Of a DNA stretch of 32,000 bases, positions 1 through 32,000 are shown piece after piece. The first letter of the stretch is position 1, and each line of letters starts with the position of its first letter. The translations under genes were made by a program, and so were the position numbers. The notes beneath the pieces were generated by a model. It did not search any database and was not told the origin of the DNA. It was given only the letters and a program-made list of their open reading frames with translations. The stretch spans positions 3,750,001 to 3,782,000 of the forward strand of contig NC_009483.1 of the NCBI RefSeq assembly GCF_000016745.1, read 5' to 3'. Origin of the DNA: Geotalea uraniireducens Rf4 (lineage in GTDB: Bacteria > Desulfobacterota > Desulfuromonadia > Geobacterales > Geobacteraceae).

Positions 1-944
1 CAGCTTTCCAAGCGCTTCAAACGTGGAATTGAGTATTGCTGAAAGGTTGCATATATCCTGATGTTCCGAAGAAAGGTCAAATTGACCGCATGCAAAATGG
101 GAAGGGTGATCAGGTGAGGCATAAGGGTAGTGTGAGTTTAGCGTAAGCCAGTAAATGAATTTCGGTGCACTTGCAGCGCCCTGTGCTACAAGCACCTGCT
201 TGATCAAGGACGGTACCGTATCATCACAAATGCCACGAAAACTTGTGGAACCGCATCGTTCGTGGACGGGTTGAAGTTTGTCAATATCGTTAATAAACAG
301 ACTTGTGCGAAATCCGGCTTGAGGATACCATTCATTCCTGCCGAAAAATACCGGCATAAATCCATGCAGCGCAACGGTTTCATAGCCTTTGGCAGCAAAC
401 AGTGCAGGAAGAGATGTCCCCGATACGACATCTTCCGGATCTGAAGCACGTCGTGCATACAGTTCACGGAGTTCAGCTGACACCGTTGCTCCATAAAACG
501 GCACCGTTGCACGACGCACCTGATAACGCGATAACGGGCTGGGATTGGTCAGCGGTGCTACTATGGCCTGATTAAGAGCGGTATCATTGGAGAGTCCCCA
601 AGACTCGACAATCACTAGTACAACATGCTGCAGTGGCAAGATGCCCGCAGTAAGATCAGCACGTACACCTGACATTGCATACTCATTTGGGCCAAGTTCC
701 TTTTGTGGAATTTTTCGTTTCGTAATAGATGCCTTAATGTCGCGGCCAACTTTCACCAGCGCCGAACCGGCAATGTTATAGTTAAAATACGTAGCATCAC
801 TCAAGCGCGCAACAAAATTGGAGCCATTCAATACATCAAGCAATACAAGGCACAGTGGAACTACCAGCAATACTTTTCTACCTTGCAGGTTGTGTCTTTG
901 TAAGGTGACTGATTCTCTCTTGAACGTCAGATACCACATTATCA
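1..944 (-). pseudogene. C-terminal (catalytic) part of a membrane-anchored sulfatase-fold transferase (LtaS/OpgB/EptA-like). It runs off the left window edge and is separated from its N-terminal part by the ISL3 insertion.
   Basis: It is absent from the ORF track because it has no stop inside the window. My hand translation of the minus-strand frame (codons 939-937, 936-934, ...) is stop-free down to nt 1: (LI)MWYLTFKRESVTLQRHNLQGRKVLLVVPLCLVLLDVLNGS...LPLQHVVLVIVESWGLSNDTALNQAIVAPLTNP...VPFYGATVSAELRELYARRASDPEDV...FIYWLTLNSHYPYASPDHP. The VLVIVES and G-A-T-x-S-A-E segments resemble the metal-site and nucleophile segments of alkaline-phosphatase-superfamily transferases. It joins in frame to 2287..2598 when the IS and one duplication copy are removed. 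Confidence 0.8.
937..944. repeat. Left copy of the 8-bp target-site duplication CATTATCA of the ISL3 element
   Basis: An identical octamer lies immediately outside both inverted repeats (937-944 and 2287-2294). Confidence 0.9.
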
Positions 945-2286
945 GGCTCCTCGACGAATTGAGTGGGTAGCCTGGGCCGGGTTGATGTAAGATAGGCCAC
1001 CATCACTCAGCCTGGAGGTTAGTAATCGCTATGAATCCTGAAGATCTTTTTGGTGCTGCTCTTGGAATTGCCATCCCGTGGAAGGTTACCTCTGTTGACT
1101 TCAACAAGAAGTCAAGTCGTTTGGACATAACCATCGACTTCCAGCGGGGAGCCACCTTTCCCTGTCCGGTCTGCGGAACGTTGTCACCAGTCCATGACAC
1201 CACGGAGAAAGAGTGGCGGCATCTGAATTTCTTCCAGTACGAAGCCTACCTTCATGCGCGTGTTCCACGGGTAAAGTGCCCTAACAGCGACTGCGGCGTG
1301 AAGTTGGTCCAGGTACCCTGGGCTCGCGCAGGCTCAGGATTTACGCTGCTGTTTGAGGCCCTGGCCATGACCATGGCTCGTGATTTGCCGGTGAAGGTCA
1401 TGAGCAGGCTGTTTGCCGTTACCGATACCCGTCTATGGCGGTTGATTCAATCCTATGTCGAGAAGGCAAGGGCCGCAGAAGACTTCTCCGAGGTGAAGAG
1501 GGTCGGTGCGGATGAAACCTTTGCCGGGCGCAGTCATGACGAGAAATTCGTCACCTTCTTCTTCGACCTCGACATGCATAAGCTCTTGTTCGGCACGACG
1601 GGAAAGGACAACGAAACAGTCAAGAGCTTCGTCGCGGACCTTAAGTCACATGGCGGCGATCCTGATAGCATCACAGACGCTGCTATTGACATGTCCAAGG
1701 CATTCATAAAGGGTGTCAAAGAGCAGTTGCCCCATGCCGTGGTCACCTTCGATAAATTCCACGTCATCAAGCTTATGAACGATAAGCTTAGTAAGATAAG
1801 GGCTCAAGAAGCCAGGTTATTTCCTGAAATCCTGAAAAAGAGCAGAAACCTGTTCCTCAAAAATCCAGAGAACCTGACACCGGAAGAGGAACAGCGCCTG
1901 GATGCCATTATCACCAGTCAAAGCTTAAGGAGTACGGAAGCTTACATGCACAAGCTGAACCTTCAGAACGTCTATTTTGCTTCAAGCCGAACGGAGGCAG
2001 AAACCCTGTTGACCAAATGGCATCGGAAAGCCGCCGCAAGCTCAATCCAACTCATCAAGAACATGGCCGAATCTGTAAAAGAGCATTGGGATGGCATTCT
2101 GGCACATTTTGAAAGCGGCCTGACTAGCGGCTTCATTGAGGGCATCAACAGCCTAATTCAATCAGCCAAAACTCGGGCACGAGGCTATCGGAATCCTGAC
2201 AACTTGATCTGCATGGCTTATCTGGTTGCAGGCAAGCTCAACCTAAAGTCGCTATTCCCTCTACCCACTTGATTCGTTGCAGAGCC
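945..2286 (+). mobile_element. ISL3-family insertion sequence (1342 bp)
   Basis: The terminal inverted repeats are 945-970 GGCTCCTCGACGAATTGAGTGGGTAG and 2261-2286 (reverse complement GGCTCTGCAACGAATCAAGTGGGTAG), matching at 21 of 26 positions. A single transposase ORF ends inside the right IR. A perfect 8-bp direct repeat flanks the element, which is the duplication size typical of ISL3. Confidence 0.92.
1031..2272 (+). CDS. ISL3-family transposase
   Basis: 413-aa ORF. The N-terminal region has zinc-finger-like CPVCG and KCPNSDCG segments and RHLNFFQYEAYLHARVPRVKCP, which is characteristic of ISL3 transposases. A DDE-type body follows (ADETF..., ITDAAIDMSKAF..., FHVIK...). Confidence 0.92.
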   Translation: MNPEDLFGAALGIAIPWKVTSVDFNKKSSRLDITIDFQRGATFPCPVCGTLSPVHDTTEKEWRHLNFFQYEAYLHARVPRVKCPNSDCGVKLVQVPWARAGSGFTLLFEALAMTMARDLPVKVMSRLFAVTDTRLWRLIQSYVEKARAAEDFSEVKRVGADETFAGRSHDEKFVTFFFDLDMHKLLFGTTGKDNETVKSFVADLKSHGGDPDSITDAAIDMSKAFIKGVKEQLPHAVVTFDKFHVIKLMNDKLSKIRAQEARLFPEILKKSRNLFLKNPENLTPEEEQRLDAIITSQSLRSTEAYMHKLNLQNVYFASSRTEAETLLTKWHRKAAASSIQLIKNMAESVKEHWDGILAHFESGLTSGFIEGINSLIQSAKTRARGYRNPDNLICMAYLVAGKLNLKSLFPLPT

Positions 2287-2294
2287 CATTATCA
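2287..2294. repeat. Right copy of the 8-bp target-site duplication CATTATCA
   Basis: See 937-944. Confidence 0.9.
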
Positions 2295-2598
2295 GCAGAG
2301 GTGCAAAGAACAACACCAGAAGTAGCATAATATAGCTAACGTTAAAAGCAGATAGTTCTCGATATATAGTCAGGATAATAACAGGTTTTAAATGGTATGT
2401 TGGGGCAATAACTACTACCAAGTCTAGTATGAAAAATATAAGATACAAAACAGCCGCCAAGTATCTCCCTATAAACGGAGAGCAAAGTCCAACCAAGCAA
2501 TAGTCGAGGTTGACCAAAGGGCGTGTTGTTGCTGTAACTACCGACAAAACAGCGAAAATTGAGTTTGGCAGCAAGATGTAACGGAGAAAATATATCAT
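2287..2598 (-). pseudogene. N-terminal membrane-anchor part of the IS-split sulfatase-fold transferase
   Basis: ORF 2218..2598 reads MIYFLRYILLPNSIFAVLSVV...LLLVLFFAPLLIM (hydrophobic, several TM-like segments). It then reads through into the IS right IR (GSATNQVGRG...). The authentic coding part ends at the duplication, where LIM is encoded by CTGATAATG. Confidence 0.8.
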
Positions 2599-2875
2599 AG
2601 TATTATAACCAATAGCTCAGAGATGTACTGTTATAGAGTGCATATATTGCAACCATAGCCGTCAACAAAAAATCTGAATTATGCAACTTGGAATGAATAA
2701 TTTACGCGACGAAGAATCTGATTTGAGTTTTTGAGAATATGGGCAAAGGCGAGTCGGTGTCATCGAAAAGAATACTCAGGATAATCGTTCGTTATTTTAT
2801 GTAAGAGAGGCCGTTCTGACTGCTCATGACATTATTGCTGCAAATTGTAAAAACCATTTTATCCCCCTCAGCCGT

Positions 2876-4159
2876 TCAGGCTGAAAATCCACTAACAATC
2901 TCCATGAACTGTTGACTCACTACGTCTCTGTCGTGGTACTTCCGAATATACTCCTTTGCATGGATGGAAACGGAACGTCGAAGCTCTCTGTTGCGTAGAA
3001 GCGTGATAATATTCTCTACAAATTCTGAATCCGATTTTCCAATTAAAAGTTCACGTCCATGCGTGACGTGCAATCCTTCCGCACCGACAGGTGTTGTAAC
3101 AACAGGAACACCTATATTCATAACCTCCACAACCTTTGTTTTGATCCCTGTACCAAAATATACTGGATTCACGAAGACAGCTGTGCTTGAAATCGTAGCA
3201 ACAAAATCCTCAACGTACCCGAGGAGTTCCACGTTGCGGGGCATCCGCGATGCAAGCTCCTTCACCGCAGTTGTTGCGTTACCCCCGATGATCAAGAAGC
3301 GTACGTCGGGCACCTTAGACACGACGATGGGAAACACCTTGTCCAGAAAATAGCATAGCCCCTTCTCGTTGTGCGGTATGTTCAGCAGCCCCATGAAGCT
3401 GAGACTCGGGAAAGATGTCGCCCCTGCATCCTCACCGGTCTTCGCTAGCTGAACGGCAGGATAAATGTGGGAAACAGTCGAGCGCCCTGATCGGGCGCGC
3501 ATTTCCTTCGCCTCAGTCGGGGAGATCACAATAGTGTGGTCGTAACTGCGAATACACTCGATTTCCCTATTCCGTATTCGCTCTGCCTCCGTCTTCAGGA
3601 TAGCTTTCCGCAGCAGCGTATTGGCGACGACATCCAGGAACCGCGGCACTTTTGCCACGAAATTTCCGAGGATATTGATCTCAGGGTTATCCAGAAAACT
3701 GCGGTAGCGGTCGGACAGGATATCGTCCATCCCGAATATCCGCCGCGCGTCCACCTTAGGACATCCCTCGAAGTACTGGGCCGTCCGAAGCATGTCACAG
3801 AAAATGATGTCAGGCTCGATTCTCTGCGCCTCGCAAAGGACCCTCCGCTGTAGATCTCCACTGAAAAAGAATGACTCCTGGATGCTCTTTCGCGACAGTA
3901 GGAGAGAATGTAGTATGACGTTGTACAGCGATGCAGCAATCCCAGGGAGTGGAAGAAGGTGGATCTCCTTGATTCCCGCCACCATTTTCTTCAGAGATTC
4001 CGCTGCGTCGGACTTTTCCCTGCCCCCTCGCTCCATAGCGAAAAAATATATTTCCGCCCCCCCATCGGAGTAGTATTGAAGGTACTGGACTAGCATGCTT
4101 TCTCTTCCACCACAGATCGGGAAAGGAAGACGGGAACTGAGAAACAGAACTTTCTTCAT
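2876..4159 (-). CDS. Glycosyltransferase, family 4 (GT-B, Glycos_transf_1 type)
   Basis: The C-terminal donor-domain signature is ...FVNPVYFGTGIKTKVVEVMNIGVPVVTTPVGAEGL. The ORF track starts at a GTG (4165). I prefer ATG 4159, which has GGAGG 5 nt upstream and an ATGA start/stop overlap with the preceding gene. Confidence 0.88.
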   Translation of the reverse strand: MKKVLFLSSRLPFPICGGRESMLVQYLQYYSDGGAEIYFFAMERGGREKSDAAESLKKMVAGIKEIHLLPLPGIAASLYNVILHSLLLSRKSIQESFFFSGDLQRRVLCEAQRIEPDIIFCDMLRTAQYFEGCPKVDARRIFGMDDILSDRYRSFLDNPEINILGNFVAKVPRFLDVVANTLLRKAILKTEAERIRNREIECIRSYDHTIVISPTEAKEMRARSGRSTVSHIYPAVQLAKTGEDAGATSFPSLSFMGLLNIPHNEKGLCYFLDKVFPIVVSKVPDVRFLIIGGNATTAVKELASRMPRNVELLGYVEDFVATISSTAVFVNPVYFGTGIKTKVVEVMNIGVPVVTTPVGAEGLHVTHGRELLIGKSDSEFVENIITLLRNRELRRSVSIHAKEYIRKYHDRDVVSQQFMEIVSGFSA

Positions 4160-5370
4160 CTCCACCTCCGGACGAGGTTTTCGTATCCCGAGAGCACGTT
4201 TCCAACAATTTTTTCCCAGCTGTACTTACTCTCGACAAGCTCTCTCCCCCCCGCTACGAGCCGTGCCGAAACCTCATCGTCGCGAAGGACAGTGAGTACG
4301 CAACGGGCAAAGGAGAGTGGGTCTCCTCCTATAAGGATGTCGGTGCCATCCTTGACGAAAATACCCTCCGCCCCGACAGGGGTTGATACGACGGGTATTC
4401 CCCAGGCAAAGTAGTTCAGAATCTTCACCCTCATTCCTCCGCCGACGTGAAGGGGAACAACGGCAACACGCGATTTCCGTAGGTAAGGGAGTGGATCGTC
4501 GACGAAGCCTAGCACCTGAACGGTTTCCGAACGGTATCGCTGCAGCCATTCCGGCGTATTCTTGCCGATGATGTAAAACTTTGTCTTCGGGGACTCCTTA
4601 AGAACCAGCGGCAATACCTCCTCCAGAAACCAAACAATCCCTTGTTGGTTGGGAATCCAATCCATCGCTGCGATGGAAACGATGTCCGTCGCACTTGGTT
4701 CTCGTTGGACTGTGGAAATAGTGGAAATGTCAACTCCCGCGGGTGCGACATGAACTCGCTCTTCAACAGACGGATCGAGATCGATAAAACGATGCCTGTC
4801 CTCCTCGGTGATCGCCAGAATCCTATCGAAAATACCTATCGTACGCTTTTCGTACTCCTTCAGCCTTTGTGCCTGAATCTCCATTACGTGCTTCAACAGG
4901 GGGTTCCGCAGGCTGTCGGCGTAGCGCGTGAGAATCGTGTGCTCCGCATTGTGCTGCCTCAGCACTACCGGAATATGAGGAAAGTGCTTCTTGATCTGAA
5001 CCCCGTAATGCGCCATGTGTAGATGCTCTACATGCACAAGATCAATACTGCTTTGAGTTAAAGCCTGAAGAATGGACTCCAGCATATCGGGATAAATGTA
5101 CTTTGCCATGTTATACGGCAAATTAGAAAATAAAGTATTCAGTGCTAAGCGATACTTCTTGTTTTTAACGTCCTTTGAAATAAACTTAAAGGAATTAACT
5201 AAAGAAGCAAGTTCAGATGTTTCGCAATTCGATTCTTCTTCTGGAATAATTGACTGCAACAAAACATTGCAACCCTTAGAGCTAAATTGCTTTAAGAAGT
5301 TAAATAGAACAATTTTACCTCCGTCAATAGGCGGATAAGGTAGTCTATGTGTTAGCACGAGTATTTGCAT
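4156..5370 (-). CDS. Glycosyltransferase, family 4
   Basis: 404 aa. MQILVLTHRLPYPPIDGGK at the N-terminus and ...PLHVGGGMRVKILNYFAWGIPVVSTPVGAEGI in the C-terminal domain are typical of GT4 retaining transferases. Confidence 0.88.
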   Translation of the reverse strand: MQILVLTHRLPYPPIDGGKIVLFNFLKQFSSKGCNVLLQSIIPEEESNCETSELASLVNSFKFISKDVKNKKYRLALNTLFSNLPYNMAKYIYPDMLESILQALTQSSIDLVHVEHLHMAHYGVQIKKHFPHIPVVLRQHNAEHTILTRYADSLRNPLLKHVMEIQAQRLKEYEKRTIGIFDRILAITEEDRHRFIDLDPSVEERVHVAPAGVDISTISTVQREPSATDIVSIAAMDWIPNQQGIVWFLEEVLPLVLKESPKTKFYIIGKNTPEWLQRYRSETVQVLGFVDDPLPYLRKSRVAVVPLHVGGGMRVKILNYFAWGIPVVSTPVGAEGIFVKDGTDILIGGDPLSFARCVLTVLRDDEVSARLVAGGRELVESKYSWEKIVGNVLSGYENLVRRWR

Positions 5371-5373
5371 AAA

Positions 5374-6663
5374 TTAAAGTCTTATCCTTATTCTTTTGAG
5401 TGGATAACAAATCAGATGCATTAGAACAAATAATAGAGCAATTGTCATAAAAGCGACTACTGCAGTTTCAAAACTCGTTCGATATAGTGAAAGCAGTACC
5501 ATCAAGTAATATATAGAAAATATTTTTATATATTTGTTATCTGAAAGCATACCTTTATATAATATTGATGTTAATAAACTAAATAAGATTGCAATCACAA
5601 TAACGCCTACATATCCTGCGTTCATATAACCCATTACTGGAATAGTAAATGTTTGCGTAGAATTATTATAAAACCCTTCACCAAATAGCTTGGTAGTAAT
5701 AATAGCTTCAATACCTGTGTCAGGTTTGAACGGTAATAAAGCGCGAGGCACTATGGCAATAGGTGTTAATAATATATATTTAAACAATAACCAGTCGAAC
5801 TGATACCTATTGTGCAAAAGCATAATCCCGCAGTCTACCGGATTAAGGTCTGTGAGTAATGACAATAATGGAACAAGAAGTGAATATTGCCGATCCAATG
5901 TAGAAAGATTTAGTGATAATCCAGCCCTAGCTAGATTTGCAAAAAATAGTACATTTATGATTATGAAACCAAATAAAATAACATTTATAATTCGTAATCT
6001 CAGCCGACCAATAGAAATGTAATAAAAAAAGATCGACAGCAGCAATACAGCGTATTCAGTCCTACTGGCTGTTTTATTTATATAAAAGAGCATACAAAAC
6101 AAAACAACTACTGCTATAATTACAAATACATAATTTCTATCGATATATCTTATCATCAGTATCATCATTGGCAATACTGATAAACTAGCAAGAACATTCA
6201 AATACCAGCTACCTTGCGCCTGGTTCATTGTCACTTCGAACAAATTATATGATTTATAGAAATACAAGAAATCATGATATTTAACAACATTTGCAATATA
6301 TGATATGGCAATAAAAATGGCTGTCAACAATACAAGAGAAGTGAATGAATGTTTATTGAAATTGAATAGTTTTGTAGCCCTGTCACACACGTTTTTATTA
6401 TTAACCCAAAATAACAAGCCTATTGAAAATATGGTGATGAATAATAAACCGATAAAAAGATAAAGATTTATGCTAGTAATGGCCTCTTTATCAAAATAAA
6501 ACAAATAGAGATCATATTTAAACATTAATAGGGGTTTTAATGAGTAGAGAACAAAATGCCATGCAAAAACAAGCATCAAAGCATAGTTTGAATGCTTCTT
6601 AAAGCAAATTGTTGCGAAAAATATACATGCAATTGCATTCGCTATGATTAATAAAATTGTCAT
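5374..6663 (-). CDS. wzy: Polytopic membrane protein, O-antigen polymerase (Wzy)-like
   Basis: 429 aa, very AT-rich and almost entirely hydrophobic, with roughly 10 or more TM-like segments. It is embedded between glycosyltransferases and sits in the same cluster as a Wzx flippase. The assignment rests on context and topology, not on a recognised motif. Confidence 0.6.
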   Translation of the reverse strand: MTILLIIANAIACIFFATICFKKHSNYALMLVFAWHFVLYSLKPLLMFKYDLYLFYFDKEAITSINLYLFIGLLFITIFSIGLLFWVNNKNVCDRATKLFNFNKHSFTSLVLLTAIFIAISYIANVVKYHDFLYFYKSYNLFEVTMNQAQGSWYLNVLASLSVLPMMILMIRYIDRNYVFVIIAVVVLFCMLFYINKTASRTEYAVLLLSIFFYYISIGRLRLRIINVILFGFIIINVLFFANLARAGLSLNLSTLDRQYSLLVPLLSLLTDLNPVDCGIMLLHNRYQFDWLLFKYILLTPIAIVPRALLPFKPDTGIEAIITTKLFGEGFYNNSTQTFTIPVMGYMNAGYVGVIVIAILFSLLTSILYKGMLSDNKYIKIFSIYYLMVLLSLYRTSFETAVVAFMTIALLFVLMHLICYPLKRIRIRL

Positions 6664-6665
6664 AT

Positions 6666-7559
6666 TTATAAATAAAAGCCCTCAACAAAGCTTAAATTTA
6701 TCAATTTAAATACGTCATAGTTTTTTTTAAATCTTTTTGAGAATACAAAACATGTAATGGTCTTAATATAAAATAGAACACAATAAATATATTTGAGAAC
6801 ATTATTCTGTTTCAGTAAATAATAAACTTTATTTCGTATCATATGTCTTATTGTAAAGTGACTTTCAAGACCACCGGTTAAACTGCTTACTTTATGATAG
6901 AAATCAATATGTGGGTAATAGTACATGGATATATTATGTTTGTATAGCCTATAACAAAAGTCAGTATCATCGAAGTAAACAAAATACTTTTCGTCCATGA
7001 TTCCGACTATGTCAAAAACACACTTCTTAATTAACATACAACATGTTGGTGCATATTGTATTTGTTTTTGATAATCATACTGCCCATTATCATGTTCATT
7101 CATTCCAATATGGTAGTTTGAATAACCTTTCCATTTGCTAAAATAACCACCTGCAAACCATATTAATGATTTATTGTCATGATATATCATTTTTGGGACA
7201 ATCACATCGCAATTGCATTTACTCATTGAATCCATTAGTTTTTCAAGCATAGATTGTTCGAATTCAACATCATTATTAATTAAAAGTATATGCCCGCACT
7301 CGTTAGAAACTGCTTTTTCAATACCTTGATTATTACCTGCTGCAACACCTACATTTGTATTGTTGGGTAAAATAACTATACGAGAATCATCATAGTTTTT
7401 GAGCCGACCTAAAGTGTCATCAGTTGACGCATTATCAACAATGTAGAGAATGAAGATTTCATACGATTGCGAAAGCATAGACTCCATGAAATCTTCAATT
7501 ACATCACCGCTATTATAGGTGACTGTGACGACACCAACTTTAGAAGGTCTTTCAACCAT
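6666..7559 (-). CDS. Glycosyltransferase, family 2
   Basis: The N-terminus VGVVTVTYNSGDVIEDFMESMLSQSYEIFILYIVDNASTDDT, together with DDTDFCYR, fits GT2 of the rhamnosyltransferase-like subgroup. Confidence 0.85.
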   Translation of the reverse strand: MVERPSKVGVVTVTYNSGDVIEDFMESMLSQSYEIFILYIVDNASTDDTLGRLKNYDDSRIVILPNNTNVGVAAGNNQGIEKAVSNECGHILLINNDVEFEQSMLEKLMDSMSKCNCDVIVPKMIYHDNKSLIWFAGGYFSKWKGYSNYHIGMNEHDNGQYDYQKQIQYAPTCCMLIKKCVFDIVGIMDEKYFVYFDDTDFCYRLYKHNISMYYYPHIDFYHKVSSLTGGLESHFTIRHMIRNKVYYLLKQNNVLKYIYCVLFYIKTITCFVFSKRFKKNYDVFKLINLSFVEGFYL

Positions 7560-8682
7560 GAAGCAATCCCTTCGACTTCATCTCATTCAGCGATGCTTCA
7601 TATTTGTCTGATTCCAGCTGTTGCGTTTCAGCCCATGCTAGGAATTTATTGATGCCTTCAGCAAATAATGTCCTTGGCTCATATCCAAGTTTCTCTCTGA
7701 TTCTAGTAATATCTGCTAGGTTATGTCGTATGTCACCGTCCCGGAACGCACCATTTACATTGATTTTTGATGAGCTACCAAAGTAGGATACTATTTTTTC
7801 AACAACTTCAAGAACCGTTGTTTTCTCACCGCTGCCAACATTTAGGGCAGCGATCGTATTTGGAGTAGTATGACTGATACTGCGCCATGTCGCCTCGACC
7901 ACGTCATCTATATAGACGAAGTCCCGGCTTTCCTGCCCGTCCTCAAATATATAAATCGGCTGACCAGCACGAGCTAAATTAGAAAATATTGCCAGTATGC
8001 CAGTGTATGGGTTTTTCAAAGATTGGCCAGGACCATAAACATTTTGATAACGCAGGGCATAAGCAGACAGTCCCATGCTTTCTGCAAAAAGTAATGTCAT
8101 TTGCTCTTGTATCTGTTTCGTAATGCCGTAAAAAGAGGACGGGCTGAATCTTGCTTCTTCGTCCGTAGGCAGCATCGAACACGTGGCATTACAGACGGGA
8201 CAGAGCGGATCATACAAGCCAGCTTTGAGATCACTCGTCTTTCTTTTGGATGGATAGACCACACCATGAGAAGTACAAGAATATTTGCCCTCGCCATATA
8301 CCGCTCTTGAGGATGCAACAACAATTTTATGTATGCTGTGGTTCTTATTATTAACAAGATAATCGAATATTACAGCGGTACCTTTAAGGTTGACGTCTTC
8401 ATACCTTACAACCTCATACATCGATTGTCCGGTGCCGGTTTCTGCGGCAAGATGCACCAACACATCTTGCCCTTGGAGCGCACGTGCGACTACTTCTGGA
8501 TCCCTGACATCGCCAACAATCAGATTTACACTCCCAGCTATGTCTGGCGGTAATATTTTAGATGTGCCATGAATTTGTTCGCTGAAGTTATCCAGAATGG
8601 TGACATGGCAATTCTCTGTCAGAAGCTTACGAGTCAGATTGGTACCGATAAAACCTGCCCCACCTGTTACTAAAACATTCAT
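7552..8682 (-). CDS. NAD-dependent nucleotide-sugar epimerase/dehydratase (extended SDR) with a Cys/His-rich insertion
   Basis: It has the Rossmann motif VLVTGGAGFIG and the catalytic segments ASSRAVYG ... YGITK (YxxxK). The start is chosen at ATG 8682 (MNVLVTGG), which overlaps the upstream stop as TGATG. The ORF-track start at 8700 lies inside the upstream gene and has no RBS. Confidence 0.85.
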   Translation of the reverse strand: MNVLVTGGAGFIGTNLTRKLLTENCHVTILDNFSEQIHGTSKILPPDIAGSVNLIVGDVRDPEVVARALQGQDVLVHLAAETGTGQSMYEVVRYEDVNLKGTAVIFDYLVNNKNHSIHKIVVASSRAVYGEGKYSCTSHGVVYPSKRKTSDLKAGLYDPLCPVCNATCSMLPTDEEARFSPSSFYGITKQIQEQMTLLFAESMGLSAYALRYQNVYGPGQSLKNPYTGILAIFSNLARAGQPIYIFEDGQESRDFVYIDDVVEATWRSISHTTPNTIAALNVGSGEKTTVLEVVEKIVSYFGSSSKINVNGAFRDGDIRHNLADITRIREKLGYEPRTLFAEGINKFLAWAETQQLESDKYEASLNEMKSKGLLHG

Positions 8683-9290
8683 CAGGATACTTTCTCCCAT
8701 TCATTTGAGTTGTGGTTATATCGTCTGATTAATTTTGCTGGTGTTCCTGCTACTAAACAATAATCTGGTATGTTCTGTGCGACCACAGTATTTGCTGCGA
8801 CAATACAATGTTTACCGATTGAAACCCCTGGAAGAATTACGCTGTTATTGTATATGTAGGTCTGGTCACCGATCGACACTGGACGCACTTCAATTTTCTG
8901 TAGATTTATGGGAATTTCAATATCGTCATATAAATGATTTATGTCTGTGATGGTAACGTTTGAAGTGATAACAACATTTTTGCCAATTGTAATATTTTTA
9001 GCACACGTTATGTGAGCATTTTGATGTATTTGAGTGTAATCGCCAACAATAAACTCTGGACTAAAGGTTTGAGAACCATATGCACCTAGTACTTCAATTC
9101 TGCAATTTTTAAATATTATGACTCTGCTGCCTAATGACCAATTCTTTAAACCTGAAAATAATATCGGCTTATTTATTAAACATCGTCTCCCCATGTGTTT
9201 AACAAATAATTTATAGAAAAGACTAGTTTTTATGGTTACGTATAAATTGCTTAACTTGTTAAGATAATCGTACGCATTGTATTTGAACAT
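8682..9290 (-). CDS. Hexapeptide-repeat (left-handed beta-helix) O-/N-acyltransferase
   Basis: 202 aa with repeated [LIV]-G-x-x-x-x hexads, for example ITIGKNVVITSNVTITD and SIGDQTYIYNNSVILPGVSIGKHCIVAANTVV. This is the WbbJ/Maa-like family. Confidence 0.8.
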   Translation of the reverse strand: MFKYNAYDYLNKLSNLYVTIKTSLFYKLFVKHMGRRCLINKPILFSGLKNWSLGSRVIIFKNCRIEVLGAYGSQTFSPEFIVGDYTQIHQNAHITCAKNITIGKNVVITSNVTITDINHLYDDIEIPINLQKIEVRPVSIGDQTYIYNNSVILPGVSIGKHCIVAANTVVAQNIPDYCLVAGTPAKLIRRYNHNSNEWEKVS

Positions 9291-9311
9291 GTCCTATTTA
9301 CCTCAGATTAG

Positions 9312-10211
9312 CTATTTCACTAGTGAAACCGCTATGATTTTAAGCAATTTCCTAATTATTTTTGCGATTAATTTATCAATTAAACTGTTTTTGACTGACT
9401 CGGAATTAACAATAGACCACATAAATAGTTTATTTATCCCACAAGCATGTTTAATATTATTTTGGTTTGAGTGCATCATAGCTATTTTCATGCTTTCAAA
9501 CGATAAACCAGGTGTAAGTCTGTTATTTATGCGAACTCGATAACGCCAAGTAGCGTTTGGGTAAACATATAACTTGGCATTAAATAAGCATCTTAATATA
9601 AAATCGCGATCTTCGAATAAAAGATTGTCATTAAAACCGCCCAACTCGTGAAATATTGATTTTCTTATAATAAATCTTTGATACGGCGCCTCCCAGTTGA
9701 ACAACATGTCCATAGTTAAAATATATTTATTTGTCAGCGTAATGGGATTTTTGCCAAAAAATTTGAATGCACTATTAGCGACTTGTTTGCTGTCTTCATC
9801 AATCAATTCAGAATCTGATATGACAACATCTGCATTATTTGATAACAAGAATTGCAATGGACCTGATATGCCGTTCACGAGAAACTCATCGTCACTTGCA
9901 ATCGTTGTAAGGTAATCACCTTTTGCAATTGAAACCAGTCTATTCAGAGTTTTGCAAATTCCTGCATTTTGTTGTTTTTCGCAGACAATCCTAGCAAATC
10001 GCCCAGAATGCTTACCTGCCCATTCTTTAGCTACGATATACGTATTATCACGTGATCCATCATCGATAATTATTAACTCGATATTTTCGTAATCACAGTT
10101 ATAGATGCTTTCTAAACATTGCATTACGTATTTATCATGATTATAAGCAGGTATAAGAATTGATACGAGTGGTTTATGTATAGATTCACTTATCTGGGAA
10201 TAATTAATCAC
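9312..10211 (-). CDS. Glycosyltransferase, family 2
   Basis: LVSILIPAYNHDKYVMQCLESIYNCDYENIELIIIDDGSRDNT is a classical GT2 N-terminal signature. ASDDEF serves as the DxD-like segment. Confidence 0.88.
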   Translation of the reverse strand: MINYSQISESIHKPLVSILIPAYNHDKYVMQCLESIYNCDYENIELIIIDDGSRDNTYIVAKEWAGKHSGRFARIVCEKQQNAGICKTLNRLVSIAKGDYLTTIASDDEFLVNGISGPLQFLLSNNADVVISDSELIDEDSKQVANSAFKFFGKNPITLTNKYILTMDMLFNWEAPYQRFIIRKSIFHELGGFNDNLLFEDRDFILRCLFNAKLYVYPNATWRYRVRINNRLTPGLSFESMKIAMMHSNQNNIKHACGINKLFMWSIVNSESVKNSLIDKLIAKIIRKLLKIIAVSLVK

Positions 10212-11452
10212 CTACATTGTCTCCATACCAGAATAAACATTACCATCCAATAAAGCACATAGTTTGAAAAATAGGCCATTAAGACACCTTGTACCCCATA
10301 TATATCAGTCAAATAATAAACCATACCAATCCACGTAACTGTAAACAATACCTCTGTAATAATAAATGTTCTTACCATAGTGCGGCCTAGCATTACATAC
10401 GCTAACAACCAACTTCCGATCTTAACAACGTCGCCTGCCAATTGCCAGGCAAACAAACCTTTCATAGGAGAAAAATCAGGAGAAAACAGTGTTAGAACAA
10501 TCCAGTCACGAAGCAGGTAAATAGTCCCAGCACCCAGTACAGCAAGTGGTAATATTAATTTGTAGCCTTGTATAATTTCCTGCTTTAACTCCCTATTGTC
10601 ACGAATTTCAGAAAGTCGTGGAAGGTAATAAATGCCCAGTGTCGAGGTAACCAACAATAGATACATCTCACTTATCTTCGTTACCGCCTGCCAGTGCCCC
10701 GCAGTAGTCCAGCCCAAAGTTGTAGCGATGTGATTACGAACAATTATCTGGCTTGTTGGACCGACAGCAGCTGTCGTTAGAGCCATCAAAACAAATTTCG
10801 CTAAATTGCGTGCAATCGAACGATCAAAGTTCCCAATGAGGTTTTGGAGTCGAAACCAATCAGTCTTCAGACACATAGCAAATGTTACAATAAAAACAAT
10901 TGATTGATTGGTGGCTAAAGCGACCAGCGCCCCGTACAAGCTCCAGACACGAGCTAAAAAACCCGTTACAACAAGTGAAACCAAGCTCCCGGTAATATTT
11001 ACTATTACATAACGGCGAATGTCTTTCTTGCCGTTTAAGATAGCCAATAAAAGTGCATTAAATACAAAGAGCGTTAATGTTGCAGCAAACCAGAGAAATA
11101 CAGAACCGTAAGCTTCATTTTTTAGAAAAAGCAGTGCAAGTGAACGGTGAAATATTGCAATACCTAATGCAGCAAACAATGAACCGATAGCAACAATAAT
11201 TACAGCTGTACGCCAAACGGAACGCTGGCGTTCATCATCATCAAAATATTCAGCGGTATATTTCGTTACGCCGGTATTTATTCCTGCACTGGCAAATGTT
11301 GTAATCATGCCAATAGCATTTTGGAACTGACCAATAACCGCATAACCTGCAGGACCAACATATACTGCCAAAAGTTTGTTTAGACCCAATGCAGTGACAA
11401 GTTTGATGGCAACAGCAATACCGTTGAGAACGCTTGTTTTAAAAAGATTCAA
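10208..11452 (-). CDS. wzx: O-unit flippase, WzxE-like (polysaccharide biosynthesis protein family)
   Basis: 414 aa and polytopic. KLLAVYVGPAGYAVIGQFQN...GINTGVTKYTAEY and FAWQLAGDVVKIGSWLLAYV parallel E. coli WzxE segments as I recall them (KLLAVSFGPAGLG..., NGVTKYVAQY, FAWQLVGDVLKVGAY). Confidence 0.85.
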   Translation of the reverse strand: MNLFKTSVLNGIAVAIKLVTALGLNKLLAVYVGPAGYAVIGQFQNAIGMITTFASAGINTGVTKYTAEYFDDDERQRSVWRTAVIIVAIGSLFAALGIAIFHRSLALLFLKNEAYGSVFLWFAATLTLFVFNALLLAILNGKKDIRRYVIVNITGSLVSLVVTGFLARVWSLYGALVALATNQSIVFIVTFAMCLKTDWFRLQNLIGNFDRSIARNLAKFVLMALTTAAVGPTSQIIVRNHIATTLGWTTAGHWQAVTKISEMYLLLVTSTLGIYYLPRLSEIRDNRELKQEIIQGYKLILPLAVLGAGTIYLLRDWIVLTLFSPDFSPMKGLFAWQLAGDVVKIGSWLLAYVMLGRTMVRTFIITEVLFTVTWIGMVYYLTDIYGVQGVLMAYFSNYVLYWMVMFILVWRQCR

Positions 11453-11454
11453 AG

Positions 11455-12555
11455 CTAAACCAACCGGCGTACTGTTTCGGTAACCATCGACACTTGAGAG
11501 GGTGACATAGAAGGTCCCATCGGCAGACTCAAAACTTCGTTATGTACTTTCTCAGAAATAGGAAAACTCCCTTTCCCATAACCAAGTTCCGAATATGCCT
11601 CTTGCAAATGAGGCGGTATAGGGTAGTGAATCATGGTTCCAATCCTAGCATCAGTTAACTGCTTTTGCAGCTCACCACGTTTTTTTGATCTGACGACAAA
11701 CAGGTGCCACACAGGATCGGCCCAGTCCGGAACACACGGAAGAACAAGGTTCGTATTTGATGTTAATTGGTCAAAATACAGTGCTGCTACCTGCTTGCGC
11801 CGTTCATTCCACTCATCCAGCTTTGCCAGTTTTACCCGCAGCATTGCCGCATGTAACTCGTCGAGACGGGAATTGAATCCCATCACTTCATTGTGATACT
11901 TGATCTGTGAACCATAATTCCTCAGAATCCTTATTATTTCTGCTAGGTCATCGTCGTTGGTCGTTACGGCGCCCCCATCACCAAAGGCACCGAGGTTCTT
12001 TCCTGGATAAAAGCTGAAACCGGCTGCATCCCCTAAACCACCGGTTCTCCGGCCTTTGTACTTCGCCCCGTGGGCTTGGGCTGAATCTTCAAAAACTTTG
12101 AGGCCATGGCGAACTGCAATTTCGTTGATTCTGTCCATGTCTGCAGGTTGTCCGTAGAGATGTACCGGCATGATGGCTTTGGTGCATTCGGTAATGGCGC
12201 TTTCAATGCGGGATGGGTTAATATTGTAGGTTTGCTCGTCTGGCTCGACGGGCACAGGCGTTGCTCCTGAATAGGTGACGGCAAGCCATGTCGCGATATA
12301 GGTATTGGTGGGAACGATAACCTCATCGCCAGGCCCGATGCCGGATGCGCGCAGAATAAGGTGCAGTGCATCAAGACCGTTCCCCACGCCTATGCAGTGC
12401 TTTACCTGGCAATAAACGGCAAATTCAGCCTCAAACGCTTCAAGTTCTTTGCCGAGGATGTACCAGCCTGAATCCATCACCCGGCGGTAGGCAGCATCAA
12501 ATTCGTCTTGGAGTTCGAGATACTGTGCTTTCAAATCGAGAAAAGGAACTTTCAA
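11455..12555 (-). CDS. DegT/DnrJ/EryC1-family PLP aminotransferase. It is a probable dTDP-3-oxo-6-deoxyhexose 3-aminotransferase (FdtB/QdtB-like), judged from the neighbouring gene.
   Basis: [12 protein letters not shown]..., GNGLDALHL and [17 protein letters not shown] (PLP-lysine segment) are present. It is translationally coupled to the ketoisomerase gene upstream. Confidence 0.85.
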
Positions 12556-12968
12556 TTTCCACCTCTTACGGCTTTGATAAACGACTCATAGTCTCGATAG
12601 TAATCTTCTTCATCATAGAGATTTGACGCCAGGACCATGCAGACTGACCCGGATGAGAAATTGTCAAGTTCACGCCAAATCATTGGGCGAACATACAGGC
12701 CGTAGTAAGATCGATTAAGATGAAAGCGCTTCTTTTCATTGCCGTCATCCAGTACGACATCAAAACTACCGGACATGGCGATAATCAACTGGTGCAATGC
12801 CTTGTGCCCATGTCCACCACGTTCTGCACCACCTGGAACATCGTAGAGATAGTAGACGCGTTTGATGTCGAAAGGAATATGCCTTCCTTCCCCTTCAATG
12901 AAGGTAAGGTTACCACGAGGGTCAGTGATTTTTGGCAAATCAGTGATTTTGCAGTCCGATAATGGCAT
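12552..12968 (-). CDS. dTDP-4-oxo-6-deoxy-D-glucose 3,4-ketoisomerase (FdtA/QdtA, WxcM-like cupin)
   Basis: 138 aa. [41 protein letters not shown]...[15 protein letters not shown] matches the FdtA/WxcM C-terminal-domain family very closely. The sequence alone cannot distinguish the galacto (FdtA) from the gluco (QdtA) product. Confidence 0.88.
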
Positions 12969-12970
12969 CT

Positions 12971-13702
12971 TTAACTACCCGTATTACGTAAAGCAACAAT
13001 GTATATTTCGCCAGCGATATCTGGGTAACGTTCACCAAGTTGCATGAACGCATCGAGCATCTGCGGTGTCCAATTGTCTTCGATTTGCTTGTTGGAAACC
13101 GGTTTCAACCAGTAGCCACCAAAGACTTCAATATTCAATCCTGCTACATAGAAAGCATCTCGAAACGATTCAGGATTGAACACTCTACGATGACCATGAT
13201 GAACATCCATTTCATTTAAAGAATCTTCCGCTGTCAGAATACCCATGACTACTGCAGCCTGACGGTGCAATGAGTGCGCGTTGGGTACCGCTGCAAAAAT
13301 GCGACCGACATCAGGCTTAAGCCACATTTTTGCGCGAGAAAGAATATCAACCGGATCATTTACATGTTCAAGCACATGACCGAGGATGATGGTGTCAAAT
13401 TTCACTGATGGATTAAATTCCTCAAAAAGCGCATTCACAATTTCTGCCTGAGGAAAACGTTTTCTTAGATCATCACAAAAGAGGCTAGATCCTTCCACTA
13501 TAGCCATCTTTTTATTAAGGGTTGCCAACAATCCTGTCATCACTCCTTCGGCAGGTCCCATTTCTAATATAGATTCACCATTTATAAATCGAGAGACAAT
13601 CTTAAAGCAATATGAGATAGCTGTCGACATCACGCCAGATGAATACATCGACATTTCAGATATGGTTTGTAATCTTTTTTTTTCACCAATGACAGAATTC
13701 AT
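12971..13702 (-). CDS. Class I SAM-dependent methyltransferase
   Basis: ILEMGPAEGVMTGLL (motif I-like), FDTIILGHVLEHVNDP and a following helical/beta region indicate the Methyltransf_11/23 type. Confidence 0.8.
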   Translation of the reverse strand: MNSVIGEKKRLQTISEMSMYSSGVMSTAISYCFKIVSRFINGESILEMGPAEGVMTGLLATLNKKMAIVEGSSLFCDDLRKRFPQAEIVNALFEEFNPSVKFDTIILGHVLEHVNDPVDILSRAKMWLKPDVGRIFAAVPNAHSLHRQAAVVMGILTAEDSLNEMDVHHGHRRVFNPESFRDAFYVAGLNIEVFGGYWLKPVSNKQIEDNWTPQMLDAFMQLGERYPDIAGEIYIVALRNTGS

Positions 13703-14115
13703 ATGTTTACCTTGTTTGTTCTTTCAATTAATTCTAGCATCATTCTGTTGGGAAACATGACAAAGCCGATGCGGCACAAATCAAAAGCAACTGCTGGAAC
13801 CTGCTCAACAATCATCTTTGCACGCTTTGCACGAGCCCAGTTAATGGCAGAGTCAAGATCATCGACCCAGTACGCAAAGTGATACATCTTTACGCCTGCA
13901 TTGATCCATGGTGTCAGCGTTACAGACCCTGGCAAATTTTCCAGCAACTCAACCCTTGGTCCGGGACCAACAAGAAAGCAGCCGGATATGCCCTGCACGG
14001 GATCGGCAAACAAATCGCCTTCCTGACAATATCCCATATACTCGAAAAACTGTCGTTCGCGCTCAATCGATTCGGTGGCATAACCTAAGTGATGGAACTC
14101 GTATCCTTCCGGCAT
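13699..14115 (-). CDS. VOC-family (glyoxalase / methylmalonyl-CoA-epimerase-like) protein
   Basis: FHHLGYATESIERERQFF ... MYHFAYWVDDLDSAINW are paired beta-alpha-beta-beta-beta modules. The ORF-track start at 14250 would overlap the upstream GNAT gene by 125 nt. ATG 14115 (MPEGYEFHHLGY) lies 10 nt past the GNAT stop, so it is preferred. Confidence 0.7.
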   Translation of the reverse strand: MPEGYEFHHLGYATESIERERQFFEYMGYCQEGDLFADPVQGISGCFLVGPGPRVELLENLPGSVTLTPWINAGVKMYHFAYWVDDLDSAINWARAKRAKMIVEQVPAVAFDLCRIGFVMFPNRMMLELIERTNKVNI

Positions 14116-14125
14116 TTTATGTAAA

Positions 14126-14731
14126 TCAGCCACGTAATACCCTCTTTGCAGTAAGCTTTGCCAATTCTTCAAGCCGGCGCACAATACAGTTCCAACCTGT
14201 ACGGTCCAGACAATGCTCAACAGCATCAAAGCGCAAGCCTCTAATTTCAAAATGCTGGGGCAATAGCCTACGTTCTGAAATGCCGCACGAATCGTGAAAC
14301 GACACTACCTTGACATTGTCGGCAACTGTGCGGCAATGCACAGAGTCAAGATTCAGAATCTCGAAAACCACACGATATATCAACCATGCGCATTCTATCG
14401 CCGCGAGTGAACCTTCCTTGAGTATCCAGCGGCCCCACTCTCCGGTCTTGGCCTGCGGATCGATGTCGTAAATTGAGACGACCCCTTCGGCTGCGCCATT
14501 ATCCCTACGCTCCAAAACAAAGTAATAATCGTTTGTGCGGGCATAATAAAGGTTCAACCACGCCAACTGATCCTCAATGCGGTTGGAACCAGCATGTAGA
14601 TAAGAATTGAGTGCGGGGTTGGTACGCAACTCAATGACGAAGGCGGCATCTTCATCAGTTATTAGTCTCAGGCGGAAGGCGAAGCCCTCAACAATAATAT
14701 TATGCCGCATGTTTAGCCAGTACCGCGTCAA
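14126..14731 (-). CDS. GNAT-family N-acyltransferase (RimJ/RimL-like)
   Basis: About 200 aa. FRLRLITDEDAAFVIELRTNP... and ...GEWGRWILKEGSLAAIECAWLIYRVVFEILNLDSVHCRTVADNVKVVSFH have GNAT topology. An alternative start at ATG 14710 is possible. Confidence 0.75.
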   Translation of the reverse strand: MTRYWLNMRHNIIVEGFAFRLRLITDEDAAFVIELRTNPALNSYLHAGSNRIEDQLAWLNLYYARTNDYYFVLERRDNGAAEGVVSIYDIDPQAKTGEWGRWILKEGSLAAIECAWLIYRVVFEILNLDSVHCRTVADNVKVVSFHDSCGISERRLLPQHFEIRGLRFDAVEHCLDRTGWNCIVRRLEELAKLTAKRVLRG

Positions 14732-14942
14732 CTATTTTGACCACACTGTCAAGCTTGGCCAATTCTTCTTGTGAAAACTCAACACCTAATTCTTCTTCGA
14801 GAGCGAACATGATTTCAATGTGCTTCAGCGAGTCCCAATCGGAAGCATTCTGGCGACAAATGTCGTCACCGAGCTTTAGCTGGCACTTGAGAAACGCCTC
14901 GAGTACGCTCAGCACTGTTTGTTCAATCTGATTGCGATGCAT
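14700..14942 (-). CDS. Acyl carrier protein
   Basis: 80 aa. WDSLKHIEIMFALEEELGVEF contains the DSL phosphopantetheinylation motif in the usual helix-II context. Confidence 0.85.
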   Translation of the reverse strand: MHRNQIEQTVLSVLEAFLKCQLKLGDDICRQNASDWDSLKHIEIMFALEEELGVEFSQEELAKLDSVVKIVDAVLAKHAA

Positions 14943-14951
14943 AGATATAAT

Positions 14952-16637
14952 TTACTCCTTGATCAATGTGATACCATCGGTTGAGACAAAGTTTTCTATC
15001 CGTTCAGCCTGCAGGGTGTAAAGTCCAGGCTCCGGCACCTCAACCATAGCGAACAAACGCGACAACCATTTAAGCGCTGGTTGATTACGAGGTCCATGCA
15101 GCACTCGGAATGCAACTTTACGACACCCGGTAAACAGCGACATGCCACGGATTGCACCAAGAATAATCGTATCTTCCAACTGGCGCCCTAAGGCGCGGCA
15201 ACTAACACATAATTCTTCAACAATTAGTTGATCATTATTGCGCTCGCATACGAGCACAGCAATCACACCGCTATCAGACAGGCGGTCCTTCATATGCACA
15301 CTGGCCACGCAAGCATTGACGCACTCTAGGCGTTCAGCCACTTCGGCTTGATTGAAACGCCGAAGTGCAAGATTAAACTGGTTGGTTTTATTGCACAAAT
15401 CGGCTAATCTGGATAGCTGATTAACAGGATTGTAGTGGTAGGTCAGCGAGACTTCCAGACTACGGAAATAGTCTGCCGTATCAAAAGTTTCTGCAAGCAA
15501 TTTTTCGCGCTCAGCATTGGCCTTCATATCCTGCACCCGCTTAGCGTCTTCATCTTCGATTTTCCAGCGCCATAAACCAGGGAAATGTTCCACTGCCAGT
15601 TGTGTCAGGCTAGCATCCAGATTGGCAAACACTGTGTGCACTTGCGGCAGTTGTGCCGCAACCGACGCTAACTCGCCAGGGTTATCGTCAACAAAAAGCA
15701 CTGCGTCTGGTGAAATACGTAATGTGTCGGCAATACGCTTGATAGCGGTGGCCTTCTCCCCCCACGACACTTCCGTGACCGAGAAATCGCCCCACTTCAG
15801 TGGATAGTCGTCACGTTTGTTAAATAGAGTTTCAACATCTGGACGCTCATTACGAGACACAAGTGTGATAAAAATTCCGCGTTGCAGCAGTGACTTTAAA
15901 AAGAATTGAAAATTACGATGTTGCTGCGAAAGTTGGACCCCTTTAATTCCATCTTCACCCAAGACTCCAATATGCAGGGTATTGTCGAGATCGAGTGCCA
16001 CTGCTTTCATGGGGGGGAACACCGCTGCAGGTAACCAGTGACAAGCCAGTTTCCGTGCTATTAGAGGCTGGGCAGCATTACTGACCGGCGTACCGGCCAT
16101 AGCGACACTGCGAAAATCGATCAGATTGACACCGGCTTCGCTGCAGACAGCACCGACATCGGCGAAATAAACTGCTGGCATTGACGTGAAAGATGTTTGC
16201 AGTTCTATCCGCTGCGCATCATTTTCCAGCCAGGTAGCAATAATAACCGGTGCGGTGGTGGCGCTCCGCAACGCTTTCAGTCTGGCGATCAGCCACTCGG
16301 TCCATGCCGCGAAACTCGTATTAGAAAGGTAACGACTGCTATCGAGCCAGATTAGTTCAACATCCGCCGGAGTGTGATTTGCAAACATCAGTGTATCATC
16401 GTAGTCACCGAGCCTGAACTCGGCTTGCCAACAACCATAAGCAATATAAGGGAGTGTTAAGCTGGCAACAGGTTCAAAAGCATGGTTGCGCCATACATTC
16501 ACGAAGATTTTTTTCATTCCAGCCACATCCGGGACAATGCTTTGCAAAGCAAGTCGACTAGGACGGGTCGCAAATAGTGTAGATTGCGCTTCATAGCGCC
16601 AGAAACTCGTATTTAAATGGCGTTGAATTAAATCCAT
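14952..16637 (-). CDS. FkbH-like protein (HAD-superfamily phosphatase subfamily IIIC with an acyl-transfer domain)
   Basis: 561 aa. The HAD motif I is VALDLDNTLHIGVLGEDG. Also present are FVDDNPGE and the C-terminal ELCVSCRALGRQLE segment, matching the conserved SCR-x-LGR cysteine segment of FkbH-family enzymes. It lies next to an ACP gene. Confidence 0.85.
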   Translation of the reverse strand: MDLIQRHLNTSFWRYEAQSTLFATRPSRLALQSIVPDVAGMKKIFVNVWRNHAFEPVASLTLPYIAYGCWQAEFRLGDYDDTLMFANHTPADVELIWLDSSRYLSNTSFAAWTEWLIARLKALRSATTAPVIIATWLENDAQRIELQTSFTSMPAVYFADVGAVCSEAGVNLIDFRSVAMAGTPVSNAAQPLIARKLACHWLPAAVFPPMKAVALDLDNTLHIGVLGEDGIKGVQLSQQHRNFQFFLKSLLQRGIFITLVSRNERPDVETLFNKRDDYPLKWGDFSVTEVSWGEKATAIKRIADTLRISPDAVLFVDDNPGELASVAAQLPQVHTVFANLDASLTQLAVEHFPGLWRWKIEDEDAKRVQDMKANAEREKLLAETFDTADYFRSLEVSLTYHYNPVNQLSRLADLCNKTNQFNLALRRFNQAEVAERLECVNACVASVHMKDRLSDSGVIAVLVCERNNDQLIVEELCVSCRALGRQLEDTIILGAIRGMSLFTGCRKVAFRVLHGPRNQPALKWLSRLFAMVEVPEPGLYTLQAERIENFVSTDGITLIKE

Positions 16638-16670
16638 CAGATCACCCTTTACCTGATAAGAGAAACAGAA

Positions 16671-16765
16671 GGGTCAAATCTCAGCTCATGACACCCCACT
16701 TCCTATTCCCACATTATAATGTTCAATCACCCAATACATCAGGTTCTACGTTCAAATGCTTTCCT
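16671..16765 (-). repeat. Copy 1 of the ~90-bp 'downstream element' that follows type-1 small genes
   Basis: GGGTCAAATCTCAGCTCATGACACCCCACTTCCTATTCCCACATTATAATGTTCAATCACCC..GTTCTACGTTCAAATGC aligns with 18255-18338 at roughly 85% by eye, and partially with 18625-18702. Confidence 0.85.
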
Positions 16766-17038
16766 TCACCCGATATACACCCCATGATGCGCCTCGGTAT
16801 CGGCCCGGTGAGCGGAAAGGTCGGCAGACACGGCATCCATCTTCTTGCTGAGGCGTTCATCTACGGCATCAATCTTTTTATTCAATGCCCCAATCATAAA
16901 GGAGTTATGCTCGATCTTTTCATTCAGCTCATCAAATCGGTTATCAATCTTTCTGTCAAGAGCAGCATGACTTTCAAGAACCAGATCGAATTTGCTGCTG
17001 ATATCTTCGAGTAAGACTTCCAAATTCTCTTTTTTCAT
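16766..17038 (-). CDS. Small coiled-coil protein with tail box, type 1 (copy A; tail shortened by a 2-bp insertion)
   Basis: 90 aa. There is a strong RBS (GGAGGAACGT-ATG). The sequence is MKKENLEVLLEDISSKFDLVLESHAALDRKIDNRFDELNEKIEHNSF...SADLSAHRADTEAHHGVYIG*. It is paralogous to copies C and D. Confidence 0.8.
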   Translation of the reverse strand: MKKENLEVLLEDISSKFDLVLESHAALDRKIDNRFDELNEKIEHNSFMIGALNKKIDAVDERLSKKMDAVSADLSAHRADTEAHHGVYIG

Positions 17039-17113
17039 ACGTTCCTCCGTTATCCGTGAACGTCCGTGACAAACAAAGGTTTACAACTCAAAATTCAAAA
17101 CTCAAAATTGCCC

Positions 17114-17401
17114 CTAATCCCCTTCCTTCACCCGATACACCCCGCGATGCGCCTCGGTATCCGCCCGGTGGGCAGCTACATCAGCGGCAATTCTATCTAT
17201 TTTCTCGCAGAGACTCGTCTCGACCTGTTCCAGTTTCTCCGAAAGCATCTGGTGTCCTTCAGCCACAACTGTCAGCCCATGCTGAAACCCTTCAGTTTGC
17301 AGCGTTATTTGGTGGTCAAACTCGGCAATAATTTCGTGCTTGAAATGTTCCAGCTTGGCATCGAACTTAGCGGAAACACTTTCCAGCTTGGCATCGAACA
17401 T
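17114..17401 (-). CDS. Small coiled-coil protein with tail box, type 2 (copy B; a 5'-truncated near-duplicate of E, possibly a pseudogene)
   Basis: 95 aa. MFDAKLESVSAKFDAKLEHFKHEIIAEFDHQITLQTEGFQHGL...AADVAAHRADTEAHRGVYRVKEGD*. It differs from 20952..~21205 by about a dozen mismatches over ~250 nt by eye. No Shine-Dalgarno sequence precedes its ATG, and homology to E breaks inside the 33-bp repeats. Confidence 0.55.
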   Translation of the reverse strand: MFDAKLESVSAKFDAKLEHFKHEIIAEFDHQITLQTEGFQHGLTVVAEGHQMLSEKLEQVETSLCEKIDRIAADVAAHRADTEAHRGVYRVKEGD

Positions 17402-17477
17402 AGTGGGAAGGGAGCTAAAGGGGGACGTAGTTGATTTGTTGACTTGTTTCTACAAGTCCTCAGCTCCCCGTTCCCTG

Positions 17478-17594
17478 CTACCCGCCCAACAGCGGCACTT
17501 CAAAACCTGCCTGTATGAAATGCTCATCAAAACTCAACGCCACCTTCAGCCGCCCTTCCTTCATGACCACAAAGTAAAAACGGTCCACAAACCC
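17478..17594 (-). pseudogene. Relic of the C-terminal third of a PIN-domain (VapC-like) toxin
   Basis: Hand translation gives (stop,stop)SWGFVDRFYFVVMKEGRLKVALSFDEHFIQAGFEVPLLGG*. The pattern vD..sFvvM+..g...A.sFD.HF.qaGF is the typical C-terminus of VapC PIN toxins. Two stops lie immediately upstream, and there is no start and no partner antitoxin. Confidence 0.5.
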
Positions 17595-17709
17595 CCAGCT
17601 TTATCAGGACGCCCCTTATACAGGACAAGCGCGTTCTCGAATCAAAAGGGGGCAAGCCGCCAGGATCAGGCTTCCAAGAATACAAGTTCCAAAGGCCTTA
17701 TCTGCCGTC

Positions 17710-18000
17710 CTATTCCGATCTTAATAAGCGCTTTCCGTGGACGACAGCAGCAACAGTTATGAGTTCCCCTTCAATACGATAAATAACCCTGTAGCTGAAC
17801 ACGAAATGCTCTCTGAACGCATCGTCCTTCATCTCCGGCACAACACGCCCCGAAAGGGGGAATTCCGAGAGTTGCCTCGTGACGCCGATGATTTTCGTAA
17901 CGACCGCCTTTGCATAAAAGGGGGAATCCCTTTCGATGTACTCTGCTATCGCTTCAACATCTGCCAGCGCCTGAGGCGACCATCTTACGCTGTGTGCCAT
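17710..18000 (-). CDS. Type II toxin, RelE/ParE family
   Basis: 96 aa. MAHSVRWSPQALADVEAIAEYIERDSPFYAKAVV...LSEFPLSGRVVPE...REHFVFSYRVIYRIEGELITVAAVVHGKR is a typical ParE/RelE-superfamily layout. It overlaps the upstream antitoxin gene by 16 nt. Confidence 0.88.
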   Translation of the reverse strand: MAHSVRWSPQALADVEAIAEYIERDSPFYAKAVVTKIIGVTRQLSEFPLSGRVVPEMKDDAFREHFVFSYRVIYRIEGELITVAAVVHGKRLLRSE

Positions 18001-18173
18001 TTCTTAAGGCGAGCTTCAGCCTCCTCCTGAGAGTAAGTACCCTGTTCTTCTGCCACCTGAAGGCCATGCTGAATCTTTTCGATGACATAGAGATGGTACT
18101 GGATATCCTCCAGGGAACAATTGTCGGGAAGCTTGTTCAGCAAGTTCTTTACATCATCCTTAGCAGTATTCAC
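17985..18173 (-). CDS. Antitoxin partner of the RelE/ParE toxin
   Basis: The ORF is open from 18254 (a TTG). The best-supported start is GTG 18173, preceded by AAGGAG at 6-nt spacing. That gives (M)NTAKDDVKNLLNKLPDNCSLEDIQYHLYVIEKIQHGLQVAEEQGTYSQEEAEARLKKWHTA, small and acidic. It is translationally coupled to the toxin. Confidence 0.7.
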   Translation of the reverse strand: MNTAKDDVKNLLNKLPDNCSLEDIQYHLYVIEKIQHGLQVAEEQGTYSQEEAEARLKKWHTA

Positions 18174-18254
18174 GCCATGCTCCTTAAAAACCGGTCCCTT
18201 TCTCTCTCGCCCGTTTGCTTCGCTCACTTGGAGAAGCATAAGGGAGAAGCACAA

Positions 18255-18338
18255 GGGTCAGATCTCAACTTTTGACAGTCCCCATTTCCTATTCCCACAT
18301 CATAATGTTCAATCACCCGATACATCTACGTTCTACGT
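18255..18338 (-). repeat. Copy 2 of the downstream element
   Basis: It aligns with 16671-16765 and contains the ACATCATAATGT near-palindrome and two to three GTTCTAC-type heptamers (18323-18343). Confidence 0.85.
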
Positions 18339-18590
18339 TCAAATGCTTTCCTTCACCCGATAAACTCCATGGTGGGCCTCGGTATCAGTCCGGTGCGCAG
18401 CCAAGTCTGCAGCGACACTGTCGATTTTTTCGTTAAGTACATTAATTAGAAATGAATTGTGCTCAATTTTTTCATTTAATTCACTACGGGTATCACGGAT
18501 CTCTGCCCTAAGAGATTCATGCCCCTCAAGCACCAAATCAAATTTGCTCCGTATATCTTCAAGCAGTATTTCCAGATGATCTTTTTGCAT
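18339..18590 (-). CDS. Small coiled-coil protein with tail box, type 1 (copy C)
   Basis: The start is chosen at ATG 18590 (AAGGAGGTTTTG-ATG). The sequence is MQKDHLEILLEDIRSKFDLVLEGHESLRAEIRDTRSELNEKIEHNSFLINVLNEKIDSVAADLAAHRTDTEAHHGVYRVKESI*. The longer ORF-track version (to 18659) has no RBS. Confidence 0.8.
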   Translation of the reverse strand: MQKDHLEILLEDIRSKFDLVLEGHESLRAEIRDTRSELNEKIEHNSFLINVLNEKIDSVAADLAAHRTDTEAHHGVYRVKESI

Positions 18591-18624
18591 CAAAACCTCC
18601 TTGTCTCCGCTTAGCTGGAATAGA

Positions 18625-18702
18625 GCCTTTCCTATTACCAGCTCAAAACGCTCAATCACCAGATATATCAGGGTTCTACGTTCTACGGTCTACAGTCTAC
18701 GT
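18625..18702 (-). repeat. Copy 3 (partial) of the downstream element, including a 5-unit heptamer array at 18673-18707
   Basis: CCTTTCCTATTACCAGCTCAAAACGCTCAATCACCAGATATATCAGG is followed by GTTCTAC GTTCTAC GGTCTAC AGTCTAC GTTCAAA. It is homologous to copies 1 and 2 but has more heptamer units. Confidence 0.75.
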
Positions 18703-18765
18703 TCAAATGCTTTCCTTCACCCGATACACCCCGTGATGCGCCTCAGTATCCGCCCGATACGAGGC
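18703..18765 (-). pseudogene. Orphan tail-box relic 1 (3' end of a type-1 small gene, no 5' part)
   Basis: Hand translation gives ...(stop)IVCSASYRADTEAHHGVYRVKESI*. It has the same tail as copy C, with an in-frame stop just upstream and no start codon. Confidence 0.8.
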
Positions 18766-18813
18766 AGAGCAGACAATCTAGACCAATCTCAACAGGGACA
18801 CAAGGAAAGAATA

Positions 18814-19197
18814 TCATGCCCCTTGATCAATCAGGATTCTTGCTATGACTTTTTTCATTTCGGGAACATGCTCTGAACAAACCACATATATTGTTTCCGC
18901 ATCAATATCGAAATAGTGGTGAGTAATAATATCCCTCATTCCCTTTGCCTTTTTCCAGTCTATTTCAGGATAATTGACAAGTAGTTTTGAATCTGTCAAT
19001 TTATCTACCTGCTTTAATACCTCTCCGATATTAATCAGCTGCATGCAAATACTGTCCAGCTTCTCAAGACCAATATCGTCTTTCAGGAAATCATCACTTG
19101 ATTGAATTGCTTGAAATCTTTTGAATATTTGATCCAATGCCCAGATAATATTCTTGAAATCCTCAAGAAGCAGCTCCCTGTCATACATATATAGCAT
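18814..19197 (-). CDS. hepT: HepT-type toxin (DUF86, RNase of MNT-HepT modules)
   Basis: 127 aa. GMRDIITHHYFDID contains the R-x4-H-x-Y motif. It overlaps the MNT gene by 17 nt. Confidence 0.88.
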   Translation of the reverse strand: MLYMYDRELLLEDFKNIIWALDQIFKRFQAIQSSDDFLKDDIGLEKLDSICMQLINIGEVLKQVDKLTDSKLLVNYPEIDWKKAKGMRDIITHHYFDIDAETIYVVCSEHVPEMKKVIARILIDQGA

Positions 19198-19477
19198 CCT
19201 GCTCTATTCTGCGTTTCAGGGTTTCATTCATTTTGTCTCTAAGCCTTACCACGTCAACTTTACCACCCAAGGCTTCTTCAACTGCCTGCTTCACTCCTAT
19301 CAGATAATATAAATCAGGCTTTTCCAGTTCTACCACAATATCAATATCACTCTCTTCAGTAACATCGCCCCTCGCGTAAGACCCGAATATTCCAATCCTT
19401 TTTACCTTAAACTCTGTTGCAAAAAAGTCTTTGTGGCTACGCAAAAAATCAATTATTTGACCGGTCGTGCGCTCCAT
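19181..19477 (-). CDS. mntA: MNT-type nucleotidyltransferase antitoxin (MntA)
   Basis: 98 aa. GIFGSYARGDVTEESDIDIVVE shows the G-S-x-x-R-G ... D-x-D minimal nucleotidyltransferase signature. The RBS is GAGGAGG. Confidence 0.88.
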   Translation of the reverse strand: MERTTGQIIDFLRSHKDFFATEFKVKRIGIFGSYARGDVTEESDIDIVVELEKPDLYYLIGVKQAVEEALGGKVDVVRLRDKMNETLKRRIEQDAIYV

Positions 19478-19493
19478 AGCTCCTCCTCAATAC

Positions 19494-19742
19494 TTACCCT
19501 TCCTTCACCCGATAAACCCCATCATGCGCCTCGGTATCGGCCCGATGGGCAGCTACATCATCGGCGACGGCATCGATTTTCTTGTTCAGGGTGTCGATCT
19601 TGAAATCAACCAGATCAAAGCGTTCATCGGTCTTGCGGCCAAGCTCACGAATCTCACTGCGAAGCACTTCATGCCCTTCGAGGACCAGGTCAAACTTGCT
19701 GCTGATATCTTCGAGTAAAACTTCCATATTCTCTTTTTTCAT
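19494..19742 (-). CDS. Small coiled-coil protein with tail box, type 1 (copy D)
   Basis: The start is chosen at ATG 19742 (GGAGGAACGT-ATG, the same leader as copy A). The sequence is MKKENMEVLLEDISSKFDLVLEGHEVLRSEIRELGRKTDERFDLVDFKIDTLNKKIDAVADDVAAHRADTEAHDGVYRVKEG*. Its stop lies only 16 nt from the mntA start. Confidence 0.8.
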   Translation of the reverse strand: MKKENMEVLLEDISSKFDLVLEGHEVLRSEIRELGRKTDERFDLVDFKIDTLNKKIDAVADDVAAHRADTEAHDGVYRVKEG

Positions 19743-19835
19743 ACGTTCCTCCGTTAGCCGTGAATGTCCATGAACATCCGTGGCAAACAAAGGTTTACAA
19801 CACAAAATTCAAAACTCAAAATTGCCTCAAATCAT

Positions 19836-19879
19836 CTTCCTTCACCTGATACATCCCATGATGCGCCTTCCTTATCGGC
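19836..19879 (-). pseudogene. Orphan tail-box relic 2 (degenerate, with a 1-nt indel)
   Basis: CTTCCTTCACCTGATACATCCCATGATGCGCCTTCCTTATCGGC aligns to the box with substitutions and one extra nucleotide. It abuts the stop codon of the ATPase gene at 19880. Confidence 0.7.
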
Positions 19880-20278
19880 TTAAATCATATTCAGGTGAAT
19901 TGCGCTCTTTTGTTTAAGACAACCCCCTATGGCTGGCAAAGAACGTATCACATCCTGATATACGAGATCGGATGCAAGTACCGTAAGATTTCCGTGGGCC
20001 ATCCGTGCCTCTATCAGCCTCCCCATCTCTCTAGCAGCAGCGGGACGAGACCGCAAAATCCAGAGGTTGTCAACAAGAAGATTCGTAATCATGGTATATC
20101 TGTTGAAATAATCAGCAAATTTGCCCTGTACGACAGATTGTGCCATCTCATCGACGACCTGCTCACTGCCGACCCTCATGACGCTTTGGACCCCGTGCAA
20201 GGTCTCGGTTATCATCTTGAGAAGCCTGGTTTTCCCAGCCCCTGAAGGACCGTAGACGAATAGAAGATTTGCAGACAT
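19880..20278 (-). CDS. Mini AAA+ ATPase resembling DnaA/Hda domain III (N-terminal alpha/beta part only)
   Basis: NLLFVYGPSGAGKTRLLKMI (Walker A) ... FNRYTMITNLLVDNLWIL (Walker-B position, DD replaced by DN) ... GNLTVLASD aligns by eye with E. coli DnaA [20 protein letters not shown]...YRSVDALLIDDIQFF...NQQIILTSD. The start is chosen at ATG 20278 (GGAGGATAAA-ATG). The ORF-track start is 20290. Confidence 0.65.
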   Translation of the reverse strand: MSANLLFVYGPSGAGKTRLLKMITETLHGVQSVMRVGSEQVVDEMAQSVVQGKFADYFNRYTMITNLLVDNLWILRSRPAAAREMGRLIEARMAHGNLTVLASDLVYQDVIRSLPAIGGCLKQKSAIHLNMI

Positions 20279-20348
20279 TTTATCCTCCATTTCTTCAGAA
20301 AGGGACAGGCTGCCAGCGGGAACTCTTACTTCCCCCGGTACTCAGCGC

Positions 20349-20651
20349 TTAGGCATTTCTCAAACGACTTCTCGCCCATGCCGGATTTTTTCTGCAATCA
20401 AGAATCGCATATACGAGAATATCGTTGCCATCGATTCGATAGTAGACAGCAAACGGAAACCGCTTTGAAAGCATCCGGTAATATACGAGAAAAAATGCAG
20501 GATGAATGCCTGCGTGGATGAGCAATGAATCTATATCAGAGAAAAGCGAATCGAGGAAATACCCTCCAAGACCGCTTTCCTGTTTTTCATAGAAATGAAA
20601 GCCATCCGTCAGATCCTGTGATGCTGCTTCAAAAAGGCGAATCTTCTTCAT
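20349..20651 (-). CDS. Type II toxin, ParE/RelE family
   Basis: 100 aa. MKKIRLFEAASQDLTDGFHFYEKQESGLGGYFLDSLFSDIDSL...FPFAVYYRIDGNDILVYAILDCRKNP is the typical ParE-like pattern. It shares an ATGA overlap with the antitoxin gene. Confidence 0.85.
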   Translation of the reverse strand: MKKIRLFEAASQDLTDGFHFYEKQESGLGGYFLDSLFSDIDSLLIHAGIHPAFFLVYYRMLSKRFPFAVYYRIDGNDILVYAILDCRKNPAWARSRLRNA

Positions 20652-20863
20652 AGCGATTCACGGATCTTCTTTTTGGCATCGTCCCAGTCAATGAAGCAAG
20701 CTTCACCAACCGTTACGGCTTCTTCGCGCTGGGCGAGGACATCTCCATGCCATGGGGGTGAAAGTGTTTCGCTGGCGTTCCGGCACAAATCTTCCCACAA
20801 GCGTTCCATGACACTGATCTTTTCCGCCGTTGTCAGATTCTCCAACTTGATTGCCACTCCCAT
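20648..20863 (-). CDS. Antitoxin ('addiction module component', TIGR02574-like)
   Basis: 71 aa. LTTAEKISVMERLWEDL....SPPWHGDVLAQREEAV..GEACFIDWDDAKKKI matches the L-x-x-x-E-R-x-x-L-x-x-x-L-W-D-S-L ... W-H ... W-E-E-V-K layout of that family. The RBS GGAGG lies 6 nt upstream. Confidence 0.8.
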   Translation of the reverse strand: MGVAIKLENLTTAEKISVMERLWEDLCRNASETLSPPWHGDVLAQREEAVTVGEACFIDWDDAKKKIRESL

Positions 20864-20951
20864 AACCAGCCTCCATTCTTATGCGACTTGCGTGGTCAGG
20901 CTAGACTTTCGGACATTAGCCACGCACAAATCACCCCCACTCAACAAATCC

Positions 20952-21317
20952 TTAATCCCCTTCCTTCACCCGATACACCCCGCGATGCGCCTCGGTATCC
21001 GCCCGGTGGGCAGCTACATCAGCGGCAATTCTATCAATTTTCTCGCAGAGACTCGTCTCGACCCGCTCAAGCTTCTCCGAAAGCATCTGGTGCCCTTCAG
21101 CCACAACAGTCAGCCCATGCTGAAACCCTTCAGTTTGCAGCGTTATTTGGTGGTCAAACTCGGCAATGATTTCGTGTTTGAATTGTTCCAGCTTGGCATC
21201 GAACATAGTGGAAACACTTTCCAGCTTGGCATCGAACTTAGCGGAAACATCTCCCAGCTTAGCATCAACGACCTTAATCAACATCTGCTCAATACGTACT
21301 AGATCATTCTCATCCAT
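20952..21317 (-). CDS. Small coiled-coil protein with tail box, type 2 (copy E, full length)
   Basis: The start is chosen at ATG 21317 (GGAGG 8 nt upstream). The sequence is MDENDLVRIEQMLIKVVDAKLGDVSAKFDAKLESVSTMFDAKLEQFKHEIIAEFDHQITLQTEGFQHGLTVVAEGHQMLSEKLERVETSLCEKIDRIAADVAAHRADTEAHRGVYRVKEGD*. Confidence 0.8.
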   Translation of the reverse strand: MDENDLVRIEQMLIKVVDAKLGDVSAKFDAKLESVSTMFDAKLEQFKHEIIAEFDHQITLQTEGFQHGLTVVAEGHQMLSEKLERVETSLCEKIDRIAADVAAHRADTEAHRGVYRVKEGD

Positions 21318-21365
21318 AACAAAAACCTCCAACGAAATCTGGGGTCACGCGGGGTTTCATAATGT

Positions 21366-22412
21366 TCAGTAAACCGAAAACCCATCATGCGTCTCGGTAT
21401 CCGCCCCGGCCACGCTTTTCAGATACCATCGGTACACGTTACGCAGTCCCTCTTCCAGATTAATCTTATGTTTCCAGCCAATGGCATGAATCCGCGAGAC
21501 GTCGGAAAGCTTGCGCGGCGTGCCGTCGGGCTTGGTTGAATCGAAGACCAGTTCGCCGGCAAAGCCGACTATTTCCTTGATCCGCAGCGCCAGTTCACTG
21601 ATGGTGACCTCCTCGCCGCTGCCGATGTTGATCAAGGCAGGGACTGGGGACTGGGGACCAGGAATTAGCAATGAACGGTACTGTTCTTCCGGCAATGTCA
21701 TTAGAAACAGGCAGGCGTCGGCCAGGTCATCCACGTGGATGAACTCCCGCTTTGGAGTTCCCGACCCCCAAATGGTGACGTGCGCCTGGTGTTTTTCTCC
21801 GTTCCCCGTTCCCCGTTCCCCGTTCCCCATTTTTGCCTCGTGAAACTTGCGGATCAGCGCAGGAAGGACATGGGACGTTTCCAGGTCAAAGTTATCATTG
21901 GGGCCGTAGAGGTTGGTCGGCATGGCGGAGACAAATCTGGTGCCGTACTGACGGTTGTAGGACTGGCACATCTTGATGCCGGCAATCTTGGCAATGGCGT
22001 AAGCTTCGTTGGTGGGCTCAAGGGGGCCGGTGAGCAGGTACTCCTCCTTGATCGGCTGCGGCGCCAACTTCGGATAGATGCAGGTGCTGCCGAGGAAGAG
22101 GAGCTTTGTCACGCCATTCAGCCAGGCATGGTGGATGACGTTGGTCTGGATCATCAGGTTGTCATAGATGAATTCGGCTGGGAAGCTGTTATTGGCGACA
22201 ATGCCACCGACCTTGGCTGCGGCAAGGAAGACGTATTCAGGCTTTTCCTTATGAAAGAAGTCAGCTACTGCCGCCTGATTGCGCAGGTCGAGCTCACTAC
22301 TGGTCCTTACTACTATATTTTTGTAGCCTTCCGCTTCAATTTTCCTGACAATGGCAGAACCAACCAAGCCCCTATGTCCGGCCACATATATTTTTGAATC
22401 CTTATCCACCAT
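21366..22412 (-). CDS. fcl: GDP-L-fucose synthase (GDP-4-keto-6-deoxy-D-mannose 3,5-epimerase/4-reductase)
   Basis: [48 protein letters not shown] and [17 protein letters not shown] are collinear with E. coli Fcl as I recall it. ATG 22412 is preferred over the TTG at 22421. The protein carries two repeat-encoded loop insertions and a foreign C-terminal tail (see findings). Confidence 0.92.
21801..21828. repeat. Perfect heptanucleotide tandem repeat (GTTCCCC)x4 inside fcl
   Basis: Read directly: units at 21801-07, 21808-14, 21815-21 and 21822-28. On the coding strand (GGGGAAC)4 encodes [13 protein letters not shown]. Confidence 0.95.
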
Positions 22413-22494
22413 AAACCTCAAACACGAATTGCACCAATGATCACGAATTTAAAGAACAAATCTTTTATAATCAACTCTGCTGTGGTTAAATGAC

Positions 22495-23544
22495 TCAGCC
22501 ATTGACCCGCTTCTCCCGCTCAGCTTCCAGCAGGTCCGCATCCACCATCATGTTGACCAGCCCTTCAAAATCGGTCCGCGGTGTCCAGTTGAGCTGCTCT
22601 TTCGCCTTGGTCGGGTCGCCGAGGAGGAGATCCACCTCTGCCGGCCGGAAATACTTGGGGTCGATCTCGATGACGATCTTGCCCGTCTTCGAGTCAATCC
22701 CCTTTTCATGGACACCTTCACCCTGCCACTGCAAAGGCATGTCCAGACGGGCAAAGACCTTTTCCGCAAATTCCCGCACCGAATGGGTTTCCCCGGTTGC
22801 GACCACGTAGTCGTCCGGCTCCGACTGCTGAAGCATGAGCCACATCGCCTCCACATAATCGCCGGCAAACCCCCAGTCGCGCTTGGCGTCAAGGTTGCCG
22901 AGATAGAGACAGGGCTGCACCCCCAGCTTGATCCGGGCGGCGGCACGGGTGATCTTTCTCGTGACAAAGGTTTCGCCGCGGCGGGGCGATTCGTGGTTGA
23001 AGAGGATGCCGTTGCAGGCGAAGAGGTTGTAGCTTTCCCGGTAGTTGACGGTGATGTAGTAGGCATAGGCCTTGGCGCAGGCGTAAGGGGAACGGGGGTA
23101 GAAGGGGGTGGTTTCCTTCTGCGGCGTCTCCACCACCTTGCCGTAGAGCTCGGAGGAGGAGGCCTGGTAGAACCGGGTGTTCAGTTCGGTCTCGCGGATC
23201 GCCTCGAGGATACGCACCGCCCCCAGGGCATCCACCTCGCCGGTGTATTCCGGGACATCGAAAGAGACCCGGACGTGGCTCTGGGCGCCGAGATTGTAAA
23301 TCTCCTCGGGCTTTACATCGCGCAGCACCTTGTTCAGGGAGCTGGCGTCGTTCAGATCGCCGTAGTGAAGGAAGAGTCGGGCGGAGGATTCGTGGGGGTC
23401 CTGATAGATGTGATTGATCCTGCCTGTATTAAAAGATGAGGAACGACGGATGAGTCCGTGCACCTCGTAACCCTTTTTCAGCAGCAACTCGGCAAGATAT
23501 GAACCGTCCTGACCGGTAATGCCGGTAATTAACGCCTTCTTCAT
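22495..23544 (-). CDS. gmd: GDP-mannose 4,6-dehydratase
   Basis: [43 protein letters not shown]...[19 protein letters not shown]... is canonical Gmd. Start ATG 23544 has GGAGG 4 nt upstream. The ORF-track start at 23610 adds 22 aa with no support. Confidence 0.93.
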
Positions 23545-23661
23545 GGTGCCTCCGTCTATTTGTTTATTGAATGATTGACTTTCCCGGTTTACAGAAATCA
23601 ACGTACCCAAATGAAGAATAGATATCTACCACAGTTTGGCCATAAAGGCAATTCAATGCTG

Positions 23662-25134
23662 TCACTCTTTAATGCTCCCGGTGCGAATCTTTTCGATGAT
23701 GTTCGTGGTGGATTTCCCGTCGACGAAGGTGACGAGCTCGACCCTGCCGCCGTAGGACTCCACCACCTCCTTACCCACCACACGCTCAGGGGTATAGTCG
23801 CCACCCTTGACCAAGACTTGCGGCTGGAGGGTCTCAATCAGCCTGAGCGGCGTGTCCTCGTCGAAAATAACGACGAAATCGACGCAATCCAGGGCGGCCA
23901 GGATATGGGCCCGCTCAGCCTCGCCGATGAGGGGCCGCTCCGCCCCCTTCAGGCGGCGCACCGAGGCGTCGCTGTTCAGCCCGACTACCAGCAGGTCGCC
24001 GAAGGTCCGCGCCTTCTGCAGGTATTTCACATGCCCCACGTGAAGGAGATCAAAACAGCCGTTGGTGAATACCAGCCGTTTACCCCTTGTTTTTTCGGCT
24101 TTGACGATAGCAGCAAGCGCATCCAGGTTCTTGATCTTCGCATCGCTGTCCGGGTGGGCGTGACCGATCTCGGCTATAATCTCGCCGGGAGAAACCGTCG
24201 AGGTCCCCAGCTTGCCCACCGCAATACCGGCCGCCACGTTGGCTACACGGGCCGCCTCTCCGAACTCGAGGCCGCAGGCAAGTCCTACACTCAGGACCGA
24301 CAGTACCGTATCGCCTGCGCCGGTCACATCGTACACCTCGCGGGCCACGGTGGGGATATGGACCGTTCTGCCATCCTGCATGAAGAGAGACATCCCCTCC
24401 TCGCTCCGTGTGATGAGGAGCGCGTCCAGCTCCAGCCCGGCCAACAACGTCTCTGCCGCCCTGGTCAGACCCTCCTCGGTCCTGATCGACATACGTGAAG
24501 CGGTTTCAGCCTCCTTGCGGTTCGGCGTAAGGATGGTCGCCCCGCGGTATTTGCCGTAATCACTCCCCTTCGGATCGACGACCACGGGAATGCCCAGACG
24601 CCTGCCGGCAGCGCAGACCGCCTCCAGAACCCGCGGGGTCAACACTCCCTTGAGGTAATCCGAAACAAGAATGACGTTGAAGCGGGCGGCCTCGGCAGCG
24701 ATAAAATCAAGGACCTTCTCCTCAAACTCAAGGGATATTTCATCCCTGGATTCCCTGTCGATGCGGACGATCTGCTGGTTGGCGGCAATTACCCGGGTTT
24801 TCTTGCTCGTCAGCCGGAGCGGGTCCTCGAAAACCCCTGTCAGGTCAACACCCTTGCCTGTAAAGGCATGACGCAGGTGGCTGCCGTTTTCATCTCCGCC
24901 GATCACGCTGCAGACGGCCACCTGGCAGCCGAGCGCCACCAGATTGTTGACCACGTTCCCGGCGCCGCCAAGACGCAGGTCCTCGCGGGTGACATCTACC
25001 ACCTGCACCGGCGCCTCGGGGGAAATCCGTTCCGCCTTCCCCCACAAATACTCATCGAGCATCAGATCACCGATGACCAGGGCACGGATCTCCCTGGCGC
25101 GGGTAAAGAGGGATTCAATCTCTTTTCTTTCCAC
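23662..25134 (-). CDS. hldE: Bifunctional D-beta-D-heptose 7-phosphate kinase / D-beta-D-heptose 1-phosphate adenylyltransferase
   Basis: 490 aa. The N-terminal domain is a ribokinase-like kinase ([10 protein letters not shown]..., DVTGAGDTV). The C-terminal domain is a cytidylyltransferase-like adenylyltransferase ([18 protein letters not shown]). The start is a GTG with GGAGG 6 nt upstream. Confidence 0.93.
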
Positions 25135-25152
25135 TGTTTTCCTCCGGAAAAA

Positions 25153-25180
25153 GTTCGATGTTCGAGGTTCGAGGTTCGAA
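25153..25180. repeat. Heptamer array (GTTCGAN)x4, the left arm of inverted arrays around the four-helix-bundle gene
   Basis: GTTCGAT GTTCGAG GTTCGAG GTTCGAA was read directly. Confidence 0.9.
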
Positions 25181-25190
25181 GTGAACTACG

Positions 25191-25565
25191 TTATTTTTTT
25201 CTGTCAGATTTCTTTAAGAAGCTGATAAAACCGTTCAACAGACCAATAATTTTTGTACAACGGCCGAAAACCGTTCTGAAGGCATCGGTGCTTATATATC
25301 CAATATCCATACCCGCATAAGCCAAGCTTTTAACCTCTGCAGCTGATCCCCTGGCAATTATCAAATATTGGGTAAATTCACGATTGCTGCCCCTCTCAAA
25401 CCCCTCGGCAATATTGGACATAACCGAGATTGCTGCGCGCTGAATCTGGCCATTGAAGCCACGGTCATTGCAGCACGACAACTTATATACATCCGCAACG
25501 AGGAGACGGGCCTCTTTCCATGACTCAATATCTTCGAATCTATTTATTTTCACCCATTCCCCCAA
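25191..25565 (-). CDS. Four-helix-bundle protein (23S rRNA intervening-sequence protein family, PF05635/TIGR02436-like)
   Basis: FEDIESWKEARLLVADVYKL..., IQRAAISVMSNIAEGFERGSNREFTQYLIIARGSAAEVKSLAY... is the family signature. The exact start is uncertain: the ORF-track start is a TTG inside the right heptamer array. Confidence 0.85.
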   Translation of the reverse strand: MGEWVKINRFEDIESWKEARLLVADVYKLSCCNDRGFNGQIQRAAISVMSNIAEGFERGSNREFTQYLIIARGSAAEVKSLAYAGMDIGYISTDAFRTVFGRCTKIIGLLNGFISFLKKSDRKK

Positions 25566-25588
25566 CTTCGAACGTCGAACTTCGAACG
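25565..25588. repeat. Heptamer array, reverse complement of (GTTCGAN)x3, the right arm
   Basis: ACTTCGA ACGTCGA ACTTCGA ACGG has the reverse complement CCGTTCGAAGTTCGACGTTCGAAGT. Confidence 0.9.
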
Positions 25589-25591
25589 GTT

Positions 25592-26542
25592 TTAACGCTT
25601 GAGTCTATCCAGCACGCCTGCCGCCAAGAGCGGCAACATGATCTCATGATGCCCGGTGAGGGTGTAGCCGCGGCTCTTGCCCGAGGTGGGGCGCTTCACA
25701 ACGTTCTGCAAAGGGCGGTAATGCTGCTGCATGTCGAAGTTGGCGGTGGTGAAGTGGTCCACGTGATGCCCCAGGTTCTGGGCAATGGAAAGGGCCTTGA
25801 GGAAAACCTCAGGGAGCAGCACCGCGCTCCCCACGTTCAGGTACACCCCGCCGTCACCCAGTTCCGCGACCACCGAGGTGAGGATCTTGAAATCCGTGTA
25901 GGAGGCCTCGCCGATCACCGCCCCGTCGGCAGTGGGGTGCTGGTGGATGATGTCGGTCCCCAGCGCCACATGGACCGTGACCGGGATCTCCCGCTCCGCG
26001 CAAATGGCGAGAAGGCTGTATTCCCGGTAGGGGTTGTCGTTGTCGATGATGAAGCGACCCACCGCTTCGCCGTAGCCGAGTCCCAGTGCAACGCCATCCT
26101 TGAGCGCCAGGTTTATGTCGCGCCCCGTCTCCTCTGCCATGCCGAAGGTTCCGCAGTGGAGCACCGCGCCCACGTCCTCGCTGGTCTCGCCGATCAGTGA
26201 AATCTCGTAATCGTGAATTGAGCCGGCGCCGTTCAGGGCGAATGCGGTGATCGCATCCGCCTCGATGAGGCTTTTCAGCACCGGTTGCAGGCCGCATTTG
26301 AGCACATGGGCTCCCATGGCCATCACCACCGGTTTCCCCTTGGCGCGCGCATCGACTATGGCATCGATCACGCCGAGAAGCGCCTGTGAGCCGAGCTGCG
26401 GCGGGAGGGCCGACAGCAGCTCCGCAACGGACATGCCGGCAGAAACCGGCCGGCCAAAATCCCGGGCAATGCTCACCTTGTTCTGCCGCTCGGCCAGAGG
26501 ATAGGTTTTGACGCCGGAAAGATCAATTGGTCTGTATTTCAT
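25592..26542 (-). CDS. Conserved protein of unknown role, possibly deoxyhypusine-synthase-like (DHS-like NAD-binding fold)
   Basis: 316 aa, with GC-rich codon usage matching its neighbours and an RBS-like AAGGG upstream. The segment KPVVMAMGAHVLKCGLQPVLKSLIEADAITAFALNGAGSIHDYEISLIG resembles the DHS-family pattern (...G+..vi..LI....vd.iv.tGA...HD...). The functional call is weak. Confidence 0.4.
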   Translation of the reverse strand: MKYRPIDLSGVKTYPLAERQNKVSIARDFGRPVSAGMSVAELLSALPPQLGSQALLGVIDAIVDARAKGKPVVMAMGAHVLKCGLQPVLKSLIEADAITAFALNGAGSIHDYEISLIGETSEDVGAVLHCGTFGMAEETGRDINLALKDGVALGLGYGEAVGRFIIDNDNPYREYSLLAICAEREIPVTVHVALGTDIIHQHPTADGAVIGEASYTDFKILTSVVAELGDGGVYLNVGSAVLLPEVFLKALSIAQNLGHHVDHFTTANFDMQQHYRPLQNVVKRPTSGKSRGYTLTGHHEIMLPLLAAGVLDRLKR

Positions 26543-26588
26543 GGGATACCCTTTTCAAAGTCGTTTTTGAGCTTTTGAAACCTTTTTT

Positions 26589-26709
26589 AGCCACGAATGA
26601 CACAAATGAAAAATCCTTGAAACACAAGACCTGAAGCTTTTTGTTTTTATCCCAAAGGACTCAGGACTTTATCTTGCCTTTATTCGTGAACATTAGTGCT
26701 ATTCGTGGT
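26589..26709. repeat. Long-range inverted repeat built from CACGAAT-type nonamers (18-bp stem, loop of ~72 nt) in the waaC / DHS-like intergenic region
   Basis: CCACGAATGACACAAATG (26590-26607) pairs with CATTAGTGCTATTCGTGG (26690-26707). By hand that is 15 Watson-Crick pairs, 1 G-U pair and 2 mismatches. Confidence 0.7.
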
Positions 26710-26726
26710 CGAGATGAGCCTTTTAT

Positions 26727-27767
26727 CTAGGTTAAAAGTTTTTCAACACCACATACAACGGCTTCCACCGTTATGCTTTGCCGGCATTCCTCATCCTTGT
26801 CACATCGTGTCCTGAAACACCTGGCGCACAGCAGTGGGGACTGGACAATCACATGACCATCGCCTCGCGGACCGCTCCTTTTGCCGTCGGAAGAGCGGTA
26901 AAAGGAAACGGTCGACGTGCCGACCGCTGCGGCCAGATGCACAGGGCCCGTGTCACCTCCCACCACCAGATCGACCTTCTTCAGCAGGGCGGTCAAGCCT
27001 TTCAACGAATACCGTTCAATCACCCTGGCGCCGGGCCCGATACCCGCGGCAATACCCATTACTACACGGCGCTCCGTATCATTACCCCAGGAAAGGAGGA
27101 TTGACGATTCCGAAAACCTATCCAGCAAAGCCTTCCCCAGCTCGATCCAACTCTTCTCGCTCCAGAACTTGGTCTGCCAGGTGGTCCCGTAATGGAACAG
27201 GAATACCAGCCCGTCGGCCAGGGTGGAGAGAAGTGTCTCGGCGACAGCGTCGTCCTCCGGCGTCGTGTAAATGTCGGATGAAAGCTGCATTTTCCTGAAA
27301 TCGCGACCGAAGGGGACGCTGACAAGCCGCAGGTACTGGTCGGTGATATGGTAATCATGGGGCCGCAACGGTATCTGGCGCGTCGTGAACATCATGTTCA
27401 GCCGTTCCTGGAGGACGTCGGCATTGAAGCCGATCCGGTTGTCGACACCGCTCAGCCAGCCGAAGACGCCGCTCTTGATGTTCCCCTGGATATCGAAAAC
27501 GACATCGAATGCCCTCTCCTGCAACGCCTGCTTCAATGCGCCGATCTCACGAAATGTACTGACGGCGAAAGGCCGCTTGCGCCAGACCTTGGTGCGTGCC
27601 GTATGGATCGTGCTGATCAGCGGATTTCCGGCCACAACGTCCAGGAAAGGCTCCTCGACCAGCCAGTCGATCTCGATCCCCGGTGAAACCTTGTGCAGGT
27701 AATCCAATACCGGCAAGGCATGGATTATATCACCCATGGCGCTCATTTTAACGATCAGGACCCGCAT
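26727..27767 (-). CDS. waaC: ADP-heptose:LPS heptosyltransferase I (GT9)
   Basis: MRVLIVKMSAMGDIIHALPVLDYL...IDWLVEE parallels the E. coli WaaC N-terminus MRVLIVKTSSMGDVLHTLPALTDA...FDWVVEE. The C-terminal VGGDTGPVHLAAAVG segment is typical of GT9. The start is ATG 27767; the ORF-track 27770 is a TTG. Confidence 0.85.
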   Translation of the reverse strand: MRVLIVKMSAMGDIIHALPVLDYLHKVSPGIEIDWLVEEPFLDVVAGNPLISTIHTARTKVWRKRPFAVSTFREIGALKQALQERAFDVVFDIQGNIKSGVFGWLSGVDNRIGFNADVLQERLNMMFTTRQIPLRPHDYHITDQYLRLVSVPFGRDFRKMQLSSDIYTTPEDDAVAETLLSTLADGLVFLFHYGTTWQTKFWSEKSWIELGKALLDRFSESSILLSWGNDTERRVVMGIAAGIGPGARVIERYSLKGLTALLKKVDLVVGGDTGPVHLAAAVGTSTVSFYRSSDGKRSGPRGDGHVIVQSPLLCARCFRTRCDKDEECRQSITVEAVVCGVEKLLT

Positions 27768-27786
27768 CAACGCTCCGACTCACACT

Positions 27787-28830
27787 TCACTGTTTAGGAC
27801 CTCCGGTTTTTCTTTCCGCTAGGAGCCTGTCGGACTTACCTAGCATCTGCGCCACGGCGGCAAAGACCTCGTCCACGGAAATCCGCTCCATGCATTCCAG
27901 GTAATGGGGGTTGCTGCACTTCCTGGCATTGCAAGGGACGCATTCAATCTCGGCATGGCGAATCACCCGGTGACCCTCCCCCACCGGTCCGGTCCGGCGC
28001 GGCTCGATCGCCCCGAACAAGGCGACCACCGGCGTCCCCACCGCCGTTGCCATGTGCATCGGGCCGGTATCGCCGCTGACAAGCAGCGCGCATTGCGCGA
28101 GGACCGCCCCCAATTGCAGCATGGAGGTCTTCTCCACCAGGTTCAACGGCTTGCGCCGCATCCGGGCGCATATATCCTGCGCCAGCTCCCGCTCGCTGCC
28201 GCCGACGACAACCACTTCCGCCCCCAGCTCATCCATCAGGCGATCGCCGAGGGCGGCAAACTGCCCGGTACTCCAGCATTTTATCAGGTTGCTGGCACCG
28301 GGGTTGAGGGCGACGACGCTCTTGCCGGCAAATCCATTTAAACGGAACAGCTCTTGCGCATGCTGCACGTCCTCGTCCCCGAGAAAAAGCTCCAGGCGCT
28401 CTTCGACATCCGAAGGGCTGATACCGAGCCTGCCCAAGGTTTCCAGGTGGTTGATCACCGCGTGCACGGTTCTGCCCCTGGCCTTGTTATAGACGAGGAC
28501 CCGGCAGGGAAAAGCAGCCGAGGCGAGAAACCAGGACTTTAGATTGCTCCGCTGGAAATTGAGCACCAGATCGTAATGACCGCCGCGCAGGCGTTGCCAA
28601 AGGCCCAAAAGGGAGGACAACGAGCGGTGCGCGACCCTTCTGTCAAAGACAATGGTTTCATGCACATGGGGATGGTGCCTGAACAGATCGACAGAAGCTG
28701 CATTGCCGACCAGTATGGAGATCCGCGCCTCCGGCAACTTCTTCTTGAGCGCCCTGATAACCGGCGTCATTTGCAAGAGGTCACCCATTGCGCCCGGTTT
28801 TATTATCAGAATATTACTGGTTTCTTTCAT
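27787..28830 (-). CDS. GT9 heptosyltransferase-family glycosyltransferase (WaaF/WaaQ-like; specificity not resolvable)
   Basis: ILIIKPGAMGDLLQMTPVIRALKKKLPEARISILV... and VSGDTGPMHMATAVGTPVVALFG are GT9 signatures. Confidence 0.85.
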   Translation of the reverse strand: MKETSNILIIKPGAMGDLLQMTPVIRALKKKLPEARISILVGNAASVDLFRHHPHVHETIVFDRRVAHRSLSSLLGLWQRLRGGHYDLVLNFQRSNLKSWFLASAAFPCRVLVYNKARGRTVHAVINHLETLGRLGISPSDVEERLELFLGDEDVQHAQELFRLNGFAGKSVVALNPGASNLIKCWSTGQFAALGDRLMDELGAEVVVVGGSERELAQDICARMRRKPLNLVEKTSMLQLGAVLAQCALLVSGDTGPMHMATAVGTPVVALFGAIEPRRTGPVGEGHRVIRHAEIECVPCNARKCSNPHYLECMERISVDEVFAAVAQMLGKSDRLLAERKTGGPKQ

Positions 28831-28931
28831 GAAGTTACACCTAATTATAACACCAACTTAAATCAGGATGTTGAACGAAGGATTCTATCATTCATCGATT
28901 AAATATGTAATTGACCCAGACATTTTTTAGC

Positions 28932-29274
28932 TTAGTTGATTTTCCTGACGGCAGGCTTTCGACTTTTGAAAATCAACACCTTGATTACATCAAAAAAACT
29001 AATAGATGCAGAGTTGGCAGCATAATCGAATAAAAAAGAAAGTGGCAAACGCCATTTTTTTCTTTGTCTGCACTCCCGTTTCCACTCATGGGCGCAAAGC
29101 CGACTAAAAATCCTTTGATCAAGGTAATTCTGGGCAAACCATATTTTGGCTTGGCGATAATAACGCTGGATGTCCACGCTTGCTTCACTGATACTGATCG
29201 ATCCCGCATGATGCCTGAAAAACGAAAGCGGCTCGACGATATAAGCAATATTTGTGTAATGCTTGGCTGTTAAC
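28932..29274 (-). pseudogene. C-terminal part of the IS-split GT2 glycosyltransferase
   Basis: The frame of ORF 28932..29177 stays open up to the IS end: (LL)TAKHYTNIAYIVEPLSFFRHHAGSISISEASVDIQRYYRQAKIWFAQNYLD...KIN*. It joins in frame to 30683..31290 after removal of the IS and one duplication copy, giving a restored ORF of about 314 aa. Confidence 0.8.
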
Positions 29275-29363
29275 TGTCAAATGTCAGGACATCGGTTACC
29301 CAAGCCTAACTCTAAAAAGTGTCAGGACATCGGTTACCCGACCCCCTGATTATGCATACTATT

Positions 29364-30104
29364 TCATGAGCTGAACTCTGTAGGCATTCTGTACTCAAAG
29401 CTTTGAACAAAGTCTTCACCCAGGTACACTTGCAGCGTGTGAATTTCCGTTACGATCATGGCTCGCACATATGAATAGACGAGGTCTTTTGAAACCTCAA
29501 ATTTTTCGCCAAAGATGTTAAGTGTTCTATCGCTCCTGATAAATCTAATGAGCGAAATGGTGCCGTCCGGGAGAAAATCAAGTTTTGGCATCCTGGTATT
29601 TGGCCCCAGCGTCAAGGGCTTGAATTTGTCAGCTTCAATAACCTCCAGTGGCGTTTTCCCCTTGAGATAGCTGTAACGGTGATTCTTGTTGTGAAACTGC
29701 TGGAAATTCTTGCTTTGCCGCTTGAGCATGGAATAGCTTGTGAACCACTGGCGGCGAAAAAACTTTTTGTCATAGGTATCGTTGAAGCTCTCTATTACGC
29801 CATCGCGCCACGGTTCCGCAACAGGGATAAAAACAGGATGAACGCCGAAGTAGAGACATAGTCGCAGCACCAGACCAAGTGACCTCGGATAGCGGTTACT
29901 GCCACGGAAACTGAGTTCATTGTCCATTTGCAGGAAGTCGGGAAGCCCCATTGACTTCCAGCAGCGCAGCAAACCCTGTGCAATGTTGTCATCCTCCTTG
30001 GTGCGATTTGATTCGATGAAGACCCGATGGCTGTACAGATCAATCACATTCATCGAGTAAAATCTGCCGTCACTCTTGATGTAGCGGGGGCCAACAAGAT
30101 CCAT
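29364..30104 (-). CDS. Transposase, catalytic part (rve DDE domain plus C-terminal beta-rich extension); +1 frame relative to orfA
   Basis: HQMDLVGPRY..., FLQMDNELSFRG and PWRDGVIESFNDTYDKKF supply the D, D and E segments of an integrase-core fold. This frame is open upstream as far as the A8 run (..KKTRYSPKGVEYPYFTEALCCNNIHQM..). Confidence 0.85.
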   Translation of the reverse strand: MDLVGPRYIKSDGRFYSMNVIDLYSHRVFIESNRTKEDDNIAQGLLRCWKSMGLPDFLQMDNELSFRGSNRYPRSLGLVLRLCLYFGVHPVFIPVAEPWRDGVIESFNDTYDKKFFRRQWFTSYSMLKRQSKNFQQFHNKNHRYSYLKGKTPLEVIEADKFKPLTLGPNTRMPKLDFLPDGTISLIRFIRSDRTLNIFGEKFEVSKDLVYSYVRAMIVTEIHTLQVYLGEDFVQSFEYRMPTEFSS

Positions 30105-30534
30105 CTGATGGATGTTGTTGCAGCACAGGGCTTCGGTAAAGTACGGGTACTCGACCCCTTTGGGGGAATATCTCGTTTTTTTTAACGAGTCCTTCCCGCT
30201 TCAGGGTCCGGTTAATGGTGCTGTCAGAGCGAAACGGTAACCCCAGCTTATGCAGCTCCCACTTGATAGCGGAAACGCCAATCTGTGCAAATGGTGACGA
30301 GTCCAGGCGGTTTCTGGTGGAGACAATAATCTCCTTATCTACGATGCTGAGTTCAGACGGTCTTTTAAGTGGCGCTCTTGAGTGTTCCTTGTACCAGTCA
30401 GTCGCGCCAGATTGATACCGGTTCAACCACTTAAAAAACCACTTCTTGGAGCGATCAAGGCTTGTATAGACTGCCTTGGGTGATTCGCCTGCAAGATGGC
30501 GCTGGACTGCTTGTTTCCTGAGTTCTTCTTCCAT
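30070..30534 (-). CDS. Transposase, N-terminal HTH part (orfA)
   Basis: MEEELRKQAVQRHLAGESPKAVYTSLDRSKKWFFKWLNRYQ...SAIKWELHKLGL.. are helix-turn-helix-like segments. The product runs out of frame after the A8 run at 30176-30183. Confidence 0.8.
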   Translation of the reverse strand: MEEELRKQAVQRHLAGESPKAVYTSLDRSKKWFFKWLNRYQSGATDWYKEHSRAPLKRPSELSIVDKEIIVSTRNRLDSSPFAQIGVSAIKWELHKLGLPFRSDSTINRTLKREGLVKKNEIFPQRGRVPVLYRSPVLQQHPSDGSCWPPLHQE

Positions 30535-30682
30535 GCGGATGTTCTCCCCTCAAGTTGAAATCACAGAGAACATTGTAGCTGATATTTCTAATGAAGGTAA
30601 CCGATGTCTTGACACAAAAAAGGGCGTTAAGGGTAACCGATGTCTTGACACATCCGGGTAACCGATGTCCTGACACTTGTCA

Positions 30683-31290
30683 GTTAACAGATAGATGAGC
30701 AAGTCGGGGCCAGCACCATGGTCGGCAAAATTTTTTATTGTCGGCGATGTAATTTTCGAGACAAGGTTGCTCCGCAGATCAGTCAGGCGAAAAATTGCGC
30801 CCCCTGGGGAAAAAGGAACATCAAAACCGAAATACGCTTCGTCAATATAATGTTTGCTAGGGAAAATACCGGTCTCCGGCCTAAAATTATAATAAATCTT
30901 ACCGCTCCCAGGTTCATTACCTATGAGCACAGAAGAAAAAACAAAACCAATCTCGTCGTTTTGCATGAACGGCAAGGTTTTTTCCAGAAAATCTGGTTCC
31001 ATCAAGTCGTCTGAAAATAGCAGCTTTCCATACTCGCCCTTGGCTTCCGCTATGCACCTCCGCCAGTTCTCGACAGGTCCAATATTAATGCTGTTGCAAA
31101 ATACACGCACACGGGAGTCTTTGGCAGCATGCTCTCGGCATATCGCCAAGGTCTGATCAGAGCTAGCATTGTCCACAACAACGATCTCAAGATCAGTATA
31201 AGTCTGATCGAGGGCTGACTGAATACATGGCCCTATAAATTTTTCCCTGTTGTACACTGGGATAAGTATACTGACAATAGGTAGCTTCAT
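30683..31290 (-). pseudogene. N-terminal part of the IS-split GT2 glycosyltransferase
   Basis: MKLPIVSILIPVYNREKFIGPCIQSALDQTYTDLEIVVVDNASSDQT... and LLFSDDLM (DxD-like) are present. The ORF-track product (to 30550) ends in IS-derived read-through (..DKCQDIGYPDVSRHRLPL..). Confidence 0.85.
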
Positions 31291-31360
31291 TGTTTAGCCT
31301 AAAAGCAAGTGTGTTGATTAATCTTTCCAGGAATAAAGCCAATCAGGTTAATGTCGATAT

Positions 31361-32000
31361 TCATCGCCCACCCTTTCTCTTCATACGGTGGACAACCTTT
31401 CTAATTAAGTTGCGTTCAATGTACTTCAAGGCTTTTCTCAACACATACTGGTAGTATATGAATCTGCCAAAATACTCCTTCAGGATATGGCATCGATCTC
31501 TTTCGAAATCGGGATCACCGGCAGTTGCGCTTACTCCCCCGGCATCATCAAAGATGGCAACCAAGATAGGGAGATATACGTAGGTAAAGTCCTGATCGTT
31601 ATAACAGACAAGATTGAAAAAATAATCACCGGCAGACTTGTATTTCAGATCGTATGAGTGCTTTCGGAACAACGCCTGGGGATAAAAGGTAGCCTGGTGG
31701 GGAATGTTGATCTTCATCAGCTTGTAGGGCGTAAACGGACCATCGTAAATCTTGTGCCATTTAGGAAGGTAGACATCACCGTAATACACTTCGTTTTCCT
31801 TTTGCAAGTAGGCTGCAACCTTGTGCAATACATTCAAGAGGATGTCGTCGCTGCCCAGGAAATAGAGCCAGTCACCACTGGCCGCTCGAGCCCCTTTGTT
31901 CATGGCATCATAGATTCCATTGTCAGGGTTACTGCACCAATAATCAATGTAATCCTCGTATTTTTTAATAATTTCCACTGTCCCGTCGATTGAACCGCCA
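31361..32000 (-). CDS. Glycosyltransferase family 2 (partial; N-terminus lies beyond the right window edge)
   Basis: The frame is open to nt 32000 (..GGSIDGTVEIIKKYEDYIDYWCSNPDNGIYDAMNKGARAASGDWLYFLGSDDIL..). The DGS-like, NKG and SDD segments are typical of small GT2 enzymes. Confidence 0.8.
   Translation of the reverse strand, partial: GGSIDGTVEIIKKYEDYIDYWCSNPDNGIYDAMNKGARAASGDWLYFLGSDDILLNVLHKVAAYLQKENEVYYGDVYLPKWHKIYDGPFTPYKLMKINIPHQATFYPQALFRKHSYDLKYKSAGDYFFNLVCYNDQDFTYVYLPILVAIFDDAGGVSATAGDPDFERDRCHILKEYFGRFIYYQYVLRKALKYIERNLIRKVVHRMKRKGGR

Follow-up and report, generated by a model that had tools for sequence, protein, structure and literature searches.

Box-tailed small genes, their relics and toxin-antitoxin modules between fcl and a variable O-antigen cluster in Geotalea uraniireducens

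Introduction

Integron cassette arrays, and the clusters of attC sites without an integrase known as CALINs, consist of units in one orientation that end in a recurring element, with interleaved toxin-antitoxin cassettes and no need for an adjacent integrase. Toxin-antitoxin modules stabilise repeat-rich arrays such as superintegrons. Integrative elements that insert into a tRNA, tmRNA or protein gene at its 3' end regenerate that end and leave a duplicated 3' fragment. In Rhs and contact-dependent-inhibition systems, orphan modules are formed by displaced toxin tips that each retain a fragment of the conserved core. The junctions of O-antigen and capsule clusters are exchange hot spots, the classic case being JUMPstart upstream of enterobacterial clusters. 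We know of no description of a small-protein family associated with toxin-antitoxin modules at such a junction, and it is not mentioned in the papers searched. Toxin-antitoxin 'islands' have been proposed to reflect preferential incorporation into one region, and tandem duplication cannot account for closely spaced pairs of different classes (PMC2701414).

Organization of the array

The window, a stretch of 32,000 nucleotides of the Geotalea uraniireducens Rf4 chromosome, carries small genes between the conserved hldE-gmd-fcl genes and a variable O-antigen cluster. The features of the junction are listed below in the direction of the minus strand.

21366..22421, minus: fcl, GDP-L-fucose synthase (Pfam Epimerase/GDP_Man_Dehyd)
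21333..21365, minus: leader start (TGAACATTATGA...), lying upstream of gene E and joined to the box relic of fcl
20952..21317, minus: gene E, 121-aa small helical protein, box at end
20648..20863, minus: antitoxin (Pfam Unstab_antitox, E=1.4e-14)
20349..20651, minus: ParE-like toxin, weak match (Pfam ParE_toxin, E=7.7e-4, which misses the family cut-off)
19880..20290, minus: mini DnaA/IstB-like P-loop ATPase, 136 aa (Pfam Bac_DnaA, E=2e-10)
19836..19879, minus: relic 2, orphan box, 1-nt indel; left end near nt 43 of the tail consensus (87 nt)
19494..19742, minus: gene D, 82-aa small helical protein (P0004), box at end
19181-19477, minus: MntA (Pfam NTP_transf_2, E=1.7e-16)
18814-19197, minus: HepT (Pfam HepT-like, E=1.2e-19)
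18703..18765, minus: relic 1, orphan box; left end near nt 39 of the tail consensus
18592..18702, minus: partial leader copy between relic 1 and gene C (repeat families D7/D8, TRF)
18339..18590, minus: gene C, 83-aa small helical protein, box at end
18256..18338, minus: leader copy downstream of gene C
17985-18254, minus: putative antitoxin, no family match
17710-18000, minus: ParE toxin (Pfam ParE_toxin, E=9e-19)
17410..17709, minus: degenerate stretch (translations; no profile match)
17114..17401, minus: gene B, 5'-truncated copy of E (E/B/E' alignment, 95% identical repeat)
16766..17038, minus: gene A, small helical protein
16638..16765, minus: O-antigen leader, directly upstream of the variable cluster's first gene
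14952-16637, minus: first gene of the variable O-antigen cluster

Pfam profiles bear out the cargo assignments of an earlier, sequence-only reading (ParE, HepT, MntA, the mini-ATPase and Unstab_antitox), the second ParE-like match being weak; the 561-aa ORF called 'fkbH' had no match in Pfam. Only 13 homologues of the mini-ATPase were found. The degenerate stretch plausibly includes a PIN/VapC C-terminal remnant and holds one diverged copy of a repeat, 'element 2', that occurs five times in locus L002. Gene E contains 33-nt (11-codon) tandem repeats at 21186-21266, with three units in the window versus two in each of L095 and L087. The tail of gene C is that of P0001, and a 2-nt insertion in the box of gene A truncates its protein (..GVYIG*), an intact orthologue, A', being found in L087. 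As in toxin-antitoxin islands (PMC2701414), pairs of different classes lie close together; unlike in those islands, the modules alternate with one gene family and its relics.

The box is a gene end

The sequence-only reading had described eight copies of a 'tail box' in one orientation at 16.7-21.4 kb and had proposed that they bracket discrete cargos. All eight are present, at the reported coordinates or at most about 10 nt away, with the genes on the minus strand, and the bracketing is borne out. The 52-nt core has two exact matches (17125-17176 and 20963-21014; none expected from 100 shuffles), and a repeat search recovered an 86-nt family with 6 copies and a 30-nt family with 7 copies, at 80-100% identity (box-family copies at 16777, 17137, 18362, 18726, 19514, 20975 and 21377). 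A peptide HMM of the tail detected the eighth copy (19837-19866), which is partial and has an indel. Five of the boxes end the small ORFs A-E, and the other three are orphans (relic 1, relic 2 and the fcl tail).

With its single orientation, recurring unit end, interleaved toxin-antitoxin modules and lack of an adjacent integrase, the array resembles those of integrons and CALINs. Unlike in integrons, its recurring element is the end of a protein-coding gene, conserved as a peptide. The box comprises the final 17-29 codons of the paralogous ORFs A-E, encoding the C-terminus KIDAVAADLxAHRADTEAHHGVYRVKEG*; it is a coding motif, the conserved last codons of small single-helix proteins, and not a non-coding element. 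Among 86 distinct tails the peptide hardly changes and synonymous positions are free to vary (GAT 50/GAC 36, TAC 49/TAT 35, CAT 54/CAC 32), so that no constraint acts on the box as DNA; the role of a DNA recombination site, as in the earlier proposal, is not supported. Compared with shuffled controls, box DNA had no excess structure and no hairpin (z = -0.85 to +0.5). The array segment contained no attC core pairs (0.9 expected), in agreement with the earlier remark that no attC-type cores could be found; the imperfect palindrome, R''/R' core sites and fixed crossover point of integrons have no counterpart in the box. Rfam and tRNA scans of the window gave no matches, and no promoter-like or terminator-like consensus was found at the boxes.

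The small-protein family and its neighbours

More than 2,322 proteins from Geobacter, Desulfuromonadales and Thermodesulfobacteriota belong to the box-tailed family, and none of them is annotated. The family is a lineage-specific group of small single-helix proteins with no assigned function and a variable number of 11-residue repeats. The AlphaFold2 model of the gene D protein is one helix spanning residues 3-72 (pLDDT 91). In Geobacteraceae and relatives, family genes are found at the head of polysaccharide clusters, frequently in tandem (pairs and triplets are common), and they also adjoin toxin-antitoxin modules. Genes 3' of family members encode toxin-antitoxin parts in about 11 of 27 cases and polysaccharide functions in about 9 of 27, and toxin-antitoxin parts are strongly enriched beside the family. 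A wider neighbour census returned the MntA-type, Phd, PemK, DegT, Wzc, Wza, Ugd and CpsB families, with no recombinase family among the 25 most frequent families listed. The family had no matches on plasmids or phages.

An alternative reading gives the small helical protein a function towards the toxin-antitoxin or polysaccharide operons that it precedes, as their working partner or leader gene. The array would then consist of duplicated functional three-gene modules, and the orphan tails would be kept for a role of the box DNA or peptide towards the neighbour, for instance as regulatory DNA or as C-terminal tag. The genes are indeed on the same strand, with short gaps or overlaps: MntA starts 17 nt past the gene D stop codon, polysaccharide genes follow at 25-51 nt, and in L026 the end of an E-type small gene overlaps the start of an antitoxin 52% identical to the Unstab_antitox of the window, the order E-type gene, Unstab_antitox, toxin being kept in both loci. 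Box tails in frame on Fcl and on several ATPase homologues, together with the survival of relics over long divergence, point the same way. We nevertheless consider this reading unlikely. The genes that it precedes are varied and mutually unrelated; in L087, E' and A' occur without a toxin-antitoxin module, and E' is frameshifted; a stop codon precedes the fcl relic in L088; relics are mostly out of frame or without a start codon; the boxes lack a promoter-like or terminator-like consensus; and the small protein matched no defence or toxin-antitoxin family.

Orphan tails and the leader element

Relic 1 starts about 50 nt past the HepT stop codon, and relic 2 abuts the stop codon of the mini-ATPase, several homologues of which read through into the same box relic. 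The final 12-15 codons of fcl (21366-21410) derive from the box and are fused in frame; among the closest 120 Fcl homologues only P0121, the Geotalea uraniireducens protein to which the window Fcl is 100% identical, and P0124 carry this tail. Longer duplicated segments (repeat families D5-D8) have the relics as their left ends: relic 2 is the left end of a repeat at 19650-19868 similar to 16946-17154, and in L026 a duplicated antitoxin start has a 3' fragment of the box at its left end. The left ends of the orphan tails are sharp, and 8 of 10 lie between nt 31 and nt 68 of the tail, which is 87 nt long (P<=3e-4 versus uniform breakage); they occupy at least eight different positions, and no shared motif was found on the cargo side of the junctions. 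Between the cargo stop codon and the relic lie 0-130 nt, which leaves no space for a decayed gene body. Two junctions are old and inherited, contrary to the view of relic junctions as recent insertion scars: that between fcl and the box is common to three lineages, and that between the ATPase and the box is shared across the ATPase family, in different contexts.

An element of about 90 nt follows gene A, gene C and relic 1. It is likewise present in L089, where the small gene is absent, between fcl and the O-antigen genes, and upstream of polysaccharide genes in L087 and L006, so that it looks like a leader common to these polysaccharide clusters. Its partial copy at 18592..18702 contains GTAGAAC-type 7-nt repeats, and the junction of the fcl relic with the leader recurs in L087, L088 and L095.

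The fcl/O-antigen junction in relatives

When aligned, the orthologous junction proved variable, in support of the earlier reading, and different in every relative examined; four junctions were read through, each with a different O-antigen cluster.

L089/L090: fcl, leader only, cluster X; small gene absent
L091: fcl, 18 nt, a further cluster; small gene absent
L087: fcl-relic, E', A', cluster Z; no toxin-antitoxin module
L095 (96.8% identical): E to D, MntA, breakpoint inside HepT, cluster V
Window: full array

Presence or absence one box-to-box unit at a time, which the sequence-only reading had envisaged, was not seen among these relatives. The differences seen are a block of 3.8 kb with a 298-nt repeat at its borders and a breakpoint inside HepT, at 19147, where homology between L095 and the window stops; unlike in integrons, unit boundaries in relatives do not track the recurring element.

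The 298-nt direct repeat (17112-17409 and 20950-21247, repeat family D2) is 95% identical between its copies, which flank the block; gene B makes up one of these arms. In an alignment of E, B and E', the single E' of L087 carries none of the E- or B-specific changes, so the array-free state looks older and the block seems to have been inserted in a way that regenerated the gene end, a direction of events that is read from one outgroup only (L087). Identity to L087 falls from 95% over hldE-gmd to 83% over fcl-E, as would be expected for imported DNA.

Plain birth and decay of paralogues, with random degradation, random insertion of toxin-antitoxin modules and no involvement of the box in rearrangements, would accommodate the common tandem pairs and triplets, the frameshifted or truncated copies (A, B and the E' of L087) and a box conserved for protein reasons. 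It is hard to reconcile with relic ends that are non-random and sharp, not graded, with gene bodies wholly deleted down to the short intervals noted above, with a block bounded by a long direct repeat or with the enrichment of toxin-antitoxin parts beside the family, and we regard it as improbable.

Insertion or homologous exchange

An intact gene, a cargo, a 5'-truncated tail and the native downstream sequence succeed one another in the window (three nested cases), L002, L034 and L026. This topology, nested and in direct orientation, is that of tandem integrative elements. The present locus differs from them in the absence of an integrase or excisionase, in cargos of only 0.8-3.8 kb, in truncated copies of about 20 to 298 nt and in a target that is a multi-copy paralogous family rather than a single conserved gene. 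Serial insertion into gene 3' ends, as first proposed, thus stands in part: the topology recurs and the 3.8-kb block looks inserted, but neither the box as a site nor steps of one box unit survive.

In its strongest form, the idea would be a site-specific system in which the 3' half of the box is an attachment site and the recombinase is encoded elsewhere. Non-autonomous cassettes (toxin-antitoxin modules, the ATPase and small genes), each with its own partial box, would enter a resident small gene at its 3' end and regenerate that end, as integrative elements do at tRNA genes and integron cassettes at attI/attC. The recurrent topology, the sharp relic ends clustered within about 40 nt, the box junction retained by the ATPase family across contexts and the clean in-frame fusion at fcl would all suit it. 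We hold it to be very unlikely in view of the free synonymous variation, the lack of a hairpin in the box and of attC cores in the segment, the variety of left-end positions and the motif-free cargo side. About 110 kb of annotated contexts, the window and seven others, contained no tyrosine, serine or HUH recombinase, which extends the earlier remark that no recombinase gene could be found. Moreover, the breakpoints of close relatives lie outside boxes (inside HepT and at the inner end of the 298-nt repeat), two of the three toxin-antitoxin modules in L002 have no following relic, cargo modules of different loci are unrelated save in two distant cases, and plasmids and phages yielded no family matches. 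There is no sign in these results of a dedicated machine for cassette capture.

We lean, with some reserve, towards a hot spot of O-antigen exchange at which both homology-driven and illegitimate recombination take place and toxin-antitoxin modules are kept as hitchhikers. The box, longer stretches common to paralogues and the leader element all recur at the junction in direct orientation and supply short patches of homology. Homologous recombination, through single-crossover insertion of circles, unequal exchange or deletion between repeats, would reshape segments, and occasional illegitimate joins would add to their duplication, insertion and deletion, the outcome being intact genes, 5'-truncated copies and orphan tails. 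Toxin-antitoxin modules lying between repeats would tend to stay because their loss is costly to the cell, and a dedicated recombinase would be unnecessary. Recombination among paralogues, the alternative named in the sequence-only reading, is thereby nearer the mark, but leaves the clustering of left ends inside the box unexplained: exchange between complete boxes cannot yield truncated ones, so an extra step is needed. Also against homologous exchange, several cargos have kept their own 3' box over long divergence (the ATPase family; L026), which is a cassette-like pattern.

Rhs and contact-dependent-inhibition loci offer a parallel, in that a conserved coding segment provides the recombination homology and sharp-ended partial copies lie in direct orientation beside addiction-like gene pairs. 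They differ in polarity, the conserved part being here the 3' end of the gene and the variable part lying downstream, and the small proteins have no toxin domain. Although no JUMPstart or ops sequence can be recognised in its leader, the locus resembles O-antigen and capsule hot spots in that fcl and a shared leader flank clusters differing between close relatives, with mosaic identity and remnants at the junction.

Copies of the box in the window

The box, an element of ~50-60 bp repeated eight times at ~16.7-21.4 kb of the window, was recovered in several ways. Its 52-nt core gave exact matches at 17125-17176 and 20963-21014, where none was expected by chance, and repeat finding yielded an 86-nt family of six copies and a 30-nt family of seven, all in one orientation and at 80-100% identity (positions 16777, 17137, 18362, 18726, 19514, 20975 and 21377). 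A peptide profile of the tail recovered the eighth copy (19837-19866), an incomplete one with an indel. The sequence-only reading had described eight copies and their coordinates, and both are borne out by these searches. Repeat families D1-D8 of the window are all direct, and a single weak pair is inverted. The box corresponds to the final 17-29 codons of five paralogous small ORFs on the minus strand, which share the ending ..AAHRADTEAHxGVYRVKEG*; three further copies have no gene body.

Small genes and orphan boxes of the window
Gene A, 16766-17038, minus strand: truncated by a 2-nt insertion within the box (..GVYIG*)
Gene B, 17114-17401, minus strand: copy of E truncated at its 5' end (95% identity over 298 nt, 17112-17409 and 20950-21247)
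Gene C, 18339-18590, minus strand: intact
Gene D, 19494-19742, minus strand: intact
Gene E, 20952-21317, minus strand: intact
Relic 1: orphan box after HepT
Relic 2: orphan box abutting the stop codon of the mini-ATPase
fcl relic: orphan box forming the last 12-15 codons of fcl, an in-frame fusion

A family of small helical proteins

A profile of A-E retrieved more than 2,322 proteins at E<=0.001 from 8,000 scored candidates, distributed among Geotalea, Geobacter, Desulfuromonadales and Thermodesulfobacteriota, the named members being hypothetical proteins. Database protein P0004 is identical to gene D and its Logan contig (L005) matches window positions 18697-20982 at 100%; P0001 and gene C have identical tails, and the Fcl protein P0121 is 100% identical to the Fcl of the window. 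No fitting family for the small protein was found in Pfam, NCBIfam, PADLOC or PHROGs, and its matches to apolipoprotein, DUF1664 and phasin were dismissed as weak coiled-coil noise. The AlphaFold2 model of gene D is a single long helix (residues 3-72, pLDDT 91) followed by an unstructured final GVYRVKEG.

The number of 11-residue repeats (KKIDAVDEKLS) differs among family members. The corresponding 33-nt (11-codon) tandem repeats vary in copy number between close relatives, at window 21186-21266, at 6178-6247 of L002 (a locus of another Geobacter genome) and family-wide. Gene E has three units in the window against two in each of the related contigs L095 and L087, and gene 4 of L002 has three extra units compared with gene 2. 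Members of 395-600 aa (loci L082 and L069) are overlapping-frame artefacts, real genes encoding ~150 aa.

A peptide motif rather than an attC-type site

H-R-x-D-T-E-x-H and Y-R-V-K-E hardly change across 86 distinct tails (86 loci), while the synonymous sites vary freely (GAT 50/GAC 36, TAC 49/TAT 35, CAT 54/CAC 32, ACC/ACG/ACT 57/15/11). Selection therefore acts on the peptide, and this codon table rules out conservation of the box at the DNA level. A 39-nt degenerate pattern of the box proved too strict for a DNA scan of the genome collection, returning four loci from which the source genome was missing.

The attC sites of integrons are imperfect palindromes in which R'' (RYYYAAC) and R' (GTTRRRY) cores lie 50-140 nt apart and which fold as single strands; their structure is kept rather than their sequence, and they are located outside ORFs or at their very end. 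The box differs in being the peptide-conserved end of a coding sequence, 17-29 codons long, and the segment that contains it has neither the core pairs nor the single-strand folding. RYYYAAC...GTTRRRY pairs numbered zero on either strand of 16600-21500 (4.9 kb) against 0.9 expected, and single strands of the box in either polarity folded no better than shuffles (z = -0.85 to +0.5). An attC-type site at the box is excluded, and the absence of both core pairs and hairpin rules out the integron reading. Genomes with integrons encode an IntI-type tyrosine recombinase, adjacent to the array in complete integrons; none was found in the 32-kb window or in loci L002, L006, L087, L089, L092 and L093. 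The Rfam gathering scan and the ARAGORN tRNA scan of the window were both empty, ruling out an RNA element or a tRNA as the target there, and a scan placed no promoters or terminators at the boxes.

The fcl/O-antigen junction in related genomes

Through Fcl homologues, the orthologous hldE-gmd-fcl junction was reached in five further lineages.

Sequence following fcl in relatives
L089/L090: 217 nt containing only the leader (the ~90-nt element downstream of the box), then a Wzx-led cluster
L091: 18 nt, then a different first gene
L088: the same box relic, with a stop codon ahead of it; the contig ends there
L087: in-frame relic, frameshifted E' (counterpart of E), intact A' (counterpart of A), leader, then an O-antigen cluster different again; toxin-antitoxin modules absent
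L095: 96.8% identical to window 21546-19147 (fcl relic, E, antitoxin-ParE-ATPase, relic 2, D, MntA); homology stops inside HepT, then yet another cluster

The junction is hypervariable, and each relative that could be read through has its own O-antigen cluster. One difference concerns a 3.8-kb block, flanked in the window by the 298-nt E/B direct repeat and absent as a whole from L087. At the sites that separate E from B, E' carries no changes specific to either copy, which makes the block, together with the duplicate gene end, look derived and the two-gene state (E', A') look older; such a block bears the signature that would be left if a circle with part of an E-type gene on it had been inserted by a single crossover. 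Identity to L087 falls from 95% across hldE-gmd to 83% across fcl-E, a drop consistent with imported DNA. The second difference is a breakpoint inside the toxin gene HepT of L095, outside the boxes, and this join is illegitimate. At the breakpoint (L095 2316-3152) an NTP_transferase ORF has been joined to the start of HepT, and MntA is left without its toxin.

Integrative elements that target gene 3' ends regenerate the gene and leave a direct repeat of its end around the insert, carry their own integrase at one end adjoining the attachment site, and are present or absent among related strains as whole att-to-att units. The duplicated gene end is found here, in the E/B repeat around the 3.8-kb block; likewise MntA-HepT is flanked by the D box and relic 1, and the antitoxin-ParE-ATPase unit by the E box and relic 2. 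The sequence-only reading described the array correctly, and its topological argument that gene-end repeats flank inserts was sound. No integrase lies between the boxes, where every ORF is a toxin-antitoxin part, a P-loop mini-ATPase or a small helical protein. The sequence-only reading proposed to look for presence and absence one box-to-box unit at a time; the two differences seen among the relatives compared, the repeat-bounded block and the HepT breakpoint, do not follow such units. Its preferred mechanism, serial insertion into gene 3' ends, is not supported.

The ~90-nt downstream element of the sequence-only reading looks like a leader shared by these polysaccharide clusters. It reads ..TTGAACATTATGATGTGGGAATAGGAA..TTGAGATCTGACCC..TCTC, has no Rfam match and stands ahead of different polysaccharide clusters in several Geobacteraceae (window 16638-16765 and 18256-18338; L087 4590-4700; L089 9020-9095; L006 10440-10480). 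By analogy it may be a regulatory leader, JUMPstart-like in position. The G+C content is 28-33% at window 5000-7000 and 9000-10000, within the O-antigen cluster, against 53-61% in the backbone from fcl to the heptosyltransferase (21-29 kb), as would fit a variable cluster of foreign origin. Inside fcl, a 7-nt tandem repeat (TTCCCCG x4.9, 21795-21828) creates an in-frame low-complexity insert that the Fcl orthologue of L087 lacks; a CCCCGTTCCC stretch at 17459-17484 (repeat family D13) resembles it.

Orphan tails

Orphan tails were aligned singly to the 87-nt tail consensus.

Left ends of orphan tails (consensus nt)
L034 relic: ~31
Relic 1: ~39
fcl relic: ~41
Relic 2: ~43
L006 relic: ~44
L002:4477 relic: ~48
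L024 relic: ~64
L026 relic: ~68
L002:2043 relic: about -25 (longer remnant)
B: -210 (longer remnant)

These ends are sharp, with near-consensus sequence to the right and unrelated sequence to the left, and the ten aligned junctions share no motif on the cargo side. Eight of the ten fall within 38 nt (P about 2e-5 to 6e-7 under uniform breakage), and the clustering still gives P<=3e-4 when three undetected long relics are allowed for. Random decay of paralogues on its own is unlikely, being contradicted by these non-random ends and by the repeat-bounded block.

The junction of fcl with the box is common to three lineages (79-100% Fcl identity), and that of the ATPase with the box to ATPase homologues of 62-77% identity in other polysaccharide loci devoid of a family gene; in several of these homologues the ORF runs on into the relic (..VQKENEAHHGIYRVKES*, ..VQTDTEAHRG..). 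To judge from this distribution, both junctions are old. Each relic, too, lies at the left end of a duplication longer than itself: relic 2 starts a repeat at 19650-19868 similar to 16946-17154, relic 1 starts a leader repeat, and the L026 relic starts a repeat, 106 nt long or more, that takes in the start of the antitoxin and lies on either side of a HicAB insertion. The leader holds a 14-nt box-like stretch, GATGTATCGGGTGA, and the fcl relic looks like a join of the box with it.

Genomic setting of the family

In 86 loci, 106 family genes were identified, commonly as tandem pairs and triplets. Twenty-seven genes were credible as downstream neighbours on the same strand: ~11 belong to toxin-antitoxin modules (six MntA-type nucleotidyltransferases, two Unstab_antitox, HigB, FitA and DUF2281) and ~9 are genes for polysaccharides (Ugd-type dehydrogenases, Wzx flippases, Gmd, UDP-GlcNAc 2-epimerase and a WbpB/D-like enzyme). 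A wider census of 150 ORFs within 2.5 kb gave the same picture, adding Wzc, Wza, CpsB, DegT, Phd, PemK and TumE, with no recombinase family among its 25 most frequent families. Carriage by mobile elements was rejected, gene D having no match in plasmid or phage collections.

The next gene often follows closely, at 17 nt for MntA and 25-51 nt for polysaccharide genes, and in L026 the small gene overlaps the antitoxin start. This tight spacing hints that the small protein and the genes beside it are functionally linked, a reading that we consider improbable with neighbours so varied. The third component of a tripartite toxin-antitoxin system has one constant partner family, a conserved gene order and co-transcription. 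Here the gaps to antitoxin genes are short or the genes overlap, the partners belong to many families, and polysaccharide genes lie as close downstream as antitoxin genes. One cargo type behind different small genes was seen in two distant cases only.

A second array of like design occurs in L002 beside tRNA-Gln/tRNA-Glu, in the order relic, gene, MntA/HepT, gene, degenerate toxin-antitoxin module, relic, gene, MntA/HepT, gene, gene.

Origin of the array

Paralogue arrays shaped by homologous recombination consist of direct repeats, with rearrangements ending inside stretches of high identity. The window conforms: D1-D8 are direct, a 95% repeat bounds the block and the relics are left ends of longer repeats. 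We lean, with slightly more confidence than doubt, towards a recombination hot spot at the fcl/O-antigen junction in which genes and remnants were stacked and toxin-antitoxin modules hitchhiked. On this view the box is a protein motif conserved in a family of small proteins, the genes for which were amplified where polysaccharide clusters begin. Boxes, longer paralogous stretches and leader, as direct repeats, would make the junction prone to recombination; homologous events and some illegitimate joins during O-antigen cluster turnover would then stack genes and remnants, among which toxin-antitoxin modules would persist as hitchhikers. Their stabilising effect is established in other systems. 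The recombination pathway itself we infer.

Homologous recombination in such arrays depends on RecA and leaves hybrid, not truncated, genes at junctions. Truncated relics are not predicted by simple exchange, and their clustered ends are a small residue that could perhaps hide something more specific. A dedicated cassette system would account for these ends and for the relic topology, but of its defining features that can be tested the array shows only the duplicated gene end, and we regard such a system as quite unlikely. More speculatively, and with very little probability in our estimate, an unrecognised system of cassette capture might use the 3' half of the box (~HRADTE codons to stop), the end of a protein-coding gene, as its attachment site: small non-autonomous cassettes (toxin-antitoxin pairs, the rare mini-ATPase, further small genes), each with its own partial box, would be inserted by a recombinase or nuclease that acts in trans from another place in Geobacteraceae genomes, building addiction and defence arrays beside surface-polysaccharide loci. 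A site-specific process behind the sharp, clustered orphan ends would amount to a new kind of cassette system.

If the hot-spot reading holds, the array would offer a sequence-level example of short conserved coding segments serving as portable homology where surface polysaccharides are exchanged, and a route by which toxin-antitoxin modules become trapped at such places. It would also flag an abundant unannotated family of small proteins (>2,300 members) whose C-terminal motif is unusually invariant and which is tied to the polysaccharide loci of metal-reducing bacteria. The array most resembles the stacked remnants of O-antigen/capsule junctions and the orphan modules of Rhs and contact-dependent-inhibition loci, and has a flavour similar to a toxin-antitoxin 'island' (PMC2701414). 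In the papers searched on G. uraniireducens toxin-antitoxin loci and Geobacter multicopy sequences, we found neither the family nor its invariant tail described, nor the way in which it alternates with toxin-antitoxin modules; the element called the Chunjie MITE is a different one.

Other features of the array and its surroundings

A second, non-coding repeat, GGGGAAGTTAGTCAACAAATTAACAACGTCCCC, follows most family genes of L002 (2164-2214, 3644-3694, 5008-5058 and 6357-6407). It was not found in the other 90 loci; the window has a weak copy at ~17430-17475 that folds slightly better than shuffles (z = -1.6). In locus L001 (1981-5457), a protein of 1,159 aa is encoded ~1 kb away from a family gene; it contains an eCIS core domain and matches a nuclease domain weakly, below cut-off. 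In the window, an ISL3-family transposase lies past the far end of the O-antigen cluster (1031-2272), and an HTH_23 ORF followed by an integrase-core (rve) ORF (29364-30534) adjoins family-2 glycosyltransferase ORFs at 30550-31290 and 31361-31978. The mini DnaA/IstB-like P-loop ATPase (window 19880-20290; 131-170 aa) is very rare, with 13 homologues in 5.8 billion proteins. The three contexts examined (L092 and L093/L094; L081 is also a homologue locus) have polysaccharide and toxin-antitoxin surroundings, and in the window its position downstream of an Unstab_antitox/ParE-like pair may mark a candidate three-gene module.

Follow-up and report, generated by a model that had tools for sequence, protein, structure and literature searches.

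The window, by which we mean the whole 32,000-nucleotide stretch of Geotalea (Geobacter) uraniireducens Rf4 that was analysed (NC_009483.1:3750001-3782000), is an O-antigen/EPS locus of the Wzx type. Its minus strand carries five co-oriented ORFs (A to E) that end in the common tail AHRxDTEAHxGVYRVKE. They lie in an islet at the junction of the conserved gmd-fcl genes with low-GC, serotype-specific genes. The features of this islet, with positions counted from the first nucleotide of the window, are:

16752 to 17038, minus strand: gene A, type 1, lengthened by one 11-residue unit (ORF as read, 16766-17038)
17114 to 17401, minus strand: gene B, a 5'-truncated copy of E
17710 to 18254, minus strand: small antitoxin-like ORF and ParE toxin, 3' of C
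18339 to 18590, minus strand: gene C, intact type 1, 83 aa, with an ATG start, beginning MQKDHLE and having an A-like middle segment (LNEKIEHNSF)
about 18709 to 18760, minus strand: orphan tail remnant, RADTEAHHGVYRVKESI followed by a stop, 3' of the HepT gene
18814 to 19477, minus strand: MNT/HepT toxin-antitoxin pair, 16 nt 3' of D
19494 to 19742, minus strand: gene D, intact minimal type 1, 82 aa, beginning MKKENME
19836 to 19879, minus strand: partial orphan tail remnant, immediately past the stop codon of the DnaA-like fragment
19880 to 20290, minus strand: DnaA/IstB ATPase-domain-related P-loop fragment, 136 aa
20349 to 20863, minus strand: toxin-antitoxin pair, 3' of E, consisting of an Unstab_antitox antitoxin and a weak ParE-like toxin
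20952 to 21317, minus strand: gene E, intact type 2, 121 aa, beginning MDENDL
21366 to 21410, minus strand: degenerate tail, fused in frame with fcl (GDP-fucose synthase) and forming the last 15 codons of that gene

All five ORFs described in an earlier, sequence-only reading of this DNA are present with their common C-terminal peptide, which in A is disrupted by a 2-nt insertion; C, D and E are the intact copies. A Geotalea uraniireducens hypothetical protein matches the product of gene D with 100% identity. Gene E contains two and a half 33-bp FDAKLE-type repeats, with VVAEGHQML as motif 1 and AHRADTEAHRGVYRVKEGD as its tail. Strong Shine-Dalgarno sites precede four of the five genes, as had been reported (GGAGGA for A and D, AGGAGG for C, GGAGG for E), and reading of the sequence upstream of B revealed none. 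C, D and E were also said to lie directly upstream of toxin-antitoxin (TA) operons. This is borne out by a gap of 16 nt after D and of 88 nt after E, while the gap for C depends upon the start chosen, being 84 nt to a TTG or approximately 166 nt to a GTG with an AAGGAG site. The DnaA/IstB-related P-loop fragment is islet cargo and stands outside the coiled-coil family.

The damage to gene A consists of an inserted AT, the deletion of which in silico gives back ...GVYRVKESI followed by a stop; the current ORF stops at 16766 and the ancestral stop lies at 16752-16754. Gene B, which shares 95% DNA identity with E over 298 nt (repeat D2), is probably a pseudogene. The window was scanned with a 39-nt degenerate tail pattern, using 100 shuffles as the control, and gave five matches against 0 expected, namely the tails of B, C, D and E and an orphan tail at 18712-18750; the tail of A was not caught because of its insertion. 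Three further tail copies near A to E, which are the two orphans and the degenerate copy ending fcl, had escaped the earlier reading. The element that comes after the orphan at 18709-18760 also comes after A and C (repeats D1, D5 and D6), and the leader after the orphan at 19836-19879 is the one found between B and A (repeat D4). The islet holds eight tail copies, all in a single orientation within 4.7 kb and located between gene cassettes, three of the eight being without a gene body. Remnant tails occur in other genomes too (L007:3440, L041:3364, L047:5647). The left ends of the orphan tails vary from case to case, which fits decayed gene remnants.

Genes A to E are paralogues within one large, real and undescribed family of small coiled-coil proteins. 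Homologs of gene D number 718 among 90%-identity clusters, and clustering at 50% identity leaves at least 1,122 matching clusters (E<=1e-3). The proteins are acidic and about 70-190 aa long; all 150 clusters listed are of 68-189 aa and lack fused domains. Geobacter-like bacteria have many copies. The hosts are mainly Desulfuromonadota (Geobacter and relatives), and MAGs labelled Syntrophus/Syntrophales, Syntrophorhabdales and Desulfobacteria contribute further proteins. The family loci examined lie on chromosomal contigs from Desulfuromonadota, Syntrophales and other lineages, and tblastn with gene D gave no match in the plasmid collection, the phage collection or IMG/VR. Since no signal peptide or membrane segment is visible in the family sequences, the proteins are presumably cytoplasmic. 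Searches of Pfam and NCBIfam with the five proteins returned nothing above the curated cut-offs, PHROGs, PADLOC and PDB profile searches gave weak coiled-coil noise and no family match, and no paper containing the motif was found in a literature search; the family is thus uncharacterised, as had been suspected.

The sequence-only reading distinguished two body types and entertained the idea of one tag attached to variable bodies. Alignment does not support the tag picture. Types 1 and 2 align across the whole core and not in the tail alone, and both possess a second, N-proximal motif, K(F/L)DLV.EGH..L (in looser form K(F/L)D.V.EGH..L). The two types therefore constitute one superfamily with a length-variable middle. 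Residues E22, L27, H66, R67, D69, T70, E71, H73 and E81 are kept at 90% or more across both types. Two kinds of substitution weigh against the model proposed below. Type 2 relatives frequently have Gln, Tyr or Phe in place of His24, which excludes this residue from a universal site, and some members have Pro or Lys where others have Thr70 (DPD, DPE, DKE), a change that suits a helix break or capping box better than a continuous coiled-coil core. The tail motif is always located 2-9 codons ahead of a stop codon, where it ends a conserved helical ORF.

The tail is under purifying selection as a peptide and not as DNA, because its invariant residues use all synonymous codons across genomes. Among 113 distinct copies from other genomes every synonymous codon is in use for these residues: motif His7 is encoded by CAT in 70 copies and CAC in 43, Arg by six codons, the tail Tyr by TAT (51) or TAC (32), and Glu by GAA (52) or GAG (38). 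This census is partly biased, since its loci were retrieved by the peptide pattern [DE][LV]xAHR[ASK]DTE; positions H73, Y77, V79 and E81 are outside the pattern and unaffected. Between genomes the synonymous sites are saturated (pS 0.76-0.80) and non-synonymous change is low, with a pN of 0.14 for the tail block and of 0.31 for the block around motif 1. Within the window the tails differ mostly at synonymous sites (C vs D, pS 0.59 and pN 0.09; C vs E, pS 0.65 and pN 0.06), in agreement with the peptide-level selection deduced earlier, and codons 1-27 of the window copies give pS values of 0.53-0.82 against pN values of 0.08-0.14.

AlphaFold models D as one helix spanning residues 3-72 (mean pLDDT 89.5, body about 95) and E as one helix spanning residues 3-110 (mean pLDDT 92), with the last ~10 residues of both of low confidence and predicted to be disordered. 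Large hydrophobic residues occur at positions 49/52/56/59/63, and the 3-4 spacing runs on through H66, T70, H73 and Y77; H24 and T38 are also in register, so that H24, T38, H66, T70 and H73 take coiled-coil core positions. Hydrophobic residues form a narrow stripe (3-4 of 11 residues), with the a/d/e spacing typical of coiled coils. Length changes in steps of 7 or 11 residues, near-identical proteins clustering at 82, 93, 104, 115 and 127 aa, and 33-bp tandem arrays show 87-90% identity. Three family members pass the cut-off of 20.8 bits for the KID repeat (PF02524), namely P0160 (65.8 bits), P0164 (25.8) and P0196 (25.9); the five window proteins, which carry 0-1 extra units, have no KID hit at E<=1.

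We tentatively propose, as a reading with a good though less than even claim to be right, that the proteins are homo-oligomeric rods, adjustable in length, whose C-terminal head binds either a metal ion or a partner protein. Each would be one long alpha-helix, most likely self-associating as a coiled coil. The conserved module near the N terminus (LE.LLEDI..KFDLVLEGH..L) would lead into a middle rod; tandem repeats of 21 bp or 33 bp encode this rod, and its length therefore changes by full heptads or hendecads. The head, AHRxDTEAH, would place His66, Thr70 and His73 at core positions d, a and d, flanked by Arg67, Asp69 and Glu71, and would be followed by the flexible G.Y.V.E peptide. The polar His/Thr core layers and flexible end make up a putative functional site, at which a metal ion may be bound or a partner protein docked, and the distance from the head to the N-terminal module would vary with the repeat-encoded rod between them. 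The genes travel as small co-oriented cassettes that pile up with TA pairs in variable islets, very often within surface-polysaccharide operons, and islet rearrangement has time and again left the conserved ends behind as remnants.

Gene neighbourhoods were surveyed for 109 family genes and about 83 loci. Neighbours are co-oriented in 75-80% of cases. Among neighbour clusters MNT leads (12 loci), followed by Gmd (9), PDDEXK_3 (8), Wzt (7) and HepT (6), the nearest large genes belong mostly to nucleotide-sugar, Wzx, Wzz, Wzi and glycosyltransferase families, and many family copies sit outside polysaccharide loci. No cluster occurs in more than 12 of the roughly 83 loci, and hence there is no fixed partner gene; that the survey found no conserved gene to receive a docking peptide counts against the docking version of our model. 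The proteins could be a third component (regulator, chaperone or adaptor) of the adjacent type II TA systems, especially MNT/HepT, as might be expected from C, D and E each lying directly upstream of a co-oriented TA pair, D a mere 16 nt from MNT. No neighbour cluster is more frequent than that of the MNT-type nucleotidyltransferases (18 genes in 12 loci, of which 10 are directly adjacent), and Polbeta/NTP_transf_2 and HepT are at the top of the downstream Pfam families. We find this rather improbable, since most of the 109 genes have no TA neighbour, the TA types are mixed (ParE, HicA, PIN, Phd and MNT/HepT), family genes often occur in tandem runs of up to six without intervening toxins or amid ordinary biosynthetic genes, and the median intergenic gap is ~90 nt. 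An obligate TA component is ruled out by the mixed types and by the best cluster reaching 12 of about 83 loci. What persists of the TA link claimed earlier is an enrichment, seen with polysaccharide genes too, and not a fixed operon.

The same-orientation tail copies that separate cassettes, some of them bodiless, and a Logan unitig broken exactly at two tail copies might suggest instead that the tail is a DNA-level element (recombination site, attC-like cassette boundary, MITE or structured RNA) and the ORFs incidental and repeat-derived. This is extremely improbable and already largely refuted: the peptide is invariant across genomes while the synonymous sites of its DNA are saturated, the motif consistently ends a conserved helical ORF just before the stop, and the orphan tails vary at their left ends as decayed genes do. 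Furthermore, no Rfam match (E<=1) was found on either strand of 16000-22000, no inverted repeats of >=25 nt in 16500-21500, and no integrase among neighbours (25 most frequent Pfam families listed per scan, three scans). An integron cassette with attC was rejected on the same inverted-repeat result, the lack of Phage_integrase among the listed neighbour families and the unconserved tail DNA between genomes. It is likewise unlikely that the genes have no cellular role of their own and are selfish or neutral cassettes, kept intact by frequent transfer and providing portable recombination homology for polysaccharide loci. High copy number, tandem duplication, pseudogenes and remnants do come together in one islet, at the junction of gmd-fcl with low-GC serotype-specific genes, and at another locus (L002) a TA insertion is bordered by a duplicated piece of wzt; but purifying selection is strong and long-term, acts on two separate motifs in a family spanning several classes, and is accompanied by absence from the plasmid, phage and IMG/VR collections and by no associated mobility gene that we could find. 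Lastly, there is a small likelihood that the proteins are of the same kind as the Borrelia Bdr/KID-repeat family and act as Bdr does. Beyond the three members that pass PF02524, P0160 matches annotated bdr genes by tblastn (E down to 2e-17), hhalign aligns a B31 Bdr to the family profile over 45 columns with a probability of 91.6%, and both families are multi-copy with lengths in 11-residue steps. Yet the window proteins fall below the KID cut-off, the similarity does not extend beyond low-complexity coiled-coil repeats and could have arisen by convergence, and Bdr has a C-terminal hydrophobic membrane anchor where the present family has a polar HRxDTExH tail and no hydrophobic segment. Such a kinship would also explain little, since Bdr itself is without known function.

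The adjustable rod with a binding head, which we continue to prefer, resembles several known systems in part. Braun lipoprotein (Lpp), a trimeric coiled coil, is likewise short and all-helical with K(I/V)D.L-type repeats, and its LPP/PRK15396 models and PDB chains give sub-threshold matches; the present family differs in lacking a signal peptide, lipobox cysteine and terminal Lys for murein linkage, and in its tail motif. Lpp (PF04728/PRK15396) was rejected as an assignment because the scores, 14-17 bits, fall far short of the cut-offs (29.1 and 108), the proteins start MKKENLE... or MDEND... and D has no Cys at all. Apolipoprotein/LEA-type 11-mer amphipathic helices have the 11-residue periodicity, and the Pfam Apolipoprotein model recurs below threshold in 11/69 members, but the stripe here is spaced as a coiled coil and not as a lipid-binding face; Apolipoprotein A1/A4/E (PF01442) was rejected since the best score was 42 bits (P0160), with 16-19 for the window proteins, against a cut-off of 90. 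WbdD of E. coli O9a, a bifunctional kinase and methyltransferase (PMC3482155), regulates chain length with its coiled coil as the ruler (PMC3482155; compare PMC11231755). WbdD and its relatives, the ABC-transporter-dependent O-antigen rulers, share with the present family a length-defined coiled coil within an O-polysaccharide locus. The WbdD coiled coil is part of a large enzyme, whereas the present proteins are free-standing, of 80-190 aa and without a catalytic domain. Many of their genes are found away from polysaccharide loci, the locus in the window belongs to the Wzx and not to the ABC type, and no homology to WbdD-type proteins was detected. Borrelia Bdr (PF02524/IPR003900) is also a multi-copy paralogous family of small helical proteins, in which paralogues differ in the number of 11-residue, K-I-D-containing repeats arrayed at their centre; similarity at the profile level, though weak, is seen where the rod begins. 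B31 Bdr ends in the hydrophobic anchor ...LKWVLGIMGAMSITMIAGLIFAFISK and the present family in the polar AHRxDTEAHxGxYRVKE, the EGH motif being a feature of the latter. Bdr is encoded on Borrelia plasmids and prophages and has been described as unique to Borrelia (PMC4370689), whereas the present family is chromosomal and belongs to the Desulfuromonadota and related lineages.

The five small ORFs A–E belong to a real, strongly constrained protein family, whose genes occur as multi-copy, co-oriented cassettes enriched in toxin-antitoxin (TA)-rich islets of polysaccharide loci. All five, which share the tail AHRxDTEAHxGVYRVKE, were found on the minus strand between 16.7 and 21.4 kb, as the sequence-only reading had claimed; the strong Shine-Dalgarno sites of four of them and the distances to the TA genes downstream of D (16 nt), E (88 nt) and C (approximately 165 nt) were likewise as described there. 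The islet contains the following features, orphan tails being copies of the tail without a gene body.

16694–16740, 18280–18326 and 18623–18669: conserved non-coding element of 47 nt (..GATGTATCGGGTGATTGAACATTATGATGTGGGAATAGGAA..), after A, C and the 18.7-kb orphan tail, respectively
16766–17038, minus strand: gene A, ORF
17114–17401, minus strand: gene B, ORF
18339–18590, minus strand: gene C, ORF
about 18709–18760, minus strand: orphan tail, a body-less remnant after the HepT stop codon
19494–19742, minus strand: gene D, ORF
about 19836–19879, minus strand: orphan tail, a body-less remnant beginning at the stop codon of a DnaA-like fragment
19880–20290, minus strand: P-loop ORF of 136 aa, matched only to the DnaA/IstB ATPase core (PF00308, E=2e-10)
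20952–21317, minus strand: gene E, ORF
21366–21410, minus strand: degenerate in-frame tail at the 3' end of the GDP-fucose synthase gene (fcl), a 15-codon extension of a 351-aa ORF
18325–18340 and 18673–18704, also 17088–17109 and 19799–19821: 7-nt tandem repeats

Together, the tails of A–E, the two orphan tails and the fcl tail make eight co-oriented copies in 4.7 kb. A degenerate 39-nt tail pattern gave five matches in the window and none in 100 shuffles; four were the tails of B, C, D and E and the fifth was an orphan tail, that of A being missed because of a 2-nt AT insertion which cuts it short. Deletion of the AT gives back GVYRVKESI followed by a stop codon. Gene B is a 5'-truncated copy of E (95% identical) without a ribosome-binding site, and D shows 100% identity to a Geotalea (Geobacter) uraniireducens hypothetical protein. 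On the minus strand the order is fcl, E, an antitoxin/ParE-like pair, the 136-aa P-loop fragment, an orphan tail, D, an MNT/HepT pair (one type of TA), an orphan tail, C, an antitoxin/ParE pair, B, A and a 561-aa ORF without a Pfam match. The P-loop ORF is probably a gene fragment carried as islet cargo; the same arrangement with this fragment was seen in a Logan contig (L090). Both orphan tails precede the same leader/downstream sequence as an intact copy (repeats D4–D6). The 15-codon fcl extension goes back to a family tail with the element that lies downstream of A and C attached to it, and apparently a rearrangement cut a family gene off against fcl. For annotation, A and B are flagged as pseudogenes and the C-terminal extension of Fcl as a fusion artefact of rearrangement. 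The roughly 300 nt between the ParE gene and truncated B (17402–17709, minus strand) contain no convincing ORF and are probably degraded sequence from the event that truncated B. The 47-nt element holds a second copy of TATCGGGTGA, and part of it also lies downstream of fcl. Directly downstream of tail copies there are 7-nt tandem repeats of CGTAGAA and TTTTGA(A/G) type, whose number varies from copy to copy.

The window as a whole is a Wzx-type O-antigen/EPS locus encoding HldE, Gmd, Fcl, a methyltransferase, DegT, Wzx, and GT2 and GT4 glycosyltransferases, with the islet placed between the conserved gmd-fcl genes on one side and low-GC, serotype-specific genes on the other. Nucleotides 5000–11000, spanning the putative polymerase, Wzx and glycosyltransferase genes, have a GC content of 28–43% against 48–60% elsewhere, as is typical where an O-antigen locus is serotype-specific and exchanged horizontally. 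Pfam had no hit for the 429-aa ORF at 5374–6663, possibly a Wzy-like polymerase.

Searches with D returned 718 hits among 90%-identity clusters and those with E returned 43. Among 50%-identity representatives there were 1,122 at E≤1e-3, 274 of these at 1e-10, and the 150 matches listed were all 68–189 aa in length with no added domain. Members are mostly from Geobacterales and Desulfuromonadales, also from Syntrophales, Syntrophorhabdales and Desulfobacteria, and occasionally from MAGs labelled Acidobacteria, Binatia, Lentisphaerae or Helicobacteraceae. The two body types proposed earlier (A, C and D against B and E) align across the whole core and form one superfamily with a middle region of variable length. 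They have in common a second, N-proximal motif, K(F/L)D.(V/L).EGH(E/Q).L, and the C-terminal block KID.(V/I)A..L.AHRxDTEAHxGxYRVKE. In an alignment of 69 divergent members, residues E22, L27, H66, D69, T70, E71, H73 and E81 were at least 90% conserved and R67 was invariant. That the family is uncharacterised was borne out, as we found no Pfam or NCBIfam model, PDB relative or literature for it. Scans of A–E or representative members against Pfam, NCBIfam, PHROGs and PADLOC yielded nothing beyond coiled-coil noise below threshold, and neither did the 69-sequence profile against all PDB sequences; literature searches on the tail motif and on the heptapeptide repeat in Geobacter retrieved nothing relevant. 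Apolipoprotein, DUF1664, Lpp, ZorA tails and tail fibres were rejected as families, their matches all being such noise, and so was PF28217, a weak FAM81B hit in the precomputed annotation of two homologues. With D as query, no match pointing to a mobile-element origin was found in PLSDB plasmids, INPHARED phages or IMG/VR.

The islet's cassette-like arrangement and its orphan tails would suit a tail conserved as DNA and not as peptide, yet codon usage and substitution patterns uphold the earlier proposal of selection on the peptide. Among 113 distinct tail sequences from 129 relatives' loci (a scan of one genome per species), the invariant residues use every synonymous codon: CAC 73 and CAT 40 for the first His, CAT 70 and CAC 43 for the second, GAT 61 and GAC 51 for Asp, GAG 66 and GAA 46 for Glu, TAT 51 and TAC 32 for Tyr, with six codons for Arg and four for Thr. 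Since the retrieval pattern does not cover the second His, Tyr, Val and the final Glu, the conservation of these residues is no ascertainment artefact. In pairwise comparisons between loci, synonymous sites are saturated (pS 0.76–0.80) while pN is 0.14 in the tail block and 0.31 in the N-proximal motif block; within the window, the tails of C and D show pS 0.59 and pN 0.09, and codons 1–27 of the genes pS 0.53–0.82 and pN 0.08–0.14. Moreover, Rfam had no match over 16–22 kb, no inverted repeats of 25 nt or longer were present, no minus-strand terminator-like site lay between the genes (the only two hits being inside the ParE-like ORF), and the left ends of orphan tails in other genomes differ. 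One of these (L041:3364) is a gene with an internal deletion, and two others (L007:3440 and L047:5647) begin at different codons; from such boundaries we take the orphan tails of other genomes to be decayed gene remnants, not defined sites. A DNA-level element is thus highly improbable. An integron/attC or other site-specific cassette array was considered because the eight co-oriented tail copies separate cassettes, and was rejected for want of inverted repeats and of an integrase among the most frequent Pfam families of the neighbours, for the varying left boundaries of the orphans and because the tail DNA is not conserved between genomes. Diversity-generating retroelements (VR/TR) put repeats at the 3' ends of genes; one was considered and then dropped, nothing in the neighbour scans pointing to it.

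A single long helix is predicted for the members, whose length variation is repeat-encoded and whose conserved polar residues fall in core register. AlphaFold gave one uninterrupted helix for D (residues 3–72, pLDDT approximately 95 in the body) and for E (residues 3–110), the final ten or so residues of both having low confidence; a helical hairpin joining the N-proximal motif to the tail within one chain was rejected on these straight single-helix models. The spacing of large hydrophobic residues is 3-4, interrupted once by a 3-4-4 stutter, and when this register is continued H24, T38, H66 (d), T70 (a), H73 (d) and Y77 (a) occupy core positions, with R67 (e) opposite the conserved D/E62 (g). 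In type 2 relatives, Gln, Tyr or Phe often stands in place of H24. Some members have Pro or Lys instead of T70 (DPD/DPE/DKE), and therefore the AHRxDTEAH motif may be a capped turn and not a continuous core. The proteins are acidic (pI 4.9–5.3), and reading of the sequences revealed no signal peptide or hydrophobic segment.

Otherwise near-identical homologues of 82, 93, 104, 115 or 127 aa differ by whole DEKLSKKIDAV units, and in other members the units have 7 residues, such as KVDSLEV, RFEQVDA and RMDKLDG. The rod units are encoded by 33-bp tandem arrays which are 87–90% identical (for example L003:8159–8266 and, in E, window 21186–21266), making gain and loss of repeats by slippage or unequal exchange plausible; since the units are whole hendecads or heptads, the coiled-coil register is preserved.

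The genomic context was sampled for 109 family genes at 83 loci. Between 75 and 80% of the genes beside them have the same orientation, the gap having a median of about 90 nt, and tandem copies are frequent, with six tail motifs at locus L007, five at L010 and three each at L008, L014 and L021. All-against-all clustering of 962 neighbour proteins revealed no conserved partner gene. The top cluster was MNT nucleotidyltransferases (12 loci, 10 genes directly adjacent), followed by a sensor kinase (10 loci), Gmd (9), PDDEXK_3 (8), Wzt and an acetyltransferase (7 each), HepT and a MarR-like protein (6 each), and DegT and Wzx (5 each); Pfam tallies of the neighbours agree. The leading families among the 128 nearest large genes are almost all involved in nucleotide-sugar or polysaccharide assembly, namely GDP_Man_Dehyd/Epimerase, RmlD, NTP_transferase, Wzx, GT1/GT4, Wzz, Wzi and UDP-glucose dehydrogenase. 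Family genes follow wzi in Citrifermentans bemidjiense (L001) and at L003, and lie between wzm and wzt in a MAG (L002). There, an MNT/HEPN pair stands beside them, and ahead of it roughly the first 70 codons of wzt recur as a diverged duplicate (6550–6786 versus 7707–7900), which suggests insertion with target duplication and is another sign of islet rearrangement by duplication and insertion. That family genes recur with TA pairs in O-antigen/EPS operons is a further case of small "guest" genes in polysaccharide loci, a pattern so far unexplained; remnants of family genes mark recombination junctions there.

As a mechanistic model we tentatively favour a homo-oligomeric coiled coil, into which the long helices would assemble; the functional site, binding a metal ion or docking a partner, would be made up of the layers of AHRxDTEAH together with the flexible G.Y.V.E end, and its distance from the N-terminal module would vary. 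A concrete candidate for such a site, open to testing, is offered by the conserved His/Thr core layers. Selfish or neutral cassettes, mainly supplying recombination homology, are an unlikely explanation; the marks of rearrangement in the islets speak for it, the constraint on the peptide against it. That the proteins are an accessory component of TA systems is improbable; MNT genes head the neighbour clusters, and these include no conserved partner. Quite improbable, in our estimate, is that the family represents a new class of coiled-coil adaptors, free-standing and tunable in length, with ties to cell-surface polysaccharide assembly and with paralogues as a contingency-type set of "rulers" or spacers. 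In such a scheme 33-bp or 21-bp repeats would change rod length by whole hendecads or heptads, and the rod would set the distance of a metal-loaded or partner-bound His/Asp/Glu head from the N-terminal module; if so, paralogues of different length could influence how long glycan chains become or how assembly complexes are spaced in Geobacter-like bacteria.

Small coiled-coil families without an assigned function are not in themselves surprising; this one is large, unnamed, sharply defined by its motif and linked to polysaccharide loci. Numbering at least 1,100 clusters when grouped at 50% identity, with up to six copies in 8 kb, it is among the larger unnamed small-protein families of metal-reducing and syntrophic Desulfuromonadota and related lineages, and the result justifies building a family model for annotation.

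The nearest known kind is the Bdr/KID-repeat family of Borrelia, with which the present proteins have in common the repeat rod and a multi-copy, length-variable behaviour. Among repeat-rich family members, P0160 scored 65.8 bits against the Pfam KID repeat (PF02524; cut-off 20.8 bits), and P0164 and P0196 were also above the cut-off; none of A–E gave a KID hit at E≤1. Bdr proteins have been described as unique to Borrelia (PMC4370689), and KID-type repeats as unique to these proteins. The PLSDB matches of P0160 were annotated bdr genes on 489 plasmids of Borrelia and Borreliella, besides 11 Thermus plasmids; the KID-like repeat region of P0160 further matches an "apolipoprotein A1/A4/E family protein" beside a tape-measure gene on a Borrelia puertoricensis plasmid. 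From the Thermus and B. puertoricensis matches, KID-type hendecad rods may exceed the range given in the Bdr literature. That the family members are simply Bdr-like proteins is nonetheless doubtful. The Bdr protein of B31 aligned with the family profile (91.6% probability) only where the rod begins, over 45 columns, and its C-terminus is a hydrophobic anchor whereas that of the present family is the HRxDTExH tail; terminal modules, localisation signal and host range all differ. KID-type hendecad repeats therefore also occur in free-living anaerobes, joined to a different terminal module, which offers a second and more tractable system for asking what repeat rods do.
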